Below are positions 1 through 64,000 of a stretch of 64,000 nucleotides of DNA, one piece after another. This stretch comes from Schmidtea polychroa. Its lineage: Eukaryota. The notes under the pieces are model-generated. The model was not told where the DNA came from. It made no database searches and was given only the letters and a program-made list of their open reading frames with translations. The position numbers and the translations under genes are program-made. The stretch covers positions 12,650,001 through 12,714,000 of the forward strand of contig CM097885.1 of the NCBI GenBank assembly GCA_044892525.1. Direction: 5' to 3'. Every line of letters starts with the position of its first letter. The stretch's first letter is position 1.

Positions 1-2
1 GT

Positions 3-3000
3 ATGATAGATGACGTAGTCATGATGTACGACAAAATAATATTACGGGCTGAAGGCGACACCTCGTTAAGTGAAATGGGAATGTGGGATAATCATCAAAT
101 CATCAGAATATTGCCCATGGACGAATTCCGAACAAGAGATATAACATACCAGAAAGAAATACGAGACAGGATGAAAACGCTATACCAAAAATCAGTAGAG
201 ATAATTGAAATTCATCAACAGTGGCTAAAAGAAAAAGAGCTTCAAGGAAAAATAAAGAAACTGAGTACTAGATCCTGCAGACGAACCCCATGGGAAAGGA
301 TGTGGAATGCGGAAAACAAAGAATGGGAAATCAGGAAAGGGATTTTCGTAGAAACAGACATTGGTGAGACAGAAAGTGAATCAGAAGAAGAGGAAGATGA
401 ACCTCCAAAATACGAAGAGGACGAAATAGAATCGATATCGGATGACGAAAGCGAAACGGATGTTACGTCAGAAAGTGAAACGGAAACCAGACATATTCAT
501 GCGATGAGAAAGAAAGAACGCGAATATGCTGATATGGACAGCGAAGAAGCGATGGAAGCTCGAGAACGAGAAGAGAAGGAAAGATATAAACAATTAGGTG
601 ATATCTTAGCAACGGGAGCAAAAAATCAAAAACGACAAGTAATAGCATTGGCTAACATCATCCTAAAGACATCAGAGAATATCCACAATCTAAGAGAAAT
701 GGCGAAAGCGATTGAGGAATACCGACAATATAACGAATGGTACCCAGAACAGCTAGAACAAATTATTAGGAAATGGAGAAACCAAGAATGGGCACAAGAT
801 ACCCAGGAAAGGTATCGTATCCGAGTCAAGTATCCCGACAAAAGCATTGAGGATACAGAAGTACATCCAACAACAAAGATCAGAGAGTTAAAAAAGAAAT
901 TAGCATACGAAACTCCATTTCACCTACAACTATTCGGAAAATCGTTGGATGATAATGCAGATGTCGGAATAACACCCATGAGATTGGGGGAGATCAATGT
1001 ATTGACAATGGCAGAAACATTGGGAAAACCGATTAAAAGGAAGAGCAAATCCAGTAAACCTACGAAAGGTAGCTTGAGTACACCAAGCCCTAACAAAGTG
1101 GCGAGTAAATCAAACGAAACCGAGGAGATCGAGGAGATCATATTGGAAGACAGCGATGAAGGAGCTGGGGAAAGATCACCAATTCTGGTAAGATGGCCGA
1201 CAGGGGCCGAAATATGGACAACAAGCCAACCATCAACTAGCTATCAACAACCAAATAAGCTGAACATAGAGGAAATTGTCGATAATACGACAGAAACCGA
1301 AACTGACGAACAATTTCAACGACAAAAAGGACCAACGAAAGCAATACCAGAAGGTCAAACGGACAAAATAATAGACGAATGGAATGAGTGGCTGAGAAAC
1401 AACGCTAGCTCATTGCCAAGAACAGATAACGAGAGAAACCCGAATTATGAAACGACAAGAGAAGCCGGAACAATGATGGAGAAACGGGCAAAAGGAAGAC
1501 CCAAGAAGCAAGGAGAAAAACCAGAATTTAAAACCAGAGAACAGTTGAAACAGGAACAAGGACAAGTCAGATTAGAGAAATTGGATAAAATAGTATGGGA
1601 CCTAAAAGAGGCCCAGCCAACAATCGAAAGAGGCGAAAAATGGATACGAGAGCTAGTAAAAGATATGCTAATAATAACGAACCCACAATTGCGACGGTTA
1701 TGGCAACGAAAAGTAGCAAGCGTAGATGCCAGACAGCTATGGAATACAATATCCGGAATAATTCCGAAATTAATCAAAGAGAAGACAAAAACCACTAAAA
1801 CCGATTGGGAAGAGACAAGAAGAGTAATTGAACAATTAACTTTAAACGCAAACGACGACGAACATCATTTAGTAGTATTAACGTATCTAATGTACAATTT
1901 GATGGGATTAGCAGCAAGGAAAATACCTAACAAACAATTCGCAAATCATGTAGAAATGACCGTTACAATCATTGAAAATACAATCGAACCACATATTATC
2001 CGTGCCGGTGGGTGGAAAAGACTCATACAAGCGCCACGAAAAAACGAGCAAGAGAGATCAATGCAAATTCGGTTGAAGAAATTGCTAAACGAGCTGGAAT
2101 GGGAATTGCCATTGAAAGACCCAGCCAGCAGAAAAGCGTCGATTAATTCACTAATGATGACCATGATGATATGGGTGCTCTGCACCAGTGGAGCCGCGGG
2201 ATTTACAATTTACGACTGTGACAATTCGATAATGGGAGAAAAATATTCCTTGAGGGATATAGAGGAATGTAGACAAGCATCTCCGAATAAATTGGATGTC
2301 GTGAAAAAGAAAGTCTCTTATCATGTATACCAAGAATCAGATTTTATTAGAACACAAGCAAGAGAATGCGTAGTATCAAAGAAGGTGTTGGCATATTACT
2401 GTGGACAATATTCGTATTCAACTCTTATATTACCCGGATTAGATAAAGAAATAGTACCTATACAACGAGAAGACTGTAAAGAGCTTTTTAGAACTGGAGC
2501 GATGAGAATCAGGGATGGAGTAACAATACACGGACAAAGCGGGATGATCAAGACTGAAAGCATCTATGTAGCCGGACGAGTAAAATCGACTGATGGATCA
2601 TGTAACGGAGGCACATACACGATCAGAGGAGAAGTGATCTCGGGAGTAGTAGTAATTGAGTCCTACACAGTGGAGTTGAAGGAATACGAAGCGCAATTCG
2701 ACGCAAACAACTATCAAATGAAAACCAACCCAGCATGTAGAGCCACGGAAAACGTGTGTAGAACGGGAATTTCGACTATAATCTATGAAGCTAACACCCA
2801 AAAATGCCGACTCCAATTGTTAAAAAGTGCTTTGTTCAACGAAGTAAAAGGAGAAATTTACGAAAACGAGGATGACGATGAAGAGAATGGAAACGTAAGG
2901 ATGCGAAATGGGAAACCAGTTCCACCATCCCCCAAAGAAAAGAGACTCACAACACAAAAAACACCAACGGCATTAATTACAGATGATCCAGATATCGGTA

Positions 3001-6000
3001 TGAGATTCATCAGAGAAAAAGAGACCACCAAATGTGACAGCATAGTATATCGGACGAACTACGCAGGTATTTACATGTCAAGACAAGTAATAGACCGAGC
3101 AGTGGGAAAGGTAGCAACAGAGGACGTAAAATTGTACCTGTACGCCAATAACAAAATGGACTTTTTATTCCATCGAGGACAAACGACAATGCAAAAAGTA
3201 TATTACGATCTTATACAAAATGACTGTTCATTGAATAAAGAGATACTAAAAACAAAATTAGCCATCGCAATAACACACCCAGATAACACAATGCCATCAC
3301 TCCCGTTACCGGATGGACATTTTGGTAGAATGGTGGGAGAGGTAATGTATACATATGCATGTACCAAGACGTTTGCGCGACTGCCAAGAAAGCCCACAAT
3401 TCCACCAGGGAAATGCGCAAACGAGTTGGAAATTAGTTACAAGGGGCGAAACAGATTCGTTCAACCCGTCACTAGAATTATGAACCCAATTGGATTTTAT
3501 CCGAACACCTTTAACTGTTCAAATGCATACGGACCGTTATATGAAAAACCCGATGGGAAATGGATAATGTTACCGGTAAAAACCGAAGTACAAGAGCCTA
3601 AAAAGTTTGGATTAATAGAACTCGCAACAGAGCAAGATTTCAAACCAATTGATGTGTCAAAAGCAGGTATGTACTCACCAGAGGATTTAGAAACAGCACG
3701 ACTAAACGTACTATTCCCAGCAAGGCGAGAATCCATTTTATCGAATATGGTTACCATAACCGGAGGAACAAATTTTCAATCAGGTCCAAATTATGAATTA
3801 TTATTGTCACCCGATCATTTTCAACAAGCCACGTCAAACATGATGAAAGCAATGTGGGGAAGATTTCTAGTGTTTGGTCAGATGATGGCAGGAATATTGG
3901 GAATCATCTTGATTATCCAGATTGTCAGAGTAATATTGACTCAAATGTTAGCGTGTTTTGATATCTATAAGAGGGAAAAGAAAGTAAATTGGAAATTGAT
4001 AGTAGGTTTTTTACCATTTTTGGCGAAAACAATGGTGTTGCACGGTCATTCTAAAGATATACACAGAATAAAACGATTAATCAAAATACTGACAAAAATA
4101 AAAGGGACTGACGAGGAAGTCGGTAGACGATTTCGGAAAACAATGTATGATGAAGCAACAAGGACGCAACTGAAAAAGAACAAACCAAAATTTTTAGACA
4201 GATTTAGAAATCGATCAAACAGCAGCGATAGTGATGATGATGATAACGGGAATGACAAATATCCATATCCAAGTAGAAACCCGAACGAAAGGCAAATAGA
4301 AACAGCACCATTTTGGGAGAAAGAAAAAACAAATACCTGGATAGCTAACGGGAGCTATATACCACCAGATATCGTTGGACAACAAACAGCTTTGACCATG
4401 ACACAAAATATGTATCCACAGTTACCAAGTCAACCAGGAATGAACTATATGCCAACCCGAAGAACGAAAAGCGTAGACCAAGCTGATGACGTTCGAACAA
4501 TAGCAGTAATGAGTTCACCAGGAGGCGCGGCAGTAACAGTCATGATCCAAATCAACGGGAAAGAGACAAGCGCAATGATAGATACCGGAGCAAATGTATC
4601 AGCAATAGCAATAAACCAAATACCCAGTAAATGTTGGAAAGACATCGAACAAACAACTATCCATATTATTGCATGCAGTAAAGAAACCGTAGACGTAGTA
4701 GGAAGATGGTGGACTACGTTACGATATCAAGATAATGAAATTGAAACGTATCTAGCGGTGATACCCAAACTGAGTGAACCATGTATAATCGGAACGGATT
4801 TAATGCCGGAATTGTTCAAAGAAGTAGTAATAGATCTAACAACAATGTGCCTAAAAGATAAAATGGGTAGAATATGCAAAATGAACGCAATAATCAGATG
4901 TCCGGAGAAAATAATTGTACCAGCAAAATCCCAGATGATATGTCAAATAAAAGTGGATGCAGGAATGGAAGGAGAAGCCATTTTTGAGCCAAGTAAATCA
5001 TTCGAAAAACGACGAGAATTACCATTAGCAAGAGAAATAATAACAATAAATGACGAAGGGGAAATACCAATTAACATCACAAATTTCGAGGAAGAAGACA
5101 AGATCATATATGAAAATGAAAGATTGGGTAGATTGACACCCATGATAGACATCGAATTACCAAAAATCACCAATGAAACAACGAAAGCTGACGAATTATG
5201 GATAATCGATAGCACATTGCTAACGGAAAAAGAAAAGGAAAGACTTCAACAATTATTGATAGAATATAAAGATATATTCGCTATTTCGGACTTAGATTTG
5301 GGAGCATGCGATGTTACATTACACGCAATACCATTAATAGACGAAACTCCAATCGCACTACGTCCATACAAACTAGCAGAGAAGCAAAAAGAGATAGCCG
5401 AAGCAGAAGTACAAAAAATGCTAGATGCACAAGTGATCGAACCAAGTTGTTCGCCATGGCAATTTCCAGTAGTCATGGTGAAGAAAAAAGACGGTACTCA
5501 GAGATTCTGTATCGATTATCGGAAACTAAACGCAGTAACAAAAAGAGACACATACCCGTTACCAGACATCAATGAGATGTTACTTATGCTGCAGGGGGCC
5601 GCATATTTTACGTCTTTAGATCTAAAAAGCGGATATTGGCAGATCAAAGTTAAAGAGGAAGACAAGGAGAAAACGGCCTTCACGTTGGGTCGAGACCTGT
5701 ATCAATTCAGGAAAATGCCATTTGGACTGACCAATGCCCCAGCATCATTTCAGAGATGTATGAATTTCGTCACGCACGGGATCAAGCAGTGCATGGTATA
5801 TATTGATGATTTATTAATATATTCAGCAACATTCGAACAACATTTGGAAGATATCAGAAACGTGTTCGTTCGATTACGACAATGGAAATTGAAACTCAAA
5901 CCATCAAAGTGTGATTGGGCAAAAGAAAAAGTTACGTTCTTAGGACACATAGTGTCAGCAAAAGGCAAAGAACCAGATCCAAGAAACATAGAAAAAATAA

Positions 6001-8390
6001 AAACATGTCCAGCACCAAAAACTGTCACCCAAGTTCAAGAATTTCTCGGATTATGCGGATATTATCGAAAATTCATCAAAAACTACGCAGGTATTGCGAA
6101 ACCAATACAGGAATTAGTGAAAAAGGATATTTCATTTATTTGGGGTGCAGAACAACAAAAAGCATTTGAGACATTGCGAGATAAATTAATTGAAGCCCCA
6201 ATACTGGTACATCCTGATTTCAAGAAACCGTTCTTATTAGCAACAGATGCAAGTGGATATGCAGCCGGAGCAATATTAGGACAACTGGATGAAGAAGGAA
6301 AAGAAAGAGTGATTGGATACTACAGCAGAACGTTTAAAAAGCACGAGAAAAACTATTCCGTAACCGAGAGAGAAGCGTTAGCAATTATACAAGCGATTAA
6401 ACATTTTCGATATTTGTTATGGGGACACGAAATATGTATCACCACAGATCACCAACCATTAGTATGGCTCGGTCAGCATAAGGAGGCGTCAAGCAGATTG
6501 ATGCGATGGGCAATGCAGTTACAAGAATATTCACCGTTCATAAAATTCAAAGCGGGAAGAGCGAATGCCAATGCAGATTGTATGTCAAGATTTATCTTTC
6601 CAGATTTAGTAGATCACGAAATGCAACGAATATGTCTGATGGTGGCGGAAGATTTAGATTTTTGCCAATTACGGAAAGACCAACAAGAGGATACAGAGTT
6701 GAAGCAAATCATTGAATATGTGAAAACAGGGAAAGCAGAGGTATATGAGAAAGATCAAAAATTGAAGGAGCATATGGATAAACATCGACATCGATATATA
6801 ATAGAGAAAGATTGGTTATTGATAATGGATGGCGAGAAAAGACTGATGTGCATTCCAGAAAATAGACGTAAAGATTTGCTAACGCAATATCATGACGGAA
6901 GACTCGGAGGACATATGTCATCCAAAAGGACGTTAGCCCGAATGAAACAAAAGTATTTTTGGCCTACCTTGACCGAGGATGTAACGGAATGGGTGAAAAA
7001 TTGCATAACTTGCGCCACCAGAAAAAACACGGGAACAAAATGGAAGGCACCATTAAAGCCAATGCCAGTACCAGCAGAACCAATGACAATGATATCTATG
7101 GATGTAGTCGGTCCATTACCAGAATCAGATAGAGGGAATATATATATATTGGTGATTACGGATTATTTGACGAAATTCCCCGAAGCATTCGCTATGGCAG
7201 ATCAGAAAGCAAGAACAATCGCGAAAATACTAGTAGAGGAGATATGCTGTCGATATGGAACACCAAAACAGATATTAACTGATCAAGGAACAAATTTCAT
7301 GAGTGAAATAATGAGCGAAGTCACCAACTACTTCAAGATCGCAAAATTAAGAACATCACCGTACCATCCACAAACTAATGGTATGACAGAAAGATTCAAT
7401 GGAACATTGATTCAAATGTTATCAAATTATGTCGATCGTCACCAACGGGATTGGGATGAGTATATAAAATTGTGTTTAATGGCTTACAGAATGTCAATTC
7501 ACGCGTCCACAAAGATGAGTCCGTTCAAGTTGATGTACGGCAGAGAATGCAATATGCCAATGGATTTAGAATATCAGCCACCAATATCACAGTATATGGA
7601 AATAGATGATTATGTAACCAAGTTCAAGGAAAGAATGCAAGAAATCTGGGAAACTGCGGGATTAAATATAAAGTTTTATCAGGAAAGTTACAAAGATCTG
7701 CATGATAGAAAGAAAAACGTTAAACAACATACATTTCAAACCGGTGATTGGGTGATGATCGAAACACCAGAATTAATTCCAGGAACCACCAAAAAATTAC
7801 AACGAAACGGCAAAGGTCCGTATGAGATTCTATTCGTCGGAGAAACCAATGTGAGAGTACGATTGGTAAACAACCCCTTCACGAGGCCAATATATGTAAA
7901 CGTGGCACGATGTAAGCCAATACCGAAAACAGCCACCAGCCAGCCGGAAGGGCGAACATTAACAACAAGATCACAAACGTATAGAATAAATATGTTACAG
8001 CAGATAAACGAACCAACAGGTAACCGATTGGGGTTACAACCATCAGAAGCCGAGAAAATCATAAAGGAAGTGAAAGCTAAAATGCCCGGATGGGCAAAAG
8101 ACAGATTAGATTTTGAGATATTGGGAGGTCTGCTAACCATGATCGAAAACTATGCAAACCGAGAAAGAACACACCCATTACTCAGGGTAGTAAAAAGTCA
8201 ATGGCCTATATTATTTACGATCACAGACCATTATGGAGATACACCGCTGCACAAACTTTTAAAGGTCGGGAATAATGAACAAATACTGGAAACGATCGAA
8301 GCATTTCGCGACTGTAACATTTCGACGGATCAAGAAAACAACCAAGGTTACACTCCACTAATGATAGCAGCCAATCGGGATAAAGCTTAA
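3..8390 (+). CDS. pol: Retroelement polyprotein (UBL, Bcl-2-like, glycoprotein, aspartic protease, RT, RNase H, integrase, start of ankyrin repeats); frame open at window start
   Basis: AMIDTGANVS (DTG at 4581), RFCIDYRKLN, LDLKSGYWQ, MPFGL, YIDD (5799-5810), ATDASG, H-x6-H...CxxC, DVVGP/TDQG/ERFN integrase motifs, GPY motif. Confidence 0.97.
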   Translation: MIDDVVMMYDKIILRAEGDTSLSEMGMWDNHQIIRILPMDEFRTRDITYQKEIRDRMKTLYQKSVEIIEIHQQWLKEKELQGKIKKLSTRSCRRTPWERMWNAENKEWEIRKGIFVETDIGETESESEEEEDEPPKYEEDEIESISDDESETDVTSESETETRHIHAMRKKEREYADMDSEEAMEAREREEKERYKQLGDILATGAKNQKRQVIALANIILKTSENIHNLREMAKAIEEYRQYNEWYPEQLEQIIRKWRNQEWAQDTQERYRIRVKYPDKSIEDTEVHPTTKIRELKKKLAYETPFHLQLFGKSLDDNADVGITPMRLGEINVLTMAETLGKPIKRKSKSSKPTKGSLSTPSPNKVASKSNETEEIEEIILEDSDEGAGERSPILVRWPTGAEIWTTSQPSTSYQQPNKLNIEEIVDNTTETETDEQFQRQKGPTKAIPEGQTDKIIDEWNEWLRNNASSLPRTDNERNPNYETTREAGTMMEKRAKGRPKKQGEKPEFKTREQLKQEQGQVRLEKLDKIVWDLKEAQPTIERGEKWIRELVKDMLIITNPQLRRLWQRKVASVDARQLWNTISGIIPKLIKEKTKTTKTDWEETRRVIEQLTLNANDDEHHLVVLTYLMYNLMGLAARKIPNKQFANHVEMTVTIIENTIEPHIIRAGGWKRLIQAPRKNEQERSMQIRLKKLLNELEWELPLKDPASRKASINSLMMTMMIWVLCTSGAAGFTIYDCDNSIMGEKYSLRDIEECRQASPNKLDVVKKKVSYHVYQESDFIRTQARECVVSKKVLAYYCGQYSYSTLILPGLDKEIVPIQREDCKELFRTGAMRIRDGVTIHGQSGMIKTESIYVAGRVKSTDGSCNGGTYTIRGEVISGVVVIESYTVELKEYEAQFDANNYQMKTNPACRATENVCRTGISTIIYEANTQKCRLQLLKSALFNEVKGEIYENEDDDEENGNVRMRNGKPVPPSPKEKRLTTQKTPTALITDDPDIGMRFIREKETTKCDSIVYRTNYAGIYMSRQVIDRAVGKVATEDVKLYLYANNKMDFLFHRGQTTMQKVYYDLIQNDCSLNKEILKTKLAIAITHPDNTMPSLPLPDGHFGRMVGEVMYTYACTKTFARLPRKPTIPPGKCANELEISYKGRNRFVQPVTRIMNPIGFYPNTFNCSNAYGPLYEKPDGKWIMLPVKTEVQEPKKFGLIELATEQDFKPIDVSKAGMYSPEDLETARLNVLFPARRESILSNMVTITGGTNFQSGPNYELLLSPDHFQQATSNMMKAMWGRFLVFGQMMAGILGIILIIQIVRVILTQMLACFDIYKREKKVNWKLIVGFLPFLAKTMVLHGHSKDIHRIKRLIKILTKIKGTDEEVGRRFRKTMYDEATRTQLKKNKPKFLDRFRNRSNSSDSDDDDNGNDKYPYPSRNPNERQIETAPFWEKEKTNTWIANGSYIPPDIVGQQTALTMTQNMYPQLPSQPGMNYMPTRRTKSVDQADDVRTIAVMSSPGGAAVTVMIQINGKETSAMIDTGANVSAIAINQIPSKCWKDIEQTTIHIIACSKETVDVVGRWWTTLRYQDNEIETYLAVIPKLSEPCIIGTDLMPELFKEVVIDLTTMCLKDKMGRICKMNAIIRCPEKIIVPAKSQMICQIKVDAGMEGEAIFEPSKSFEKRRELPLAREIITINDEGEIPINITNFEEEDKIIYENERLGRLTPMIDIELPKITNETTKADELWIIDSTLLTEKEKERLQQLLIEYKDIFAISDLDLGACDVTLHAIPLIDETPIALRPYKLAEKQKEIAEAEVQKMLDAQVIEPSCSPWQFPVVMVKKKDGTQRFCIDYRKLNAVTKRDTYPLPDINEMLLMLQGAAYFTSLDLKSGYWQIKVKEEDKEKTAFTLGRDLYQFRKMPFGLTNAPASFQRCMNFVTHGIKQCMVYIDDLLIYSATFEQHLEDIRNVFVRLRQWKLKLKPSKCDWAKEKVTFLGHIVSAKGKEPDPRNIEKIKTCPAPKTVTQVQEFLGLCGYYRKFIKNYAGIAKPIQELVKKDISFIWGAEQQKAFETLRDKLIEAPILVHPDFKKPFLLATDASGYAAGAILGQLDEEGKERVIGYYSRTFKKHEKNYSVTEREALAIIQAIKHFRYLLWGHEICITTDHQPLVWLGQHKEASSRLMRWAMQLQEYSPFIKFKAGRANANADCMSRFIFPDLVDHEMQRICLMVAEDLDFCQLRKDQQEDTELKQIIEYVKTGKAEVYEKDQKLKEHMDKHRHRYIIEKDWLLIMDGEKRLMCIPENRRKDLLTQYHDGRLGGHMSSKRTLARMKQKYFWPTLTEDVTEWVKNCITCATRKNTGTKWKAPLKPMPVPAEPMTMISMDVVGPLPESDRGNIYILVITDYLTKFPEAFAMADQKARTIAKILVEEICCRYGTPKQILTDQGTNFMSEIMSEVTNYFKIAKLRTSPYHPQTNGMTERFNGTLIQMLSNYVDRHQRDWDEYIKLCLMAYRMSIHASTKMSPFKLMYGRECNMPMDLEYQPPISQYMEIDDYVTKFKERMQEIWETAGLNIKFYQESYKDLHDRKKNVKQHTFQTGDWVMIETPELIPGTTKKLQRNGKGPYEILFVGETNVRVRLVNNPFTRPIYVNVARCKPIPKTATSQPEGRTLTTRSQTYRINMLQQINEPTGNRLGLQPSEAEKIIKEVKAKMPGWAKDRLDFEILGGLLTMIENYANRERTHPLLRVVKSQWPILFTITDHYGDTPLHKLLKVGNNEQILETIEAFRDCNISTDQENNQGYTPLMIAANRDKA
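810..1010 (+). other. Ubiquitin-like domain within polyprotein
   Basis: YRIRVKYPDKSIEDTEVHPTTKIRELKKKL...QLFGKSLDD follows the ubiquitin pattern (I.VK...; V.P..TI..LK.KI; L.F.GK.L.D). Confidence 0.65.
1600..2040 (+). other. Bcl-2-like helical domain within polyprotein
   Basis: BH2-like EPHIIRAGGWKRL, preceded at Bcl-2-like spacing by a hydrophobic helix HLVVLTYLMYNL; canonical NWGR of BH1 absent. Confidence 0.55.
2148..3960 (+). other. Env-like glycoprotein (class III fusion / chuvirus-G-like): internal signal, Cys-rich ectodomain, TM anchor
   Basis: Signal LMMTMMIWVLCTSGAAG then FTIYDC...YSLRDIEEC; ~550-aa Cys-rich ectodomain; TM MMAGILGIILIIQIVRVIL. Confidence 0.75.
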
Positions 8391-11219
8391 GATATTATTA
8401 TCGCATTACTTGAAACTGGGTCAAAGATAACCACACAAGATCACAACCAGAAAAATGCACTACATCATGCAATCGAAGGGAAAAGTACGAAAGCCTTCAT
8501 AATCTTAGTAGATCTATTATCATACGAGGATAATAGGGAGATAGGAAACATGTATGACGGGCTATTAACTGCAATCAAAGAGAAATTAATAACAATTGCT
8601 GGATTACTAATTGCATGGAGGAACCCGATCAAAAACGATTATATGGTAGATATAAACGAAACATTTACCAAAGGAGAAAACACCTTGATGAGAGAAGCGA
8701 TGAGAGGACATCACCTATTCGAAATTCCAAATCAACTACTACAACGTGGCATAAAGTTCTCAAATCACAAAGACGAACAACTAATTAGAAAACGAATTAC
8801 CAACTTCGAAAAAGCTATATCTCAATTTACCGATAAAGTACAAGTAAAATTTTGGGAAACCGTGAGTGTATTATATATGATGGAAAATATGAATAACATT
8901 CGAGAAACTTACCTAAGCATTATTCAAGTTCTAACGGCAGAGGAACGCATTAACAGTTCGAACAAGAAAAAGATAAAAATCAAGAAAATAACAGCAAGGG
9001 AGTCTGAGAAACAAGTCAATCAAATAATAAGCGATATAGCAACAACAAGTAAACCAAAGATAATAAACTCCGACCAAGAGATAGTAGTACGTAAGGCTAA
9101 AGAAGTATTCTTGGAAGAAATGCAAGATCTATCCGATGAAGTGATACTAGCAAAAATAACAAAAACAGTACACACCTACGCAAGAGACCAGACCACAAAT
9201 CTAGACATAGGAAAAATAAAAACATTTATACCACTCGCATTCACCTTACCAACAAAAGATTCAAGAACACCATTACAACAAGCCATTTTAGCAGCAAAAG
9301 AAAACAGAGCAATAACCATCATAAGAATTCTTAGAGACTTCGGAGAAGAATCTAATGCAAAAAATGAATAAGGAGAAACAGCAATGATGTATGCAGCAAT
9401 AACAAAGATACACCCGAAAACCTTACATATACTACATCAATCAGGTTCGAGACTTGACGAAATATCAAACGAAGGAAATTCTACCATGGATTGGGCAACA
9501 ATACAACCAAACTTGGAAATGATTAGATTCATTTGTAAAAATGCTACAAGAACTGAGGTAGAAAATATCTGTAAAAACACGTCACAGTTCCAATGGAACA
9601 CGATACGGATGAACTTAGAAGCCATGAAGTTATTGCTAACATGGAAAATACCGCAAAGCAATAAATATGCAATAAATATAAATGAGTTCTACGAAAACGG
9701 AGAAAATGCTATGGTTAAAAATACACTAACAAAAGGAGGAACTCCGAAAATCATAATGATCGTATTGAACAGAGAAGACCTCAAATTCACGCAAAATCTA
9801 AACGAACAAAAGCGAATCGGAAAACATCGCCGTATACAATTGAGAGAACTGGTAAAAGAATGGAATAGAAAGAGACATGTAGCAACAGGCAGAAAAGAGT
9901 TTGAATTCGAAGCAAAATTAGCAAGAAACAGAGTGCTAACGGCATACCGCAGATTGTTGAATGATATAAATGTCGAGGACGACATTTTAAACGATAGCGG
10001 GGGAGATGAAGACGATAAAGACGACGATAATAATGAAAAAGGTCGAAACGGGAATAAAGAGAAAGAGAAATCAGAGGAGAATAATCAAGAAAATAACGAC
10101 GCGAGTAGGAAAAAAGAGGAAAATAACCCGGGAAACCGAATGAAGCAAGAAGAAAAGACGAATAGTGGAAAACAGAGGGTATGCCTACTTTTTACCAACA
10201 AAGAAATGGAGACAAATATGATGATAATGATACTCGTATTAACAATGGTGGAAATGATAACAGCCCAGGGAGGAATGAGAACGATAAAAGAAGCCAAAGA
10301 AACGGAAAATAAGGACAACAAAGAGGAAGAACTAAAACAAGAAAAGAAAAAACAAGTACAAGAGCAGCAATGGGATCTAAAAGAAGAATGGGATTTAAAA
10401 GAAAGGTGTATATTAGGAAGATGTATGTCTAGAGCTTATCAGAGACTAGTGTTAAAAAATGAAGATGCAGAACCAATAACGGAAGTGGGAATACAAGAAG
10501 CGTACCAACATCGAAACGGGAAGAAGATAACAAAAGTCAAATGGAAAGAGGTACACCTGAGTAAAGGAGGTGAAATAGTGATAACACAGCTTCAACCAAG
10601 AAAAGAGCACAAAGTGTGTATTTCAAGGCTAGGCCCAGGAGAAAATTGTCTACAATATGTAACGCAACAACAACCACCAAAGGAATATACGGTCTGTATC
10701 CTGAGAAACGGTCCAGAAAGAGAATGTCGACGATACCCTGGGAAAAGAGGGAAGAAAAGAAAAATCAATGACGAAAAAGATGAGCAAGGAAAACGCAAGA
10801 AAACCAGTGAGAAACATCAGGACAATTATGTATCCGAGGAGGAGATGGAGAAAATACAAAAAATGGCAAAGGAAGGTATGAACGAGGAAATAGCAAGAAT
10901 ACGAGGAATGATAAAAGGAAATGGCAAAGACGGTAATCTAAAAAGCACAGAGGCAATATCAACAATAACGAACAAGGAAAAAGCGGAAATTATAAGCGTG
11001 AAACAGATGATGTGGATCAGCGGCATAATAATAACAGGGGCCTTTTTAATCATAACGAGGGGGACAATAAAAATAATCAAAGATAGACGGCATCGCGGAG
11101 AACTAGAAATGGCCAGAATAAGAAATTTTCAACATCGTGTAAAACGACCAAGTAATATCAAGCGGGAACAGTGGGTGGAGGCCTGGAATGCTCAGCGCCC
11201 TCCAAGCTCACGTATATAG
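8391..11219 (+). pseudogene. In-frame continuation of the polyprotein: ankyrin repeats, acidic linker, second signal peptide + ectodomain + TM; broken by TAA at 8388-8390 and 9369-9371
   Basis: ORFs starting 3, 8550 and 9384 share one frame; stops fall inside ankyrin repeats (GYTPLMIAANRDKA*DIIIALLETGS; SNAKNE*GETAMMYAA). Confidence 0.85.
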
Positions 11220-11387
11220 AAAGGATTATGACTGTATATAGATTGTAAAAAGTAAGTAGATAATATTTATTTATATAACAGTATGATATATTTTTATATA
11301 ACCGCGGTATCAATATTATATAACGATGGGGATAAATAATATAAAAATAAAATTGGATAAGGGTTGAAAAGTATATATAAATTAAGA

Positions 11388-11747
11388 ATGGAGCGAATAG
11401 GCGAGGAAGTAAATCACAGTACGACAACCGAGGAGATGTGGAAACAACAATGTGCAATGTTAACTCAAGTGATTTCGAATTTACAGGAACAAGGACTCGC
11501 TGTACAAAGAAGCTTAGTCGAAAGTTTAAATAAAGGCTTCAGTTATGTAAGAATAATCGAAGACCAACGAATAAAAATAGAACAAATGCAGCGAGAGATA
11601 GACCGAATATCACGACACAGCCAGGTGCAAGAAGAGGAGTTAATAAGAATCGCGGAAGAGATGGAGCGAGAGGAGATAGAAGACTGGTCAGAATGGTTAA
11701 CCAGTAGGGAAGAGGGCGGACAAGAGGCCGACTCTTCCAGCCAATAA
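11388..11747 (+). CDS. Accessory coiled-coil protein of the retroelement
   Basis: ATG at 11388 within ORF 11364..11747; E/Q/R-rich heptads; composition like the polyprotein. Confidence 0.6.
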   Translation: MERIGEEVNHSTTTEEMWKQQCAMLTQVISNLQEQGLAVQRSLVESLNKGFSYVRIIEDQRIKIEQMQREIDRISRHSQVQEEELIRIAEEMEREEIEDWSEWLTSREEGGQEADSSSQ

Positions 11748-11836
11748 ATATAACCTAAAATAGCAATGTAAATAACTGTAAATAAAAATACGAAACTGTA
11801 CCAGTAACGAATATATGTATATATATAATTATAGAA

Positions 11837-13225
11837 ATGGATAAGCGACAACGAGAAGAATTCAAAGAAATTGTTGAACAAGTCAGAAAGTCCACCACAA
11901 TTCGAATACACAACCATGTAACGTGTGGAATATGCAAGAGCTTATTAAGAGAACCTCACCAAACCAGATGTGGATGCAGAATGTGCAGAGAATGTGTAGA
12001 GGAGATAATAAAGAAGGGACCACAATGGTGCCCAGTATGTAAAGAAACCATGATAGCAAGTTTGGGAGATACAAACGAAGATAAAGCAGCCGTGAAAGAT
12101 ATGTTAAATTCAAATTTAGGATGTAAAAACACCCCATGCAATTGGCGAGGAGTGATATGGGAAGTGAGGCAACATATGGAGCAATGTGAGTATAAAATCA
12201 GTCAATGCAAACGTTGCCAAGAAGAGATTAAAGTCAATGAAGAAGCAGAACATCAAAGTCGATGCGAAGAAAGACTGGAGAAATGTGAGTATTGCGGAGA
12301 AACCGACACCTGGAAAAAACTAATCAGTCAACATCACAACATACAAGAGGAGAAAGTGTGCGCAGGGTTCAGAGGAGAATGTCCCAATAAATGCGATAAA
12401 TCTGGAGTAATAAGACTCGCTCAACATCTCAGAGAATGTGAAAGGAAAAAGATAACGTATGTGCTAGGAAAATGGGGATGTCAGAAACAATTACACCGAG
12501 GAGAATTACTCCAACATCTAGCAGAAAACGTATCAACACACGCGGAAATATGGTCAACGGTATTACAAGAAAACGAAAGGAAAACCGAAAACTTAGAGAA
12601 AGAAATGGTCTCGCTAAAAGCGTTGGTAAAAGAGTTATTGGAAGAAAAGGAAGCATTTGAAGGGGCGAGAACAAGTACAAAGATACAGACAGATCTAGTG
12701 GAAACTAGCAACATTATGGTGAAAGAACTACATCAAAAAGTAAGCGAATTAAACCTCAACGAATTAATACCAACGGCTCCATACATATGGAAAATAACGG
12801 GAGTAAAAGAGAAGATGCAGAGAGCGAGAAATGGAAAGGATACAACATTACTAAGTCCAGCATTCTACTCATGGAAAAACGGGTATAAAATGAAAATGAA
12901 AGCATACCCCAATGGGGATGGAAGTGCATACGGAACGCATTTCTCAGTATTCTTCTTGATGTGCAAAGGGCTATACGACGAGTTAATAGAATGGCCATTC
13001 AAAGCAAAAATAGACCTCGCAATGATGAACTATCAAAGTATACATGAACAGAGTTTCCATACAGCGGGAAACCTCGTATGTTACCAAAGGCCCTTGGAAG
13101 AAGAAGGACCAGCAACTGGAGCACCGAATTTCATCCTACAGCGGAAAGTAGAAGACATGACGAGAAACGACACTATATACATAAAAATAGCGGTGAGGCG
13201 AGACGGGAAGAGTAGGACTGAGTAG
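11837..13225 (+). CDS. TRAF-like protein (RING, TRAF zinc fingers, coiled coil, MATH), intronless
   Basis: CGICKSLLREPHQTRCGCRMCREC...CPVC; CKNTPCNW; MATH YIWKI...LLSPAFY...GYKM...YPNGDGS.YGTHFSVFF...EWPF...DTIYIKI. Confidence 0.95.
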   Translation: MDKRQREEFKEIVEQVRKSTTIRIHNHVTCGICKSLLREPHQTRCGCRMCRECVEEIIKKGPQWCPVCKETMIASLGDTNEDKAAVKDMLNSNLGCKNTPCNWRGVIWEVRQHMEQCEYKISQCKRCQEEIKVNEEAEHQSRCEERLEKCEYCGETDTWKKLISQHHNIQEEKVCAGFRGECPNKCDKSGVIRLAQHLRECERKKITYVLGKWGCQKQLHRGELLQHLAENVSTHAEIWSTVLQENERKTENLEKEMVSLKALVKELLEEKEAFEGARTSTKIQTDLVETSNIMVKELHQKVSELNLNELIPTAPYIWKITGVKEKMQRARNGKDTTLLSPAFYSWKNGYKMKMKAYPNGDGSAYGTHFSVFFLMCKGLYDELIEWPFKAKIDLAMMNYQSIHEQSFHTAGNLVCYQRPLEEEGPATGAPNFILQRKVEDMTRNDTIYIKIAVRRDGKSRTE

Positions 13226-13443
13226 AGAGACGAATAATTTTGTATATACTAATTGTAAATATCGGCATATATACCCCGTAAAATATTATATAGTAGTGTA
13301 GAAAAATCCCCCAAATCTACTAAAGGTAAACTTAAGCGTAAAACTCCTAAAACAACTCCTATAACGAATTGTAAAAATAAATAAATAATAAACCAGATAT
13401 AAGCGTACAACGTTGAGTTAATGATATCGTTATTTAGACAAAG

Positions 13444-14480
13444 ATGACTCAAGATCAAACGGAAGCCCCAAATAACGAAATAAACATCAGTAGAATACAT
13501 AGAGAAAGATGGGCCAAAGTGATGGCACAATTATCAAATCAAACACGAAATTACCTCGAAGAAGCGAGAGAATGGGAAAACCACCAGTTCCAGTGGTTAG
13601 TACAGAATTTACGGACGGAGGCCGAGGCCTGCAAAAGAGCCGCCAAATGGTCTGCATTAGAAAATACCAGGCAAGAGGCACACGGGCATTACCTGAAGCA
13701 GCTGGTACAGGAGTCAAGAAAAAGACTAACGGATGAGAATAAGAAGCGGGAAATAGAAAAACAAAAGGGGAACGAAAGACCCGCCAACTATTAGCAGAAG
13801 CCAGAAAGTGGAAAAAACAACATATAGAAATCCAAAAAGAGATGAGAGAATTGCCGCAGAGATTGGAACACGAGAGTGATCAAGGGAAATGGGAAGAAAA
13901 CCGGGATCAGAAAGAAGAGCTAAGAAGGCTCCGGAAAGTAGCAGCTAGAAGTCAAACCTGGCAGACCAAGGCCATGGAATTTGAAAAGCATCTGGCCATG
14001 AAACTGTCCATGAAGGAACAGGAGAATACCGCCATGGAAGAGATGATCCTGCAACAGTCAGGTAGAATCGTCGAACTCGTAAACAAGGTGGCAGACCTTG
14101 AAAGAGACAATAACGGCTATAAGGGGGCACTAGAACAAAGGAATATAGTGCTAGCCGGTAAGAACAAGAACTTGGAAAACGAGAGGAAGATGTATGACGA
14201 AAATATCAAGAACCTCGAAAAGGAGATCAAAAAATGGGAGAACGGCGAAAAAGCGGAGGAGTTAGAAAAACAGATAGAAGTAAGAGATGATGAAACCAGG
14301 TATCTGACATACCTGTTAGACGAGGAACTCAACGTGTCAAGAGCGCTAAGAGACGAAGTTCAGGAGCTTAGAGCGCAGATTCCCCGGTACTACATCCCAT
14401 TCGATCCCATCGCAATCCAACTACAAACGTCAATAGACAGCGATGAAGGGTATGTAGGCCAGGAAGAAACCTTTGTATAA
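13444..14480 (+). pseudogene. Accessory coiled-coil protein, probably one gene split by a frameshift near 13770-13790
   Basis: ORFs 13444..13794 and 13842..14480; the second frame is open upstream (LLAEARKWKKQH), echoing YLEEAREWENH in the first. Confidence 0.55.
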
Positions 14481-14531
14481 AGATAAGGAGAAAAGATAAA
14501 AAAAAAATATAAAAAGCGGGACCTGTATCCC

Positions 14532-14557
14532 AAAAAAAAAAAAAAAAAAAAAAAAAA
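14532..14557 (+). repeat. Poly(A) tract (A26) in accessory-gene spacer
   Basis: Direct reading. Confidence 0.9.
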
Positions 14558-14672
14558 TTATTAGTACGATAAAAATATTTACGGGACTGTAACCCTGATT
14601 ATATAAAATTACCTATAAATGTATAAGTATAAGCCGCACTGTAGCGCACTATTAATTGTAAATATTGTAGAA

Positions 14673-15380
14673 ATGAAAATAGAAGAAATATCCACCATGA
14701 CCGAGCTAGAAGAGGGAGAAATTGAAACAGACCCCATAAAAATGAAAACGCCGAAGGACGAGTTGATAGAGGAGAAACAGGAAAAAGAAAGGATGATAGA
14801 CAAATATATGGATGATCGAAGAATGATAAAGGTGCTAAAAAGGGAATGCAAAACATTGGAGGAAATAAAGAAAGAAGTAGAAGTAGAAAACGAATGGCTT
14901 CACGAACAAAGAAAGCGAGGGAGAAACTGGGAAAAGATCGCGGAAGAATTATGGCAGGAGAGAGCCAGTTTCAAGGCAAACGAAGTAATTGAAGATTATT
15001 GGAAAACGGAAGCAAGGAAACGACAAGAAACCATCAAGGAGTTAGAAAACCAGCTGGAAGTAAAAGTACAAGAAAGTACAGAAATGGAGAAATGGAATAG
15101 TAAATATCGAGAAATAGAAACAAAACGGCAGAAACAAAACTCAAAGACAAACGACCCAGAGGAACATGATTTCCTACAATGGGAACTGGAACGGAACCTG
15201 AAAGAAAAGAAGAAGGAGATAAAAACCTTGAAAAGAGAGATAAGACACTTGACAGACAAGGTCCACGAGAAAGAGAGACAACTAGAAATGTTGCCGGAAC
15301 TCCGACATAGAGTCATTAAAGCGGAGTCTAAATTAATGCGAATCCGGGAGAAAAACCCTAAAAAGAAACGACAAAATTAA
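14673..15380 (+). CDS. Accessory coiled-coil protein with basic C-terminus
   Basis: ORF 14619..15380, likely ATG 14673; long E/K heptads; ends KNPKKKRQN. Confidence 0.65.
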   Translation: MKIEEISTMTELEEGEIETDPIKMKTPKDELIEEKQEKERMIDKYMDDRRMIKVLKRECKTLEEIKKEVEVENEWLHEQRKRGRNWEKIAEELWQERASFKANEVIEDYWKTEARKRQETIKELENQLEVKVQESTEMEKWNSKYREIETKRQKQNSKTNDPEEHDFLQWELERNLKEKKKEIKTLKREIRHLTDKVHEKERQLEMLPELRHRVIKAESKLMRIREKNPKKKRQN

Positions 15381-15424
15381 AACCGACAAAAAGCGATGTA
15401 TATAAATGTGTATAAAATTACTAA

Positions 15425-16099
15425 ATGTATATCAGTAGTATGAGAAACAAACCGATCATAGTAATCCTGATGATGACGATAGTCCTTGATCTGGCAAGGC
15501 GACAACCCGTAAAACCCGAAATTGAACATATTCGAGACAGCAGAAAACCCAACCAAAAGACCGAACCAACAGCCAAATCATGCATCTATCCAAGTATCAT
15601 AAAAACCCGTCTTACCGACAATATTCGAGCCACCCGAACGTACGTCAACAATATCAGATTAATGTGTAATAACCACCCCATGTGCAAAATTATTGATAAA
15701 AGAATCCTGGACCAAATTCACCAACTCGATCAGCTGGAACAACAGGTCCAACATCAAGAAATACAAAACCCAGTCGAACCAGTAGAAATCGCCAAAGAAA
15801 TAAATGACCACCATGAACTCCTCTACGTAGTAATCGTCGAAACCACCGTAATCATGGTAATCATCCTCCCAAAAATCCATAATATCTACCAAGTTTGGAA
15901 GAAAAGTCACCCCGTACCGGAAAGATCGTCTCGAAGATCCCAAGAAGCTAATATGGCTGACGTAATCCAAGAAAATCTCCGACAACGAACCTCCATCGCA
16001 GAAACAGTCAGACCGTCCACAAGTCGCCGAATATACTACAACATCGAAACCCAACCACCAAATCACCCATCATCAATGGCAACCGAACAACAAACATAA
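15425..16099 (+). CDS. Accessory predicted membrane protein
   Basis: N-terminal hydrophobic IIVILMMTIVL, three Cys, TM-like LLYVVIVETTVIMVIILP, cytoplasmic tail. Confidence 0.6.
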   Translation: MYISSMRNKPIIVILMMTIVLDLARRQPVKPEIEHIRDSRKPNQKTEPTAKSCIYPSIIKTRLTDNIRATRTYVNNIRLMCNNHPMCKIIDKRILDQIHQLDQLEQQVQHQEIQNPVEPVEIAKEINDHHELLYVVIVETTVIMVIILPKIHNIYQVWKKSHPVPERSSRRSQEANMADVIQENLRQRTSIAETVRPSTSRRIYYNIETQPPNHPSSMATEQQT

Positions 16100-16354
16100 C
16101 ATTTCGAACTGTAACTATTCACAAAATTTTTGCTGTTTTATTATCTTCTGATGAAACCGGTCACCTTAAGTGGCCACTGCTTGCTTATATTTGTCATTTT
16201 CTCTGTTTAATTAAAGTATTTTTGTGTTAATTTGATTTTATGTTTGTGTGGATTTTGATTGTGAGATTATGGGTTATACCGAAAGAAGGTATGATCTAAA
16301 TGTATGATATTGTGTGAATTGCGGGACGCAATTTTAACGGCCCCCGGAGTGATT

Positions 16355-17114
16355 TGTTGGGCCAAGCTCTGAAGGTGTTGGAAAAACGAACCCAGGAAGA
16401 GACAGAGTAAATAAAATAAAAACATATAAAAATTACGAGAAATATAGGAAGAAACAAATTAAACATCCATAAAGAGACAAGAATAACTAAATAAAATAAC
16501 AAAACCTGTAAAGGGGAAATAAGACAAAAGGGAAGGCACCCAATGAGCATAACAGTAAAAGAGAAATAAAATGGCACAAAATTTAAGAAAAACAAATGAA
16601 AATTAAAGGAAAACAAAATAAAAATAAAATCATCCATAAGGTTAATTAAAACAAAAAATGAAGTTACAATAAAATAGCAATAAAACCACAGAAAAATAGG
16701 AGAAAAATAATAAAAAATAGGAAAATAAATAAAACAATAATAGAAATAGGTAGGGTCATTAAAATATAATATACTACGATAAGAAAAACATAAAATAATA
16801 ATAAATAACAAAATTACAAGCAAGGTGTGTCCTGATTGGACGGAAAATAATATATAAAGAGCAACCAAACTCTGTAGAGTATCATTCTAACCCGAAACTC
16901 TACAGGTAAAATTTATTTAAAAATTATCATTCTAACCCGAAACTCTACAGGACGAAACTAGGAACCACTCACGAGCACAGACTTACGAACGATATTCATA
17001 CTTGGACATAACAGATAGTACTTAGAGGCAAATAATAGTCGAGATCGAATCCAGTTGAGAAGAACCAGTCTAACTAAGGAAAAATTTGACAAAACTTTGA
17101 TTTCAATCCCAACA
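16355..17114 (+). repeat. Probable 3' LTR (760 bp)
   Basis: 7-bp inverted termini TGTTGGG/CCCAACA; internal TATATAAA near 16850; ~27-bp internal duplication (16880, 16925); 5' LTR not in window. Confidence 0.6.
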
Positions 17115-19290
17115 CCTTCGGAGAATTTTGGTAAATTATGTTTTGAATTTTAGTATGATAATTTTAATGTTTACTATGAATTTAATATCAAAAGACGTTT
17201 TATGTTTCAATAAAATTTATATTTAAAAACAAAAGATGTTGCTTTCTCTCTATGATGCTGGCGACGACGCCTTTTGGAGTTCGGGTATGATGCGGCTAAA
17301 TTACGTGTGCATTTCAGAGAGAGCTTATGAATATGAATACCCAGAAATTGAATTGACAGAACCAGCCAAGGATCTACATGAACTTGGGTACTATGATGAT
17401 TACTTAATGAATGTAAAAATGTACGATGGCAAGAGTCATCATACCCGGAATCCAGATGGCGTGGTCGCTAGGTAAACGTTTATTTATTTGATTTTTCTTT
17501 TAATTTCATTATTCCCATATTTGTTTGACAGTAATATGAATTTATTAATTGTACATTTATTGGAGAAGGATTTGAGATAAGTCGGGTCGAGTTGTCCTTC
17601 ACGACGGTCCAAGGGCAGTGGGCAGAAATGCGTACTGTCCTTGGGTGGGTTGTGAGGGGTGAGGAAACCCTGTGAGAGAAAACGAATCGAGTCAATGATC
17701 TTTCCATCGAGTGCTATCTATAAAATTAGCCGTCGAAAGCTTTCTATTGAGGAAACTTCTGAGCGATACTGTTTCGATGCCGACAACGTGCTGACCGAAA
17801 ATTCTAGGAGATCGACGACATTTTTCGAGATTTAATCCGAGTTTGAGTTTGGCTATATTCAATTCAGAGCTAAGTTACTTCTTTTCGTCAGAATGTGAAT
17901 ATCGACTATCCTTGAGGGTAATGAAATTCTCGAACTTCACTGATAATTCTAACGTCCATTTTCGTTTCTTGATGAATGATAAAAATCTAGAATATTCTAT
18001 ATTCCTAAGAATTGATAAATTAAGAGAACGTTAGCGATTAAACCCATCGCGGTGATATGTCAGTTGACGAGTAGGAGACTTAATTATCAACCTTCGATTA
18101 GCTGCTGTCATCGATAAGAATTTGCCCTGACAGAAAAGTAAATAGCAAAGTTCTAATTAATCATAGGTACTTACTACAGTCCTAAAGGAAATTATCAACG
18201 ACCATTTCGAACAAATTATCGATAAATTTTCCATCTGATCGAGAAACGACTATTGCAGGGAAGCAAGTAGCGTAGATAAAATATCCCAGCAGTTCGATTG
18301 TGGAACGACATGCGCCAAATCGATGAGACGATTAGGTTTTTTGAGAATAGTCAACATTCACGAGAGAGACAGGAGTTAAATCCATTCTTACCCGGTAACA
18401 GATTTGGGCAATCTTGAAATCATAACAATCGTTACTTCTATAAGCCGGACTCATTATCTTCCATCCGTCTAGCCCATCTGCTAGTAATGTTATAACTGAG
18501 ATAAGCAGACCCAAACCCATACACAGATAAATCCACTAATACATGGGACGTGAGTGAGTCGACATCATCATTGCGTCATAGTAGAATGTGTTAGTAGGCA
18601 TGCATAAATAAGCGACGAGATCAAAGTACACTAACAGACACAATGTCTAGAATTTGTTAAGAGAGGACAGCGATAATTGAGTAAAACGAGATAATACACA
18701 TTAGCGCACATCAGGTAGAGTCTGAAACCAGTACACAACTACATACCGATACGCGTCGTTATGACAACATGAAATGCGAAAATTTAAATAATTAAATTAT
18801 AATTTATGAGGGAAATTAATACTAATAATAATTTTTAACAAATTCGTTTTAACCTAACACAGCGCAAAAATGCATCAACAGCATGGAACTACTTCTTTTA
18901 AATTAAAGCAGGCATAACTCAATAAGCCATAAAAACCAGGGAGTAGACCCACCTTCAATAGGTCATAATAAATAAAAGTAAAAAAATATATTAGTGGTAA
19001 GGAGTAACTTATTGCGATTAGATGATAACTGTCGACCCAGGAACCTAGGTACAATATCAATATGGGTAGAGAAATAACGTGTGATGGTTCTCATTTTCTC
19101 TTCATTACGAACGATGTGATGAGTTGATTTGAAGGTTTACGGTTTGGATGAGTTAAGTGATGTCAAAGGTATGGATGTGGGGGACAATCCTGATTGTATG
19201 CATATGTGGTAGGATAAAGCCCACGATAAAAAGAAAATAAATAGTAGAAAGGATTTTAATGATGTAAATAACGGACTTCTCATTCTTTAG

Positions 19291-20052
19291 ATGACTACTC
19301 CTACAACTGCTGAGAAAACTCTTCGCCCATGTTTCTCCTGCGCGGATAAAAATGCAGATATCGCGCAGCTCCATCTATACATCGGGGCTTTAAAGAAAAG
19401 AATCGACCTTTACGAAGGCACGTGGTTCTCCCCGCCACAAATGAAGGAGGAACGAAAGAAAATCCTCCGGTTAGAACATTGTAAAGATAGCTTGCTGGAG
19501 GAAAGCCGATGCCAACGGCTTACAATCAAAGCCCAATCAGAAGCCCTCCACAAGGTTTATACGGAGGCAGAACTCGCCAAGCGGGTACGGGAATTTCCCG
19601 TCATAGAGAAAATGAACGTTTTCCCTCTTCATCATCAAGTATCCGAACCGACTGCTACGAGCCGCCAAGGGCATGGATCGTGCCTACCGCCCATTCCAGC
19701 TCCAATCTTATCGGGTTCTCAACCCTTGGTAGGTAGACCTACCGAGCCCATCTTGGCTCCAATCTTGGGGGCAACCGTCGTCACCCCGCACACTGACAAT
19801 CCCCCGTCGTCTCGCAAACGGAAACGGCCGATCCGAGCCGAGAAAAATCAGAAACGCCGAGATGCGATGGCTGCTCTCGAGGCGTCACTATCTGTAGCTC
19901 AATCTACCATAAGAGAAATATCCTCCAGCCATTCCATCCCATCAAAGGAAATCTTTCGTGTAATACCGGCAGAAGGCATCAAGTACATTTCTAACCCACG
20001 ACTGCCGGTCGATATCGACGCAATGCTTGCGGATGGAGAACCCTTCGATTGA
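19291..20052 (+). CDS. Hypothetical protein (CxxC, coiled coil, Pro-rich, NLS-like RKRKRP)
   Basis: 253-aa ORF in GC-elevated DNA, preceded by acceptor-like CTTTAG. Confidence 0.5.
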   Translation: MTTPTTAEKTLRPCFSCADKNADIAQLHLYIGALKKRIDLYEGTWFSPPQMKEERKKILRLEHCKDSLLEESRCQRLTIKAQSEALHKVYTEAELAKRVREFPVIEKMNVFPLHHQVSEPTATSRQGHGSCLPPIPAPILSGSQPLVGRPTEPILAPILGATVVTPHTDNPPSSRKRKRPIRAEKNQKRRDAMAALEASLSVAQSTIREISSSHSIPSKEIFRVIPAEGIKYISNPRLPVDIDAMLADGEPFD

Positions 20053-20595
20053 TCAATTCAAAGGTGCCTTGTTCTATGCATGGTCCCGAAGTGAACTTGC
20101 GTGTTTATAAATGCTGTATGTTTGCATGTAAAACAGTTCTTGATTATTCTGCGTGTAATGATTTGTTATAAGTTAATAAATCTTTTATTGTTTCTGATGA
20201 TTGATTTTAACAGGTGAGGTATCGAAGTTGATACGAGTGAAAAGATGATGTCGAATTAGGTGATAATACAAGGTCGTCCCCTTGGACCAGGGTCGGACCG
20301 AATTGTGTATGTAGGACTGGGTAAGACCTTCTAAGGCACCATAGAACCCGTACCGAGAAAGGGTTAGGAGTAGTCTTAAGGCAGAGGCTCACCTGCTAAC
20401 CTTTTCCAACCCGTGTGGGCAGCACCAACGTGGAACACCACCACGGGCCCATGCGTGGGAATATGTACATGATCATTTGGTGTATGTATGGGGAGTATCT
20501 GAGCGGAGTAATGATGCAGGGTGTGTGAGATGATGATGTGTGCAATAATTTCTTTTTCCCCACATATGCCAACAATAATAATTCAGTATTTTTCC

Positions 20596-20600
<5 letters not shown>

Positions 20601-20660
<60 letters not shown>
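20601..20660. repeat. (AAT)n microsatellite
   Basis: Direct reading. Confidence 0.95.
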
Positions 20661-20664
<4 letters not shown>

Positions 20665-20942
20665 ATTTTTACAAATAATTACTATTATTATAAGAACTTT
20701 TATTTCTTCCAATTTCACCACTGATTATAATATCCATTGAATTGAAAAGAGACTTTGAAGATTATAAATCAGTAATATATCGATCTTTGTCGACTCTCAC
20801 AAATTGTCGGCACTGCCTTGTTAAGTGAATTTGATCATTATTACATTAAATATTTATTGTTGGATAATTACATTTAAAAGGTTCAACCAATTTCATAAAT
20901 CAGCTTTGAATCACTTTAATATAAATCTTCATAAGAAATTAC

Positions 20943-21074
<132 letters not shown>

Positions 21075-21310
21075 ATTTACATCAACTCAAATTTAACAGG
21101 GTTAGTCACACAAATCGAATTCTGAAATCAAACAAATGCATTTAATAAAAATTAAAATCATCGACATACACAACCGCCGCCCGCCGCCCGCCCCGAAGGG
21201 GCTGGGCGGTAGTTTGTAAATTTGGTTTATTTTGAATATTATTATTTGATACATAGTTTTATTATTTACAATATTCAAAGTATTAATAACAAAGGTAAAG
21301 AAATAAATGT

Positions 21311-21871
21311 TTAATAAATGTATATAGTATGATACTCATTAATATACATTGAACATGCTTTACATTTGCGAACATTTGAATCATGGCATTTAGAACATAC
21401 AATTACATGTCCGCAAGGTAAAAACAAAACCGATACTTGATTTTCTTTACAAATGTAACAAGTTAAATACATTTTCCTACCATCATTGAGTTTTTTCCTT
21501 AGCTTATTTTCAATCAATTCGGATTTCGATATCCATTCATAAATCAATCTACTACTATATCCTGGTTCCAGCCTTAAATCCATACAATTCCAAAAGCATT
21601 CATTCAATGAATCATTATCTACTATTGCTTTGTCTAAATGCATCAAATAAATCGATAACTTCAAAATGCATTTATTGTAATTAAATAAATCAATCAAATA
21701 TCCAATGGAGGAATGTTTGAAAATTTCTAAAATTTTTATGGTTTCCTTTTCAGTGAAAGTATCATAATTGTTCATAAAATCTTCAACGGTGCAGTTTAAA
21801 AACTTGAATGATCTCGTGGTCATCAGTAATTTCTTAATAAATTTATGAAAATACTTATATTCTGCACACAT
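21311..21871 (-). CDS. Protein with C-terminal IAP-type RING finger, no BIR domain seen
   Basis: CYICKENQVSVLFLPCGHVIVCSKC...CKACSMYI...IYIY at the extreme C-terminus. Confidence 0.8.
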   Translation of the reverse strand: MCAEYKYFHKFIKKLLMTTRSFKFLNCTVEDFMNNYDTFTEKETIKILEIFKHSSIGYLIDLFNYNKCILKLSIYLMHLDKAIVDNDSLNECFWNCMDLRLEPGYSSRLIYEWISKSELIENKLRKKLNDGRKMYLTCYICKENQVSVLFLPCGHVIVCSKCHDSNVRKCKACSMYINEYHTIYIY

Positions 21872-22232
21872 TTATAAGAGATACATTAAAACAACTCATT
21901 TATTAAACAAGAAAATAATTTAAAATCAATAATGGTAATTTTAAGGATTATCTTCGATAGATTTTATTGAATAATGGTTCATTAAAAAGGTCTTGAAGAG
22001 CTCTATCCAATGGTTATATATTTGAAGATATAATGTTTGTGCACAATATAGTAAGTATTATTATTTTTATTATTATTTTTATTAACAAACTACATTCTAA
22101 TAAAATACTTTTACACATCAAATTATTAAAAAAAAATCAAAGAAATAAAACCGATAATTATAAAACGAAAAAGAGACTTTACAATAATTTCTATTTTACA
22201 AAAATTCAAACATGTCCGATCACAGAATTAAA

Positions 22233-23807
22233 TTAATCTTGTAGATGTTGATTGATGAGATCGGGATCTGCTCCTGATTGAATATCATTATCGTCATTAT
22301 CAATGACATCAACCCCTAAATAATGACCATATGCAAAACTAGAGTTTTTCTCTACCCAAGCTCTTTTATCATCATGATTAGTTAAAGCAATCTTTGAGTT
22401 TTAAAAGGTAAAAAGCTGATGATTTCGGGTTCCTATTCTAGTCTGAGGTACAGAAATAACTGTGTTGTTGTTGTAACAGTCTAAATAGGATTGATGTTTT
22501 ATATCTGTACCTGGTAATTTTACGCCCTTAGCTCTCATAGTAGATTTATTTCCTAAAAGACTGTAGCACTTTGGTCGCAAGAAAACCCACTCACTATATC
22601 CTACACCCTTACTCTCATCCTTAAACTTTCCTATAACTGAGTCGAGTCTCTTAGAATATAAAGGATGAGAGGAATCATAATTTGAGGTGTCTAACAAGTC
22701 ATCCGAAATCATCGCTGGCAAAAGAACGTCAAGCTTTACATTTTTGACCTCTAAGAAGAAACTATCGGTATCACCCGCAACTATATTTATATCACAGTTA
22801 AACTGACTCCTATATTTTGCTAATTCTATGTACTGTAATTGATACATCCTTAGTTTGGATAAATCCAGCACTGATTGTCCGATGTAGCTGGGTCTATCCA
22901 AACATATAGACTCCTTATTGAGATGTACACCAAAAAGATCATCATCAATTTTGATGGTTTTTCTAAATGATGGTTTTGATGAATATGTAATTAATTTTTC
23001 CGCGGAATTACATAGTCGTAAATTTAATCTCTTCTTAAGGTTTTCAACGGATTTACCGTACAAGCTATTATTATACAATTTGAATAAATCTCTGTACAGT
23101 TCACTGCTTGCTTCAGCTCTTAGCTGTGTATTTTTATTTATATAATTTTTAAAAATCGGTGCTTGCTTGAATTTTATAGCCCTATGGATGTGTACAACTT
23201 TGGCACCAAGAGACAAATAAAGCTTGAGAAGCCTCCAATGAAGAACATGGTTCTTCTTTGGCCAATGCGTGAGCATCAACTTCTCAACTTTCGAACCAGG
23301 CGGGCACATTTTCTCAGGAACAAGAGGAAAGTCATTTAGAAAATCATGAAAAATTTCTGGAACATCTATATCCACTTCTATGGTATAACCATAGGGAAGG
23401 ATTTCAATGTCAGCATTCATGCACTCAAGCAATACATCATTCAATTCATCATACACCCAAGTGAAATCAGCAAAAGGAAGATTTTGGCTAAGATCCCAAC
23501 CATACAGATTATTTATATCAATATATAATAATTCTGTATTATCAGAAGCAGCAACGTAATGTTTGTTAACAAATGTTAACCCACCACGTATTCCTCCTTC
23601 GTAAAAATTGAACATTTCCATGTCCTGTAAAAGTTCTATAGGCTCAGTTAATGTCATAAGCGCTGAGGCCCATGACATACCCGGAATACCATAAAAGTTT
23701 AGAGGTTCTAGACCATTGTATGCAATGGCCTTGGCACGGAATTGTTGGAAATAGTCCGCAAGGAGGAATACATCCAATTTTTGATAAGTTAACATATAGT
23801 CAGCCAA
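22233..23807 (-). pseudogene. C-terminal half of Polinton protein-primed family B DNA polymerase (5'-truncated, in-frame TAA at 22401)
   Basis: YIDINNLYG, KLYNNSLYGKS, GDTDS, LRPKCYS; frame continues past the stop (NSKIALTNHDDKR) to TAA at 22233. Confidence 0.93.
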
Positions 23808-23898
23808 TTTAGTACAACTTCATCATTATACGACACAGATATTTTGAGTTGAAGAATCATTCACCTTCGCTGACGAATTATATATTGATAAACTTGAT

Positions 23899-24372
23899 GT
23901 GTTACTTAAATATTTAAAGTACAATTGTTCACACATATTTAAAAGTTTGGACATTGTGAAAGATTTGTTATTTACATTCAGTTTGAATGATGATATGTGC
24001 GAAGTTACATTTGATAAAAATTTTACAATTACACTTAGATTAGAGAAGCAGCAATATCGTGAAAAATCGGCTGGTATACGTAAACCAAGAATACTTGAAC
24101 ATCATCAACAAATGTTCATATATACTAATATTATTGAGCCTATAATAGTTGGTGATTCCAGTGTTCCTCTATTGAAATCGGTATGGATTGGAAAATACGA
24201 ACATGATGAAGTTATCAATATAAATATAGATAATCCTATGTATTTACCAATTTCAAGAACATGTATAAACAATATAGAAATAAATATTCGTGACGATAGT
24301 GGAAAACTTATAAACTTCCCAAAAGACTCAAAAACTCATTTGACACTACATTTTCGTAAAGTAGATGGCTAA
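23899..24372 (+). pseudogene. Polinton minor capsid (penton-like) protein, 5'-truncated
   Basis: MFIYTNIIEPIIVGDSSVPLLK...NPMYLPI...NIEINIRDDSGKLINF...LTLHFR. Confidence 0.8.
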
Positions 24373-24727
24373 TTCCGATATTATTAGTATGTATAGTGAT
24401 AGCCAATCTGGCGGTGAATTACCATTTTTTATTGGTAAACAGTACGGATCAGGTTGGTTAAAAACAAAAGGGAGATTTGCACTTCCTATTCTTAAACGTA
24501 TTGGTAGTTTTGGCATGAAAACTGCTAAAGATGTGATTATGAATGAACAGAAAATATTACCATCCCTAAAAACAAATGCTTTAGCTGAGTTAGGGAAGGT
24601 TCTACCTGGAGTTGCTGGAATGTTTCAAAAAGATACGCCTCCAGCCCCAGCTCCAAAACGTAAAGGACATGGAATATCGCGTATAAACAAACGAATGAAA
24701 GGACATGGAACTATATTTGCAAAATGA
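24365..24727 (+). CDS. Small basic Polinton protein (putative core / membrane-active precursor)
   Basis: QSGG and QYGSG followed by an amphipathic helix RFALPILKRIG; overlaps both capsid genes. Confidence 0.7.
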   Translation: MANSDIISMYSDSQSGGELPFFIGKQYGSGWLKTKGRFALPILKRIGSFGMKTAKDVIMNEQKILPSLKTNALAELGKVLPGVAGMFQKDTPPAPAPKRKGHGISRINKRMKGHGTIFAK

Positions 24728-25947
24728 TTTGTGGTAAATCCGAATTATGTATATTTGATAGACCATCGCCTCAAGCGGTAATCGAATTTGGGGCCTTTGA
24801 GGAAGTTTTTCCTATGAATTCAATTACTGGTAGTAGAAATGATATCGAGTTTTATATTAATGGTTCGCAAACTGAATATTTAGATTTGAACGATACGTTA
24901 TTGACTGTTCAGATCAAAGTTGTAGATAAAGATAGAAAAGTTTTGGATGCCAATGCGGATGTATTACCAAACAATTTCATGTTTCATACTCTTTGTAAAG
25001 ATGCAGTGTTGGGATTTAATAATATCAAGATTGAGGGCGGAAATAATACATTCATTCACAATTCTTTGATAGAAACTATTTTAAATTAAAATTCCGATAC
25101 TAAAAATACCTGTCTTACACCTATGGGTTATGCAGCAGCAGATGATGAAAGAAAAAAGTGGGTTAAAGGTTCAAAAGTATTCACTATGTGCTCATCATTA
25201 CAATTTGATTTTATGGATCAACCGAAATATTTACTACCGGGAGTTAATGTACATATTAGATTGAAAAGGTCCGATTTTGCATTATCTCTTACTAGTGCAA
25301 CTGGTGCACCAATATGTCAATTAGTTGATGCAAAATTATTGATGAGAAGAGTTCGAGTAGACCCGTCAGTATTAGCTGGTCATCAATTGGGTCTTAATTC
25401 AAAACATGCAATTTATCCTTTAAAAACAAAGGAAATTGTACAATTTGCTATTGCTAAAGGTGCTTCATCATTCTATAAAGAACAAATATTTGGTGACAGA
25501 AGAATGCCTAATTTTATTCTGGTAACATTTCAAAGTGAAACGCAATATAATGGGTCTTATACTGCTTCCAGCTCAATTTTCAAAAACTTTGGTGTTACTT
25601 CATTGACTTTGTCAAAAAATACTGATTATAGAGAAACATATATTCAAGATTTCGAGAATGACAATTACTGTGCGACATATATGCAGAATATTGTTAGAAA
25701 TCTTGGTTATTTAGATAAAAACTTGAATTGTGGAATAACTCTAGAAGAATTTAAAAGCAAATACCCATTTTTTACATTTGTTTTAGCTCCCGATTTTGAT
25801 TTAAATCAGAGTCAATTACCACAAAACGGGAATTTACGACTGGATATAAAGTTTGCAAAAGCCATTACTGATCCTGTGCATGTTTTAATATATGGAGTAT
25901 TTGAAAATGAAGTTCAAATTACTGCAAATAGAACCGTGCTAGTATAA
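24724..25947 (+). pseudogene. Polinton major capsid protein (double jelly-roll), in-frame TAA at 25087
   Basis: CGKSELCIF, YLDLNDTLL, QPKYLLPGVNVHIRLKRS, GNLRLDIKFAK; ORFs 24724 and 25123 in the same frame. Confidence 0.88.
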
Positions 25948-26052
25948 ATGTATACAGAAATATAGAAAGTTGTCATGGAGTAAGTTTTTTTTTGATACTG
26001 TTTAATTTATTAAAGTAGTTCTGTTCAGGTCAATAGAATTGGAAAACAGATA

Positions 26053-26361
26053 TTGGGAAATGAATTTGTAGGAGTTTTTCCTCTTGATAAAATCCCATAT
26101 TTGAGCAATAATCAAGCCATAATCGTCAATACTCAATCGTCTCATCTTGGTGGAGAACATTGGATTGCTATATATATGAAATCTAGTAATATATTTGTGT
26201 TCGATCCAATGGGTTTCTATTACCCTGCTTTGTTGGTCTCAAAACTACAAACAATGGGGAAACCTATTGTATATAATAAAACTATGTTTCAAAATCCATT
26301 GACACAAACATGCGGTCAACATTGTTTAGCTTGGTTGTTGTATAAAAAATTTGATGTTTAA
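26053..26361 (+). CDS. Adenain-type cysteine protease (5' end uncertain)
   Basis: VNTQSS..GGEHWIAIY, FDPMG, FQNPLTQTCGQHC (His-Asp-Gln-Cys). Confidence 0.9.
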   Translation: MGNEFVGVFPLDKIPYLSNNQAIIVNTQSSHLGGEHWIAIYMKSSNIFVFDPMGFYYPALLVSKLQTMGKPIVYNKTMFQNPLTQTCGQHCLAWLLYKKFDV

Positions 26362-26384
26362 TAAATGTATTTTGTATCCTTTGT

Positions 26385-26412
26385 TGTTATTATTATTTTA
26401 ATTATTATTGTA

Positions 26413-26445
<33 letters not shown>

Positions 26446-26487
26446 ATTATTACTATTATTATTATTAATAATATTATTATTAATATT

Positions 26488-26556
<69 letters not shown>

Positions 26557-26634
26557 ATTAATATTAGTATTATTATTATTATTATTATTAATATTATTAC
26601 TATTATTATTATTAATAATATTATTATTAATATT

Positions 26635-26665
<31 letters not shown>

Positions 26666-26700
26666 TTATTATTAATATTATTATTAATATTATTATTTTT
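26385..26700. repeat. Compound (ATT)n microsatellite with higher-order duplication
   Basis: Direct reading. Confidence 0.9.
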
Positions 26701-26819
26701 AATTAAATTTATTTTGAAAAATATTATTATCCAAATAAAGACAACACATTCATTGAGCATGCACAGCACAAAGTCGTGACTAACAAAGATAGTCAATCCT
26801 ATGAAGTAGATACCATATG

Positions 26820-26911
26820 ATTGGCTGATAGAGGAAAAATATTCAGTTTATATGGGAATGTGTCTAAATTCTGATTGGTTGAGACAGGGAAATATTCCTG
26901 ATCTATATAAA
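26820..26911 (+). promoter_or_regulatory. Putative Pol II promoter: two inverted CCAAT boxes and a TATA box
   Basis: ATTGG at 26820 and 26874, TATATAAA at 26904, ATG at 26979. Confidence 0.55.
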
Positions 26912-26978
26912 CATTCACAAATTCCAAATTCATCACAATTATTCTTAAATTTTACAAATAACGAAATTTAAAATTAAA

Positions 26979-27596
26979 ATGGACGGAGAATTAACAAATA
27001 TTTTGAATGCCATGTTGATGGGCGAAAATGGTAATTTATTTTTATTTTTAATATTATTATATATCTTTTAGATAATTTATGGTACGAAGTTACTGAATTT
27101 GAAAATAATATGGACGATGCTCCGATAATTATCATTAGTGATGATGATGGTAAATAAATTTAATTATTTGTTAAATTATTTAACAAAACATTTAGATTAT
27201 TGTGAAATTGTTATGGCGAATGAAGGTGGTCCAATTATTATTAGTGATGACGGTAAATTATTTTATTTAATTGTTAAATTATTTAACAAAACATTTAGAT
27301 GAAAACATTCATATAAATGATGAAAATGTTGCCATAGAGGAAAATGTTGCCATAGAGGAAAATGATGCCCCAGAAATTGTTATGTCGACTGAAGATTGCC
27401 AAATTATTATTAGTGATGATGGTAAATTATTTTATTTAATTAATTGTTAAATTATTTAACAAAACATTTAGATGAAAACATTCATATAAGTGATGAAAAT
27501 GTCGTTACAAAGAAAAATGATGCCACTACTGCTATTGGAGAGGATTCAGATGATGATTCCGATGATTCTGATTCCGATATGGAATCAAAATGTTAG
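26979..27596 (+). CDS. Five-exon acidic protein (144 aa) with repeated SUMO-interacting-motif-like IIISDDD; may be the spliced N-terminus of pPolB
   Basis: Exons 26979-27030, 27072-27149, 27196-27252, 27299-27421, 27472-27596; four GT-AG phase-1 introns of 41-50 nt give an open frame. Confidence 0.75.
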
Positions 27597-27944
27597 TTTT
27601 ATTTATTTTTAAAGTATATTTTAAAGTAAATTTTCAATTATTTTAAATATTTAATTATTTTCTTAACAACTTAATAATTTCTTTAAAATAATATGGAAAT
27701 TGAAGCTTAAAATGTTTATGAAGATATTATGAAATATTATGAAATGGAAAATATTATGAAATGCTTCTGAAGATAAAATGTTTATGAAACTGATCCGGAA
27801 ATAAACTACATTTCTTCTCATATAATAATAATGCTTAAATTGTTCCTGAAATTATTAAGTTGTTAAGAAAATAAACTACATCTCTTCTCCCATTTAATCC
27901 CATTTAATATAATAATTTATTAGGTATTAATTGCCCTCTTTAAA

Positions 27945-28203
27945 TGTAGTCTGCATCGAGCATGCAGCTACATCAAACAATTTATTTATTTATTAGGTAA
28001 TAATTACCCTCTTTAAATGTAGTCTGCATCGAGCATGCAGCTACATCAAACAATTTATATATTTATTATGTAATAATTGCCCTCTTTAAATGTAGTCTGC
28101 GTCGAACATGCAGCTACATCAATCAATTTAATACTTATTGTGTAATAATTACCCTTTATTAAATTTAGTCTGCAGTGAGCATGCAGCTACATCAATAATA
28201 ATG

Positions 28204-28296
<93 letters not shown>

Positions 28297-28431
28297 TTTT
28301 TATTCCATACATATACTCTCTTTATAATAATAATATTATTTTAATATTTTAATATGTTTAGTTTGCAGTTAGCATGCAACTAAAGACTCTTATTATATAA
28401 ACATGTAGGTTACAGTGAGCATGTAACTACA
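27945..28431. repeat. Array of six 28-bp imperfect palindromes (first four at 73-bp period), interrupted by (AAT)n
   Basis: TGTAGTCTGCATCGAGCATGCAGCTACA-like units at 27945, 28018, 28091, 28164, ~28357, 28404. Confidence 0.85.
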
Positions 28432-28436
28432 GAAAC

Positions 28437-28467
<31 letters not shown>

Positions 28468-30245
28468 TCCCTATTATAGTTTACAAGACTTTATTTTTAT
28501 TTTACAATTATTAATATTTATTTCATTTTTATAATGTTTTTAAATGAAACATATATCAATAATTGTAAAATCCTTATAAGAACTAAATGATAATTGCGTA
28601 AAAGAAATATAAATGTTATATAAATACAATTTCATGACTAATATTAATTTATAAATATATTTAACAGGCAAATTTTATCCACATTACTGCCAGGCTTCAA
28701 CTGGTATTTCAAAATTATGTCACAAAGTGATGAAAAAATATTATGGTCTTAAATTTTATGGCATCAAGTATTATATATGCCCAATATGCGAGACCTCCCA
28801 TAGCATTAAATATTTAGAGTTTTACAGTAGAAATAAATCCCATTTAAATCAGTTCTCTTTAAATAAAAAGGATTTATTTAACAAACTGCAAAATACCTCA
28901 AAACCTGTAAATAATACAAAACATAAGAAACTTGTAAATAATATTACAAAACCTGTAAAACCTGTAAATAATATTACAAAACCTGTAAATAATATTACAA
29001 ATCCTGTAATTAAAACTAATGTAAATAATACAAAACATTTAAAACCTGTAAATAATATTACAAAACCTATAATTAATAATAATGTTATTAATGTAAATAA
29101 TAATATAAATAATTTAAAAAGACCTGCTGTTAGTATTGGGTCTGATGCTCCCTCTAAAATTAATAAATTAGATCAAATAACTGACAATGATGTGGTTAAT
29201 AATATTCAAGTAGGCGGTTCAGTCGATATTGACGATGAACCTGAAATCGAAATTAATTTTAAGGGGGTTCGAAAGAATCTACGATTTAATGTAGAGAAAG
29301 ATAACATCATTCAAATAGCTATAACAGATAAAATTGTTAATAAGTTAAATCATGAAATAATCGGAATGGGGTTGGTGAAAATACAATTCACCGTATTGAT
29401 TCAATTTGAAAAAGATGGTGAAATTAAAGATAATTTCTTCTCGAATAGGGCAGAGGCTATTTCAGAGAGTTTTCTAAGTGAGGGGGTTCACAAATTAAAT
29501 AATAAAATAGAAAAATTCACATATTTAGGTAGTGGATGGCGGGTTGTTAGAATCAAAGAAATAGATTTTATATTAACAAAATTTACGCATATGAATAGGC
29601 TAGCTGGACATAGTTACATCCCCACACCATATGCTTTAAAATCTAAAAATGCAATAGTAAACGTAAATAGTAAATTTTGACCCCATTTCCGACTGTCCAA
29701 TGAAATTATGTGATATTCCTAAATTCGAGATGAAAAATAAGGATTTAAATTTAGCAATAAATGTTTTAACTTATAGAACGACCTCAGCTAAGCCTTTTGA
29801 AAATATAGTTGACGATAATTATATTCCACATCATCCCAAATTGGATATAATTCACCGATCAAAGGTTATAGGTGGTGAACCCTTATACTTACTTTTATTG
29901 GAAGATGGTGATAATTTTCATTACACCGCAGTTTTTAACTTACAAAGATTAATGAATTGTCACTCTAACAGTGACTGCGGTGTTAGAATTAAAGTGAACT
30001 GGTGCCCCCATTGTCTTAACGGATTTAGACATAAAAATGCATTTGATATTCACGCTGCCTTATGCATTAAAAACCAGATAGGGACAACTCTATACACACT
30101 ACCTAAAGATAAAAACCTTACATTTAGTAATTTCGCCAAAACCATAACTCCGCCATTCGTGATATATGCAGACTTTGAATCAATTTTACCGGGGGATATA
30201 AAACACCATCAAAAGCATTTGCCAATAACAGCAGGTTTATTATTA

Positions 30246-32610
30246 CCGTATTTTAGCGGATATAGCGCACCCCCGCGTATAACGCGTATCCCTGTATACC
30301 GCGCGGATTTTATTGTATGTGTAAATACAAATTTGTATAACGCGCCCTGGCCTATAGCGCGCACCTACCTGATGCTGGAAAATTTCCAAAAATGTGGTTT
30401 AGTATACTTATTAATTATTCTCCATAAATTTTATTTGTAAAATAATTCATAATCTCAATATTAAACAGCGTTACATTCCGTGTTTGTTTATTGTTGCTGT
30501 TTGCATCACGTATTATTAATCACGAGACTCCGCGACAAAACAAGCCGAGTCATAAATTTAAAGTTCAGCGATGTAACAAACCACGTGTGAAATTCGTTTA
30601 ATTTTATTGGCTGGGTTGTCGGCGTGTGATGACGTCGTCAGCCTGATAAATTGCCACGTGGTTAGATCCGTTTAAAACTATTGGTCTTACTCCAACGGCT
30701 GACAAAATAAAACAACGAATTCTCTGTTCTCATAGCACAATATAAACTCATGATATTTTAAAACCCATCATAAATTATTCGATATGCCTAAAAGAAAGTC
30801 TTACACAGCTGATTTTAAGCTTCAGGTGATTAAGTATGCGAAGGAGAAGGGAAATAGAGCGGTGGGTCCGGAGTTTGGTGTTGGTGAGAAGTCGGTTCGA
30901 GAGTGGAGGAAGGACGAGACAGAGCTGGAAAGTATGAATCCGAGAAAAAGAGCAAGGCGTGGCGGCAAGGCGAGATGGCCACATCTGGAGGCGAATTTGG
31001 TGAAGTGGATTTTGGCTCAGAGAGAGAATAATCGAGCTGTATCGACGGTGGCAATTAAGGCAAAAGCAAGATTGTTGGCCGTTGAAATGAAGTTAGATGA
31101 TTTCGTACAATTGGGTTTACAAATTTATGCGGCGCAATAATTTGTCGATGCGTGCTCGAACAACAGTCGGCCAGCGACTTCCGGATGATTGGGAAAAGAA
31201 GTTGGATGATTTCAGAGAATTTGTTCATAAGGAAATCAGCCAACACGATCTCTCACCAAATGACGTCATCAACATGGACGAAGTGCCCATGGTCTTTGAT
31301 ATCCCTCCAACGCGATCAGTTGCTGAAGTCGGGGTTAAGACGGTCGCTGTTGCTACGACAGGACATGAAAGAACTTCGTTTACCGTCGTCTTAGCCTGCA
31401 CCGCTGGAGGCCAGAAACTCAAGCCAATGCTTATCTTCAAACGTGCGACAATGCCACGTGAACAGCTTCCAAGTGGTGTTGTCGTTACATGCAATAAAAA
31501 GGGTTGGATGAACACGGACGTCATGGGGATCTGGACAGACAAATGCTTCCGCACCAGGCAAGGCGGATTTTTCAAAAAGAAATCTCTCCTTGTTTTTGAT
31601 GCCATGACAGCTCACAAAGAGTCATCTGTTCAAAAGAAGATAAACGCAGCGGGCGCCCATATCGCCGTCATCCCGGGTGGCCTCACTTGCAAGCTTCAGC
31701 CACTGGATGTCGCTGTAAATCGACCATTCAAGACGTTTGTTCGTGAGGAGTGGGACAAGTGGATTTCAAGTGGGTCCCACACATACACACCAGCTGGTAG
31801 ACAACGCCGTGCCACATACGTTGAAGTATGCAAGTGGGTCATAACTGCATGGGAGAAAGTGAAGGTGACAACAATCACAAATGGATTCAAGAAGTGTGGA
31901 ATTATGCCCAGTAACGTTCCCGATGTTAGCGCCGATGACTCGACAGATGGAGAGGGAGACAGTGAAGCATCAAAAGCAGAGGGAAATGATGTGGCAATCG
32001 AGGAAGAGCGCCTACAGCGAGTCATGGACATGTTTCAGGCCAGTTCAGATGACGAGACCTTTGAAGGTTTCCAGGAGAGTGATGGCGAAGAAGAGCTTGA
32101 GGATGGCGGAGATTAAAACAGCAACAAGTTACTGAAATGACATGTGGGATCAAAAATAAATAAAAAAACATCGAAGTTTTATTTATTATATCTATAAAAA
32201 AAATTTAATATAAGATAACGTGAACATTAAAATTTATAATTTCTTTATTTCTATTTGTTTTCCTGACGTGTCAATACGAACAATGCAACTCCGGCTGGCG
32301 CCATTCGATCCATATTAAACACAAACTCGGTATCTGAAACATTGCTACATAACAGAAATAAATAGCAAATTATTATTTAATATTATAAAAATAAAATAAT
32401 TTGTTTAACTAAAAGTAAATCTGGTTGCAATCAAACGTAACATTAAAACCGATGGTAGGGTTACTGTCACATCATAAAAGTATTTCCACTGGCAATGCCG
32501 CCACGTGTAAAATATAAATCATAAAGCGCGCACCCACAGATACCGCGCATGGGGGGTGCGCGGTTTGTAAAAATGCGTATAACGCGCGCGTTATATGCGC
32601 TAAAATACGG
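30246..32610 (+). mobile_element. pogo-superfamily DNA transposon (2365 bp) with TIRs and TA TSD
   Basis: TA|CCGTATTTTAGCG...CGCTAAAATACGG|TA; removing it restores the pPolB frame (AGLLL|INNYNNSKFYYEFVG). Confidence 0.95.
30784..32116 (+). pseudogene. pogo transposase (Brinker-like HTH, CENP-B HTH, DDE_1), one frameshift near 31100
   Basis: RKSYTADFKLQVI; WVYKFMRRNNLSMR; NMDEVP, KGWMN, LLVFD, LQPLDV.VN.PFK. Confidence 0.93.
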
Positions 32611-35449
32611 TAATAAATAATTATAATAATAGTAAATTTTATTATGAGTTTGTTGGGGATGATTGCATCTTATCTTTCTTGCGTAAGGTGGAGGAAATTG
32701 CTATGACAATTGTCCTGCCATATTAGGAAATTAATGGGAAAAAGCCCATGCAAACCTTGTCTTTCGCTAAAGAGCGGGCCTTTCGTGATTCCAGAACTGT
32801 TATCTTTGTAAAAAAATTATTAGAAATAGAGTTAGGGATCATTGCCACTTCTCAGGTAAGTATTTAGGTGCTGCTTGTAGGAACTGTAATGTGTCTCGGC
32901 GAATTCAGAGACAGTTACCTGTGGTTTTTCACAATTTGAGGGGGTATGATCTTCATCATATTTTGAAGTATGGGCTAAATAATTTTCCTTCTTGGGAATT
33001 AAATATTATTCCGACCACTACCGAGAAATTCATCTCCCTCATCGTGTATATTAACAAACTACATGTTCGTTTTATTGACAGCATGCAGTTTGTTAATTCA
33101 TCTTTAGCAAAAGCGGTTAAGACTCTTTCCGATCTGCCTTTAACTTCTTCTGTTTTCGATGGCGCAATTGTTCGAGCCAAAGGTATCTTTCCTTATGACT
33201 TTGCCACATTTCTTGAGGTTCTTGAATCGACTCTTGAACTACCTCCGATCTGGGATTCTGTGTCTAATGATGAATATGCATTAGCCCAAGTTATTTGGAC
33301 TCAGCAAAATTGCAACAATATGTTAGATTACATGTTAACTTACCTGAAGTTAGACGTGTTTCTCCTCGCAGATTATTTTGCTTACAATGGTCTGGAGCCT
33401 CTTAATTTCTATGGAATTCCCGGTATGTCATGGGCCTCTGCGCTTATGACATTAACGGAATCCATTGAACTTTTGCAGGACATGGAAATGTTTAATTTCT
33501 ATGAAGAAGGGATACGGGGTGGGTTAACATTTGTTAACAAACATTATGTTGTAAGTTCTGAAGACACAGAACTCTTGTACATTGATATCAACAACTTGTA
33601 TAGTTGGGCTTTAAGCCAAAATCTGCCTTATGCAAACTTTGTTTGTGTGTATGAGAATTTTGATGGTGTGCTGAATGAATGCATGAATTCTGATATAGAT
33701 AACCTTCCATATGGTTATACTATGGAGGTATCGATATCCCTCAGTGTGTGCATGACTTTCTGAATGATTTTCCGCTTGCTCCGGAAAAGATGTGCCCGCC
33801 AAATTCGAAAGTTGAGAAGCTGATGCTCACGCATTGGCCAAAGAAGAACCATGTTCTTCATTGGAGGCTTCTCAAGTTGTATATCGAATTGGGGGCTATT
33901 ATTAAAAATGTACATAGGGCAATTAAATTTACGCATGCACCTATTTTTAAACAGTATATACATAAAAATACACAATTAAGAGCCAATTTCACGTGCGAGC
34001 TGTATAGAGATTTGTATAAACTATTTAATAACAGTCTGTATGGGAAATCCGTAGAAAACCTTAAAAAACGGATGAATTTGAATTCATCTGAAAAGATGAT
34101 TGTATATGCGTCAAAGCCGACTTTCAAGAAATCTATCAAAATTGATGATGACTTGATTGATGCTCATCTCAATAAGGATTCTATATGTTTAGACAGGCCT
34201 AGCTACATTGGCCAAACGGTGCTAGACCTGTCTAAACTGAGGATGTACCAGTTACAGTATATAGAATTGGCTAAATATAGAAATGAATTTAAATATGAGA
34301 TAAATTTCGTTGCCGGCGATACTGACTCCTTTTTTCTTGAGGTTAGGCACTCTCTTTTGCCGGCAATGATTCGTGACAATCTTTTAGACACTTCCAACTA
34401 TGACCCTGCACATCCCTTATACTCTAGAAACCTTGATTCTGTGATAGGTAAATTTAAAGATGAAAGTAAAGGTCTAGGGTATAAGGAATGGGTTTTCTTA
34501 AGACCCAAGTGCTATAGTTTGTTAGGGGCTAAAGATCATTTAAAAGCAAAAGGAGTCAGGTTAATAGGTACAGAAATTGGGCACGATTCATATTTAGAAT
34601 GCTACAATAACAACGTAGTATTTTCTGTGCCACAAAGTAAGATAGGGACGCGGAACCACCAATTGTACACATTCAAAAACAATAAAATCGCGTTGTCAAA
34701 CAACGACGACTAGCGGTTTTGGGTGAGGAAAAATTCCAGTCTCGCATTTAGTCATTATTTAGCACTAGATGACATAAATGATGATCAAATATTTGAAGAA
34801 GTTGGGCCACTATTCGGAGGATTAAGTCCAGATTTTGTTTCTGGTGATGAGGAAGTGGGTCCACTTTTCAATGGTTTAAGTCCAGATTTCGATTCTGGTG
34901 ATGATCCTAATGATGATGATGAAATAGATATAGATGATATTTTATTGTCAGACTAAACTGTGATATATGTTAATATATCGTTTTATTTTGAAAATCATTT
35001 CTTCTACATTGTTTTATTATCTAAAATTTTTATTGAAAACTCGTTATAGTTTTCACAATTCTTACAATTGTTAAACACTTGTATAAATATATTTATTAAT
35101 ATTGTTAAAGTTTTTATAAATCATGTAAGTGTTTAACTATTGAAAGAATTTGGTAGAAATATTTATTTGAAATGAATGTTGTAGTGAGCATACAACTACA
35201 TATATGAGTTGACAATATTAAAAAAAAAATAAGAACTATAAACTTGTATTTAAACTTGTAACAGAAAAAAAAATTTAGTTTGAGTATATATATATAGTAT
35301 AATATTTAGAATTTCTTTGTTAAAGTTTTGCCTTGAATATTTTTAGTAGTAACTTTGTGAACAGTACCCATGTGACTTGTTGAGCGTGACCAGTACCCAT
35401 GTGTGCAGTACCCATAGGGGGACAGAATATCTTGTCGGATAAACTCGGA

Positions 35450-35980
35450 GTATATAATAATAATAATATCTTCCACGCGTGCGTTAATATTTTTAAATTT
35501 AATAATGATTATAAATATTTCTATATCTCATTAAAAAGGTTTTGCACTGGGCTTTAAGATGAGCTATAGATCAATAAAATCTGTTGGTGGGAACATTAAT
35601 TTTTAGGATGAAAAAATGGTATGGGCCCTCTGGACCAATTAATAATATTTTGAAACATAATAATAATTTTACTTTGAAAAGATGGTGGTCATCAATTGTT
35701 AATAACATTAAAACTATTAAAGATATATAATATACATATAGTACATCTTAAAGGTCTTGCATTGGGCTTTAAGATGAGGTATCGTCCAATAAAATCTGTT
35801 GGCGGGAACATTAATTTTTGGGATGAAAAAAAGTATGGGCCCTCTGGACCAATTAATTTATAAAAAAAGACCTTGACCTTGACCTTTTATTTTTAAAAAA
35901 ATATTTCCCGGGGAGGGGAGAGGGGAGGGGTATATGTGGTTCAGAGGGCCCCTGGTCTGGATGGCCCCCTTCTATCTACT
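35450..35980. repeat. Probable right TIR region of Polinton A with ~100-bp direct duplication and (GACCTT)3
   Basis: Duplicated block at ~35542-35642 and ~35757-35856; GACCTT x3 at 35869-35886; terminus AGTAGATAG.. on minus strand; inner boundary uncertain. Confidence 0.55.
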
Positions 35981-36406
35981 GTCATTGTTAAATATATTTT
36001 TATAAAAAACTTAAATAATTCTGGAAGTTTAGGTCACCTCCTATTTTAGTTCTTTCATGTTTTGCTTTATGAGATTTGGAAATGTTTTTGTTACATGTTT
36101 CACAGAAATATTTGCATCACATTTTATAGATTAAAATATTAAAATATTTAAAAAAAATAAATTTCATTGGCTTATAAATTCTATTTTTTTAATATTTTCA
36201 ATTTTTATAATTTTTAATTTTTTTAATAAGAATTTTTTACTAATTAGAATATTTTTTTAATTTGAATATTCAACTAACATGTCATGAAATTGTTGATTAG
36301 ATTATTTATAGTTACTTAAATAATTCTATGCGTTAATATTTCGATAATTATATTCATGTATACGTAAATACAGAAATAGATTAAAATTTTTATATTTAAT
36401 AAACTA

Positions 36407-36604
36407 TAGTAGCGGTGAAATGAGCGCTGTAAGGCAGCGCGCCTGCGTTTTGCTGGTTGCACAAGTTCAATATCTTTCTAATTTGAAGTTTCAAACCAAC
36501 ATGTTGTAGAAATTGTTGGTTATTTCGATGATGTAAATGTATGTATACTTGCATTTTGCTGTGAGTCGGTGCGTTGGCTTACAATGCTCATTTCACCACT
36601 ACTA
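36407..36604. mobile_element. MITE-like element (~200 bp)
   Basis: ~37-bp imperfect TIRs TAGTAGCGGTGAAATGAGC.. / ..GCTCATTTCACCACTACTA. Confidence 0.7.
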
Positions 36605-39499
36605 AGGTATCTAAGGTATATATTTTTTAAATGGAAATACAAATAATCATGCATTTAAGGGTTAAGCCTAAAGTTAACATGATCTAGAATTCGATAAAAT
36701 CGTTTCGTTATGGGATAATAAGTATAACTTTGACTTGAATTCCAATATAACTTTAACAACGAGACGTATTAAGTAAGACGGGAGTTACTACCAACCGGTG
36801 GATAGCGAGCGAACTTAGAAGTTAACCGGAATGAGTTACAGTACGCTGAGGGATAAAAGAAGAAATATCTAACCCCACCTAAACCCATGAAAGATTGATC
36901 ATGTGTATGATTGATGTTTAGTGAGATAGATTATTTTCTTTATATAATTTATAGAAGATGCAAAAGAAAAACGCAATATCAGGCATCTAATGAGAATGAT
37001 TTTTTCTTAATTTGAATTAAATCTTTCTAACTTCTTTTAAAACTTTTTGTCGAAATTCCACATCTTCTTCTTCATTCTACCATTACTTGGATATAAGGAA
37101 GATTTTCAGTATCAATATTGGATTTTCATTTAATTCCCAATACTTTAATTCGTCTTCGCTTCGATATGCTAAACTGTTCTCACCGGATACATGATTTCTC
37201 ACTCTTAATAGAAGAATGGCTTTTCATCGAGACTTAAACTCCTATGCAAAAGACAGCCTAAAAACCTTTTTCATATTGACATAATTAATCGACCAAAAGT
37301 TTTGAGAACCAAATGAATATAAATATTTTTTTTATATTTATTTAACCCTTTAAGCTCGGAATAAAATTTCATAAAAAGTCAGGAAATATGTCAATAATCC
37401 GTCAAAATGAAAGTTAAAGATATAATTGTGATTTGAAAATTTGAAACACGTGTAGAATGACCAAGTGAACATAATACATTCAGCATATATCAAAAAAAAT
37501 ATTTTCCCGAAGTACAAACTAACGTCTATTCAATAGTATTCGGATTTATCCGCATCTCACATCTATAGTGTAAAACAAATAATTAAAAAAAAATAATTCA
37601 CTTCTTTGAAACAAAAATTTAAATTAATTCACTTATTTAAAGAAAAAAATAATTGAACTCCCGCAGAACATTTTCGAGGGATGTCTCAAGCCAAATATGC
37701 AACGGATCAAACTCCTTATTACACACTAGTAGCATTTTAGACTTTTATAACCTTCGGAACCTCTGAAGTCTCAAAATAAAATTTGCTTGACGAGGAATTC
37801 GATAAAACATCGGCTGAAGATAAAAAAATCAAGGTGATTTTATTATATTTGAATTTATATTATTAATTTTTTTGTATTTCAGGCTATTGTTAGAAAGGAA
37901 TCAGAGACGAAATTCATCCAAATTCAAAAAGGAGATAAATGCGACAATTCAACTAATATTACTGGGCACAGCCAATGTAAAATTTGTTCATTTGACCAAT
38001 CAGATAAAATCTAAAGGAATATAAATTTATTGATTATGACTATTGAAAACAATTAATAATAAAATATATTTTGTCACACAATAATATTATGTAATTAATA
38101 TAAATTTCGGATTTTAGTGAGAAAAAATAAAAATTCTTGAGAATAGAGATTTATTCAATATGAAAATGAGAATAAAAATAAGAATTATTTAAATTAAATT
38201 AAATTATTTTAATATTTCCTGCTAAATAGCTATCTTAATTTATGTGAAAATTTTAAAACATTTTAAATTCCCATCAAATAAATATCTAGAAAACTGAAAA
38301 GATCTGAAATTCTGTCAAAATAGACAAAGCCAATCTAAAACTTATATAAAAAATTTGAGATGTCATTTTATTATTGAAACGGCCGCTTTATTTGGTAAAT
38401 AGAAAATGTGGTAAATAAAATAAATTTTATTTTGAACCAATAGGATAAGCAGAAAATGTATAAAAATGATTTCACTTTCAACTATTTGAAACAGCAATGT
38501 AAATCATTAAATCAATAGCTTATGAAATATCGGAAATCGATAAAATTTCATAGAAAATCTAAATTTCACGCTTCGTTATTACTTTGACAAATATTTCCAA
38601 ATTTTGAGTTTATCTATAGGAAGCCCTTCAATGTTATAATAATAAAGTATTGAAATATTTCTCTATTTATTGTAAATTATTTTAAGCAATTTTTATTTAG
38701 AGTCAAGGGATAGTTATAGTTAATTTCAGCATTTGACAGTTTATTTTTATCATAATTAATTATATATTTATAGGGGATTTTATTATACAATGTCAAGAAC
38801 CTTATAGCATTAAATATTTGTCTTTTTATTGTAAATAAAATTTACATTATAGTAGCTGATAGTAATTAAATTATGATAATTTTTAGCTTTTATAGGTTAT
38901 TTTTATCATTGTAATTTAAAGGAGATTTATAGTTCGATAGCAATGAAGGTCTTTATAGAAAATAAATAAATATTAATTTAAAATATTATTTACTTAAAAA
39001 ATTTAAAAAAAACTTTCAAAACTTAAATATAATTATCGATGTTCTTTATATATCGATAATACAATTTTTATCATTGTATTTTAAAGAAAATTTTTGGTTC
39101 AATAAAAAATATAAATAATAATTTAAATATAAATAGTAATTATAAATAAATAGATTTTGAAAACAGTAAAATAATATGTAATTAATATAAAACGATAAAT
39201 ATTAATTTAAAAATTTAATTTAGAAAAAAAATATTTTTTATAGTAGATTTAAAAAAAATAAAATATTTTCAAGCATGTAAAATGGCTTTCAAACCAAATC
39301 CTGCAGGTCAATTTATTGCTTCACACTGACACCATTCACATCGATATGCACTGTTAAAATCAAAATTCTTTAAGGGGGTCTCACAAAAAAGCCAAATATC
39401 ATAAGTTTTGAGATTTCATTTAAACAAAATTATCTAAAATTCACAAACAATAAACACAAACATAAAGAAATATAAAATGAAAGAGTGACATTCAAATGA

Positions 39500-40975
39500 A
39501 TCTCACGTAGAAAATTTTCGCTTATAACAGATCTAATTTGGAAATGGTGTAAAATAAATATTTTATTATTGGTAGATAAATGTTGCCAAAATTGCATTTA
39601 TTTCATATTTTGTTAAAAGAAAAATATTTATTAAAAAATTTAAAAAAAATTGAATAAATATAAAAATAAATCAATACAAAGAAAACATTTATTTTGAACA
39701 AGTGACAAACATAAAGAAATGTAAAACGAAAGCGTTCAAATATTTGATAAACTCAGTGAAAATGAGAGAATATGTGACTCTAACAAAACGTTTTGATGTT
39801 GAAATGTTTATTGTTTCTATGGATATTGTTGTTGGGAATGTTATGAAGATTTCAAGGAACTCCTAAAGGTCGATTGGCCATTCAGAAAATCTGTCATTTA
39901 TATATTTTACATTTGCTAATTCTGTTTCAACTTGCCGAATTTCATTGGCGCATTTCGCCATTTCAAGCTGCAACTGAATCTCAAATTCAAACATTTCAAA
40001 TAATCAATAAATCACCTTTTCATTCTCCTGTTGCAGCCGCTGCTCGCATTTCTCTTTCATCTCATCAATTTGCTGTTGACATTTTGATTCAATCACATCA
40101 ATTTGCTGTCTGACCTGCTTTGCATCAATAATAAATCAATAACAAATCAAATCAATATACAAACTTGATTGATTGATCCAATATTTGTATCCATCTCCAT
40201 TCTCAATGAGCGATTCTCATTCTTCAATGCCACCATTTCCTCATTCAATTCTTCTATTTCTTCTCTGTTCTCCGCCTCTTTCCTTTCAACATTGCACAAT
40301 TTCACCTACAATCACAAAATATCAATAAAATTAATTACAAATAAAAATTACATGGATATAATCAAATTGTTGTTTGAATTGCGTCATTTCTCCTTTCAAT
40401 TCGGTAATTTCGTTATGCAATCTCACATTCTCATCTCTCATTGATTGCATTCCATTGCATAAATTACTGATGTGATCGATCAATAATTTGCTATGGGCTT
40501 CATTGTTCTCATTGAGATGGACTTTCATTTCGTCCTTATCCACCTCATTCGTTTCGCATCCAATTCTATTGAACGGACATCTGATTGGTTGCTTGTTGCA
40601 TGTTCTCATGTGGCTCTCCATCATGCACAACTCGGTTTTCAATTCACAATTTTGCATTGGGCATTTTACAATAACTTCAGATATTTTTAAATTGGCTACA
40701 TGATCCACAGAAACATCATTAGTGAAAAGAATCGTTTGAACTTGACAATATTTTGCTGCTCCTGGACAGAATTTATCTTTTCCATCCAAATAATGTTCAA
40801 TGCAATCAGAACAAAAGCGACAACCGCAAGGAGCTTGGCAAGCTTTTATCATTAAACATTTGCAGATTTTGCATATCAATTCACTGCTGATTTCATTATC
40901 AAATTCAAATTTATTTCTCTTCATTATTTCCCATACATTTGCAAACATTTTATCTAAAATTAACAAAATTATCAA
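39500..40975 (-). pseudogene. Host-type TRAF-like gene (RING, TRAF zinc finger, coiled coil); downstream exons appear degenerate
   Basis: LICKICKCLMIKACQAPCGCRFCSDC, VKCPMQNC, HMRTC..QPIRCPFNRIGC in ORF 40331..40975; GT-AG introns and coiled-coil exons follow; no intact MATH found; 3' boundary approximate. Confidence 0.7.
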
Positions 40976-42399
40976 AATATTTCAACATTTTTCCTCTGGC
41001 GTTTACAATTACAATATTTATAATTTGTATTTGAGCGCAATTTAAAATATTTTTTTATTTTAATGTTAATTTTCAGTGTTTTTCTCATTTATTTTAAATC
41101 ATACAAAATTATTTAAATTAAAATTTGATAACAAAACGTAAAATTTCTATGGAAAATAAAATAACATTTTGTAACGGAGAATCCAAATTAATAATAGATC
41201 AAAATATAAAATCAAATATTTTCATAAATAAAATTTATTTGAACAGATTAAAAAGGAATTCAAAATCATCAGAGCAAAAATCGAAATTCAAATAAAATTA
41301 ATATTATGAGAACTTTTTTTCCAATTTCACCATTGATTTTGTTCCATTGAATTTATTAAAGAGCTTGAATACTATAAATCAGTAAATATCGATGCTTTTG
41401 ATATATTTACTCATTTATAGTCTTCAAGAACTTTTTAATAAAATCAATATTGTTTTTTCAAATAATTTTCAACAAAATTTTTCATTAATTTTTAAAGAAA
41501 AAATTGTTTAAGATTTGAATAACATTTTACTGGGTAACGCTAAACGGGTTATTAATGTATTCAGAAATTGTGGGGTTTCGGCCTTTGATCTCATGATCTC
41601 GTTATGGTTATAAATATTGGGAATGATCCATAATTGGATAAGGATATTTCACTCATCCAAATATTAGAATATAATTCACTCAGAACATTTAATCTAAATC
41701 TTGTATCAAGAATTTTATGAAATAATTAAAATAAGTCAATCGGGAAAATGAAAGTTTGTAGTAAAATGAATAAATAAATAAAATATTAATATCTGTAAAA
41801 ATGTTAAAAATCTAAAAATTTTATCAGATAGTTCAAATCAATAAATCAATTAAATATTTCATTATTAAAATATTTCAAAGTGTTTCAACATTTATCAATC
41901 ATAAATATAAATAATAATTATTTTCTCTTACTTTTGAAATTTCAATATTTAAAATGTTTTTTGATGTAGATAAACAAACATTTTATAAATATTGGTTTTT
42001 AGCAAAAAAATAAGACTAATGTTAATTTTTCAATTTTTTTCTTATTTATTTGTAACTTAATTTCTAAAATTTTTGTTAAAAATCAAAACTAATATTTTTA
42101 TATATCTTCCAAAATTATTTAAATCAAAATTTGAAAACAGTAAAAATTTATGAGAAATCGTATCAAATGAATAACTGTGTAATAAATGCTAAATTATTTT
42201 GTGTTATTTATTTATAAATGGCAATTACTAAATCTGTGTGTGTGTGTGCTAGACCTAGCCCCAATATACGAACCTATCACTATTGATTTCAATGATAAAG
42301 ATAAATGCATTCAGTGCAAGATATCAAACTCATTATTGGGCGCCCTTGGATAGATAAATATTTTTAGCAATATTAATAATCTATAATTATAAAAGATGA

Positions 42400-43646
42400 C
42401 GATGCCAGCTTCTAGAGCTTTGATTACGAATCGAATGATTTACAAATACTTTTGTTTCAATGTTAAATATTTGAGGTGAAAGCTGCAAACCAAAAAAATC
42501 AATATATTTGATCAATATCAATATTTCAACTTTATTGATCATGTAGACAATTTATTTAATTTCGAATATTTATTAAATACTGATTTTAGAGTGTAAAATT
42601 GAACCATCAATATTTCTAGATCTGGATTGCTTTGATTGTTGGCAAATTGAATATACTGATTAATCAATATTTCCTATAAAACATATTTAATCATGTTGCG
42701 GGGCCCGAAATCTGTCGAGTTAATCATTTGTAAATTACAAAAATTGCAGATCGATAATCAAATGACCAGCACGAATCAACAAAGAATTGATTATATTCAC
42801 ATTAGGAAATTAGGACATTTTAGCACTTGATTGCACACTTGTGCACTCAAAATATTCAACTAAAATTCAATTTTACATGTAAACATCATTTTTTCACTAT
42901 TTCACTTTAATCAATATATTTATAATTGATAAATATAAATAATAATAGCATTTTGTCTAAAAGTCATGGTGGACTGCCATCATATTTCCAGCTTCTATGG
43001 CTTTGATTACGAATCGAATCTATCTACAAATTGTTTTGTCTATATGTTAATTATTTGAGGTGAAAAAGCTGCAAACCAAAAAAATCAATATATTTGATTA
43101 ATATCAATATTTCAACTTGATTATATAGATAATTTCATTTGATTTTAAATATTTATTAAATACTGATTTTTGAGTGCAAAATTAAACCATCAATATTTCT
43201 AGATAATTATTATACCATCTTGACAGGCAATTTATTACGAGTGTAACGATATGGAGATTATTTATCTGGATGGCTTTGATTGTTGGCAAATTGAATATAC
43301 TGATTAATCAATATTTCCTGTAAAACATTTATTCGTGTTGCGGGGCCCATATCTTATAGTCAAATGTTGTATAGTTGGTAGGAAATCTGTAGAGTAGATC
43401 ATTTTTAAATTACGAAAATTGCAGATCGATAATCAAATGCCCAACACGAATCAACAAAGAATTGATTATATTCGCATTAGGAAATATTTTTGGACATTTT
43501 AGCACTTGATTGCACACTTGGCCACTCAAAATATTCAACTAAAATTCAATATTACATGTAAACATCATTTTTACACTATTTCACTTTAATCAATATATTT
43601 ATAATTGATAAATATAAATAATAGCATTTTGTCACAAAGTCATAAT
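42400..43646. repeat. Tandem duplication of a ~600-bp unit
   Basis: CCAGCTTCTA..GCTTTGATTACGAATCGAAT at ~42405 and ~42988, with colinear similarity thereafter. Confidence 0.9.
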
Positions 43647-44470
43647 AGTAGTGTGTATATATACCCAACCAACACAACCCTCCCAACTAAAACATACCTC
43701 CATTATGCTTAAACCATTAGAAAAACAACATAAAACCTATACTTTTATAGTATTTTAACCCCATATTTTAAACAACAACCACCCTTAATCTTTAAAGCCT
43801 CAAACTCAAAAGCTTCAAACTAAAAAGAGAATAGAAAAGAAAATGGCATTATGAAAAAGTTAGAGGGCTATTTGATCTTTATCAGATTATTGAATTTAAA
43901 TTATATAAATTAAAAAATAAATGAAAAATAGTAAAACTGCTCTGAGGAGACAGTGGTATTTTTATTTTTTTTTTCACTGTCCCCTCAACAGTTTTTTTTG
44001 ATCCGGATCATTTTTTTATTTATCAACCTCTTTCGTTTATCGAATCTCTTCCAATATACAAGCTGGCCAGACTCATACATCAGAATCAATCCGATAATAG
44101 CAGCACACCTTATTATTCGCTTCTCGCTCGAATACGATTTCATCGGCGTTTTAAGTGTGCTGCTCGAAAGTACAAATGAATTCGAAAGTGAATCCGAAAG
44201 AGGTCCGAAAACAACTGAGAAATAAATGTGCACATTAAAGAATCGATCCGGGGGTGTTCGAAAGACAGGTGGCGATAATTACCGGTTCGCCACCATCACC
44301 CGTTTCAATAATTTTTTTTTCATATTTATGTTTAAAAAATAAAATAATTAATAAAATAAATAAAATAAAATAAAAATAAATAAAATATACAACTACTTTA
44401 TAAATCTAAGATACCCACACTATTATTTTCAAATTTTTAATATTATTTTATGTTGAAAAAAAAACTAACC
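43647..44470 (+). repeat. Left TIR of Polinton B
   Basis: Near-identical reverse complement of ~57748-58567. Confidence 0.95.
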
Positions 44471-44539
44471 TCAGATGTGATTTGAACCGCTAGCATTTTG
44501 AACCACTGTGCCAGTCTATTCCCATTGCGCCATCAAGGT
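44468..44539 (-). ncRNA. tRNA-like Pol III unit (left)
   Basis: A box TGGCGCAATGG at position 8, B box GGTTCAAATC, followed by a T-run. Confidence 0.6.
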
Positions 44540-44643
44540 TTGAATTTTTGTCATTTTTTAAATTTTTATTATAAAAAATGAATAATATAAATCTTAAAAA
44601 ATAAAATGAAAACAGGGTATCCAATAAAAAATTTTTTCTAAAA

Positions 44644-47600
44644 ATGAATTGTAATATTTGCAATAAAGTTTTTAAAAATAAAACTGGATTAATTTCTCAC
44701 TTAAAATCGAAAGCTCATTTATTAAAAGAAAATAATCTTAATGATACAAATTCAAAACTTTGTCTTAAATGTAAAGGAAGATTTCTACATTCTGGATATA
44801 ATAAACATTTTGAAAATTGTATCGGGAAAAATAGAGAAATATTTACATGTCCTCATTGTAACTTTTCAACAAAACTAAATTTCTATTATTTAGAACATAT
44901 AAAAGAATGTAAAAATAAAAAACAAAATTCTGACGATGAGGAATGTCATTCAGAAGGAGAACCTGATCATGTTGAAAGAGAAAAATATAACTGGGATAAT
45001 TTTAATCATATAAATGAATTTCAATTAAAAATTAATGGGCCTGCAACTCCTGGAGAATATATAAATAAAAATAAAAAAAATATTAAAAATTCTTTCACTG
45101 AAGCTTTTAAAAATTATAAACCGACAAGGTATAATGTTATAAAATATAAAATTATAATCAAAGCAAAATACTGGCGAGGAGCAGAAGAAAAGACAACACC
45201 CTTAGATGTTGAAATTGGAATACCTTTTAAATATTTATTTTCAATTAAAGGATTTGATAAAACCATCAAAGAAATAATTAAAGCAGCAGAAGCAAAACAA
45301 GAGGAAGTAGAAAATGAATTAGGAGATTCAAACTTAGTATTCAACTCTTTCCAAACTTTAGTGATTGATTATTGGAGAGGATTACCACCCAATCCTAAAT
45401 CTTATATTCCTACACCCTTTAAATCTAAAAATGTTATAAATGTACAGAATAATGATAACAAATGTTTCATCTGGTCAATACTTGCACATTTACATCCTCA
45501 AGCAACAAATCCCCAAAGAGTTTCAAAATACAAACAATATGAAAATGAATTAATATTTCCCAAAGGATTCAAACACCCAATGAAACTAGAAGACATTCCA
45601 GAATTTGAAAAATTAAATAATCTTAAACTTAATATTTATGAACATGTTATAGGGAAAGAAATTATTCCAATTTATATTTCAGATAGTGGAACCAAGGATA
45701 ACGGAGCACAGGACAACGAGATATATCTTTTAATCTTGGAACAAGAAAATAATCAACATTATGTTTTAATAAAAAACTTTCAAGCTTTTACATCTCCAGA
45801 GAATCCAACTAGTGGAGGAGGAACATGTAAAAGATGTCTTCATTATTCAACAACTAAAAACTCTATGATTAAACATACAAGATTTTGTGAAAAAGATGAA
45901 CCAGCTTTAATTAAAATGCCTAATAATCCCAAGATGTATTTTAAAAACTTTTCAAATTTACTACAAACAGTTGGAGTTCTTTATGGTGACTTTGAATCTA
46001 TAAACCATAAACAAGATTTGGTTTATCAATATTTAAAAATAATAGAAAAAAATAAACTCATGGATTTATGGAACTCCTCAGGAGAGAAGATGAAACCAGA
46101 GAGGATGAAAGCCTTTCTAAGAAAAAGGAATAAACCTAATAGTGTTAAAAAAACTAAACAATTACCATCTGCTTATAAATTATTATTAAAAAGTAATTAT
46201 CCTGAACTCATAGAATCTAGAGAATATTCAATTCTAGGAGGTACCCCTGAAGAAGTCTTGAATCATTTTACTAAAAATATAAATGATCTAGAACATGAAA
46301 TATTTAAAATATTAAAAACAAAGTATCCTCAAAATATTTCTAATCAACAACAACAAGAATATGAAAATACTTCCAACTGTTGGATGTGTAAACAGAATAT
46401 TCTTCCTGATGAAAAAGTTATAGATCATGATCATTTAAAAAAGGAAAATAATTATCGAGGAGCAGCTCATAAAAATTGCAATCTTAATTGCCATACTCCT
46501 AAATTTATACCTGTTATATTTCATAATCTTTTTGGATATGACATACATCTATTTATTAAACATTTAGCAGCAAATGCTAAAAACTCTTTCAAAGTTATCG
46601 GCTTAACAAAGGAAAAATATAAATCAGTTGAATATGGAAAATTAAAATTTATAGACTCGTTAAACTTTCTTCAAATGTCTCTAGATGGAATAGCTAAAAC
46701 AATGAAACCAGAAGATTTTAAAATCAATCGAGAATTCTTGGAAAAAAATAATATTCCTCTAGAAGAATATCCTACATGTTTAGCAAAAGGAATATATCCT
46801 TATGACTATGTTGACTCGTTTGAAAGATATAATGAAACAAGTCTTCCTAACAAAGAAGATTTCTTTTCAAACTTACTACAATCAGGGATTACAGATCAAG
46901 AATATTCTCGAGCATTAAAAATGTGGGAATTATTCAAGTGTAAAACTTTAGGAGAATATACCAACATGTATTTATCCTTAGATGTTTATATTCTAGCAGA
47001 TTGCTTTGAAGAATTTACAAACTCTTTTGTTCTTAAACCTTATAATTATATAACTGCACCCTCTTTAGCTTGGGATACTATGTTATATACCATTTGGACT
47101 TCAAATATAGAAGATGCTGATAAAATTATAGATCTTTAAACTAAGCTCGATATGTTTAACCAAATTAAAACAAACATTAGAGGAGGAGTCTCTTCAGTAA
47201 TGGGGAATAGAGAAATAAAAGCTAGAAATGCAATAACTACTAGCCGAAGACTCTCTAAACACCCTGATGATCCATATATGAAAATTAACAATGAGGAATT
47301 AAAAGAATTATTAGAAACAATGAAAAATCCTATATTTATACTTTATATAGATGCAACAGCTTTATATTCAGGAATTATGACTCAATATTTACCAATGAGT
47401 GATTTCACTGAAATAGAGAACCCAACAGATGACCTTATGAAAGAAATACTTTCAACATCGAAAGATTCTCCAATAGGTTACTTTATAGAATGTGACCTCG
47501 ACTATCCAGATGATATAAAATCAGGAACAAGATATTTTCCTTTAGCTCCCATAAGAAGAAAGATTGATATCAACGAACTTTCTGAATGGCAAATCTCACA

Positions 47601-48924
47601 AGATAAACCTCCAACAATGAAACTTCTTTGTGATCAAACAGATCGAAGGTTTTATCTTTGTCACTATAGACTCCTCCAATTTTATCTCTCACGAGGAATG
47701 ATATTAAAAAAAGTTCATAGTGTCATAAGATTTAAACAAGCTCCATTCATGAAAGCTTTTATCGAGGAGAACATTAGGTGCCGAAACATTGCAAAAAGAG
47801 AAGGTAATCTTTTTAAAGATAATAATTATAAACTTTTAAACAATTCAGTCTTTGGGAAAACAATGGAGAATGTTGATAAATATACTCATATTGAACTCCT
47901 AACAAATACTACCAAAGATATTAAGCGTTATAATCGTATGCTAGGAAAGCCCACATTTAAAAACGCACAAGTATTTTATGAAAGTCTTACTGCAGTAGAA
48001 CTAAAGAATTTTGAGAAAACATATAATAAACCAATATTTATAGGGTTTTCAATTTTAGAACTTTCAAAATTACAAATGTATGAAACATATTATAACATCT
48101 TACAACCTATATACGGAGCAAATATATCAATGCATGCAATGGATACAGATTCAATGTTTTTAACCATAAGAACTCATGATTTACAAAGTGATATAGCTGA
48201 AAATCCTATACTTTCAAATTTAATAAATTCATCTGGAGAACTTTTTTCATTTAAAGATGAAAAACCAAATACTCCTATAGAAAATGGAATATTTATTCGT
48301 GCTAAACAATATTCATACGAAACATTTACAAATCCTGAATTTATAACTAGATCATTTATATTTAAAACTCCAGAAACAGAATAAACCATTTCACATAGAT
48401 ATCCTATATTTCCTAAAGAAGAAAAACCCGTAAAGGATAACAGATGTAAAGGAATACAGAAATCAGTTGCAAAGAATCTTTCTCATCAAGATTATATAGA
48501 TACATTGAATCCAAATCATAAAGATAAAATTGATGAAATACATCAACTTAAAAGTGAAAACCATGATATTCACTTGATAGAATCTCAAAAAGTATCATTA
48601 TCAAATTATGATGATAAGAGATTCATACTAAGTGATTTAAAGACAACTCTACCTATTGGAAATAATTTAATCCCTATAATAAAAAATCTAGAAAAGTTGA
48701 ATAAGTTATATGATACAAAGATTACTGATCTTGATATTTATAATGTTGAAATTATTTATCCCGAGAGAGAAATCGAGAAACCTTTATATTCTCAAGTTTT
48801 TAATCCTATATGTTTAGAACTTAAATATTTTAATACTGATCCTGAATATATAAAAGGTCTAAGTGATAAAGAATTTAAAGATCATAAATTAATGATTCAT
48901 AGGTTGGCTTTCAACCATAACTGA
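44644..48924 (+). pseudogene. Polinton pPolB with N-terminal zinc fingers; two in-frame TAA stops (47137, 48382)
   Basis: CNIC...HLKSKAH, YGDFES, DHDH, FHNLFGYD, KGIYPY, YIDATALY, NNSVFGKT, DTDS, DDKR; three ORFs in one frame. Confidence 0.96.
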
Positions 48925-49027
48925 AACCAACGATATTTAATAATAAAATGTCGACAATTAATTTAAGCAACTATAGCAACCTGATCTACTTTTTTAAAAA
49001 TACACCCATTTTATAAGTAAGAATTCT

Positions 49028-49606
49028 TTAACCATTTTTCTCGAGATCTTTTTTATTACTTATAACATTAGCCACCATGCCCTCCCTTTTTAATCTTATA
49101 ACCTCATTCTTTATATCTTGTATTATTTGATTTGATTTCATTATTTCTTCGTCTGTCAGGATTCCATCTTCCAAAGCTTTTAATTGAAATAAAAATAATT
49201 TAGAGATTCCTAATTCTATTGATAAACAAACTTCTCTATATAAACTTTTCTTTTTAGAAGTATAAGATAATGAAACTATTTCAGTTAAGAAACCATCAGC
49301 CACAGAAATACTTCCAAGTATTACAGGTGCAAGAGTAACAACTGGTAAAGTTATGGGTAAAATAACTGTTAATATTGCAGATGCAAATCCTAAAGAATAA
49401 CCTATAACTTTTAAAACTGTATTCCCTTTATTCCATCTATTTTTAATTTTTTTATAATGCTTTAATAAATCTTGTAAATGTAAGGTTTCTGATTTAAATT
49501 CTTTTACTCTCATAATTTCAAGTTCTGTGGGAGCCGAGGCCTTGGAAGAATAATATCCTGATGATCTCAATTCTGGGTAAATTTTTTCTTCTCTTACTTC
49601 TTCCAT
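49028..49606 (-). CDS. Polinton membrane protein
   Basis: 192 aa with hydrophobic hairpin VIGYSLGFASAILTVILPITLPVVTLAPVILG. Confidence 0.7.
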   Translation of the reverse strand: MEEVREEKIYPELRSSGYYSSKASAPTELEIMRVKEFKSETLHLQDLLKHYKKIKNRWNKGNTVLKVIGYSLGFASAILTVILPITLPVVTLAPVILGSISVADGFLTEIVSLSYTSKKKSLYREVCLSIELGISKLFLFQLKALEDGILTDEEIMKSNQIIQDIKNEVIRLKREGMVANVISNKKDLEKNG

Positions 49607-49614
49607 TTTAATAA

Positions 49615-50624
49615 TTAAAAAAATAAGACTTTATTCTTCTGAGCACCATCTGGCACCAATACTCGGATATCAAAAGAAACTCTTGTTGAGAGGATATCTT
49701 TATACAATTCTCTCAATGCTTTACGAACTTCATCAACATCAACCTTTTTTTCATAAAATATTAAATCTATATATTGTACAAGTGAACTAGAAAAATGAAT
49801 ATTCTTACTTTTAACTTTATGTAGTCCATGTGAATGAGTATTAACATACCAATCTCCGTGTGGTAAATCATAACTAGTCATTATAACATCACCCTTTTCA
49901 AGCTTACTATTATAATCACATTTCACAAACCATTTCATTCTTTCATTATCATCATCAAACAAAAAGAAATAACGATCAATAATTTTTACAACCATAAAAA
50001 CACCCCATTCTTTACTGTTTGTTGTTATTAAACTTGGTTCTATAAAATGTTTATATGTATGGGGTAATAATGTTTTATTCTGTTCTAATTCAGCAGCTCT
50101 TTTTCTAATACTATGTGTGGTGTTAATGTGTGTTCCATGAGACTCTAAATTTGAAATTCTTTTATTAAATGATGTAATCATCTCATTTATTATATTATAT
50201 ATTGCATTAAATTTAGTATTCATAATTTGTTTATCTTTAGAATTTAATATAGCAGTATTTAACTTTACAACTTGTTCAGTTAACAGACTTTGTAACTTGT
50301 CAAATTTATCATTAAATCGTTGTTCGATATTATTAAGCTTTGATTCCATTGAATCAATTTTGTTGTTAATGAACTTTCAATTCTTGTTGTTGTTAAATCA
50401 GTATATTTTTTAACACCATCTACATATTTCTTATTAACTGCATCAGCTTCATCAGTTGGAAAAGATAATTCTTTTATCTTGTGTCCATTTAAAATTAAAT
50501 CACCCTTCATTGAATCACCTCTTTCATTAATATATTTATTTTCTGTTAAAGTTAATATTTCTTCTGTATTAAACCCTGTTTTTATTGTTCCACCACCTCT
50601 ATTACATGGAATATAAGAACTCAT
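49615..50624 (-). pseudogene. Putative fiber-like protein, split by a 1-nt frameshift near 50360
   Basis: YINERGDSMKGDL.LNGHKIKEL..PT...DAVNKKYVD fiber-type motif, then coiled coil, IRKR site and globular C-terminus. Confidence 0.6.
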
Positions 50625-50648
50625 TTATTAATAATTTAAAATGAATCT

Positions 50649-51413
50649 TCAAACCTGTTTCAAATGTAAATACATTGAAATCTCTTCTCCATTAAAATCA
50701 ATCAATTCTCCTTCTTGATTAAGAATTTTAAAATTAATATCCATTATATATTTTCTACATAAAGGTAAATAATTTGGAGGATTCATTCTTTCAACTATTT
50801 TATATCCCATAGGAACTGTGTTTGAGGGAAAGGAATATAAAACATTTGTTTGTTTACCATTATTATAAGAACCTGTTATACAATCGCAATGAATATTTAT
50901 TGTGTTTGTATTTATTATTTTTATAATATGTTCTGATGTTATTATTTTATCTTCTTTTATTGTTATATCCATATGTTTAAATCCTAAAACTGTGTGAAAG
51001 AAACAATTATCTAAAAAACTAATTTTTATATTCTTCAAAGTCATTACACATTTTGAAGTTGGTATATCCGTTTTAATTTTAATACCTTCATTTGTTTTTT
51101 TAGAAAGTATATCATTTAAATCTTTTATCTCATATGCCCCAGGTTCTATTGTTATAATTTCTGGTTTATGCCCATCACGAGTTTGAATAGTAAATTTATT
51201 ATTATCTTTAGTTATATTAAAAATAGTATTATAAGCACAAAACCATAATAGCCCCAATTCATAATTTAAATTTTGATCTAATTTAATTGAATCTTGAAAG
51301 TTTATAGTAAACTCTGATTCTTTTGAATTTATAGATAAAGTTCTTGAATATTTATCTGACATTATGTTTACCATTTTTTTTAAATTATTTTCCGGAGGGT
51401 TGTGAAGCTCCAT
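50649..51413 (-). CDS. Polinton minor capsid (penton-like) protein
   Basis: YNTIFNIT..NNKF, IEPGAYEIKDLN, NIHCDCITGSY, YLPL, NQEGELIDFNGE...LHLK. Confidence 0.85.
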   Translation of the reverse strand: MELHNPPENNLKKMVNIMSDKYSRTLSINSKESEFTINFQDSIKLDQNLNYELGLLWFCAYNTIFNITKDNNKFTIQTRDGHKPEIITIEPGAYEIKDLNDILSKKTNEGIKIKTDIPTSKCVMTLKNIKISFLDNCFFHTVLGFKHMDITIKEDKIITSEHIIKIINTNTINIHCDCITGSYNNGKQTNVLYSFPSNTVPMGYKIVERMNPPNYLPLCRKYIMDINFKILNQEGELIDFNGEEISMYLHLKQV

Positions 51414-51461
51414 TTCTTTAGTAGTAAATTCATATAGTAAAAATCCTTATAGTAAAAATCC

Positions 51462-52776
51462 TTATAGTAGAGATTCTAGATTATTATAAATTTCTTGAAT
51501 TATAGATTCAAAATCCTGCGTATGCCCCTTTCCCTCTCCCTTATTCAATCTATACAAAACATATAAACTTAAAATACCACATATTTTAGTATTCAAAGGT
51601 TTGAACTTGTAAAGAGTTAAAAGTATAACCATTTGGGGAATCAATCGGAGAACCCCTCAAGAGATAATCTTCAACTTCTTTAGTAGGTTTAATCCCAAAA
51701 GAATCAAAGTAGATAGATTTCTTATATATACAAACCCAATGAGATCCTTTTTCATTTAAATTTTGATAATTGATTATTATATTCAGGGGACTCTCCAGAC
51801 TTGATAATTCATCATTCATTAATATTTTAATTTTTAAATTTAAATAATTTGCATAATCTTTTAAATCAAAATTTGTTTTTGTATTTATTCCAAATGTTTT
51901 TAAAAAATCTAAATTAAATTTATCTTTTGAAATTATTCCTTGTTTTAACAAATCTTTAGAAATCTTTAAAATATCAGAATCTAAATTATTATGTCCTGCT
52001 TTCCTTGCAGCTAATAGTTTTCTTAATTCAATAAAAAGATTGATGGGATTTGGTTTACCACCTTCACTAATTAATCCCTCTCCCTCTGTAACAACATAAC
52101 CCTTTTCATTTTTATCTAAATAATTCTTTAAATCTTGAATATATTTTGCTTTAGAACTAGCTCTTATTAATCTTATTAAATTTAAATATTTTTTAATTTC
52201 TTCAACATCATCTGAAGAATATCCACAAAGTAATCTATAAAAATCATCTGTAAATTCAAAGTCTAAATATTCATTATTATAAACATTTTGTGAATGAATA
52301 CGTGATTTATTTTCTGAATTTGAATATAAAGTAAAGTTTTGTTTATTAATTGTTATTATTTGATATCCTTCAGTATTAGTATTAAATGTGGGTCTAATTG
52401 AAGGAGGTAAATCATCTCTAATTTTAGGATCAACTTTAAGAGGTTTTGTTTTTAAAAACATTTCTTCTTCTTCCACATTAGAAATTCTTCTGCGTTTTCT
52501 TTGATTTCTTTCAGGATGGTTTTCACTGGATTCTTTTTCTTTATCCTGCCACTCTAGTTCTTTTATTTTTTGTTTTTTATCTTCTAACTCTTTCAATTTT
52601 GCTTGCTCATTGAAATCTTCCAACTCTTTTATAGCTTTAATTGTTGGCCCCTGTTGTTGTGTTATTACCTCATTTAATATTATAGATTCAGCATGTTGAG
52701 TTGTATCTTTTTTATTATATTTATCTTGTTCTGATTGTAATTTTTTTAATAGTGCTAATCTTTCTTCATATACCAT
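51462..52776 (-). pseudogene. Adenain-type protease with long N-terminal extension; frameshift near 51600 separates the catalytic Cys
   Basis: IINY...KGSHWVC, YFDSFG, QVQ; KICG in the shifted frame (ORF 51462..51644). Confidence 0.85.
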
Positions 52777-52798
52777 TTTAATGGTATCAAAAATGGTA

Positions 52799-53368
52799 TC
52801 ATAGTTCGAAGGGCTTCAAGTATAATCCTTTACCATTTTTAGTTTTACAAAGGCATCCATTCTTTAAAGATTTACATATTTTTTTTAAATCTTCTTTATC
52901 TTTTGAAGATAAAGATTCAGATGTAGATTTTTGATTTTTTAAAAAATCATTTAAACCTCTACCTTTATAAGGATCAAGATAGAGACCTTTGCCCTGAGAC
53001 TTTTGCCGACTCCTCTCATATGGATTAAGATAGAGACCCTTTCCAACGGACACTCCCCCTTTAGCTTGCCCTACCTTCTTCATTGAATCGATTTCAGTTT
53101 GTAGTTTTTCTTTTTCTAGGTGTGTCTTTTGAGATTCTTTAGCTTTTTGAACTGTAGTTGCAATTCCTCCAGCTATTCCAGCAGCACCTGATAGTCCGGC
53201 AATGATTGCAGGTATTAAAGCAGCTAATGGAAGAATGCCACCTTCTTTAATCTTCGATCTAACTTGTTCTTTTACATGTTTTCCAATAAAATATTTTTTA
53301 CCATCAATTACTACTGATTTATTTTTATTTGAATTTATTAATTCTTGCAAAGATTCTTCAGTTGTCAT
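52799..53368 (-). CDS. Basic virion-precursor-like protein with hydrophobic helix and repeated GKGLYLxP
   Basis: KEGG followed by ILPLAALIPAIIAGL; three GKGLYL(N/D/K)P repeats. Confidence 0.75.
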   Translation of the reverse strand: MTTEESLQELINSNKNKSVVIDGKKYFIGKHVKEQVRSKIKEGGILPLAALIPAIIAGLSGAAGIAGGIATTVQKAKESQKTHLEKEKLQTEIDSMKKVGQAKGGVSVGKGLYLNPYERSRQKSQGKGLYLDPYKGRGLNDFLKNQKSTSESLSSKDKEDLKKICKSLKNGCLCKTKNGKGLYLKPFEL

Positions 53369-54175
53369 TTTATAATAAACAAAATGGATATTTGGAAACC
53401 AATTTTAAATAGACATAAGAGTAAATTTAATAATAAAGTATTTCCTGATAATTTTAGATTATTAATTGTTGGTTCTTCTGGATGTGGAAAGAATGTACTT
53501 GTTTTGAGAATGTTACTTGAAGATGATTTTTTAGATTATAATAATTTAATCTTTTATTCTACAACCATAAATCAACCAGAATTACAACTTTTGAAATGTG
53601 GATTTGAAAATAAATTAACTAAAAAAGCAATAATTGATATTTTTAAAAATCAACATAGGTGTCCTGAAGAAGTTTTTCAACCTTGTGATATGGTTGATTG
53701 GTATAAGGAAAAGATTTTAGAATCAGATATTAGTAATAAAAATGATTATATTTGTGAAGAAGGGCAGGAGGCAATTCAAGTTTTATTCTCTAATAAACCT
53801 GAAGATGTTTTACATTGTGATTTACTTCCTAAAGATAAAAAGAATCTAGTTATATTTGATGATGTTGTTAATATGAAAAATCAAGAGATTCAAAAGAGTT
53901 ACTTTACACGAGGTCGACATAATAATTGTAATGTTATTTATATATCTCAAACATATTATGCTTTAGATAAAAATTCAATAAGAAATAATTCCAATTGTTT
54001 TATATTTTTTAAATTAGATCGCCGTGATAAGAATATGATTTATAATGATTTATTTTCAAATGTTGAACCTGATAAGAATATGTTTGATATGTTTGTTGAT
54101 AATCATTGGAAAGAAAAATATAATTATATTTATTTGGATAGAGAAGAAGCTGAAATATGGAAAAGTTTGTTTTAG
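53345..54175 (+). CDS. Packaging ATPase (A32/FtsK-like); likely ATG at 53384
   Basis: Walker A GSSGCGKN, Walker B LVIFDD, RGRH, YISQ, IRNN. Confidence 0.93.
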   Translation: MQRFFSCHFIINKMDIWKPILNRHKSKFNNKVFPDNFRLLIVGSSGCGKNVLVLRMLLEDDFLDYNNLIFYSTTINQPELQLLKCGFENKLTKKAIIDIFKNQHRCPEEVFQPCDMVDWYKEKILESDISNKNDYICEEGQEAIQVLFSNKPEDVLHCDLLPKDKKNLVIFDDVVNMKNQEIQKSYFTRGRHNNCNVIYISQTYYALDKNSIRNNSNCFIFFKLDRRDKNMIYNDLFSNVEPDKNMFDMFVDNHWKEKYNYIYLDREEAEIWKSLF

Positions 54176-54186
54176 GGCTTGTCGAC

Positions 54187-55590
54187 TTAAAAATCTGTTT
54201 TCTGTAGTTCATTATTATAAAATCTACCTAATATTTTTTCATTATTTAAATCAAAGATGCTATATGTTATTGGAGTTGTATAATGTATTTTATTTATAAT
54301 AAAAATTTCATTTGTCCATTTTGCTGTGAATCCTTTTTCAAATTTATTTTTATATTTAAATATTCTTACTCGGTCACCAATTTTAAACTTTGGTTTTTCA
54401 ATAACATCATTTTCAATATTTACCACTTTAATGGTTTCAGGCTTCATGGAAGCATTTAAAGGTGTTAATTTTATAGAACTATGTACATCATTATTATATT
54501 CATTTACAATCTTTTGTAACAATTCATTGTTCCATTTTTGTTTTCCAATAGCAGTAAAATATTTCCACATTTTATTTTTTAATGTTCTATTTAATCTTTC
54601 AACTACGACTGCTTTTCCTTCGTTTTCTGTTGAATATAATTTAATATCATTTTCATTTAAAAACTTTGTAAAAACTTTGTTATAAAATTCTGTTCCTTTA
54701 TCACACCATAAATATTTTGGGATTCTTTGATTTTCTTCAAATATATTTTCAAATGCTTCTCTAATAGAATATCCTGTTTTATTTTCTAAACATCTTGCAA
54801 AAGCAAATCTTGTATATAAATCTATTACAGTTAAAATTATTTTATATTTTTCAGGGTCTGATGATTTGGGCATAAAGACTAAATCTGCAGACCATGTTTG
54901 ATCTTTTTCATGTACTTGAACTTTTAAATATTTATTATTTTTTCTAAATTCATGGTGTAATTCCTTTGCATATTTTATTTCTGATTCTGTTGGGGTTTGT
55001 AAACTAGTCTTGGCTGTACTCTCGAGGGATCTTTCAATCTCTGCTTGTTCGATAATCTTTTTATAAGCAACATCTTTTGCTTTCCTAGGAAGTCTTGCAC
55101 CCATGGTGATCGGACTGTGTCCTAAGCCTATGAAAATCTTACCTTTCATTGCTAATTTAACTAGAGCTCTTTGAATCTTTTCTTGGGTTGATGGATTTTG
55201 GATACTATTTAAATCATGTATTAAATTCACATCTGCAACATGTCTATCTCTAAGATTTGTTGAATTGTATGCAATGTCATGTTTTAAAGCTGCTTGATCA
55301 ATTCTATTTATTGGTTCTTCTCCTTGTTTGGGATTATTATTTTCATCTAATCTAATATCTAGACTTGTTCCTGGTCCGGTATAGTTGTGTTTAAATAAAT
55401 GTCTTTCACCTGGATATTTTTCTGTAGTAAAAGGTTTTAATATTGAAGATGTTGTTTTTGAAGATTGTAGGTCGCCTCCGGCTCGTGGAATCATGTCGCC
55501 TCCGATATGTTTTTTAGTTTTTAGATGACTTGCTTTATGATGTCTTGTAACTTGACAATTACAACTTTCACTTCTCCAATAGAGAGACAT
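54187..55590 (-). CDS. Retroviral-like integrase with N-terminal parvovirus-type phospholipase A2 domain
   Basis: HNYTGPGT...NRIDQAALKHDIAY; WSADL, CDKGTEF, ERLNRTLK, KFKIGDRVRI. Confidence 0.92.
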   Translation of the reverse strand: MSLYWRSESCNCQVTRHHKASHLKTKKHIGGDMIPRAGGDLQSSKTTSSILKPFTTEKYPGERHLFKHNYTGPGTSLDIRLDENNNPKQGEEPINRIDQAALKHDIAYNSTNLRDRHVADVNLIHDLNSIQNPSTQEKIQRALVKLAMKGKIFIGLGHSPITMGARLPRKAKDVAYKKIIEQAEIERSLESTAKTSLQTPTESEIKYAKELHHEFRKNNKYLKVQVHEKDQTWSADLVFMPKSSDPEKYKIILTVIDLYTRFAFARCLENKTGYSIREAFENIFEENQRIPKYLWCDKGTEFYNKVFTKFLNENDIKLYSTENEGKAVVVERLNRTLKNKMWKYFTAIGKQKWNNELLQKIVNEYNNDVHSSIKLTPLNASMKPETIKVVNIENDVIEKPKFKIGDRVRIFKYKNKFEKGFTAKWTNEIFIINKIHYTTPITYSIFDLNNEKILGRFYNNELQKTDF

Positions 55591-55607
55591 TTTAAAATGT
55601 TAAAATA

Positions 55608-56894
55608 TTAAGAATCTCCCCTAACATTTTCGATTATTGAAATCTTTCCACCATATAATTTCATTTCTATTTTCTTTTCTTCTAATATTAATGTATATAC
55701 TTTAGCTTTAAAATTAGAATCCTTTGTTATATGAAGTGTAATATCAACATTATTTATGGCTAGGCGATCATCTTGGTCTGAAACATTTATACAAAATATA
55801 GAATATAAATTTTTGAAATCTTCTAAACTTAATTGCGGTTCAACTTTGAAATCATAACATGTTTCAATATAATTTAGATATGGGAATATGTTTTCATTAT
55901 TTTCAATATTAAATTCCATTCTATTTATTGGATAATAAGAACTATTTAATTGAATTTGGATTGTTTTTAAATTATCAACTCCAATCTTTTGAATAAACAA
56001 GTTGTTATTTTTTTGGAAAGATTAATCTACTTCTTTGAATCCAATCAAGATATATCTTGGTCGGTATGCTAAATTTGCTACCTTTATAGAATATGTTGAA
56101 CCCTCTGTCATACTAAATTCACTACAGATTCTATTTAAATAATTTACATTTATAGACTTGTTGGAATTTAATCTTTCAAGGAGTTTGATTTCAGAATGTG
56201 GATTTAATGTCCATTCAGGTATATGCCATTCAAGTGTTGATATTTTTAATTTAGCTGTTGTATCCTTATCTCCATAGAACAATCTTTTATCACCTTCTAC
56301 TCTATTACAAACTAATTCTATAAAAACATTATGAAGTATACGATTATAGTTTTGAAGGAATCCAAACAAGTGTTTTAATTCAAAATAACCTTCAAATTTT
56401 TTAGATTTATAAAGTTCAGCTCTTTTATAGTAACCATAATTTATATCTAAACCATCTTTATCTAAATCTCCTTTATTAACATCAGGAATCCAGCCTGTTA
56501 ATTCACCATATTCGTTTTTATAATCACAACCAGTTAAAATAAAATTTAACATTGTAGAATATACTCCTGGATGTAAAACAGTTTCAATTTCTGATGATCC
56601 TAGTTTTAATCTCATATTGGAGAATAAATTTGGAAAGAAATTATTTTCTAGGGTTATATCTTTGTTTGCTTCAATTTCTAATTCGATTTTATAATATAAT
56701 TTGGCATTACAAATATCTATAGGGTTTGATGTTTGAAGAGATTGAAAAACTATATCACCCCTACGATTTAAGTTTGCAATAGATCCTGAAGTTGGGGAGA
56801 TTTTAAGTACATCGTTTTTCTTGATTTCATGAGTAAATTCTTTATTATAATCAAGATTTAATTTATTTTTTTCTTGAATTTTTATATTATTCAT
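55608..56894 (-). pseudogene. Polinton major capsid protein, in-frame TAA at 56022
   Basis: NNFFPNLFSNMRLKLG, LKHLFGFL, RPRYILIGF, LNSSYYP, IFCINVS; two ORFs in one frame (~428 aa). Confidence 0.82.
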
Positions 56895-56950
56895 TTTTAT
56901 ATATTAAAATTTACACACACAAAATAGGATTAAATAAATATATTATGTAA

Positions 56951-57032
56951 GCCATTATAGCGGAGTGGGAATAGGCTTCAATTTTATCACCGGGAGTACC
57001 GGGTTCAATTTTCGATTTTGGTCAATTTTTTT
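56951..57032 (+). ncRNA. tRNA-like Pol III unit 1
   Basis: A box TAGCGGAGTGG at position 8, B-box-like GGTTCAATT, T7 terminator. Confidence 0.55.
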
Positions 57033-57195
57033 CGATATTTTTTTTTTCAACGGAATCTGATTCAGCGTACTGATTTTAGTATTTATTTAAATTTTCAGAT
57101 GGATCTGAGTGGTAGTTGTCGAGAAAATGAATAATTAATTATTAATTTCATCAAAAAATAGTCACACATTAACAACTTATTTTATATTGAGTATA

Positions 57196-57276
57196 GCTCT
57201 AATAGCTTAGTGGTAATATCACTCGACTGCATTGCCAATACCAATGGGTTCAAAGCCCATTTCGGTCATTTTTTTT
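57196..57276 (+). ncRNA. tRNA-like Pol III unit 2
   Basis: A box TAGCTTAGTGG at position 8, perfect T-arm AATGGG-TTCAAAG-CCCATT, T8 terminator; GACTGCA resembles a tRNA-Cys anticodon loop. Confidence 0.65.
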
Positions 57277-57431
57277 CAAATTTTTTTAACGAAATATTGA
57301 TCAGCATACTCGATTTAGTACTTGTACAAATTTTTAAGGTGATTGGTCAACGGCAACTCTTGGAAATTTAAGATCAAAAACGTTTTAACTACCAAAAATT
57401 AATATATCCAATAAAAAAAATATTTATAAAA

Positions 57432-57701
57432 ATGGATGAGTTAAAAGAAAGAATGAGAAATGAATTGAATGAAGTTAAACATAAGAGAATGAAAAGAAGA
57501 GAAGAAGAACCATTAGAATACATCAAAGAGTTGATGGTAGATAATGAAAAGTATCGACATTTTTATATGAAGGCTGTAGATGTTGCTGATATAAGATTGA
57601 AGAAAATGAAACAATTACAGGAAAGAGTTAAAGAACTTGAATCGATTATTTATAGTCTAAAAAATAACAAAAATCCAAACCTAGATAGCGCAGTGGGCTA
57701 G
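57432..57701 (+). CDS. Small coiled-coil protein
   Basis: 89-aa ORF with AAAATG context, E/K/R-rich helix. Confidence 0.6.
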   Translation: MDELKERMRNELNEVKHKRMKRREEEPLEYIKELMVDNEKYRHFYMKAVDVADIRLKKMKQLQERVKELESIIYSLKNNKNPNLDSAVG

Positions 57702-57760
57702 ACCGGCACCGTGGTTCAAATGGATAGCGGTTCAAATCCTAACTGTGGTTAGTTTTTTTT
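57679..57760 (+). ncRNA. tRNA-like Pol III unit 3
   Basis: A box TAGCGCAGTGG, B box GGTTCAAATCC, T8 terminator; diverged mirror of 44468-44539. Confidence 0.6.
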
Positions 57761-58567
57761 CAACATAAAATAATATTAAAAATTTGAAAATAATAGTGTG
57801 GGTATCTTAGATTTATAAAGTAGTTGTATATTTTATTTATTTTTATTTTATTTTATTTATTTTATTAATTATTTTATTTTTTAAACATAAATATGAAAAA
57901 AAAATTATTGAAACGGGTGATGGTGGCGAACCGGTAATTATCGCCACCTGTCTTTCGAACACCCCCGGATCGATTCTTTAATGTGCACATTTATTTCTCA
58001 GTTGTTTTCGGACCTCTTTCGGATTCACTTTCGAATTCATTTGTACTTTCGAGCAGCACGCTTAAAACGCCGATGAAATCGTATTCGAGCGAGAAGCGAA
58101 TAATAAGGTGTGCTGCTATTATCGGATTGATTCTGATGTATGAGTCTGGCCAGCTTGTATATTGGAAGAGATTCGATAAACGAAAGAGGTTGATAAATAA
58201 AAAAATGATCCGGATCAAAAAAAACTGTTGAGGGGACAGTGAAAAAAAAAATAAATACCACTGTCCCCTCAGAGCAGTTTTACTATTTTTCATTTATTTT
58301 TTAATTTATATAATTTAAAATCAATAATCTGATAAAGATCAAATAGCCCTCTAACTTTTTCATAATGCCATTTTCTTTTCTATTCTCTTTTTAGTTTGAA
58401 GCTTTTGAGTTTGAGGCTTTAAAGATTAATGGTGGTTGTTGTTTAAAATATGGGGTTAAAATACTATAAAAGTATAGGTTTTATGTTGTTTTTCTAATGG
58501 TTTAAGCATAATGGAGGTATGTTTTAGTTGGGAGGGTTGTGTTGGTTGGGTATATATACACACTACT
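57748..58567 (-). repeat. Right TIR of Polinton B
   Basis: Reverse complement of the left TIR. Confidence 0.95.
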
Positions 58568-58814
58568 CATAATGGACTGCTAGTAGATTTCTAGTAGACT
58601 TCAAAAATGCAAAAAATGTTTTGACATTAAATTTATTACAATATGAATATTTAAACACAAAAATCATTTATTATTGTGAACTGTGGAACCCATTTACCTC
58701 CAAGTTAACATTTTGACAAATATTTTTTGATTTTAATTATTACAGATTAAATTAAGTACCACAAATAGAGGATAAAATTTACAATTAAAATCAAATAGTA
58801 ATTTTAATTTGAAA

Positions 58815-59342
58815 TCTAATATATAAAGATGAAAGTTTGTTTGTTTTCTAAAGAATTCCACACCGTTGGACCTAGGGTGCTGAAATTTTGCATGTGGCTC
58901 TCATTTGACTTAGGACAGGTCATAGGCTATGTTCCAACCCCAGGTGACCACCCTTAAGGTACCCTTAGTCGGTTTTTGTCTGTCCGATCAGCAATTTTTA
59001 AATAATTTATTATATGCCTGCTACTTGTAGTTGAAAGTAATATAATTTAGTCAAAGGTTTTCAAAGCAGAATTCAAACATGGAGAATTTGAATTTTATTT
59101 GACTAGTGAACCACTTTGCAATTGGAAAAATATTGCCAGTTATTTTTAGATTTAAATTGGAGTGCGTTTTCGATTTTACAAATTGAAATTTATTTTGAAA
59201 GCTTTTCTTATTGTGAATTAAACATGGAATCGAAGCTCTTATAAAATTAATACTAGAACGTAATAACATCACTAAACAAAATTTATTTAAATTAATTATT
59301 ATAATAAATGTAAACTCGGGCGAAGATGGGTACAACAGCTAG
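58815..59342 (+). mobile_element. Non-autonomous Helitron-like element
   Basis: A|TCTAATATATAAAG 5' end; 3' hairpin remnant CTCGGGCGAAGATGGG then CTAG|T; no TSD. Confidence 0.75.
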
Positions 59343-60944
59343 TTATTTATAAATTGAGTTAGTTTAGCATTGATTAATCAATTGCCAAAATATTATTATT
59401 ACAATTTCCTATTATAAGGCTTGTGATTGGACAAATATATTTACTAAACTTTTCAGAGAAAAATGAGCTTTCATAGGATAGTCCTCTTTTTATTTCTAGT
59501 TCAATAAGGCTTTCCGTTTCAGTATAATACAGCAATAAACAAGCATTATAATAACAAATATACGCTAAGTAATTGTAATTTGTATTAAATAATTAATAAA
59601 TATTTCGAAATTTATTCTAAAACAAGTACAAAATAATATATTTAGGATAATCATACTTACGGCCGCTGTGTACCAGTTCACGACTAACCCAGTTATCTAT
59701 TTGCAGAGAAAGGGCAAGTTACCATAGGGTCAGTCAGCTTGTGATAGTTATATATAGTAATCAGTTACCTACAGCCATTGACCAATAACCAGTGACCGAT
59801 TAAAATATGCGTATCAATTGCCAAAATATTATTATTATCAATTGTTATATATAGTAACCAGTGACCAATAGTCAGTTAACCAAATGGAAATATACATTGG
59901 AAATGGTCTCATAAAATAGTAATTAAATATAATATGCAAGCAAATAATTATTATAAATTCCAATCTAGAAATTTATAGTTATTGATAACAACGACATGAA
60001 TGAATTACAAAGATTCAAATCATATCAACAATGAATGAACCATAAAGATCAAAATCATCGCGACAGATCAAGATCAAGTTCAAAACAGTAAATAATAGTT
60101 TGACAGCTATTGGCTACTCCTTGATCACATATATTAATATTCTCCCTCCCATTCATTGATTTGTACGATATTTTTAACATGTCAAAAGAAATTATTGATG
60201 AAAACCCCCATAACTTGGAAATGGTTATTTAGAAGCTGAATTTCTATATTCAATTGTATAGAGATTAATAATAATATTTATTATTGCATTAAATGTTTGA
60301 TTATCGATTGAAATTAAAAATTATTAAATATTCAAATCAATAAATTAAATTCATTTAAAATAGTTTTTGCTATTATTTAACACAGTGCGACGGTTTGAAC
60401 AGAAATCATTGCCTAAATTCGAATATTTAAACACCAATCAATAGAGAAAAGTCGATTTTAATTATTCTTTTTTATATTAAAAATAAAAGTTATGGCAACA
60501 TACAAAATTGTATATTTATTTCACAAAGTTCACAGCAACTAGAGTTTATTCTCCAGAATTCCTACTCAATTAATTTTTCCCATTTCTCGAGAAATTTTAC
60601 TTCAATTCCCGAGAATTATGAGAATTTCAACAAAATTACATTTACAATAAATCCGAGTAAAATGTTGTCATTTTAAACCGTAAGAATCTAGCCTAGGATT
60701 TAATCCTGCACGCTTACAGCTTTCTCAGTCATAATAAAAGGTTATATTGTCAAAATTGATACATTTGACATGCGTCACCATTGTTTTGGTTTGCTTTTTT
60801 ACCCCTGCAGCTACTGTCAATAATTTGCAGTTAAAATTAAATGAACTCATTTTTATATATCATTAAAGGTATTATTTGCATTTAAATTAAATCATTTTAA
60901 ATTACATTCGAACTTTTTATTTCAGTTTGTAATGCTGTAAAAAT

Positions 60945-61690
60945 GTCAAGGAAAAACGAATTTGAATATGTTGATTGCTGGAAATATATCAAAAAATGAA
61001 TCATGAAGCTGCTAATTGTAAAGCTTGTCCTAAGCCCATCTCATGCCAAGGGTCATCCACAGCTGGTTTGCATCGGCATTTGGAGCATGCACATTCAATG
61101 AGACCCATACAAAATGCAGCAATATTTATCCAAATGTAAAACATAGCAAAAGCAGAAACATCAATTTCAGTTGAAAAGTTTTTTTAAGTTCAACGGCCAA
61201 TTGTTAATGAAATCGTTTCTAAATGATCCGCTAAAGGCGGTCTGGCCATATCAGGCAAATATGTAGCAGTGATTTCATACGGAATGGCTTAAACATTCGG
61301 ATTTACTTTATCAAAGCAGCCTAGAGATGTAATGAAACTGATATTCGGCTGCTGCTGCGGTGAAATCAAAGGAAATATAATTAAGAATATTAAAAAAGGC
61401 AGCTAGAAACCCAAAAAGTTAGTTTATCGATTGCTGAATGGGCCAGTTCAAATATTTGCATGCGTATTACAGTGTTACTGATTCTTATAATTTGGGGCTG
61501 GTTAGAATGCATGGCAGCCGCCCCGCAGCGATTTTAATCACTTTTGTTGAAGGCAAGCTTAAATGTTTTGGATTTAGTTGCGATAAAGATATTGTGGCGA
61601 TTACGAGTGACGGAGCCAGCGCAATGTTATTATTTGGTCGATTGTCACCAGCCGCTCATCAGCTGTGCTGCAGCCATGCTATTTGGCATT
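60945..61690 (+). pseudogene. hAT transposase remnant (BED finger and catalytic core)
   Basis: ANCKAC...SSTAGLHRHLEHAH; NLGLVRM.GS, AITSDGASAM, QLCCSHAI; many stops and frameshifts. Confidence 0.85.
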
Positions 61691-62170
61691 TGGCATTTGG
61701 CATTGGCATTTGGCAGCTGGCATTTGGCATTGGCATTTGGCATTGGGCATTGGCATTTGCATTCGCCATTGGCATTTGGCATTGGCATTTGGCATTGGCA
61801 TTTGGCATTTGGCATTGGCATTTGCATTTGGCATTGGCATTTGGCATTGACATTTGGCATTTGGCATTGGCATTGGCATTGGGCATTTGGCATTGGGCAT
61901 TGGGCAGCTGGCATTTGGCAGCTGGCATTTGGCAGCTGGCATTTGGCAGCTGGCATTTGGCAGCTGGCATTTGGCAGCTGGCATTTGGCATTGGGCATTT
62001 GGCAGCTGGCATTTGGCATTGGGCATTGGCATTTGGCATTTGGCATTGGCATTGGTATTGGTATTGGCATTTGGCATTGGCATTTGGCATTGGCATTTGG
62101 CAATGGCATTTGGCATTTGGCATTTGGCATTGGCATTTGCATTTGGCATTTGGCATTGGCATTTGGCATT
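61683..62170. repeat. (TGGCAT/TGGCATT/TGGCAGC)n simple repeat
   Basis: Direct reading. Confidence 0.95.
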
Positions 62171-63342
62171 CCTTAACAGTACTGCCGTATAATATTTCTG
62201 ATGGGTTCTGGAAGGCCGAAAGGAGGTCTTATGTCGGATGTATTCCTTAATAATTTATGGTCATATGAACACTTTGGTAACGAGTGATAACACACAAAAA
62301 CAGATTCGCCTTTGTGCCTTCTTTCCATATTTTGCATATGGCTTGATGTTTGACTTACTGTGATTAAACTCTGATGAAGATCTGATTCAATAACATAAAA
62401 AAGGAAAAGAAACAACATTATTATTTATTATAAGGAGATAACTAATGGTACATTATTTCATAAAATGGTGACGATCACAAGAGGAGGTATCTCCTAATTC
62501 ACATGATCACAAGTTTGATTTTTCCTTTGGAACTTCTCCTGAGGTAGTTCCAGAACGGGCGTGCGCAGATCAATAGTTGTCGCCAGGAGCTGAACTCCAA
62601 AATATGTTCAGATGACCAGTGTTGTCGATGTTGTACAGCATAAGAGAGCAGATGAAGCGAGTAGAGTTACTTCTGAAGCCTTAAAATTATTAGCAACAAC
62701 ATTATCTGGGCAACTATCGAGAAATTTCGCAATATCGAAATCTGTGAAAATTTGAGCGTCATGATATCACTTGCGATTTCACAACTGAATTTAGAAGAAT
62801 TAAAATTTTTTAAAATAGCCAAATAAAAAAAGATGTGTTTAAAATTATCTAGTTTTTGAAAAAAGATTTCCAATAATATTTATTATTTTAATACCACATA
62901 ATAACAACAACAACAACAAAAACATAAATAATAATTTTATTTTAAATAATTTTCAGTTCATAAGAATTATTAATTTATTACAAAATTTCTCTATACACAA
63001 TATTGCGCGTGAATATATGATTGTATATATAGTATAATAATAATAATAATAATAATTATTCATTTAAGTTACTAATAACAATTAATAGATAAATTTATTA
63101 AAATATAACTGAAAAATATATTGAGCGCCACAGAATCAGTGAGTGAGTGAGCGATTGAATGACCTGGACCTTTATAACATATATATTTAAAATTTATTGT
63201 TGATAAAATTATACTATTTACGGTAAATATAAATTATATATAAATACAATAAAGTCTATATAGATGCGTCCTAAGAGTACAAATTGGTATTATTAAAGAA
63301 AGGATTCGAAAAGAGACTAACAATTTCAATAAAACAGATATA

Positions 63343-64000
63343 TTATTTTTCATGTTTTTGAAAATAATTTTTCAAAATAAAAAGACAATTTAAATGTTTG
63401 TCTGTCAAACGTCCTCTTAGTTTGGATGCAAAATTATTTGAAACGGAAAAGTTTCTCTCATTTTCTGTTGAAGTAGGTTTTATAGTCATTATTGCTTCCT
63501 TTAGTTTTTTTAAATTTTCGGTTATATTTCCAGTTGCTTCATAAATACTTATTTCTTGGGAAAGTACACGATATTCGTCATCGCTCACAATTTTGATTGG
63601 TGCCAGTGTTTTTGAAATAGATTCTTCCAATTGCTTGCTCATATTACACATTTTTATATTAGAATTATTATTATTTTCTTGAGTAATTGTAATACAATTT
63701 TCGTCATCATTTTCTATTACCATATCCACATCTTCATCAGTGTTTTTAAACAACCATTTTAAAATCAATTTGGCTCTCTTCATTACTTTTATTTTAGAAA
63801 AATTAATTTTAAAAAAATATCCTCATCCTCATGTTGATCTTCAGGAATACAAAAAGTATTATGATCCAGTATAAATTTAAGCAGTGATACTAACGTAACG
63901 TCTCTTCTTTTTGATATTTGAGTTTTATTTCTTTTAAAAGAGATGAACTTTTTATAATAGTAAATTTTAAATTAAATTCAGTAGCCTCAGTTGATCTATT
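63343..64000 (-). pseudogene. hAT transposase C-terminus (dimerization domain), runs off the window
   Basis: IKPTSTENERNFS.....KLRGRLTDKHLNCLFILKNYF. Confidence 0.85.

Follow-up and report, generated by a model that had tools for sequence, protein, structure and literature searches.

The reading frames at the start of the window (64,000 nucleotides of contig CM097885.1 in the Schmidtea polychroa assembly GCA_044892525.1) raise the question of whether they belong to one giant Gypsy-type element with an envelope and a set of cell-death and signalling genes, as the initial annotation of positions 3-16099 proposed. They do: the modules listed there are real and all lie on the forward strand. The span itself had to be revised. 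Positions 3-16099 very probably belong to the interior of an endogenous, retrovirus-like Ty3/Gypsy LTR element of 28.6 kb and of the planarian Burro kind, and the true element runs beyond both ends of this span. The copy in the window is a recently inserted but broken member of a kind of giant planarian retrotransposon that has already been described.

The two LTRs are 4,220 bp each and differ by 12 mismatches (99.716% identity). One begins 7,997 bp upstream of the window and the other is located at 16355-20574, downstream of the TRAF cassette. The cassette is thus inside the element, which measures 28.6 kb. The LTRs have the ends TGTTGG..CCAACA and are flanked on both sides by ATAA, a candidate target-site duplication that gives moderate support only, because the flanks are AT-rich. 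An 18-nt motif resembling a primer-binding site, starting with TGG, was found 8 nt past the 5' LTR. It presumably resembles a tRNA-Pro site; no tRNA gene was found in the window or in 23 further loci. The coordinates of the features are collected in Table 1.

Table 1. Features of the element. Positions are those of the window unless the contig is named; negative positions lie upstream of the window.
Feature	Position	Strand	Remarks
5' LTR	contig 12642003-12646222	+	pairs with the 3' LTR
IAP-type RING ORF, 171 codons	-3377..-2865		upstream of ORF1; zf-C3HC4_3 E=1e-8
Remainder of giant ORF1 polyprotein, window copy	1..8390	+	frame open from -606
First ubiquitin-like segment, C-terminal part	1..125 (starts at -126)	+	weak: PI3K_rbd E=0.014
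Second ubiquitin-like segment	813..1016	+	Pfam ubiquitin PF00240 E=0.023, below cut-off
Bcl-2-like region	1560..2150	+	BH1-like 1863-1922; BH2-like GGW motif 2007-2024
Envelope, mononegavirus/jingchuvirus-type fusion glycoprotein	2148..3971	+	in frame between Bcl-2-like region and protease
Hydrophobic signal-like segment, Env start	2151..2201	+	43 residues past the BH2-like motif
Env membrane anchor	3864-3959	+	KD hydrophobic peak
Aspartic protease	4539..4814	+	RVP E=1.3e-7
Reverse transcriptase and RNase H	5478..6530	+	RVT_1 7.5e-37; RT_RNaseH 2.9e-39
Integrase, H2C2 zinc domain and core	6852..7424	+	Integrase_H2C2 3.1e-20; rve 3.7e-12
Ankyrin-repeat block of ORF1	8290..9530 (approximate bounds)	+	split here by two private nonsense codons
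ORF1 C-terminal part	9384..11219	+	Cys-containing stretch, basic tail; dN/dS 0.10-0.16
Accessory ORF, 119 aa	11388..11747	+	helical/acidic; open in 7/7 copies
Full-length TRAF-like protein	11837..13225	+	RING, TRAF-type zinc fingers, coiled coil, MATH/TRAF-C
Three accessory ORFs	13444-13794, 13842-14480, 14619-15380	+	coiled-coil by eye, from sequence
Small protein, two hydrophobic segments	15425..16099	+	segments 15455-15496, 15818-15871
3' LTR	16355..20574	+	4,220 bp; 12 mismatches to the 5' LTR
253-aa ORF within the LTR	19291..20052	+	pyrimidine-rich AG directly 5' of ATG
Candidate 4-bp target-site duplication ATAA	20575..20578	+	same ATAA directly before the 5' LTR

The order of the Pol domains, PR-RT-RNase H-IN, is of the Ty3/Gypsy (Metaviridae) type. 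The closest solved relative is Ty3, both for Gag-Pol (6.8e-121) and for RT (4ol8, 2.4e-93), while foamy and gamma-retroviral RTs match more weakly, at about 1e-35.

The reading frames seen in the window are partly those of a damaged copy. The ATG at position 3 is an artefact of the window edge, since the frame is already open from 606 bp upstream, and the ORFs at 3-8390, 8550-9371, and 9384-11219 are a single reading frame split by two private nonsense codons (8388-8390 and 9369-9371). Programmed stop-codon read-through at 8388 and 9369 was rejected because both are sense codons in 6/6 comparable copies. Gag was removed from this copy by a private in-frame deletion of 2.34 kb at about -209. 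The deletion junction was found once in the genome (up to 2 mismatches allowed), which led to the rejection of a propagating Gag-less subfamily. In sister copies Gag was readily detected (Retrotrans_gag 2.3e-10, zf-CCHC 1.4e-11) with three CCHC knuckles; a Gag with zinc knuckles is a feature of the family, but not of the window copy. The loss of Gag and the two nonsense codons, all private, make the window copy a dead end.

The family layout was therefore taken from uninterrupted sister copies, in which ORF1 is one frame of about 4,760-4,810 codons (2 of the 7 fetched sister copies, with 4,760 and 4,811 codons). From its N-terminus it encodes Gag with the three CCHC knuckles, then a long acidic/helical region, a pair of ubiquitin-like (UBL) segments, the Bcl-2-like region, and the signal-anchored fusion glycoprotein. 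These are followed by protease, RT, RNase H, integrase, the ankyrin block, and a second segment flanked by a signal and an anchor. Outside ORF1 there are an IAP-type RING ORF upstream, six ORFs downstream, and a 253-aa ORF in each LTR. In the copy examined here, a tandem repeat (74 bp x 8.6) is located upstream of the window, past the 5' LTR. The N-terminal 715 residues had no match among proteins of 1,537-4,892 residues and only 2 matches among 1.84 billion representatives, and a PDB sequence search with the N-terminal region likewise returned none.

The claim of an envelope gene in a Gypsy-type element was borne out by the Pfam family Monjiviricetes_fusion (PF24664), which matched with E=2e-72 and 244.6 bits against a curated cut-off of 27, the alignment beginning at residue 716. 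No solved structure was matched by Env in the PDB sequence search. Ankyrin repeats are weak in the window copy (Ank_2 8.3e-5, below the cut-off) but strong in an uninterrupted sister copy (6.1e-22), so this module was confirmed as well. The full TRAF module also held up: the ORF at 11837-13225 has a RING (zf-C3HC4 9.5e-5), zinc fingers, and a MATH domain (MATH_2 6.6e-25). In the PDB, residues 219-453 matched TRAF3 (5.4e-28) and residues 27-157 the RING-zinc-finger part of TRAF6 (1.3e-14); TRAFs from databases are 24-29% identical to the TRAF-like protein of the element. The two further membrane proteins proposed correspond to the C-terminal part of ORF1, which matches no Pfam family and has a signal-like segment (10218-10274) and a membrane anchor (11007-11078), and to the small protein encoded by the last ORF before the 3' LTR (15425-16099).

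The UBL and Bcl-2-like modules were only partly upheld: the matches are consistent, but they are weak and below the curated cut-offs. In a sister copy the first UBL segment matched Pfam ubiquitin with E=0.45, again weakly; a Ubi2/SUMO-like motif has been published for Burro (PMC6431247). The Bcl-2-like region matched Pfam PF00452 with E=0.028 and 15.4 bits, where the curated cut-off is 31.4. Another, diverged element family of this genome keeps the order UBL, Bcl-2-like, Env, and its Bcl-2 match reaches 29 bits. When a profile was built from the window family and this second family, Bcl-xL/Bcl-2 chains accounted for 59 of the best 60 PDB rows; the E-values are weak (best E=0.035) and the alignment spans BH1-BH2, including the GGW motif. 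The two AF2 models of the region are of low confidence (pLDDT 48.4 and 44.2). In Foldseek the rows of top probability were Bcl-xL (probability 0.89, TM 0.47), with a model too poor for this to count; there was no match at E<=0.001, and the ESM Atlas had nothing above 0.79 for the region. Between copies, its dN/dS is 0.00-0.04.

Copies were compared using 7 fetched copies and coordinate tables of genome matches. The genome holds about 1,000 copies of the element; the 16-mer core of its primer-binding site was counted 1,074 times and the control 0 times. In all five sister copies with both LTRs in the fetched stretch, the pairs are 99.26-100% identical. The family is young and abundant. Its parts are collinear across the copies examined and are kept by purifying selection between diverged lineages. 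The dN/dS ratios, which come from non-independent pairs and in some cases from few substitutions, are low in the polyprotein domains (0.00-0.13 in every domain bar one UBL2 comparison) and in the TRAF-like ORF (0.09-0.27). The UBL2 outlier (0.53) covers 80 codons with 2 non-synonymous changes and 1 synonymous change. Accessory ORFs overall range over 0.05-0.5. The 119-aa ORF has ratios of 0.06-0.37 in 6/7 comparisons, the seventh being undefined because dS = 0. The three predicted coiled-coil ORFs, which match no Pfam family, have 0.05-0.27 (one disrupted copy left out), and the small membrane protein is fast-evolving (0.31-0.43) and nearly unalignable in 3/7 copies. Among the TRAF-like genomic copies scored, 84/92 have no stop codon. 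Purifying selection on Env and the accessory genes is as expected for a replicating, possibly infectious lineage.

The same comparison decides whether the accessory ORFs between 11.2 and 16.3 kb form a passenger block, that is, a nested insertion or trapped host gene fragment present in the window copy only. None of these ORFs has a retroviral homologue, and the window contains a host-like TRAF exon elsewhere, as such an origin would suggest. The block, however, lies between the paired LTRs and is under purifying selection; 34/40 among the RT matches listed have a listed TRAF match 6,410-6,462 bp downstream, and the TRAF ORF is present in 7/7 fetched copies, so the extra modules are not confined to this copy. 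The neighbouring TRAF-like exon (40331-40948, reverse strand) is just 26% identical to the TRAF of the element and was rejected as its donor on that ground. A passenger origin is refuted by the copy comparison and is extremely improbable.

The 253-aa ORF occurs twice per provirus because it is inside the LTR. It is intact in 9/11 other LTR copies at 68-83% amino acid identity, and its dN/dS is 0.06-0.10 in its own frame against 0.99-3.2 in the other two frames. The AG|ATG at its start is present in 13/13 copies, including those whose upstream sequence can no longer be aligned. No homologues of the ORF were found in Pfam, by protein search, or in the ESM Atlas (nothing above 0.79). The text of section 7 of PMC6431247 on Burro, figures aside, does not mention a gene inside the LTR.

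The family was assigned to the Burro kind by its architecture, through comparison with the published description and not with a consensus sequence. That description concerns Burro/GYPSM1 of Schmidtea mediterranea (see Jurka 2007; Grohme et al. 2018; both as summarised in PMC6431247), which is put forward there as an [quoted passage not shown]. The architecture and the idea of meddling with apoptosis have both been published for planarian Burro elements (PMC6431247). As far as that account describes them, Burro elements share with the present family the Gypsy type and a length of about 30 kb (here 28.6 kb after the 2.34-kb deletion), a giant ORF1 (roughly 4,900-5,100 aa as published; here 4,760 and 4,811 codons), and three CCHC knuckles in Gag. 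Common to both, too, are motifs of the ubiquitin-like and BCL2-like sort (weak matches here), an in-frame Env that follows the BCL2-like motif and precedes PR and that matches mononegavirus fusion proteins, ankyrin repeats, MATH/TRAF, tandem repeats, and high copy number.

There are differences as well. In Burro1, MATH_TRAF_C is described inside ORF1, upstream of the ubiquitin-like motif, whereas here TRAF is a separate downstream ORF and no MATH domain was found in the first 1,000-1,462 ORF1 residues of two sister copies. The account also lists dUTPase-like and BIR motifs for Burro1, called with HHpred, which is more sensitive than the hmmscan used here; by hmmscan there was no PF00692 match at E<=10 between PR and RT (window 4800-5480) and no BIR motif in the ORFs scanned. 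Relative to the Burro description, the family here additionally has the IAP-type RING ORF upstream of gag and the conserved 253-aa gene inside the LTR. A Burro-like element of Dugesia (Girardia) tigrina is closer in one respect, as it is described with a giant ORF1 (5,140 aa) that has no MATH/TRAF and a separate accessory ORF that encodes MATH/TRAF; that accessory ORF is upstream, and the element has a midasin-like region and two CCHC knuckles (PMC6431247). The family here differs from what is described for D. tigrina in the downstream position of TRAF, in its three knuckles, and in the absence of a midasin match in Pfam.

Outside planarians, insect errantiviruses (gypsy, ZAM) also belong to Ty3/Gypsy, have gained a fusion glycoprotein from a virus, and pass from cell to cell. 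They encode env as a spliced 3' ORF of its own, of the baculovirus F type, whereas the env of the present family is part of the polyprotein frame and of the Monjiviricetes type; errantiviruses are not known to have genes for cell death or signalling. MMTV sag and HIV nef are examples of genes that lie in a retroviral LTR or overlap one. The gene described here would likewise code for a protein within the LTR, with a splice-acceptor-like AG before its start codon, but it has no sequence similarity to them, it comes from a flatworm host, and its element is a metavirus and not an orthoretrovirus. Large DNA viruses carry Bcl-2 homologues as well as ankyrin or TRAF-targeting proteins. By analogy, the host pathways targeted would be the same, although here the modules belong to a reverse-transcribing element and are partly fused into Gag-Pol.

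From the sequences we infer how these parts could work together. The polyprotein would be threaded through the ER membrane, with the Gag-UBL-Bcl-2-like part and Pol cytosolic and Env luminal. The hydrophobic segment at the start of Env, after cleavage by signal peptidase, would serve the Bcl-2-like domain as a tail anchor too. Env may then allow the passage of particles between cells, and the Bcl-2-like, RING, TRAF-like, and ankyrin proteins would prevent the death of the producing cell and dampen TRAF-dependent signalling. The LTR gene and several downstream ORFs, TRAF included, would be expressed by cis- or spliced-leader trans-splicing. Among the 15 joints listed, of 19 in all, for four runs (contigs of unknown kind) on a stretch that leaves out the LTR gene, none had GT..AG ends. 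For one and the same copy pair, dS varies sharply along the element, from 0 to 1.6, which would reflect frequent recombination between co-packaged genomes. The recombining lineages would spread by Env-mediated infection from differentiated tissue to stem cells. Taken jointly, a complex retrovirus-like family with a membrane-threaded polyprotein, a spliced LTR gene, a dual-role Env segment, and Env-mediated infection with recombination is a speculative picture that goes further than the published account of Burro and is less likely than not.

The element could instead be a strictly intracellular retrotransposon that has no infectious phase and whose Env and accessory genes serve intracellular ends, such as membrane-associated assembly and self-regulation. 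The evidence is genomic throughout, simple retrotransposition would account for about 1,000 vertically inherited copies, and the published accounts consulted gave no data on particles or transmission. Missense changes in Env are, however, purged as strongly as in RT and IN (Env dN/dS between copies 0.01-0.05), and Env retains both a signal-like start and a membrane anchor. A purely intracellular life is possible, if doubtful.

The accessory proteins may also have another task than the one proposed above. The TRAF-like, RING, UBL, and ankyrin proteins might serve the element's own cycle (ubiquitin-dependent trafficking, budding, or Gag/Pol turnover) and not act on host apoptosis or NF-kB-type signalling. 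The TRAF-like ORF retains a complete RING, two UBL segments are within the polyprotein itself, and there is no known target, all of which fit such a role. The occurrence of a Bcl-2-like region, an IAP-type RING, and a TRAF-like protein together nevertheless suggests cell-death and signalling pathways, judging from the functions of these families, and the same suggestion is made for Burro in the published description. A role limited to the element's own cycle is possible but appears less likely.

A large part of planarian genomes consists of Burro-type elements. Genes of the Bcl-2-like, IAP-RING, TRAF-like, and ankyrin sort are usually found in large DNA viruses, and Burro-type elements provide the clearest example of their presence in a reverse-transcribing element. 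The biology is striking, yet the kind of element and the central idea are already in print. To that motif-level description the present analysis adds quantitative purifying selection on Env and every accessory gene in young and abundant lineages, a layout of the family with TRAF as a complete protein of its own, and a selected gene inside the LTR. Planarian stem cells are the sole route to the next generation. If the proposed functions are true, planarians would be a tractable system for studying an endogenous retrovirus that manipulates cell death and TRAF signalling to reach stem cells.

Over its first 16 kb the window has an A-rich + strand (AT skew 0.25-0.44, GC 0.36-0.40) with a series of + strand ORFs, which the initial annotation read as a giant enveloped Gypsy-type element at 3-16099 with a cell-death/NF-kB toolkit. 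A boundary search that took in 20 kb upstream of the window uncovered two long terminal repeats (LTRs), both of which start with TGTTGG and end with CCAACA, with ATAA on both outer flanks. The element is therefore 28.6 kb long and has the TRAF cassette in its interior, upstream of the 3' LTR. The annotated modules do belong to one element, but its extent was underestimated, as it starts upstream of the window. ORF 3-8390 continues a frame that is already open from position -606, and the ATG at position 3 is therefore an artefact of the window edge.

Features of the element and of neighbouring sequence (negative positions are bp upstream of the window start)
Feature	Position	Strand	Size	Description
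LTR pair	-7997 to -3778 and 16355-20574		4,220 bp	direct repeat, 99.716% identity, 12 mismatches
Primer-binding-site-like motif	8 bases after 5' LTR		18 nt	TGG-initiated; position fits
Tandem repeat	between 5' LTR and ORF1 frame		74 bp x 8.6	
Upstream RING ORF	between 5' LTR and ORF1 frame		171 codons	IAP-type RING at end (zf-C3HC4_3, 1e-8)
ORF 3-8390	3-8390	+	2,795 codons	Pfam domains from Env to integrase; weak ankyrin at end
TRAF-like ORF	11837-13225	+		RING 9.5e-5, MATH/TRAF-C 6.6e-25 (Pfam)
LTR ORF	19291-20052, also in 5' LTR upstream of window		253 aa	inside LTR
AAT/ATT-type (poly-Asn-coding) arrays	20564-21147, 26315-26760, 28191-28338			long simple repeats, direct and inverted, from directly 3' of the 3' LTR onward
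Inverted PolB fragments	22401-34713			two, diverged; arms 75-80% complementary; Maverick-like ORFs between
pogo/Tigger-type DDE_1 transposase ORF	31097-32116			interrupts 22401-34713
Maverick/Polinton-type element	43647-58567			perfect 503-nt inverted repeats at ends; protein-primed PolB over two ORFs; A32-type packaging ATPase; double-jelly-roll capsid protein; rve integrase with phospholipase-A2-like domain at N-terminus

In ORF 3-8390 Pfam identified a Monjiviricetes-type viral fusion glycoprotein (Env; PF24664, E=2e-72, 244.6 bits), as annotated, followed by matches to retroviral aspartic protease (PR, 1.3e-7), reverse transcriptase (RT, 7.5e-37), RNase H (RH, 2.9e-39) and the integrase (IN) zinc (3.1e-20) and core (3.7e-12) domains. 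The nearest solved relative of RT-RH-IN is yeast Ty3 (Gag-Pol 6.8e-121, RT 2.4e-93), while foamy-virus and gamma-retroviral RTs reach only ~1e-35, which confirms the Gypsy/Ty3 type. The ankyrin block, weak in the window copy, is unambiguous in another copy of the element with an uninterrupted frame of ORF1, the giant polyprotein (Ank_2 6.1e-22, four stretches). The C-terminal part of ORF1 has a membrane anchor and, ahead of it, a signal-like segment. The separate TRAF-like ORF matches TRAF3 (5.4e-28) and TRAF2 among solved structures in its C-terminal half, and the RING-zinc-finger part of TRAF6 (1.3e-14) at residues 27-157. With RING, zinc-finger and MATH/TRAF-C parts all present, it is a complete TRAF-like protein, as had been proposed. 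Elsewhere in the window, a host-like TRAF N-terminal exon (RING + TRAF zinc finger; 40331-40948, - strand) is 26% identical to the element TRAF. A 186-aa ORF (21311-21871, - strand) ends in an IAP-type RING (zf-C3HC4_3 4.8e-10) with 35% identity over 65 residues to that of the upstream RING ORF.

The Bcl-2-like and ubiquitin-like (UBL) modules gave weak matches: Pfam Bcl-2 at window 1560-2150 (15.4 bits, E=0.028), and ubiquitin (0.023) and PI3K_rbd (0.014) for the UBL segments. Both motifs were also reported in the HHpred annotation of Burro (GYPSM1), the giant Gypsy-type elements of Schmidtea mediterranea (PMC6431247). A genome scan with the Pfam Bcl-2 model found a second, diverged giant-ORF family at many genomic sites, with open frames of up to ~3,090 codons and Bcl-2 matches of up to 29 bits. 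It shares with the window family the order UBL, Bcl-2-like, Env signal; the two Bcl-2-like regions are 20-22% identical and both contain a GGW motif. A two-family profile searched against all PDB sequences gave Bcl-xL/Bcl-2 in 59 of 60 matches listed (best E 0.035), with alignments covering BH1-BH2. Two AF2 models of the region were all-helical and of low confidence (pLDDT 48.4 and 44.2). Foldseek with such a model returned nothing at E<=0.001; its top-probability rows were Bcl-xL and were not counted as evidence. The scan also detected a further high-copy repeat with a ~176-codon Bcl-2-like frame (32-34 bits) and one TAG in nearly every copy.

The family is large and young. A 2-kb RT probe gave 1,489 genomic candidates (40 scored, 96-100% identical) and the TRAF protein 2,106 (92 scored, 91-100% identical, 84 stop-free). 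For 34 of the 40 listed RT matches a TRAF match lies 6,410-6,462 bp downstream on the same strand (expected 6,437 bp); the other six have no partner among the 92 listed TRAF matches. The genome contains 1,074 occurrences of the primer-binding motif's 16-mer core (reversed control: 0), which suggests roughly a thousand copies. Seven 30-kb sister copies (other copies of the family) were compared with the window copy. All are collinear with it over the retained parts and have an open TRAF ORF (92-99% aa identity); the extra modules are not confined to the window copy. Where the 30-kb stretch included both LTRs (five copies), the two are 99.26-100% identical to each other, hence the young age.

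The window copy itself is defective. At about -209 all seven sister copies carry extra DNA (2.34-2.37 kb in six, 4.9 kb in one), identified in one of them as Retrotrans_gag (2.3e-10) with three CCHC knuckles (1.4e-11). This Gag segment is missing in frame from the window copy, and the deletion junction has a single genomic occurrence with up to 2 mismatches allowed. A single frame runs through ORFs 3-8390, 8550-9371 and 9384-11219. Where stops interrupt it, at 8388 and 9369, all six comparable copies have AAA and CAA; the stops are therefore private nonsense mutations, and stop read-through signals were ruled out. ORF1 is uninterrupted in two of the seven sister copies (4,760 or 4,811 codons).

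Every module of the element is under purifying selection. In Nei-Gojobori comparisons of the window copy with its sisters, in which the pairs are non-independent and some contain few changes, dN/dS was 0.01-0.05 for Env, 0.00-0.04 for the Bcl-2-like region, 0.00-0.02 for PR/RT/RH/IN and 0.00-0.13 for other polyprotein domains, save one UBL2 comparison (0.53; 80 codons, 2 non-synonymous changes and 1 synonymous). In the accessory ORFs it was 0.09-0.27 (TRAF), 0.10-0.16 (9384-11219), 0.05-0.13 (13842-14480), 0.11-0.51 (upstream RING ORF) and 0.31-0.43 (small membrane ORF 15425-16099). Two further comparisons, in which the sister copy was internally deleted or disrupted, gave 0.45 and 0.77 and were excluded. 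For a single copy pair dS ranges from 0 (UBL2) through 0.055 (8550-9371), 0.56 (after IN) and 1.44 (13842-14480) to ~1.6 (14619-15380), which suggests mosaic recombination between element lineages. Divergence between copies is far higher in the LTRs than in pol.

The ORF inside the LTR has stayed intact in nine of 11 other LTRs (68-83% aa identity), with dN/dS of 0.06-0.10 in frame vs 0.99-3.2 in two control frames. Its GC content (~41%) is above that of the rest of the element. Pfam, homology and ESM Atlas searches found no family, homologue or look-alike. All 13 copies compared have a pyrimidine-rich AG immediately before the ATG of this ORF, and the sequence upstream is otherwise unalignable between lineages. 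Two other start codons, at 11837 and 13444, have an acceptor-like TAG or CAG 2-6 nt upstream of them, and the ATG at 11388 has an AAG one base ahead. Such motifs next to start codons hint that the LTR ORF and the downstream ORFs may be expressed by splicing. In contigs not known to be RNA, none of the 15 joints listed (of 19) had GT..AG ends.

The element is of a known kind. According to PMC6431247, Burro elements exceed 30 kb and number thousands of copies. Their 4,873-aa ORF1 includes Gag, three CCHC knuckles and motifs of the MATH_TRAF_C, Ubi2/SUMO-like and BCL2-like types; env lies in the same frame, after BCL2 and before PR, and matches mononegavirus fusion proteins. Ankyrin repeats, BIR and a dUTPase-like motif are also described. 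They were hypothesized to be integrated proviruses meddling with apoptosis and ubiquitination; the initial annotation is therefore a rediscovery. Compared with that description, the TRAF here is complete and a separate downstream ORF, whereas Burro MATH_TRAF_C lies inside ORF1; MATH is absent from the first 1,000-1,462 residues of ORF1 in the window family. The upstream RING ORF and the gene inside the LTR also set this family apart, and dUTPase and BIR had no match in the element regions scanned. Literature searches on Burro and S. polychroa returned no description of the latter's elements, some of which the supplement of the original Burro paper may cover. The window family is probably an undescribed family or a species variant of the Burro kind.

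A probable mode of action can be outlined for this abundant, young element. The hydrophobic segment at 2151-2201 would act as an internal signal that directs the Env ectodomain into the ER and keeps the Gag-UBL-Bcl-2-like part cytosolic; the anchor at 3864-3959 would lead the chain back out, so that PR-RT-RH-IN-ankyrin is again cytosolic. The signal lies 43 residues past a BH2-like motif and could stay on as a tail anchor of the Bcl-2-like domain. Env is selected as strongly as Pol, which argues for a step needing membrane fusion, and spread may be cell-to-cell or infectious. BURRO1 of S. mediterranea is expressed, intestine-enriched and repressed by a PIWI protein (PMC8532177); passage from differentiated cells into stem cells, which is our own inference, would fit these data. 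The initial interpretation, a possibly infectious lineage that manipulates host apoptosis and innate signalling, is partly supported, and its functional part is a prediction: the Bcl-2-like domain, IAP-type RING, TRAF-like protein and ankyrin block would influence cell death and signalling that depends on TRAFs.

Follow-up and report, generated by a model that had tools for sequence, protein, structure and literature searches.

A 64,000-nucleotide stretch of the Schmidtea polychroa genome (hereafter the window) carries a segment resembling a viral envelope glycoprotein in the same frame as the protease and reverse transcriptase that follow it, raising the question of what kind of element places its Pol behind an Env, and on which side of a membrane that Pol would be made. 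According to the accessible parts of two papers, the planarian element Burro was already reported in 2019 to have an in-frame env separating gag from pol (PMC6431247), and gB-type GAG-ENV-POL elements were catalogued in 2026 in Platyhelminthes, Nematoda and Bryozoa (PMC13524379). The gene order is thus in print and not new. Positions 2142-4600 of the window lie within a gypsy LTR retrotransposon of the Burro type, 28.6 kb long. We hold with good confidence that this is a giant gypsy element encoding Gag, accessory domains, a class III env and Pol in one frame, with Pol likely a cytosolic tail of Env, a reading that builds on the observed frame, domain order, predicted fold, retention among copies and purifying selection. 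The features of the window copy are as follows.

3..8390, + strand, main polyprotein frame, beginning 606 nt upstream of the window; 2,998 codons
798..1016, + strand, weak ubiquitin-like domain (PF00240, E 0.012, under the Pfam cut-off)
1560..2099, + strand, weak Bcl-2-like domain (PF00452, E 0.025-0.028, under the cut-off), ending ~45 aa upstream of the signal
2142..2201, + strand, internal signal sequence (aa 714-733; KD19 maximum 1.52), with a predicted signal-peptidase cut before FTIYDC
2202..3863, + strand, predicted ectodomain of a class III fusion protein of the gB / chuvirus G type, 554 aa long with 14 Cys and a single N-glycan sequon
3864..3953, + strand, transmembrane (TM) anchor (core 3882-3938; KD19 2.53), one continuous helix in the model, then KREKK
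3984..4040, + strand, second, weak hydrophobic segment (KD19 1.41; approximate insertion-scale sum +6.9), basic residues on either side
4041..4538, + strand, hydrophilic stretch linking the Env tail to the protease
4539..4814, + strand, aspartic protease (PF00077, E 1.3e-7; DTG at 4581)
4863..5171, + strand, faint dUTPase-like domain (PF00692, E 0.19, under the cut-off), positioned as in published Burro (PMC6431247)
5478..6530, + strand, reverse transcriptase and RNase H (PF00078, E 7.5e-37; PF17917, E 2.9e-39)
6852..7370, + strand, integrase, H2C2 and core (PF17921, PF00665), in the gypsy order RT-RH-IN
8220..11219, + strand, C-terminal ankyrin repeats of the polyprotein, broken by two stops in the window copy
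11786..13225, + strand, accessory RING-TRAF/MATH ORF (PF22486, E 7e-25; PF00097)
16355..20574, + strand, 3' LTR (4,220 bp, TG...CA)

One open frame spans 3-8387 of the window. From the signal to the protease DTG there are zero stops and zero frameshifts, and a stop-free run of 818 codons would be expected by chance at about 1e-26 at the local composition. The first-pass annotation had placed an Env-like segment in frame upstream of the protease and reverse transcriptase, uninterrupted by stop or frameshift, and the continuous frame bears this out. Its wording that the segment lies directly before the protease holds for the frame but not for the distance, as 211 aa, including the second weak hydrophobic segment, separate the TM end from the DTG. 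Matches to the ubiquitin-like, BCL2-like and dUTPase-like domains, each below the Pfam cut-off, fall at the positions published for Burro (PMC6431247). A Bcl-2 match recurs at the same place in the library homolog P0006 (E 0.00096), and searches with PDB phmmer and the ESM Atlas gave the Bcl-2-like domain no support. The element's cargo includes an IAP-type RING (Pfam E 1e-8), and no BIR was matched in the ORFs scanned, a subset of its small ORFs. The features of Ty3/gypsy elements (Metaviridae) are all present, namely the PR-RT-RH-IN order, TG...CA LTRs, a tRNA primer site and a short target-site repeat.

The two LTRs differ at 12 of 4,220 sites (99.7% alike), the 5' LTR lying upstream of the window (L003:2003-6222), and the element is flanked by a 4-bp repeat, ATAA. 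Behind the 5' LTR, an 18-nt primer site would pair with the 3' end of a host tRNA-Pro(TGG). In the host genome, a tandem-array match to this tRNA end is called as a tRNA and two dispersed matches are not. The 28.6-kb length of the window copy is that left after a 2.4-kb deletion, which removed most of gag in frame (2,370 nt, 790 codons) about 200 nt before the window. The deletion is private to this copy, and the missing piece is present in 20/20 sister copies selected by env. The first-pass annotation saw no Gag zinc knuckle in the window and suggested that gag could lie upstream; it is not simply upstream, and its absence from this copy is due solely to the private in-frame deletion. No microhomology was seen at the deletion junction, where 6 nt are unassigned. 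The window copy is a recent insertion that has been damaged since and is unable to supply its own Gag.

Genome searches returned 298 and 730 candidate places, of which 40 from each were scored. Three of 20 env-selected copies (L018, L019 and L020, two of them independent) have an unbroken frame of 4,731-4,733 codons, so that Gag, Env and Pol form a single frame encoding 4,624 aa when counted from its first Met, with Retrotrans_gag (PF03732, E 4e-10) and three CCHC knuckles. The internal signal is retained in all 20. Had the env segment been a peculiarity of this locus it should be missing from other copies, and it is not: it is whole in 38/39 copies picked by reverse transcriptase, with gag visible within the fetched stretch in 37/39, and no env-less lineage appears among them. 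In 25/39 the path from signal to protease is free of stops and frameshifts, and the 13 copies with lesions there have no lesion site in common. Pooled pairwise dN/dS over 19 copies, from pairs that are not independent of each other, is 0.029 for the env ectodomain, 0.047 for the TM and tail, 0.016 for RT-RH and 0.019 for IN.

Relatives in a protein library show the same fusion. Among 25 proteins scanned out of 150 matches, picked mostly by length, env is followed by protease in one chain in 12 (27-47% identity), with a gag mark upstream as well in 3; 97 of the 150 matches are 600-800 aa long. A word-index protein search returned only one relative.

The ectodomain was proposed at first pass to resemble chuvirus-like class III fusion proteins, and sequence and structure comparisons concur. 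It matches Pfam PF24664 at E 2e-72, and the PDB sequence matches of a 123-sequence profile are all herpes gB (35/35, best E 0.0024). A single-sequence AlphaFold model was discarded (pLDDT 29.6); the AF2 model used has a pLDDT of 89.9. In Foldseek searches of solved structures with this model, herpes gB was best (HSV gB, E 5e-14), and among viral models the closest were those of chuvirus G, with an E-value of 1e-38 and TMq values reaching 0.71. The top 8 VIA rows were gB, Chandipura G and Bourbon GP, with Z 10.4 over 441 residues at an rmsd of 11.1. The comparison with viral fusion proteins suggested at the outset has thus matched gB, Chandipura G, Bourbon GP and chuvirus G. The description of the ectodomain as Cys-rich stands less well, because its 14 cysteines amount to 2.5% of residues, a share like that of Pol (2.4%), but the 123-sequence alignment shows 12 of them conserved at 90% or more. 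As modelled, the ectodomain has a class III fusion-protein fold, and it may form a trimer and drive membrane fusion. It does not belong with the class I (F-type) Env of retroviruses and insect errantiviruses, as env lies in frame 5' of pol and the predicted fold is class III.

The membrane layout can be read from the segments on either side of the ectodomain. The internal signal, ectodomain of about 550 aa and TM anchor were all recovered as claimed. The hydrophobic, signal-like stretch ends in GAAG immediately before FTIYDC at nt 2202, and in 11/11 library homologs whose env start is covered a hydrophobic run and small residues are followed by xAYDC, xGYDC or xAFDC. Beyond the anchor, the second hydrophobic segment is probably an interfacial helix rather than a membrane span, judging from its low hydrophobicity and the basic residues around it; it is weak in homologs also, including stand-alone G-like proteins. 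No later segment of TM strength precedes the DTG in the window copy or in 12/12 library polyproteins with a protease motif (13/13). The best reading of this pattern of hydrophobicity and charge is that Pol is likely the cytoplasmic tail of a membrane-inserted polyprotein. A motif for protease sites was absent from the ectodomain (0/7), a result that is not significant (P 0.42) for a motif defined after inspection.

If the second weak segment did cross the membrane, Pol would end up on the luminal side. Two C-terminal spans in Env, or a dual topology, would leave Pol cytosolic in only part of the chains and so set an Env:Pol ratio, and conservation of the segment in polyproteins and stand-alone relatives alike would fit such an arrangement. 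It is nevertheless very improbable, because the segment is short and weak (KD19 0.9-1.7; approximate insertion-scale sum of +3 to +8), has basic residues on both sides in the window copy, and is followed by no third span that would return Pol. That env might be a passenger, whether an endogenous chuvirus-like fragment that inserted in frame into a single copy or an error of assembly, would agree with chuvirus G being the nearest viral structure and with how common such pieces are in invertebrate genomes. This can scarcely be credited given env in 38/39 copies under strong purifying selection and the 12 library fusions to protease, and the dN/dS and retention figures led us to reject it.

A different possibility is that the frame is continuous in DNA but the RNA is processed, such that a splice skipping env yields cytosolic Gag-Pol, with Env or Env-Pol made from a separate transcript or by initiation at the ATGs at 2154-2166. 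Retroelements usually need excess Gag, and single-frame elements such as copia obtain it by splicing; in-frame Mets also open the signal, and synonymous variation, 0.31 on average, drops to 0.08-0.11 in a few 40-codon env windows. Against it, the linker from tail to protease keeps its frame and is under purifying selection (dN/dS 0.047), neither of which a skipped stretch behind Env's tail would need, and two of the low-variation env windows showed folding at the level of shuffled sequence (z 0.35 and -0.29). Of six windows examined for RNA structure, covering low-variation windows and env borders, five were at shuffle level and one (740-880) gave z -2.4. Of four contig runs compared, three of them presumed to be RNA, one possibly RNA run (X1) covers env and pol in 30/30 bins, with no env-skipping joints among 15 of 29 listed, and a run of uncertain kind (X2) has one low-depth joint, 2599-4530, seen in that run only; both are silent on splicing. 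We regard such processing as unlikely. Somewhat further from probability is an Env that is a real membrane protein not used for cell entry, serving as an intracellular assembly scaffold or in cell fusion while transposition stays cell-autonomous. The literature examined shows no particle or infection, and a membrane-threading role would by itself select against stops in env. Stop avoidance alone, however, would not hold dN/dS at 0.029 over 554 aa or preserve 12 cysteines and a whole gB-type fold, and the RT-selected copies include no lineage that has dispensed with env.

Under the preferred reading, with Pol as a cytosolic tail of Env, Gag would be made in the cytosol together with the ubiquitin-like and Bcl-2-like domains, the stretch at 2142-2201 would start translocation, and host signal peptidase would cut before FTIYDC, leaving the Gag half tethered by a signal that could double as the tail anchor of the Bcl-2-like domain. 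The ectodomain would then fold and trimerise in the lumen, and the TM would stop transfer, so that everything after it (tail, protease, reverse transcriptase, RNase H, integrase and ankyrins) is synthesised in the cytosol. Signal peptidase would in this way split Gag from a single-pass Env with a Pol tail, and it would be Env, in place of Gag, that brings Pol to the membrane where budding occurs. The element's own protease would cut at recurring motifs to free the cytosolic parts, most likely when the two halves have come together on a membrane and bud, and Env might then be used for entering other cells, such as stem or germ cells.

A bolder, tentative extension is that Burro-type elements may be enveloped endogenous viruses that package Pol via Env, their Gag and Env-Pol halves both tethered to the ER. 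Because Gag would be held by the Bcl-2-anchoring signal and Pol by the Env TM, reverse transcriptase would enter the capsid only when budding with the envelope. In nearly all LTR elements Pol enters the particle attached to Gag, and a luminal Env between the two would break this usual link. If correct, a reverse-transcribing element would be assembling much as flaviviruses do, and packaging of Pol via Env would account for a constraint on env that nearly equals that on RT and for how rarely env is lost. Many young, unbroken copies in one genome, together with a clear prediction (an FTIYDC N-terminus and a membrane-bound Env-Pol precursor), make GAG-ENV-POL assembly and movement between cells directly testable.

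Among known systems, Burro / GYPSM1 of dugesiid planarians is alike in its ~30 kb length, multi-kb LTRs and multicopy state, in the content of ORF1 (retrotrans_gag with three CCHC, env, PR, RT, RH, IN and ankyrins, with the ubiquitin-like, BCL2-like and dUTPase-like domains of Burro matched here below the cut-off), and in its TRAF/MATH and IAP-type RING cargo, going by the description in PMC6431247. The same text gives ORF1 as 4,873 aa in Burro1, against 4,624 aa in the sister copies here, which falls within the roughly 4,600-5,100 aa, with 2-3 CCHC knuckles, taken as typical of Burro-type elements, and places MATH/TRAF inside ORF1, whereas in the present element it is a separate downstream ORF (PMC6431247). 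Unlike the Burro cargo, the scanned RING ORF gave no BIR match, and unlike Burro the window copy lacks most of gag. Burro env was matched to mononegavirus fusion proteins and tied to gypsy Env (F-like) in PMC6431247, in contrast to the class III fold predicted here.

The GAG-ENV-POL 'errantiviruses' share the gene order, a gB-type class III ectodomain preceded by a signal or TM and followed by a TM, multicopy state and LTRs, according to the accessible parts of PMC13524379. Six of them are from Schmidtea; the present env sequence is none of the six listed there, the nearest being Smed_errantivirus_5, which by hand count agrees with it at 50 of the first 100 env residues given. The terms 'single ORF', 'in-frame' and 'fused' are absent from the main text of PMC13524379, whose accessible parts hold no discussion that we found of how Pol is produced or packaged. 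A literature search found no printed topology or packaging model for such elements, and further papers or supplements may hold one.

Chuvirus and xinmovirus G (PF24664) and herpesvirus gB share the class III fold, conserved cysteines and the succession of signal, ectodomain, TM and weak second segment, but are stand-alone genes of about 650 aa, whereas the present Env is the middle of a polyprotein. Flavi- and hepaciviruses make membrane-threaded polyproteins with an internal signal after the capsid part, cut by host signal peptidase in the lumen and by their own protease in the cytosol; the proposed model would work alike, with no homology claimed. Belpaoviruses such as Atlas also have a single ORF, in the order gag-pol-env, and with env last Gag-Pol is one cytosolic chain; that order keeps Gag and Pol joined, whereas the env of the present element would cut Gag from Pol.

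The polyprotein frame at nt 3-8387 (+ strand) is open throughout, and its env portion is laid out as follows:

nt 2142-2201 (aa 714-733), + strand: hydrophobic signal-like stretch, ending in GAAG before FTIYDC (nt 2202)
554 aa from nt 2202, + strand: ectodomain segment; 14 Cys, a single N-glycan sequon
nt 3882-3938 (core), + strand: strong TM after the ectodomain, KD19 2.53
nt 3984-4040, + strand: weaker hydrophobic segment behind the TM
DTG at nt 4581, + strand: protease, preceded by a hydrophilic linker

In Pfam terms, one chain carries, from N- to C-terminus, PF24664 Monjiviricetes_fusion (E 2e-72), protease, RT, RNase H and integrase. The first-pass annotation had proposed that env runs into the protease without a stop or frameshift, and the open frame bears this out, the chance of 818 codons without a stop being ~1e-26. 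Its description of the ectodomain as Cys-rich fails as a proportion (2.5% Cys vs 2.4% in Pol, i.e. no enrichment) and is better kept as a statement on conservation, with 12 of the 14 ectodomain Cys at >=90% in 123 aligned relatives.

The predicted fold puts the ectodomain among class III fusion proteins. The model was built from the 123-row alignment (a single-sequence model was unusable), with pLDDT 89.9 and pTM 0.70. Foldseek ranked post-fusion herpes gB first against the PDB (E 5e-14, TM ~0.43, rmsd ~12) and chuvirus/xinmovirus G first against viral models (E 1e-38, TMq up to 0.71). An independent structure search again returned gB (Z 10.4, 441 residues, rmsd 11.1) and then other gBs, followed by Chandipura G (5.9) and Bourbon GP (5.5), which exceed a coiled-coil background of near 5, and all 35 profile matches to PDB sequences were gB. 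Together with the PF24664 match, these searches agree with the earlier call of a chuvirus-like class III protein, and that reading of the env segment was correct.

The frame in this copy begins 606 nt upstream of the window. Sister copies were taken as the 20 best of 39 listed non-self matches (298 candidates), and every one has ~2.37 kb extra at the deletion point, a piece that, read in sister copies, encodes Retrotrans_gag (E 4e-10) together with three CCHC knuckles. Gag is invisible in the window's copy because an in-frame loss of 790 codons, whose junction is found once in the genome, removed this piece. The suggestion that gag could lie upstream stands for sister copies, where Retrotrans_gag precedes env, and not for this one. 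Three copies have an unbroken frame of 4,731-4,733 codons (4,624 aa from the first Met); two are independent, as L019 and L020 form a near-identical tandem pair. The window's copy, with two stops after the integrase, is young and has since been damaged.

At G000:C2:107.31-107.39 Mb of the host genome (L019/L020 with the stretches L040, L045, L046 and L048), two head-to-tail elements have one LTR in common; the pair is 99.987% identical across 30.6 kb with both 4,731-codon frames unbroken, and is either a real tandem or an assembly duplicate. A comparable 26.4-kb spacing occurs at C1:72.66/72.68 Mb.

For an env-neutral sample, the 39 non-self matches listed for an RT probe were used (730 candidates, 40 scored). 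The whole signal-ectodomain-TM segment is kept in 38 of these 39, with one partly deleted, confirming that env is present in other copies, and gag is visible within the fetched stretch in 37. The path from signal to protease is free of stops and frameshifts in 25 of the 39, and the lesions of the 13 others sit at differing sites, so that neither a stop nor a frameshift is programmed. Across 19 copies, after removal of two twins, pooled pairwise dN/dS (pairs not independent) was 0.029 for the ectodomain, 0.047 for TM plus tail, 0.010 for protease, 0.016 for RT-RNase H and 0.019 for integrase, and ectodomain variants common to copies number 154 synonymous vs 11 non-synonymous. Env is real and, by selection, functional; that it is a passenger insert is refuted by its retention and by the ectodomain dN/dS. 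Synonymous variation among copies is low at ~560-980, 3200-3320 and 3500-3620 (0.08-0.11 vs 0.31), and among those windows RNA folding is better than shuffles solely at 740-880 (z -2.4).

In a 50%-cluster library, 968 proteins match at E <= 0.001. Among 25 of the best 150 matches, picked mostly by length, env is followed by protease in one chain in 12, a gag mark lies ahead of env in 4, and both occur in 3. Five homologs (P0003, P0004, P0005, P0008 and P0017) have at least two tandem aspartic-protease domains behind env. Another, the env-PR-RT-IN polyprotein P0007, is filed under a Flavobacteriaceae MAG, which most likely reflects a eukaryotic contig binned with bacteria.

Since Pol must be cytosolic, an odd number of spans is required behind the ectodomain. 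KREKK comes after the one strong span. A second membrane span is very improbable, because the segment that would form it is weak here and in homologs (KD19 0.9-1.7; insertion-scale sums +3 to +8) and none of 13 polyproteins has a third span after it; stand-alone G-like proteins have the segment as well. All 11 homologs whose env start was covered show the signal-like pattern, as do 20 of 20 copies. From the single strong span, the weak second segment, the lack of a third and the recurring signal, we propose a likely order of threading in which the Gag half would be made in the cytosol, followed by an internal signal and a signal-peptidase cut; the ectodomain would be luminal, the TM would act as a stop-transfer, and Pol, downstream of it, would be cytosolic. 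Gag and Pol would become separate chains, each membrane-tethered, and Pol would reach the capsid via Env.

This membrane-threaded, Env-borne entry of Pol into particles is put forward tentatively, at somewhat below an even chance. A splice that skips env is unlikely, and a role of Env as scaffold only is less likely still. An R-I-N-M-M-like motif, defined post hoc, occurs 7 times in an unbroken copy, against a shuffle mean of 0.6 and a maximum of 5, and several of these occurrences lie at domain borders; its absence from the ectodomain is not significant (P 0.42).

With neighbouring genome stretches included, the element is 28.6 kb long. Its two LTRs of 4,220 bp, 8.0-3.8 kb before the window and at 16355-20574, differ at 12 sites, have TG...CA ends and are flanked on both sides by ATAA. 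The primer site lies seven bases behind the 5' LTR, and its 18 nt complement the 3' end of a host tRNA-Pro(TGG). The leader holds an IAP-type RING ORF (E 1e-8); ankyrin repeats are present too, and RING-TRAF/MATH is encoded in an ORF of its own. At Burro's published positions lie weak matches, all below cut-off, of ubiquitin-like, Bcl-2-like and dUTPase-like type.

Several further observations were made around the element. The tRNA-end pattern has 1,658 matches across the genome, and at L054 (G000:C1:130.90-130.94 Mb) tRNA-Pro(TGG) genes form a long tandem array whose unit is 475 bp. In L003, the stretch before the window, a 74-bp unit is tandemly arrayed at 7783-8445, in the part of the leader that separates the RING ORF from the start of the polyprotein, and at 917-1760, just before the 5' LTR, the env of a second Burro-like family is left as a broken fragment (PF24664 E 5e-6; by eye near Smed_errantivirus_3). 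Both LTRs contain a 253-aa ORF (19291-20052) with no match in a Pfam search; 12 of the 20 sister stretches keep it open over 252-253 aa, although in many the DNA is only ~72% alike. Possibly-RNA contigs from two runs of two studies join 12078 to 15495, so that the TRAF ORF is largely missing along with the ORFs downstream of it. The ends are non-canonical and three letters lie between them; the joint is a deletion variant or a splice. By eye, Polinton/Maverick-like ORFs (protein-primed polymerase pieces, ATPase, integrase, capsid-like) lie at 44605-56903 (- strand) and 22401-34713.

The element is a member of a described kind, and its arrangement has already been described; for planarian Burro, PMC6431247 gives env as lying in frame between gag and pol. 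Burro1 expression and an anti-apoptotic role of cargo are reported in PMC13465017 and PMC8532177. In the literature searched, no publication was found that models the topology or the way Pol is packaged, and what would be new, if true, is that Pol enters particles by a membrane-threaded, Env-borne route. PMC13524379 reports elements of GAG-ENV-POL order with HSV/gB-type ENV from nematodes, bryozoans and flatworms, including six Schmidtea elements; none of the six as listed there is identical to this env, and the nearest is Smed_errantivirus_5, with 50 of the first 100 listed env residues alike by hand count.

Follow-up and report, generated by a model that had tools for sequence, protein, structure and literature searches.

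Among described mobile elements, the closest to the one analyzed here is planarian Burro, whose 4,873-aa polyprotein carries a Ubi2/SUMO-like motif ahead of BCL-2, an env between BCL2 and protease, ankyrin and MATH-TRAF; the BCL2-like motif is credited to Grohme 2018 by the same source (PMC6431247). In passages of two further reports, BURRO1 transcripts go up upon PIWI knock-down (PMC8532177) and the RING and BIR cargo of Burro1 shields planarian stem cells from caspase-mediated death (PMC13465017). Captured and diverged Bcl-2 proteins are also described in viral genomes (herpesviral, asfarviral, poxviral and adintoviral), adintoviruses carrying Bcl2 as cargo, in the relevant parts of PMC11209288 and PMC8502044. 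Like the domain studied here, the viral proteins are diverged forms of Bcl-2 that a mobile or viral genome has captured; they differ in being encoded by stand-alone genes of DNA viruses, whereas ours is a domain within a retroelement's structural polyprotein.

The window, a 64,000-nucleotide stretch of Schmidtea polychroa contig CM097885.1 (positions 12,650,001 to 12,714,000; assembly GCA_044892525.1), holds part of a giant Ty3/gypsy LTR element whose outer LTR ends lie 28.6 kb apart, a 2.4-kb internal deletion included (Table 1). The 5′ LTR (L016:2003-6222) and the 3′ LTR in the window are of equal length, and their 99.7% identity, TG/CA ends and 4-bp target duplication indicate a young element spanning these 28.6 kb. 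The polyprotein reading frame occupies window positions 3-8390, starts ~600 bases upstream of the window and encodes 2998 aa. At least 150 copies of the helical domain are present in the genome at 94-100% identity (150 of 905 candidates were scored), an in-match stop is found in 5 of the 150 scored copies, and the longest open frames reach 4811-4817 aa. Contigs from three runs that we guess to be RNA cover 30, 13 and 7 of 30 bins, with no joint shown. A 253-aa ORF is present inside both LTRs (window 19291-20052, +; L016:4939-5700), and a number of accessory ORFs, most of them charged or coiled-coil-like and with no convincing Pfam family, lie downstream of the polyprotein and ahead of the 3′ LTR (window 11361-16099, +).

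Table 1. Features of the element in the window, and of copy L049 where stated
Feature	Position	Strand	Evidence and remarks
Ubl-like repeat 2, C-terminal half	3..116	+	Starts ~130 bases upstream of the window; same repeat in L049 gives Ubiquitin_4 E 0.2, weak alone
Ubl domain; full-length copies have it as the last of three repeats	810..1013	+	No di-glycine; Pfam ubiquitin, Atlas, family profile, dN/dS 0.053, shuffles
Ser/Thr/Glu-rich linker, predicted disordered	1014..1481	+	pLDDT about 24-40; 85% identity between subfamilies
Basic GRP motif, common to family B	1482..1511	+	
Diverged Bcl-2-like helical domain	1632..2027	+	BH1 slot ~1851-1871; BH2-like motif 1992-2015
Hydrophobic helix ahead of Env; putative internal signal peptide, possible tail anchor	2154..2201	+	
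Env, Monjiviricetes-type fusion glycoprotein	2202..3970	+	Pfam PF24664 E 2e-72; TM helix ~3858-3968 by hydropathy
Protease, reverse transcriptase, RNase H, integrase, same frame as Env	4539..7370	+	Pfam RVP, RVT_1, RT_RNaseH, Integrase_H2C2, rve
Ankyrin-containing polyprotein tail	8220..11219	+	Stops at 8388 and 9369 interrupt the window copy
Accessory RING-TRAF-MATH ORF within element	11786..13225	+	Pfam MATH_2 E 7e-25, zf-C3HC4 E 1e-4
3′ LTR	16355..20574	+	4220 bp, TG...CA, 99.7% identity to 5′ LTR, 4-bp target duplication
Three Ubl-like repeats, family A copy L049	L049: 3981-4196, 4500-4748, 5445-5640		

Judged by its architecture, and matched to published Burro by description, the element qualifies as Burro-type. 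It shares with Burro/GYPSM1 (PMC6431247) a length of ~30 kb, long LTRs, a polyprotein of ~4,800 aa (4,873 published, up to 4,817 here), Gag, CCHC knuckles, Ubi2/SUMO-like and BCL2-like motifs, an in-frame env, PR-RT-RH-IN, ankyrin and MATH-TRAF. The two differ in that MATH-TRAF is a separate downstream ORF here, that full-length copies carry three Ubl-like repeats against the one motif of PMC6431247, and that the window copy is devoid of Gag. The BIR reported for Burro1-4 was found neither in Pfam scans nor as a BIR-like motif in 139 ORFs of at least 50 aa outside the polyprotein, so the element is placed as Burro-type rather than shown to be Burro1 itself. An IAP-type RING ORF without BIR, located soon after the 5′ LTR (L016:6623-7138; Pfam zf-C3HC4_3 E 1e-8), may correspond to the IAP-like cargo published for Burro1. 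The succession of Ubl, BCL2-like and env is thus already in print for Burro (PMC6431247). Three Ubl repeats, loss of NWGR and a tail-anchor role are absent from section 7 of PMC6431247 and we found no other description of them, though the primary Burro figures and supplements may show Ubl repeats or BH1 loss.

The sequence-only reading had placed the Ubl and Bcl-2-like domains in an N-terminal polyprotein, and this placement did not hold, since the region is a Gag-Env junction ahead of which fuller copies carry Gag and zinc knuckles. In copy L049, Gag (Pfam E 5e-10) and zinc knuckles lie upstream of the Ubl/Bcl-2-like region. Relative to L049 the window copy lacks ~790 codons in frame, a size derived from motif coordinates, and with them the capsid part of Gag, the zinc knuckles and Ubl repeat 1; the deletion was placed at L048:772-810, just upstream of the window, against L049:2034-4442. 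Of 40 places scored, one has the deletion junction, namely the window copy. The window copy thus lost Gag by deletion, and the region under study is therefore not a true N-terminus. The order from Gag to Env was observed in L049 and that from Ubl to integrase in the window. This private in-frame Gag deletion and the three Ubl-like repeats are small additions to the published architecture.

Pfam searches of the genome yielded three further families, B (L051, L058), C (L063, L065) and D (L067), besides the window's family A. Families B-D share an order that runs from Gag or its knuckles through one or two Ubl and a Bcl-2-like domain to the Env signal helix, and their helical domains are 14-22% identical to that of the window. 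Ubl-like repeats number three in full-length copies of family A, two in C and D, and one in B. The basic motif common to families A and B ahead of the helical domain is presumably AT-hook-like or nuclear-localisation-like. A family B fragment (BH2 and Env start) was also seen at L016:917-1462, just outside the 5′ LTR.

Evidence that the helical domain is a captured, diverged Bcl-2 came from sequence profiles, which bore out the homology that had been proposed, whereas fold search favored it weakly. The window domain alone scored below the curated Pfam Bcl-2 cut-off (E 0.02-0.028; 15.9 bits against 31.4), and as a single-sequence PDB query it retrieved one unrelated protein and nothing relevant. 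Pfam Bcl-2 was matched at E<=0.1 by seven of seven element domains (best 9.8e-7), with some family B copies above the curated cut-off (L050, 32.2 bits; L053, 32.6 bits). A profile of the seven element rows only retrieved 125 PDB sequences at E<=1, with a best E of 6.9e-4 over helices 4-8, and all 60 matches listed were Bcl-xL or Bcl-2. Alignment by hhalign of the element domains with seven non-retroelement Bcl-2 sequences of the genome, at least one of them Maverick-borne, gave 94.7% probability (E 5.9e-8, 67 columns); the two family A rows alone gave only 15% against the same profile. The profile of the seven non-retroelement genes assigned the window domain 11.7 bits; the shuffles (2000, of which 1927 were reported) peaked at 9.8 bits and 70 other windows of the polyprotein at 6.9 bits. 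With the Bcl-2-like profile of sister families B-D the domain received 27.7 bits, and the shuffles (1943 reported) reached 8.4 at most. With the sister families included, we regard the homology of both domains as settled, and for the Bcl-2 family in particular we hold it with high confidence. By sequence comparison, the window's family is the most diverged of the four in this domain. Searches beyond the genome, each weak evidence, returned no relatives at E<=0.001 by phmmer among 1.84 billion representatives, a score for 0 of 290 candidates in a word-index search among longer proteins, and nothing above 0.85 for the Bcl-2-like domain in Atlas.

The motif HIIRAGGWKRL, read beforehand as BH2-like in a domain lacking NWGR, was located at 1992-2024, and NWGR is indeed absent. 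The corresponding slot reads DDEH (or DEHH) in family A, NRDK in B, DRDV in C and DKEV in D, in a register uncertain by one residue; no family retains the W or the G, and in place of the Arg stand His, Lys, Val and Val. The GGW of BH2 is present in seven of seven rows, and the first BH2 Trp in B, C and D, with His in family A only. No BH3-like pattern was found in the window domain. The domain thus resembles the cellular family (PF00452; Bcl-xL, Mcl-1, BAK) in homology over helices 4-8, BH1-BH2 spacing, the BH2 GGW and a downstream hydrophobic helix, but differs from it in the missing NWGR and BH3 pattern, in the His for the first BH2 Trp, in being embedded in a polyprotein and in that the helix is the Env signal.

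Two AlphaFold models were made, one from 13 rows including host genes and one of 414 aa from the seven element rows only. The 13-row model shows eight helices at pLDDT 60.9, and its Foldseek ranks 1-16 were all Bcl-2 family (E 0.19-0.5, TM 0.34-0.44); this model is biased because host genes were included in its alignment. For the 414-aa model (pLDDT 46.6), rank 1 was an unrelated axonemal protein (E 0.011, TM 0.10) and ranks 2-13 were Bcl-xL or BAK (E 0.056-0.14). Neither model gave anything at E<=0.001, and TM-scores were ~0.3-0.5. Foldseek against viral models likewise returned nothing at E<=0.001, with Bcl-2 homologues at ranks 2, 8, 10, 18, 25 and 41 of the best 50 and no poxviral-named protein among those 50 non-significant, in some cases unnamed, matches. 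VIA-align of the low-confidence 414-aa model against 48,161 chains placed no Bcl-2 or ubiquitin entry among the best 50, its best matches being generic helical bundles (Z 8.6, rmsd 2.8, 75 aligned). The fold check suggested with the sequence-only reading therefore leans weakly, and at low confidence, toward a predicted Bcl-2 bundle; for the beta-grasp fold, the last strand is unformed and no ubiquitin entry is among the Foldseek matches listed.

The ubiquitin-pattern segment without a C-terminal GG was found at 813-1010, corresponding to aa 271-336 in the frame from base 3, and no GG is present in aa 260-350. Its ubiquitin-like character was upheld by sequence profiles and received no confirmation from the fold search. 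Alone, the window Ubl matched Pfam ubiquitin at E 0.014-0.019, under the curated cut-off, and a single-sequence PDB search brought up a pair of designed ubiquitin variants (E about 0.9). Four of ten element repeats matched Pfam ubiquitin at E<=0.1 (best 0.0018). The Ubl profile of families B-D gave the window Ubl 14.9 bits against a shuffle maximum of 10.7 (1929 reported shuffles). At E<=1, a profile of ten Ubl repeats matched 339 PDB sequences, with ISG15 ahead among single domains (E 4e-6); lower E-values in this search are sums over polyubiquitin; the 60 matches listed were ubiquitin, ISG15, UBD, Get5 and ubiquitin-derived scaffolds, with one exception labelled ADP-ribosyltransferase. In Atlas the Ubl scored 0.90 to ubiquitin clusters, and its ten best named matches all belonged to one clan, as also happens in a third of shuffled proteins. 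In the 414-aa model the Ubl forms strand-strand-helix at pLDDT 55-64, having been folded only within that piece. Integral Ubl domains (PF00240, PF11976; ISG15, Get5) share the ubiquitin pattern of ~66 residues and the profile matches to ISG15, ubiquitin and Get5, whereas the element differs in the missing C-terminal GG, in its three dispersed repeats and in a fold search without confirmation. Since the repeats lack GG, they are likely to be non-conjugated interaction modules and not ubiquitin tags.

Purifying selection on the domains is evident at the codon level, as judged from pairwise counts with one pair per family. Between the window and subfamily copy L061, dN/dS was 0.053 for the Ubl, and dN was 0.045 for the Bcl-2-like domain with synonymous sites saturated. 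The linker (dN/dS 0.04) and Env (0.045) are likewise constrained, so that constraint in family A extends over the polyprotein and does not single out the Bcl-2-like domain. In the family B pair the Bcl-2-like domain is 78% identical, whereas the Ubl and the linker reach 60% and 59% and the spacer that follows the domain 50%.

In a tree, the six element domains fell on one side of a branch with unstarred support of 89/91, near Maverick-type Bcl-2 genes with support of only 44/55, and we therefore claim no donor. A putative cellular Ubl-Ubl-Bcl-2-like gene, at a computed location and represented by 153 ORF pieces with unassembled exons, matched the element profiles at a best E of 0.023, which is not significant. 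Maverick/Polinton-like elements of the genome carry many copies of small, stand-alone Bcl-2 genes whose products have a hydrophobic tail (L073:7778-8233, −; L033-L047; L074), with an adenovirus-type protease, an A32 ATPase, an integrase and a small TBP as neighbors. Beyond the 3′ LTR, the window contains an IAP-type RING ORF (21311-21871, −; E 5e-10), a PolB fragment (22401-23819, −; E 4e-15) and an ORF (25090-25947, +) resembling one in the L073 Maverick, from which the retroelement seems to be inserted in or beside a Maverick-like element. Further along are a long ORF cluster that looks Maverick-like by eye (44605-56903; PolB-like, ATPase-like and integrase-like) and a low-complexity tandem repeat with long open frames on both strands (61438-62254).

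When a polyprotein contains an internal signal sequence, the chain ahead of it stays in the cytosol and is still held at the membrane once cleavage has taken place, in the manner of a tail-anchored Bcl-2 protein, here at the ER. In all four families the Env signal helix is the most hydrophobic 19-residue stretch after GGW, at distances of 49 (window), 51, 23 and 35 residues; its Kyte-Doolittle 19-residue mean is 1.52 in the window, the lowest value, for a helix that is short and of moderate hydrophobicity, and 1.96-2.43 in families B-D. An Env signal helix that doubles as a tail anchor would fit this layout in four of four families. From polyprotein topology, the part ahead of the helix would stay cytosolic, and signal peptidase would cleave past the helix, which would remain as a C-terminal anchor and hold the Bcl-2-like domain on the cytosolic face of the ER. 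By analogy, the tethered domain may damp host cell death by a non-canonical route that does not use the NWGR groove contacts. Our preferred reading, to which we give an even chance, is thus a Ubl and Bcl-2-like cargo module between Gag and Env that would act as an ER-tethered, non-canonical cell-death damper. It is in keeping with the RING-TRAF-MATH and IAP-type RING cargo of the element and with the stem-cell protection reported for the Burro1 RING and BIR cargo (PMC13465017), and is opposed by the consideration that an ER anchor would not bring the domain to mitochondria. In passages of PMC5691656, the NWGR Arg pairs with the BH3 Asp in solved complexes, and mouse Boo has SWSQ in place of NWGR with no pro-death protein bound; the part of PMC11209288 on deerpox DPV022 describes an anti-apoptotic protein despite no recognisable BH motifs. 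The Boo and DPV022 precedents imply that loss of NWGR weakens the canonical mechanism while leaving an anti-death role possible. Elsewhere in the genome, a cellular multi-exon gene that appears Bak-like by eye (L071:9300-9976, +), with a BH3-like helix at ~9535-9630, is a candidate partner.

The domain may instead no longer control death and, together with the signal helix, serve as a matrix-like tether or spacer that keeps Gag at the Env membrane. This alternative, which we consider rather unlikely, would account for the position of the domain directly ahead of Env in four of four families despite 14-22% identity to that of the window, for a lost BH3-contacting motif beside retained GGW and core positions, and for the finding of no matrix-type domain ahead of Gag in L049; however, the signal helix could suffice by itself, and the other cargo (TRAF, RING, Ubl) suggests host signalling.

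Such signalling is the subject of a second alternative, in which a Bcl-2-fold scaffold directed against innate signalling is partnered with the TRAF and Ubl domains of the element and not with BH3 motifs, and for which we take vaccinia A46 and B14 to be models. The missing NWGR, the RING-TRAF-MATH ORF in the same element and the example of vaccinia A49, given in part of PMC4358236 as a Bcl-2 fold without Bcl-2 function, agree with it. The sequence matches and the non-significant fold matches point the other way, to cellular Bcl-xL/Mcl-1/BAK and to herpesviral or adintoviral Bcl-2, as does the retained BH2 GGW, and we judge this scaffold unlikely. A more elaborate proposal combines capture with tethering: a Bcl-2 fold captured once by an ancestor, possibly via a Bcl-2-bearing Maverick, and stripped of NWGR would do the work of a matrix protein by pinning Gag next to Env at the ER, with the helix as anchor, and may also enter particles and be carried into the next cell; we hold this to be doubtful. 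Chance likeness in a helical, charged part of a long polyprotein, which could explain the sub-threshold score and empty PDB search of the window domain alone and the low hhalign probability of the family A rows, is highly improbable and largely refuted by the profile matches, hhalign and shuffles, given that sister families reach Bcl-2 at E 1e-6 and that positional homology is seen both by BLAST (E 7e-9 over a span taking in the Env start) and in the B-D profile score relative to shuffles.

Captured Bcl-2 is familiar in DNA viruses; it is unusual for such a domain to form part of a retroelement's structural polyprotein. The elements that carry it here are numerous as well as young, and with NWGR lost from four of four families, interest shifts from the canonical groove to a non-canonical mechanism. 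If the ER-tethered death damper is the correct reading and cell death is blocked, the domain would join the Burro1 IAP-like cargo as a second survival factor, and stem cells and regeneration might be affected.

Follow-up and report, generated by a model that had tools for sequence, protein, structure and literature searches.

A full-length TRAF gene 3' of pol in a probable Burro-type gypsy element of Schmidtea polychroa

The window analyzed here, a stretch of 64,000 nucleotides of the Schmidtea polychroa genome, opens inside a giant reading frame on the forward strand (3..8390) that is open at its 5' end, with gag lying outside the window. This frame holds an envelope gene, the enzymes of a gypsy element and the first ankyrin repeats. 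The envelope is a mononegavirus-type fusion glycoprotein (PF24664, E = 2e-72, best stretch 2952-3971) placed in frame before the protease, and Pfam locates protease, reverse transcriptase, RNase H and integrase within 4539-7370, in the gypsy order and inside the same giant ORF. A spacer of 220 residues separates the protease from the reverse transcriptase, and Pfam gave no match in 4770-5240; the dUTPase-like segment published for this place in Burro was called with HHpred. Closer to the start, the polyprotein shows weak ubiquitin-like (819-923, E = 0.019) and Bcl-2-like (1863-2015, E = 0.028) matches. The succession ubiquitin-like, Bcl-2-like, envelope and protease is that of Burro, with the ubiquitin-like and Bcl-2-like matches, as well as those to ankyrin (E = 8e-5 to 7e-3), all falling below the Pfam cut-off. 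A MATH domain was not found in the visible part of the polyprotein, and a word-index search with the Bcl-2/envelope region returned no match.

The frame of the polyprotein continues as an ankyrin-containing tail (8391..11219), broken by stops at 8388-8390 and 9369-9371. We aligned contigs from four sequencing runs to positions 7000-17600; runs X1, X5 and X7 represent three studies, and X1 may be the source of the window itself. The stop at 8388-8390 was found in none of the contigs aligned there. Downstream lie five accessory ORFs, all on the forward strand. The first encodes a likely coiled-coil protein of 119 residues (11388..11747; Pfam match sub-threshold), and the second is the TRAF gene (11837..13225). 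The third, formed by two overlapping ORFs that are probably one coiled-coil gene (13444..14480; no Pfam match), has its frame broken near 13,770 in the window copy. It is followed by a Lys/Glu-rich ORF of 235 residues (14673..15380; no Pfam match) and by a predicted membrane protein of 219 residues (15440..16099) in which two hydrophobic stretches, one of them N-terminal, were recognized by eye. The exact sequences of six window ORFs were absent from the collection that was searched, and Rfam gave no match over 11000-21000.

The element appears to end in a putative 3' LTR (16355..20574, forward strand), whose start at 16355 is fairly clear and whose end may lie at 17114 (7-bp terminal inverted repeat) or at 20574 (6-bp). 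Since the window contains a single LTR and the element runs off its first base, the call rests on the terminal inverted repeats and on a contig depth that approximately doubles over 16204-16911 in run X1; contigs or joints from other element copies extend across 17114. The TRAF ORF is thus located 4.4 kb 3' of the integrase core and 3.1 kb 5' of the putative LTR start. An earlier, sequence-only reading had placed it between pol and the LTR, and the interval is right, with the refinements that pol is not its direct neighbour, that it belongs to a set of five accessory ORFs, and that the LTR remains putative, being single.

Several further features were observed in and around the LTR. In two contigs of run X10, which we guess to be RNA, a run of 14 T precedes position 16219; it may stem from a polyadenylated antisense transcript of the LTR. 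A tandem duplication at 16876-16953, just after a TATA-like box in the LTR, creates a segment of about 46 nt of the form GT...AG that resembles a mini-intron. A 253-residue ORF on the forward strand (19291-20052), with unbiased codons, an AG abutting its ATG and no Pfam match, lies within the longer candidate LTR or in a flanking repeat. Elsewhere in the window, positions 43647-58567 are occupied by a Polinton/Maverick with terminal inverted repeats of about 830 bp, a polymerase-like ORF, an A32 ATPase, a double-jelly-roll capsid and an integrase with a phospholipase A2-like domain. More Polinton-like remnants, including a RING gene (21311-21871), extend over 21311-34713, with a Tc5/pogo-like DDE transposase inserted among them (30754-32116, forward strand), and a tandem array of 6-14 nt units at 61640-62190 has long open frames on both strands.

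The giant planarian gypsy elements known as Burro or GYPSM1 (Jurka 2007; Grohme 2018) have been summarized by Arkhipova and Yushenova 2019 (PMC6431247). They share with the element described here one huge ORF, an in-frame mononegavirus-type envelope, the protease-reverse transcriptase-RNase H-integrase order, MATH_TRAF_C cargo, accessory ORFs and a high copy number; the ubiquitin-like, Bcl-2-like and ankyrin segments of Burro have sub-threshold counterparts here. The element is thus very probably a Burro-type gypsy, known here from its 3' part; the region in which the CCHC-knuckle gag and the second LTR of Burro, an element longer than 30 kb, would be expected is beyond the window. Platyhelminth errantiviruses of GAG-ENV-POL order also carry their envelope before pol; unlike the window element, their envelope is of the gB type, and TRAF, ankyrin and accessory genes receive no mention in the main text of their description (PMC13524379).

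The TRAF ORF runs as a single open frame from an ATG at 11837 to a stop at 13225, encodes 462 residues with no internal stop and can be read without any intron. It comprises a RING (11924-12040), five zinc fingers (12122-12541), a coiled coil (12530-12751) and a MATH domain (12782-13195). Pfam recognizes the C3HC4-type RING at residues 30-68 (E = 1e-4, passing the cut-off) and the MATH domain at residues 316-453 (E = 7e-25); its zf-TRAF profile gave no score on the protein. A count of ligands nevertheless places Cys or His at 27 of the 28 zinc-binding positions. All eight are present in the RING, where Cys47 stands at the position at which TRAF2, 5 and 6 carry the usual His, and 19 of 20 are present in the five fingers, which form a TRAF-type array; in finger 5, the first ligand is replaced by Tyr208.

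Structural comparisons led to the same assignment. When solved structures were searched, the C-terminal half matched best TRAF3 and TRAF2 (E = 5e-28), and the N-terminal half TRAF6, TRAF5 and TRAF2. An AlphaFold model built on an alignment of 36 rows has a mean pLDDT of 91.6 and displays one 74-residue helix (232-305) followed by the MATH sandwich. Foldseek searches with this model returned TRAF domains, and an Atlas look-up confirmed the TRAF assignment. The architecture, RING-type and TRAF2/3/5-like with the C-terminal coiled coil and MATH present, places the ORF in the TRAF family; the gene, called complete and intact in the sequence-only reading, is whole and close to intact. Within the MATH domain, several positions of the peptide pocket differ from TRAF2; the SSS of TRAF2, serines of the peptide pocket, is aligned to LVC. 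The changed pocket is in part like that of triclad TRAFs.

We then asked whether the gene belongs to the element. At four-fold sites, the TRAF carries 82 A and 10 T of 144, close to the 352 A and 68 T of 613 in envelope plus pol (chi-square p = 0.44) and different from the 16 A and 12 T of 42 in a host RING gene of the same window (Fisher p = 0.0004); a Polinton polymerase, used as a control, has 108 A and 100 T of 238. The silent sites of the TRAF are of the element type and not of the host type, which bears out the A-rich, element-like codon usage noted previously.

The contigs aligned to 7000-17600 number 12,678 (X1), 4,250 (X5), 693 (X7) and 176 (fourth run), with identities of 82-100%. 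The ratio of summed depth between TRAF and integrase is 1.05 in X1, 0.34 in X5 and 0.57 in X7. Depth over the TRAF reaches about 560 times (X1) and 140 times (X5) the median depth of a long single contig, values that are a rough indicator and no copy number. Diverged contigs covering the TRAF occur in the runs of three studies, ruling out that it is present in this copy only; the TRAF is carried by multiple element copies and is not a one-copy accident. It is extremely unlikely that a host TRAF locus was simply caught between two fragments of the element. With a single LTR in the window there is no target-site duplication to compare, a point in favour of such a locus, but the A-rich strand skew is unbroken over positions 1-17,000, the codons of the TRAF are element-like, contigs over it are in high copy, and single contigs in both X1 and X5 link the spacer upstream of the TRAF to adjoining element sequence.

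A full relative search with the TRAF protein returned 5,622 matches. Among the 150 of these that were listed, 100 carry the RING pattern, with Cys as fourth ligand in 20 and His in 80; the owners of the Cys-type RING include three named Dendrocoelum lacteum TRAFs and one crinoid protein (P0053). In view of this crinoid sequence, the Cys-for-His exchange is typical of triclads without being unique to them. An insertion in finger 3 is present in the query and in seven other flatworm-side rows and is absent from the fish row. The best full-length relative among the matches listed is an unnamed protein with 37% identity, and a word-index search returned 17 distant TRAFs (24-29%).

In a quick tree of 49 rows, the query groups with P0021, P0028, P0033 and P0085 with a support of 100. 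These four are unnamed UniParc entries rich in Lys, Glu, Ile, Arg and Thr; the match of the last three to the query ends before the MATH domain, and a word-index search with P0021 gave nothing new. A careful, unrooted tree was calculated from 30 rows, the other 19 being left out partly for their long branches. There, a split supported at 97/92 sets 18 rows against 12. The larger side holds, among others, the query, the three Dendrocoelum TRAFs and Dugesia TRAF-2A, and the smaller side has fish and crinoid TRAFs among its members; P0028 and the query are sisters (98/95). No single host parent paralogue was picked out by the trees or among the matches listed.

The named triclad TRAFs (Dendrocoelum lacteum TRAF-2, -4 and -5, Dugesia japonica TRAF-2A, and Smed-TRAF-1/2 and -2A/B) resemble the element protein in architecture, in the finger-3 insertion and in a Cys before the YxRP motif of MATH, and the Cys-for-His RING is seen in the three Dendrocoelum proteins. 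They differ in that identities are 25-33%, and in that the element TRAF has element-type silent sites and sits in the separate Lys/Glu/Ile/Arg/Thr-rich clade of five sequences. From these comparisons, the gene was likely taken from a flatworm host on the triclad side. The host origin suggested by the sequence-only reading is hence upheld by the 97/92 grouping together with the common RING exchange and finger-3 insertion.

A viral source such as an iridovirus or a giant virus is very improbable. Viral TRAF-like proteins do exist and match the model, and the envelope of the element is itself virus-like; those matches, however, have identities of 11-28%, and both the triclad peculiarities of RING and finger 3 and the tree lead to flatworms. 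Four pattern matches in viral contigs yielded no confirmed relative, in a search that reaches close relatives only, and among 67 pattern matches in metagenome contigs none was confirmed as a close relative.

The control gene used above (39974..40948, reverse strand) encodes a RING, a TRAF zinc finger and a coiled coil, and has three predicted introns of 42-50 nt. It displays the same Cys-for-His RING, and its placement in the trees is variable: open in the 49-row tree, beside the element clade in another (support 99), and at 83/49 in the 30-row tree. No MATH domain was found for it in the window, and it looks like a truncated TRAF-like gene (40948-39974). It also bears on the earlier inference that this intronless TRAF was retro-captured. 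The ORF indeed lacks introns, but this is weak evidence taken alone, since the predicted introns of the control gene lie only in its coiled coil, leaving RING and finger in one exon there as well.

A second case may exist. In the database protein P0031, an N-terminal segment is 42% identical over 38 residues to the integrase tail of the window element (pairwise E = 3e-6) and leads in frame into a TRAF that extends from RING to MATH and clusters with Dugesia TRAF-2A (99/97). This arrangement suggests an independent second TRAF capture by another gypsy element, or else a fused gene model.

Whether the TRAF is maintained was addressed with single-letter differences among copies. We considered the 40 best-supported of 2,175 differences, 5 of these 40 falling inside the TRAF, in a list biased to well-supported sites; 38 could be classed, one of the others lying outside ORFs and one in a stop codon. 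Among these classed differences, those that segregate across the element comprise 12 silent and 14 replacement changes, against 27% silent expected (p = 0.03), and those nearly specific to the window copy comprise 0 silent and 12 replacement changes (Fisher p = 0.007 relative to the segregating ones). Within the TRAF, the same list contains 3 silent changes and 1 replacement that segregate (p = 0.06), plus one replacement specific to the window copy. None of the best-supported 12 of 88 indels is in the TRAF.

The open frame of the window copy proves little in itself, given that under a neutral drift of 1-2% it would stay open with a chance of 0.28-0.53. A contig of 342 nt and about 88% identity extends gap-free across RING and fingers, its own frame not being visible; after neutral drift to 10%, the chance of a stop-free frame is 0.002. 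At 12923, X1 and X5 both show the loose end of a diverged variant in which, as judged by eye, the strand T-H-F-S-V-F is kept across three silent changes while the preceding loop differs. Some copies have TRAF deletions (two joints, one contig each), and one X5 contig has 10 gap letters. The window copy is itself decaying, with two stops, a frame break and Tyr208.

Taken together, the sequence comparisons suggest that the family of copies is under purifying selection and that the window copy is dead and decaying. The strongest argument is indirect, and lies in silent sites that are fully at the element bias while the ligands, the core of MATH and the frame are still kept. An improbable alternative is that the TRAF is a neutral passenger, a host gene recently transduced and still open because the family is young. 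The p value of 0.06 for the TRAF alone, the deleted copies and the decay of the window copy are all compatible with such a passenger. A full shift to A-rich, T-poor silent sites, however, takes the element many replication cycles, over which ligands and frame have survived, and the element-type relatives are merely 37-41% identical, as befits an old lineage. That the gene is kept by selection is likely: three of the four listed segregating TRAF changes are silent and none of the top 12 indels touches the gene, but the p value is 0.06 and these counts are not a real dN/dS.

The accessory ORFs are separated by five AT-rich spacers of 59-218 nt (within 11220..15439) that hold eight sense-strand copies of TGTAHATA, compared to a mean of 0.75 in shuffled sequences, none of 1000 shuffles reaching eight; the sense strand of the 11.2 kb polyprotein has none. 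Spacers and 3' region contain 21 TGTA, far more than the shuffles. The motif would pass for a Pumilio element, a signal for 3'-end processing or a Forkhead site. Seven more copies were observed at 28906-29099. The idea of one poly(A) signal per ORF finds no support, AATAAA not being enriched in the spacers (5 versus 7.0 expected).

Every accessory ATG is preceded within a few bases by an AG that follows an AT-rich tract. A gene located 3' of pol needs an RNA of its own, and we infer that expression of the TRAF would rely on a subgenomic RNA, spliced or trans-spliced at the AG that closely precedes the TRAF ATG. No joint indicating splicing onto the TRAF start was present among the 15 of 91 joints listed. 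The TRAF has little or no coverage in run X10 and is uniformly covered in X7, neither of which tells expression.

TRAF pieces have been described before in elements of this kind. MATH_TRAF_C is already a listed Burro cargo, found in the Burro1 polyprotein and in an upstream accessory ORF of a Dugesia tigrina element (PMC6431247), a published trait which the sequence-only reading had missed. What differs from both of these is a whole gene with RING, five fingers, coiled coil and MATH, placed 3' of pol within a cassette of five ORFs. Such a gene is not described in section 7 of PMC6431247, and Grohme 2018, Jurka 2007 or the Burro-2, -3 and -4 elements may show it. Three further papers (PMC8532177, PMC11410931 and PMC13238120) name Burro and, in their available text, not its cargo.

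Our preferred explanation, which we hold with some confidence, is that a full-length TRAF is a separate accessory gene in many Burro-type copies, likely an old capture of a host mRNA, that is likely selected and that encodes a predicted adaptor and ubiquitin ligase blunting death or immune signalling. The capture from a flatworm mRNA would have taken place long ago by template switching during reverse transcription, and purifying selection on the element would retain the gene. Through its coiled coil and MATH domain the protein is predicted to form trimers, and its domains predict an adaptor with E3 ubiquitin ligase activity that may dampen the death or innate-immune signalling of cells in which the element is replicating. 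The pro-survival direction is drawn from the accompanying cargo (Bcl-2-like and ankyrin, and BIR in published Burro) and from the survival role of planarian TRAFs. Domains of apoptosis and ubiquitin pathways, BIR among them, are over-represented in Burro cargo (PMC6431247), and planarian TRAFs are needed for cell survival (PMC7586133).

A less probable but still serious alternative is that the protein is selected as a decoy or redirecting adaptor, one that poisons host trimers, aims ubiquitin at a restriction factor, or promotes death and release. The diverged MATH pocket and the 25-33% identity to named triclad TRAFs would fit this role, and cell exit may matter to an element that carries a fusion glycoprotein. 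A comparable capture is known from megalocytiviruses, where ORF111L of ISKNV is also a host TRAF that a mobile genome acquired, and likewise combines RING, coiled coil and MATH; it differs in belonging to a DNA virus of fish, in its 296 residues and in its independent origin, and it binds TRADD and induces apoptosis through caspase 8 (PMC3352826). By analogy with this pro-apoptotic protein, and in view of the changed pocket, a decoy or redirecting role is possible. A pure decoy, however, would need neither the RING nor the five fingers, both of which are kept, and the co-cargo of Burro is of the anti-apoptotic type (PMC6431247).

The element copies may also bear on how planarian TRAFs are counted. 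Between 99 and 282 planarian MATH/TRAF transcripts or domains have been reported and treated as host genes (Swapna 2018, PMC6109357; Ziman 2020, PMC7586133). The available text of Swapna 2018 names neither Burro nor transposons as a TRAF source, "Burro" occurring there only within Burrows-Wheeler, and that of Ziman 2020 has no occurrence of "transpos" and does not name elements as a source. Our literature search found no paper tying the planarian TRAF expansion to elements, PMC6431247 alone being relevant. It is plausible that element copies could inflate the reported counts. A broader proposal, which we advance tentatively and consider rather doubtful, is that much of the planarian TRAF/MATH expansion consists of accessory genes of gypsy proviruses, derived from at least two captures from different triclad paralogues (the window lineage and P0031) and expressed from a 3' cassette that resembles an operon and whose spacers share motifs; Burro would then be an analogue of complex retroviruses, with a set of tools of its own for host signalling. 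Should a full TRAF be present in hundreds of proviral copies, then gene counts, lists of wound- and irradiation-response genes, and RNAi off-targets would need to be re-sorted. Interference of Burro with host apoptosis and ubiquitination is a published idea that is unconfirmed (PMC6431247), and the TRAF described here offers one compact protein with which it may be tested.

Follow-up and report, generated by a model that had tools for sequence, protein, structure and literature searches.

A probably spliced, conserved leader with a predicted SUMO-interacting motif on the DNA polymerase of a planarian Polinton

Polinton/Maverick elements (adintoviruses) code for a family B, protein-primed DNA polymerase (pPolB) with terminal-protein and vOTU domains, and the gene described here belongs to the same family by homology (PMC11161782, PMC8502044). 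Intact vertebrate Mavericks were reported to be intronless (PMC8097293), whereas the present pPolB likely starts in 3-5 small coding exons. Neither 'SUMO' nor 'splic' occurs in the passages of PMC11161782 that were searched, and no report of a spliced Polinton polymerase, or of one bearing a SUMO-interacting motif (SIM), was found in the literature searched, subscription papers and Repbase lying outside that search. In dinoflagellates, introner-bearing Polinton-like elements likewise contain spliceosomal-type introns, most of which come from host intron-making transposons that landed after integration (PMC11957031); the leader introns described here, in contrast, are inherited with the element, keep one phase and multiply together with their exon. 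In adenoviruses, where a related protein-primed gene serves replication, the E2B mRNAs for pTP and Ad-pol likewise consist of upstream exons spliced to a long terminal exon (PMC11304566, PMC9499273), and shared leader exons are spliced alternatively to separate pTP and polymerase exons. Unlike in adenovirus, the Polinton leader exons all look coding, their introns are host-sized (41-50 nt) and the element integrates. The adenovirus leader adds only a few residues to the protein.

The locus lies in a 64-kb stretch of Schmidtea polychroa DNA (the window), taken from an assembly of 781 Mb. Upstream of a pPolB gene, small exons were predicted in a previous sequence-only reading. We interpret these exons, with a probability of roughly 60%, as the regular spliced 5' end of pPolB, encoding an acidic, fast-changing leader with a predicted SUMO-binding Ile-Ile-Ile-Ser-Asp-Asp motif. 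The features of the window copy are as follows.

23847..26360, + strand: upstream genes of the element, capsid-module-like ORFs and a broken protease-like frame
26874..26911, + strand: promoter-like pair, inverted CCAAT box (ATTGG, 26874) and TATA box (26904)
26979..27030, + strand: leader exon 1 with the start codon; a second exon-1 type takes its place in other copies
27031..27071, + strand: intron 1, 41 nt, phase 1
27072..27149, + strand: leader exon 2, conserved W-Y-x-V-T-E word and first SIM-like motif
27150..27195, + strand: intron 2, 46 nt, phase 1
27196..27252, + strand: leader exon 3 (duplicated unit), second SIM-like motif
27253..27298, + strand: intron 3, 46 nt, phase 1, 91% alike to intron 2
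27299..27421, + strand: leader exon 4 (duplicated unit), third SIM-like motif
27422..27471, + strand: intron 4, 50 nt, phase 1
27472..27591, + strand: leader exon 5, Asp/Ser-rich; its last base is the first base of a split cysteine codon
27592..28667, + strand: fifth, long intron of 1076 nt, phase 1; across 67 complete copies its length is 755-1481 nt
28668..28729, + strand: start of the main pPolB exon before its first ATG, remainder of a C-C-H-C zinc module
28730..29680, + strand: first open piece of the main pPolB exon, ending at a stop in the window copy
29700..34713, + strand: remainder of pPolB, broken into several frames

All coordinates of the five leader exons and four short phase-1 introns proposed earlier were confirmed on the + strand of the window copy, and all four short introns have the form GTAA..TTTAG. 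The near-identity of introns 2-4, attributed by the sequence-only reading to exon+intron duplication, was borne out: they are 88-92% alike (70% for intron 1 against intron 2), and the duplication is visible as direct-repeat families D13, D15 and D16. Read directly from the spliced frame, exons 2-4 each close with IIISDD(D), as had been noticed, the final D of exons 3 and 4 being supplied by a split codon. The pattern GGTAAWT..TTYAG with an AT-rich span of 38-55 nt was matched four times on the + strand of the 64-kb window, each time in the leader; since the pattern was derived from these same introns, the result shows rarity, not splicing. As to the suggested upstream CCAAT/TATA promoter, a TATA box is present at 26904, but the CCAAT box lies on the other strand (ATTGG at 26874). 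A spacing of 25 nt between the two boxes occurs more often than any other in the 78 modelled copies, 73 of which fall into the six classes listed; presence of the pair was a requirement of the models. Most loci with a type-C leader do not match the promoter pattern. The W-[YF]-[QE]-V-T-E word of exon 2 (27072-27095) is retained in all main leader types, and its W-Y-x-V part could be read as a candidate ATG8-binding (LIR) motif.

The long intron has a donor GTTAGT at 27592 and an acceptor ending at 28667, in frame with the downstream ORF. The proposed in-frame join to pPolB thus holds for donor, acceptor and frame, but the first ATG of the ORF is at 28730, 20 codons past the acceptor, and not at 28727. 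The branch-like CTAAT at 28638 is present in the window but kept in only 35 of 95 copies, with TTAAT in 59. Downstream of the ATG, the piece 28730..29680 encodes a C2H2-like finger, an Asn/Lys-rich linker and the start of the conserved body; a single-sequence fold of this first main-exon piece gave a mean pLDDT of 32. A pogo/Tc5-type DDE transposon (ORFs 30784-32116) interrupts the window pPolB, and the joined leader-pPolB frame halts after 480 codons. As its pPolB is broken, the window copy cannot make the full fusion; it is a dead member of the family that carries three motifs. The long intron also contains 73-bp tandem units (27915..28195), each with a hairpin-forming imperfect palindrome (fold z -4.5) and numbering 2-10 per copy, besides one larger inverted repeat at 28490-28580. 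This layout resembles that of the hr enhancer/origin repeats of baculoviruses.

The polymerase assignment is supported by a PF03175 match on the window fragment 33083-33760 (E 1.7e-07) and on close homologues; the full pPolB frame of one sister copy gave no PF03175 row. Sister copy L197 encodes an rve integrase (E 1.6e-07, just under the cut-off) with a chromodomain, a part missing from the window copy, and a packaging ATPase (Pox_A32, E 2e-07). The ORFs at 23995-25947 and their equivalents in L197 had no Pfam capsid match, and the protease-like frame was identified by eye; the names given to the ORFs at 23847-26360 are tentative and follow from position and motifs. At 22316-23795, where the left part of the element would be expected, there is instead an inverted piece from the 3' end of a related pPolB, 75-80% alike to 33378-34343. 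A second Polinton with long terminal inverted repeats lies at 43647-58567; its pPolB begins at an ATG, with a C2H2 finger near the repeat, and no leader was seen by eye. The giant Gypsy element at 3-16099 fits the Burro elements of planarians (PMC6431247); it encodes a fusion glycoprotein of Monjiviricetes type as well as RT, integrase and a RING-MATH (TRAF/MATH) ORF.

A 62-aa search of the assembly gave at least 150 matches at 90-100% identity, indicating a large family. Of 101 copies tried, the acceptor was located in 95 and 78 were modelled with any phase allowed; six loci had no acceptor found, 17 more no model, and 11 further models lie outside the 67 complete chains. As the copies are related to one another and were selected for their similarity to the window, the counts do not represent independent events. 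The suggested comparison of intron phase in sister elements came out in favour of splicing: 288 of 296 introns in the 78 modelled copies are phase 1 (72 models are phase 1 throughout), and AG is retained in 92 of 95 acceptors. The lengths of the short introns vary by single bases, with no more than 8 of 198 being multiples of three, and long-intron lengths are spread 22/22/23 over the three frames in the 67 complete copies. That all internal exons are multiples of three in length was not counted as evidence, the set having been selected as phase 1 throughout. At least four leader types, differing in exon and intron sequence, sit on main exons that are ~95% identical. In 60 four-exon chains, variants of exons 1, 3 and 4 occur in seven of eight combinations, and among four copies whose main exons start identically, two different exon-1 types were found; both results suggest that copies have recombined. 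Purifying selection acts on exon 2, with ratios of 0.13, 0.13 and 0.2 in the pairs tested (one of the type pairs with ratio 0.13 differs by 10 synonymous and 6 replacement changes); exon 1 is less clear (0.24, 0.43, 0.59 and 2.2). A tree took in 43 of the 87 labelled copies and had few supported forks. No relatives of P0001 were found in the metagenome and viral contigs scanned. Phase, frame, purifying selection and conservation across copies agree with the earlier claim that the exons are coding and in frame with pPolB. The conserved leader of the Polinton polymerase is real, and we are fairly confident that it is spliced onto pPolB regularly.

Contigs from sequencing runs presumed to be RNA were inspected for the five junctions that the sequence-only reading had named. 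In run X1 (probable RNA), one contig of sister locus L146 joins the end of exon 2 directly to exon 3: its loose letters before exon 3 are 14 letters equal to the end of exon 2, and the junction sequence has no match in the assembly. This single joint, from a subfamily other than that of the window copy, supports one junction in a sister copy; for the others no joint was seen. Unspliced sequence across intron 2 or the long-intron acceptor was found in further contigs of X1 and X6, which may derive from DNA or from RNA prior to splicing. The long-intron joint was not seen in contigs on L146, nor any splice joint of the window's own leader in three presumed-RNA runs and one run of unknown kind; on the sister copy, run X7 gave no contigs and X8 one. 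Contig alignment skips AT-rich repeats at introns, and missing joints hence prove nothing.

A SIM has been described as a four-residue core with at least three Val/Leu/Ile and flanking acidic and phosphorylatable Ser residues (PMC12751080, section 13). The leader motif agrees with this definition, as had been claimed: the cores are IIII (exon 2), PIII (exon 3) and QIII (exon 4), each followed by S-D-D(-D). The strict SIM pattern used for counting is matched by two of the three window motifs. The viral SIM proteins HSV-1 ICP0, KSHV K-bZIP/LANA, EBV BGLF4 and flavivirus NS5 have a similar core and acidic/serine flank (PMC12751080); the leader has no sequence relation to them, and none is a Polinton protein. 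Among 87 labelled copies one motif is present in 80, two in three, three in one (the window) and none in three, the latter being models of damaged copies. Poly-SIM as a design is thus not upheld. Another leader type contains an independent triple exon+intron unit (L245), a double one (L248) and several motifs in one exon (L259), and the triplication accordingly arose at least twice. SUMO is our best guess for the partner. The leader motif also resembles those of DAXX and PML. That the leader really binds SUMO is predicted at slightly better than even odds. The host SUMO gene was not found in the assembly, where a Pfam search gave ubiquitin-like domains and three motif patterns had no match. 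Many ubiquitin-like domains lie inside open frames of more than 1000 codons genome-wide and are possibly fused to a transposon protein.

The other spliced pPolB families of this genome likewise have phase-1 mini-exons and the split cysteine codon, but three-exon leaders without a SIM-like motif; one has the motif in the linker instead. Family F2 (L201-L230) has an AG acceptor before the zinc module in 30 of 30 loci; its leader exons were not located within the 1.5 kb examined. F3 and F4 split the same zinc-module cysteine codon with a phase-1 intron. In F3 (L261-L265), two pPolB starts lie head to head, 2-6 kb apart, each with a spliced leader.

The motif could have arisen without selection, the leader being spliced on but serving as a near-neutral acidic spacer, with a motif due to composition or to another partner and a copy number reflecting slippage noise. 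Composition by itself yields one SIM-like match in 5-14% of shuffles (P 0.05-0.14); two matches as in the window have P 0.008, but both stem from duplication. The N-termini of 113 distant pPolB homologues, taken from intron-blind gene calls, are not enriched for SIM-like motifs (1 observed, 2.0 expected), by which SIMs as a general pPolB trait were rejected. Repeats of a non-SIM kind expand just as freely in the final leader exon, and F3 offers nothing beyond looser Val-Val-Glu-Ser repeats, which do not match the strict pattern. A neutral spacer is nevertheless rather unlikely, given that IIISDD is written by five codon strings and kept, beside flanks that cannot be aligned between leader types, while its position relative to the introns shifts between types. 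Moreover, F2 and F4 have strong matches at another position of the same N-terminal zone: in 26 of 30 F2 loci a pair of SIM-like motifs follows the zinc finger, and F4 has its pair behind a basic patch, its leader being free of the motif. The comparison of copies suggests that the motif is a trait of this clade and likely selected.

Two further explanations were considered. One of the two products inferred by the sequence-only reading was an anti-silencing protein; on this view, alternative processing would give a separate poly-SIM protein of 144 aa, able to sequester SUMO and so to counteract silencing. It is correct that a kept long intron yields 144 aa, ending at the TAG at 27594-27596. Among the 67 complete chains, 36 have the last donor GTTAGT, which contains this in-frame TAG, and the other 31, with GTAAG-type donors and no such TAG, stop within 10-37 codons in other read-through tails. 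AATAAA words occur in the long intron; in flies, piRNA-guided silencing depends on SUMO (PMC8490990), and in a planarian PIWI acts on Polintons (PMC8532177). However, the stop is a by-product of one donor variant, the tails differ between types, most copies have one motif and AATAAA is a frequent word where DNA is AT-rich. The contigs, which cannot reveal transcript ends, showed none. Alternative splicing into a separate protein is not sustained and appears improbable, and no support was found for an anti-silencing role. Still less probable is that the upstream exons form a small gene of their own and that pPolB, with a promoter within the 'intron', begins independently at ATG 28730. All six aligned families (35-44% identity) have this methionine as an invariant residue, 49 of 95 copies contain a TATA-like word 230-330 nt ahead of the acceptor (28394 in the window), and one X1 contig runs unspliced from 40 nt inside the long intron into the main exon. 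Together, methionine and TATA-like word make a leaderless form of pPolB possible. Yet two cysteines in the 20 codons before the ATG are equally invariant in these six families, a stop precedes the acceptor by 3-5 codons in 40 of 40 copies, and the split cysteine codon is common to three families. The full C-C-H-C module is uninterrupted in the distant homologues P0025, P0035, P0039 and P0076, with the first cysteine in one frame (twice in P0076), which indicates that the last splice supplies this cysteine. A search for longer proteins matching the 68-aa zinc region found none. The long intron is probably not optional, as its removal seems required to complete the conserved module.

If the exons are the regular 5' end of pPolB, host RNA polymerase II would start at the CCAAT/TATA promoter and the host spliceosome would remove all five introns, giving one polypeptide of leader, zinc module, linker, predicted terminal-protein and protease domains, and polymerase; the 144-aa form would be a fallback from intron retention. 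With every intron in phase 1, the frame survives when a whole exon+intron unit is duplicated, deleted or exchanged between copies, and this would set the motif count at one to three. It has been hypothesized that the polymerase's own vOTU protease may cut off the terminal-protein part (PMC11161782). In that case the leader would stay on the protein that primes and caps the linear DNA ends, and could dock replicating DNA on SUMO-rich nuclear sites.

Beyond the spliced leaders of the other families of this genome, the locus adds a conserved, relocating SIM-like motif and a single junction contig. Since Polinton genes are treated as intron-free, ORF callers cut polymerases such as these back to the first ATG, losing 80-145 leader residues as well as half a zinc module. 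As a tentative and rather doubtful generalization, a flatworm-type Polinton clade may carry a spliced, exon-shuffled SUMO-binding leader whose SIM number is tuned by exon duplication and recombination, with sister families placing SIMs elsewhere in the N-terminus and host conflict taking place at SUMO-marked nuclear sites. Should the motif bind SUMO, it would give a replication protein of a Polinton a concrete point of contact with the host, in a group of hosts whose Polintons are PIWI-silenced.

What the first reader, a model, noticed from the sequence alone, without database searches (positions are those of the whole stretch)
44455..44550. Fourth tRNA-like unit sits exactly at the inner edge of the left TIR
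Seen: TIR identity is near-perfect up to the T-run terminator, then drops across the tRNA-like unit (ACCTTGATGGCGCAATGG.. vs ACCTAGATAGCGCAGTGG..) while both A and B boxes are retained. Both end units point outward toward the termini. Inference: the coding core is bracketed symmetrically by Pol III units kept by selection rather than TIR homogenisation, which fits an insulator or origin-activating role.
Basis: partly seen in the sequence, partly recalled or inferred. Interest (0 to 1): 0.7.

Follow-up and report, generated by a model that had tools for sequence, protein, structure and literature searches.

The report
tRNA-derived unit inside Polinton end repeat
A virus-like jumping element (Polinton) carries at both ends a worn-down tRNA look-alike that keeps the signals read by RNA polymerase III; it is there twice because it is the older, inner part of the element's mirror-image end repeat, and it may be a small-RNA gene of the kind adenoviruses use, though transcription is not shown.

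Summary
In a 14.9-kb Polinton (6-bp target duplication), the end repeats differ at 6 places in 817 nt, but at 14 of 75 across an outward-facing unit with A box, doubled B box and T-run terminator. Four such units exist (none expected from shuffles); none is a tRNA cloverleaf. The inference is only partly supported. Homology continues 21 nt past the unit, and just inward the left end holds a copy of the capsid gene's first seven codons, so the unit is an older layer of the end repeat, copied from a right end. In contigs of three other runs left- and right-type letters mix, so they are not two fixed end-specific genes. Avoidance of invariant box letters is suggestive only (0 of 12, P=0.064). Other Polintons carry tRNA-derived Pol III units elsewhere: inside the repeat facing inward as a strong hairpin (z -4.9), or between genes. 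Best reading: a Pol III unit doubled by end-repeat copying, most likely making a 75-80-nt RNA (0.45); a TFIIIC/chromatin or origin role is a close rival (0.3). Expression could not be tested. New variant of viral Pol III small-RNA units; not found described for Polintons in the searches run.

The parts
43647..58567 (.). Polinton/Maverick (adintovirus-like) element, decayed copy
   Evidence: termini and 6-bp target duplication at 43641-43646 / 58568-58573; Pfam hits
43647..44463 (.). left end repeat, homogenised core (6 difference events in 817 nt)
44456..44464 (-). T9 run, Pol III terminator of the left unit; the homogenised repeat begins here
44465..44539 (-). left unit UL: tRNA-derived type-2 Pol III unit facing outward (A box 44522-44532, extra B-box copy 44497-44504, B box 44479-44488); 5'/3' terminal stem, no cloverleaf
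44540..44560 (-). AT-rich leader, homologous to 57658-57678 (2 differences in 21)
44567..44604 (+). relic of the capsid (MCP) gene start: 8-codon mini-ORF at 44578 whose first 7 residues equal the N-terminus of the natural capsid homologue P0121
44644..48384 (+). protein-primed PolB, in pieces (44644-47139, 47152-48384); starts 105 nt inward of UL, head to head
52799..53368 (-). ORF with weak adenovirus pX-like hit (E 0.009)
53384..54175 (+). A32-like packaging ATPase
54187..55590 (-). PLA2-like domain fused to rve integrase
55608..56894 (-). double-jelly-roll major capsid protein, in two ORFs (56022-56894, 55608-55919)
56951..57032 (+). unit U1, head to head with the capsid gene (57 nt); T7 terminator
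57196..57276 (+). unit U2, tandem duplicate of U1; most tRNA-like (full-length Rfam tRNA alignment, 17.7 bits, below gathering 29); T8 terminator
57432..57701 (+). 89-aa coiled-coil-like ORF running into U3; no family
57679..57760 (+). right unit U3, homologue of UL (A box 57686-57696, extra B-box copy 57713-57720, B box 57729-57738, T8 57753-57760)
57753..58567 (.). right end repeat, homogenised core

Best explanation
The left unit is a tRNA-derived type-2 RNA polymerase III gene that belongs to the Polinton's terminal module. It stands at both ends because the inverted repeat was copied from a right end in which the capsid gene abutted the unit (shown by the capsid-start relic); the right end of this copy also holds a variable cassette (U1, U2, small ORF) between capsid gene and unit. 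The outer 817 nt were homogenised recently; the inner ~100 nt (unit + leader) are an older or incompletely converted layer carrying two alleles of a polymorphic family pool. Selection keeps the unit transcribable (A box, B box, spacing, terminator, a 5'/3' terminal stem) while the cloverleaf is lost. Most likely TFIIIC/TFIIIB load on it and Pol III makes a 75-80-nt non-decoding RNA ending in U, a functional analogue of VA RNA, BocaSR or herpesvirus vtRNAs, with gene dose doubled by the repeat. Shown: anatomy, nested repeat layers, allele mixing. Inferred: constraint on boxes (weak), the conversion mechanism (panhandle-type copying, recalled from adenovirus). Not shown: transcription and what the RNA does.
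For: Complete gene layout in 4 of 4 units, T8-to-B spacing 43-44 nt, terminators of 7-9 T, beyond shuffles; units stay 44-51% GC in 8-28% GC flanks. U2 aligns end to end to the Rfam tRNA model. Capsid-start relic: 7 of 7 residues equal P0121; 18-nt exact match, reached by 0 of 610 control tiles; contigs join 56897/56901 to 57670/57658. Allele mosaics in X5, X10, X11. Terminal duplex of UL -11.0 kcal/mol, reached by 0.7% of 5000 shuffles; U3 -7.1 (7.7%); native pairings sum to -18.1, swapped to -12.3. Other Polintons: 3 of 81 related loci (3 of 12 of 8 kb or more) carry tRNA-derived units with terminators; in L077 the unit is rebuilt into a rod hairpin (z -4.87, 0 of 200 shuffles), which only matters for an RNA; in L060/L080 it keeps acceptor, D and T arms but has an abnormal anticodon loop and lies between genes. 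Analogues: BocaSR, a Pol III RNA from the 3' non-coding end of a parvovirus with a role in DNA replication (PMC11194592, passages); TMERs (PMC6315926, passages).
Against: No expression data. UL and U3 fold no better than shuffles (z -0.75, -0.23) and their internal folds differ; U1 and U2 show no significant terminal duplex (18% and 52% of shuffles). The one position pair that looks compensatory between UL and U3 is uncoupled in X11. The best-conserved part is the doubled B box (0 of 18 changed, P=0.013, post hoc), which fits DNA binding by TFIIIC equally. One search shows only 40 of 102 variant rows, contigs cannot be phased, and some records are filtered out. Part of the 18-nt relic match is a start-context motif shared by several genes of the element; the local alignment score alone (77) barely exceeds the best control tile (75). 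Only one of 9 long related loci had both end repeats; 9 of 12 long loci showed no unit.
Confidence: 0.45

Rival explanations
1. Cis role: the units are landing pads for TFIIIC/TFIIIB (with or without transcription) that keep chromatin open or act as a barrier next to the head-to-head Pol II starts of polymerase and capsid genes, or help fire the terminal origins; the RNA is incidental.
For: Doubled B box unchanged between ends (0/18, P=0.013 post hoc); no conserved fold; UL and U1 each lie head to head with a first gene, 105 and 57 nt away; precedent of B-box clusters in the inverted repeats IR-L/IR-R of fission yeast (PMC7474672, abstract and opening).
Against: IR-L/IR-R bind TFIIIC without Pol III, whereas these units keep A box, tRNA spacing, terminator and a terminal stem; position and orientation vary among Polintons (L077 inward, L060/L080 internal); L077's unit is a strong hairpin; three units cluster at one end.
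Confidence: 0.3
2. Neutral passenger: a captured tRNA gene decayed and was spread by tandem duplication and end-repeat copying; boxes look kept only because units were recognised by them and because conversion slows decay.
For: Box-avoidance between UL and U3 not significant (P=0.064); leader as conserved as the unit; an evidently functionless capsid-start relic survives beside it; variants lacking 56906-57394 exist in X5, X10, X11.
Against: Four paralogues only 55-61% alike (UL/U3 aside) all keep both boxes, spacing and terminator while middles diverge most (U1/U2: 47% middle vs 68-74% box regions; ascertainment applies); GC islands persist in very AT-rich DNA; units recur in unrelated Polintons.
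Confidence: 0.15
3. Host tRNA-derived SINE heads inserted into the element.
For: Degenerate tRNA with intact boxes is typical of SINE heads (established knowledge); L077's unit resembles one.
Against: No such unit in the rest of the 64-kb window under the strict patterns; a terminator follows at once, with no SINE body or own target duplication seen; four different sequences.
Confidence: 0.05
4. Assembly chimera of two element copies gives the left/right difference.
For: High-copy family with many variants.
Against: Matching 6-bp target duplication at both ends; a single X3 contig carries the left-type letters together (record 23) and another is identical to the window's right side up to 57663 (record 22).
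Confidence: 0.05

Closest known systems
Human bocavirus 1 BocaSR (PMC11194592, passages)
   Same: Intragenic type-2 Pol III unit with A and B boxes in the non-coding end region of a small linear DNA virus
   Different: 140 nt, structured, VA-like stems, one copy, shown to be expressed and needed for replication; here ~75 nt, weakly structured, tRNA-derived, inside an inverted repeat, expression unknown
Adenovirus VA RNA I/II (role from PMC9863843 passage; size and structure recalled)
   Same: Type-2 Pol III small-RNA unit in a linear, protein-primed dsDNA virus of the same broad lineage; terminal stem
   Different: VA RNAs are ~160 nt, strongly double-stranded, internal in the genome; no Rfam VA match here
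MHV-68 TMERs / vtRNAs (PMC6315926, passages)
   Same: Cluster of different tRNA-like Pol III units in a DNA virus; same box consensus
   Different: TMERs keep a tRNA-like fold and run on into miRNA hairpins; here the cloverleaf is lost and a T-run follows at once
tRNA genes of polinton-like viruses, virophages and MELD viruses (PMC12220804, PMC8502044, passages)
   Same: tRNA-related sequence carried by Polinton-class elements
   Different: Those were called by Rfam/ARAGORN and read as decoding tRNAs; these units fail both programs and cannot decode
Fission yeast IR-L/IR-R boundary repeats (PMC7474672, abstract and opening)
   Same: B boxes inside inverted repeats that bracket a domain
   Different: Five B boxes each, TFIIIC without Pol III, host chromosome; here full gene layout with A box and terminator in a mobile element
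BLV compact Pol III pre-miRNA genes (PMC5622367, passages)
   Same: Boxes embedded in a short hairpin gene; fits the L077 unit
   Different: UL/U3 form no strong hairpin

Membership tests
Polinton/Maverick | Long terminal inverted repeats, AGT-type termini, 6-bp target duplication (criteria recalled) | tested here: met
Polinton/Maverick | Protein-primed PolB, rve integrase, A32 ATPase, double-jelly-roll capsid | tested here: met
   Pfam hits above cut-off for all four; PolB and capsid are in pieces
Polinton/Maverick | Adenain-type protease | tested here: inconclusive
   no Pfam hit among 14 element ORFs; the C-terminus of 51586-52776 looks protease-like by eye
Alpha adintovirus | PLA2X gene (PLA2 domain with C-terminal pX; PMC8502044) | tested here: inconclusive
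   PLA2 domain is fused to the integrase; pX-like hit (E 0.009) is on a separate ORF
Type-2 Pol III gene | A box TRGYNNARNNG and B box RGTTCRANTCC 30-60 nt apart | tested here: met
   A box 11/11 in all four; B box 10/11 (UL), 11/11 (U3), 9/11 (U1), 10/11 (U2)
Type-2 Pol III gene | T-run terminator after the B box | tested here: met
   T7-T9
Type-2 Pol III gene | Transcribed by Pol III | not testable with these tools
   only contigs available
tRNA gene | Cloverleaf with D, anticodon and T stems | tested here: not met
   UL: T stem 2/5, D stem 2/4; ARAGORN none at 100 and 90% threshold; no Rfam tRNA match
Adenovirus VA RNA | ~160 nt, strong stems, Rfam model match | tested here: not met
   75-80 nt, z -0.75/-0.23, no match
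TMER | tRNA-like head followed by miRNA hairpins in one transcript | tested here: not met
   T-run directly after the unit
tRNA-derived SINE | Dispersed copies outside the element, body and tail, own target duplication | tested here: inconclusive
   none in the rest of the window; no genome held
TFIIIC boundary element (IR-L/IR-R type) | B-box cluster in inverted repeats | tested here: met
   two B-box copies per end unit
TFIIIC boundary element (IR-L/IR-R type) | TFIIIC bound and H3K9me transition at the element | not testable with these tools
   needs chromatin data

The most novel reading that the evidence does not exclude
Animal Polintons/adintoviruses have repeatedly built their own Pol III small-RNA genes from host tRNA promoters (degenerate rods, hairpins, anticodon-less cloverleaves), a VA-RNA-like layer missed by tRNA finders; in this family the gene is part of the end repeat, and the Pol III complex sitting on it sets the inner limit of end-repeat homogenisation, which is why identity breaks at the terminator.
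Probability: 0.25. Interest if true: 0.75.

Novelty: new variant of a known kind. Interest (0 to 1): 0.5.

Why it matters
Polintons are candidate endogenous viruses related to adenoviruses, but their non-coding regulation is hardly described. If these units are transcribed, Polintons have small Pol III RNAs like VA RNA, BocaSR or TMERs, giving a direct test of whether that strategy predates or parallels adenoviruses and how such elements handle invertebrate RNA defence. The nested layers of the end repeat (homogenised core, polymorphic unit, capsid-start relic) also give a readable record of how Polinton inverted repeats grow, shrink and convert. The specific claim of two independently selected insulators is not supported.

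Tried and rejected
No whole genome is held for the window, so copies could not be compared end by end. No RNA holder listed for 48600-58570; this says nothing on expression. ARAGORN: 0 genes at default and 90% threshold; at 80% U1 and U2 appear among 27 mostly chance calls. Rfam on the element: 3 chance matches; on 44400-44640: 4 chance matches. Viral contigs: no relative from the integrase, capsid homologue P0122, L077 capsid, window ATPase or L080 ATPase, one locus L001 from the integrase alignment without units; exact doubled-B-box pattern 0 matches; genome contigs none. Self-targeting: longest exact match of any unit elsewhere in the window is 11-13 nt, no guide target. Conserved whole-unit fold rejected. 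Apparent compensatory pair between unit positions 9 and ~62 is uncoupled in X11 and mixed in X10. Summed contig depth rises 7-11-fold at the unit's 5' edge in X5, X10, X11 and not in X3; the tool warns that this is no copy number, so it is not used as evidence. The 89-aa ORF has no informative match. No TBP hit among 14 element ORFs, so the mini-TBP noted earlier in this genome is not seen in this element. Earlier-finding look-ups by relatives, by sequence and the first by words returned nothing.

Full report
Setting. The finding lies at the left end of a 14.9-kb Polinton/Maverick, 43647-58567, with AGT-type termini and the same 6-bp sequence on both flanks. Pfam finds PolB, A32 ATPase, a PLA2 domain fused to an rve integrase and a double-jelly-roll capsid; PolB and capsid are in pieces, so this copy is decayed. 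The host is an unidentified AT-rich eukaryote, probably an invertebrate animal (inference from TRAF-like genes); no genome is held.

Observation. The end repeats differ by 5 substitutions and one 2-nt indel over 817 nt down to the T-run, then by 14 in the 75-nt unit and 2 in the 21-nt leader behind it (Fisher P=3e-12). A pattern of A box, B box and T-run finds 3 exact units in the window (0 in each of 60 shuffles) and 4 with one B-box mismatch (shuffle mean 0.017): UL (44539, minus), U1 (56951), U2 (57196), U3 (57679), all facing outward, T8-to-B spacing 43-44 nt. The pattern was recalled; the consensus in PMC6315926 (passages) agrees. None is a tRNA: ARAGORN finds nothing, Rfam finds nothing on the left unit and only a sub-threshold, full-length tRNA alignment on U2 (17.7 bits). 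UL keeps 6 of 7 acceptor pairs but 2 of 5 T-stem and 2 of 4 D-stem pairs; UL and U3 carry a second B-box copy where the anticodon/variable region was.

Of 14 differences in 74 columns none hits the 12 invariant box letters (expected 2.3, P=0.064); 2 fall in the 21-nt span of both boxes (P=0.17), both at degenerate purines; none in the two B-box copies (0 of 18, P=0.013, chosen after looking). With one more variable site from other runs P=0.051. This is suggestive, not decisive. The leader is not more diverged than the unit, which selection on the unit alone would predict.

Why the unit is at both ends. Inward of the left leader lies an 8-codon mini-ORF (44578-44604) whose first 7 residues equal the N-terminus of the natural capsid homologue P0121. 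An 18-nt exact match links it to the capsid start at 56894; 0 of 610 control tiles reach that length (max 16), though part of it is a start-context motif shared with other genes and the local alignment score (77) only just beats the best of 1216 tiles (75). So the left end was copied from a right end in which the capsid gene abutted the terminal unit; the inverted repeat once reached at least 140 nt further in. Contigs of four runs laid on 56860-57960 agree: joints from 56897/56901 to 57670/57658 (X11, X5, low depth), and joints from 56905 to 57395 in X5, X10 and X11, so the U1+U2 block is a variable cassette. U1 and U2 are tandem duplicates including 80 nt downstream (62%), with the middle least alike (47%).

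Left and right are alleles, not fixed paralogues. Of 12 listed variable positions in leader and unit, 11 show the window's left-type letter. One X3 contig carries the left-type letters together. In X11 positions 5, 9 and 20 are right-type in all depth while 26 and 61-68 are left-type in all depth; X10 and X5 are mixtures; the right-side contigs of X10 and X11 have left-type leader letters. The window's right unit holds letters that are rare or absent in all four runs at two positions, as expected from decay after insertion. Limits: 62 of 102 variant rows were not shown, contigs drop rare variants and cannot be phased, only 4 of 24 listed runs were laid, and X3 shares a study with the best holder. 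The simplest account is end-to-end copying with variable inner limits; panhandle-type correction of terminal repeats is recalled from adenovirus work (only a reference title was seen, PMC9863843).

RNA or DNA element. For an RNA: every unit keeps the full gene layout; UL's ends form a duplex of -11.0 kcal/mol reached by 0.7% of shuffles, U3's -7.1 (7.7%). Against: whole-unit folds are unremarkable (z -0.75, -0.23, +0.10, -1.64), U1 and U2 lack a significant terminal duplex, and the one seemingly compensatory pair is uncoupled in X11. For a DNA role: the doubled B box is the best-kept part, and UL and U1 sit head to head with the polymerase and capsid starts (105 and 57 nt). No expression data could be had.

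Other Polintons. An integrase alignment gave 81 related loci (1 viral, the best 80 of 287 metagenomic; 377,930 nt). Two patterns find units with terminators in 3 of 81 (3 of the 12 loci of 8 kb or more): L060 and L080 and L077, twice (shuffle mean 0.07 with T-run). L077 has PolB, ATPase, integrase and a protease-like ORF and 502-nt inverted ends (the only one of 9 long loci checked); its unit lies within the repeat, faces inward, about 290 nt from the inner edge, and folds as a rod (z -4.87); its contig may stop short of the true termini. L060 and L080 are close relatives of each other; their unit lies between protease and ATPase genes, passes Rfam's tRNA threshold (47.8 and 43.3 bits) but has an abnormal anticodon loop. 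So Pol III units recur in at least two other lineages, without a shared position or direction, which weakens a geometry-dependent insulator reading and modestly favours RNA products. Earlier notes of this scan report similar units in other Polintons of the same genome and in other genomes; they are unchecked leads, one of them preferring a machinery-recruiting role.

Literature. Five searches joining polinton/maverick/adintovirus with tRNA, Pol III, B box, VA RNA or non-coding RNA terms listed 1, 5, 10, 15 of 28 and 15 of 21 papers; I saw titles and abstract starts, and none points to Pol III units in Polinton end repeats. Passages read: PMC8502044 has no mention of polymerase III or VA RNA and one of predicted tRNA genes in other MELD viruses; PMC12220804 reports 558 tRNA matches in polinton-like virus/virophage genomes, read as codon compensation. 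Analogues were read as passages (PMC11194592, PMC5622367, PMC6315926, PMC9863843) or abstract and opening (PMC7474672). The library lacks most subscription papers and Repbase reports.

Verdict. Real feature; the symmetry is explained by the end repeat itself, with the unit as an older, polymorphic inner layer. It works most likely as a Pol III gene for a short non-decoding RNA (0.45), or as a landing pad for Pol III factors (0.3); neutral carriage is 0.15. It is not a tRNA, VA RNA or TMER by their defining features. New variant of a known kind; interest 0.5.

Noticed in passing
window 3-16100: Very long Ty3/gypsy-type pol region with a viral fusion glycoprotein domain (PF24664), ankyrin and TRAF/MATH ORFs and a strong AT skew: a giant env-bearing LTR retroelement.
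   Followed up: no
window 22401-23819 (-) and 32789-34713 (+): Two further PolB pieces, 75-80% alike in inverted orientation, with a DDE_1 ORF at 31097-32116; no Pol III units near them.
   Followed up: partly
window 56894, 57432, 53368, 53384, 44578: A TATA-like or ATAAAC word lies 6-9 nt before the start codon of capsid, small ORF, pX-like, ATPase and the left capsid relic, but not before 6 other starts; may be a shared late-gene signal.
   Followed up: partly
window 43930-44300 (and mirror 57916-58285): GC-rich part of the end repeat with two hairpin-like inverted stretches and many TCGAA words; candidate origin or factor-binding region.
   Followed up: no
loose ends at 57015, 57268, 56906-56915: Other runs hold further, different B-box-bearing sequences attached to the same downstream spacer: the cassette of units varies within the family.
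   Followed up: partly
L077:128-210 and 13487-13569: tRNA-derived unit rebuilt into an 83-nt rod hairpin inside a Polinton's 502-nt inverted ends; a good candidate pre-miRNA or VA-like RNA.
   Followed up: partly
L060:11547-11646, L080:12541-12632: tRNA-like gene with abnormal anticodon loop followed by a short hairpin and T-run, between protease and ATPase genes.
   Followed up: partly
window 42438-43623: Host-side direct repeats with 580-680-nt spacing ending just before the insertion site; TRAF-like ORF at 40331-40948.
   Followed up: no
window 61438-62250: Degenerate 6-7-nt tandem array giving Cys/Gln/Met/Pro-rich open frames on both strands.
   Followed up: no
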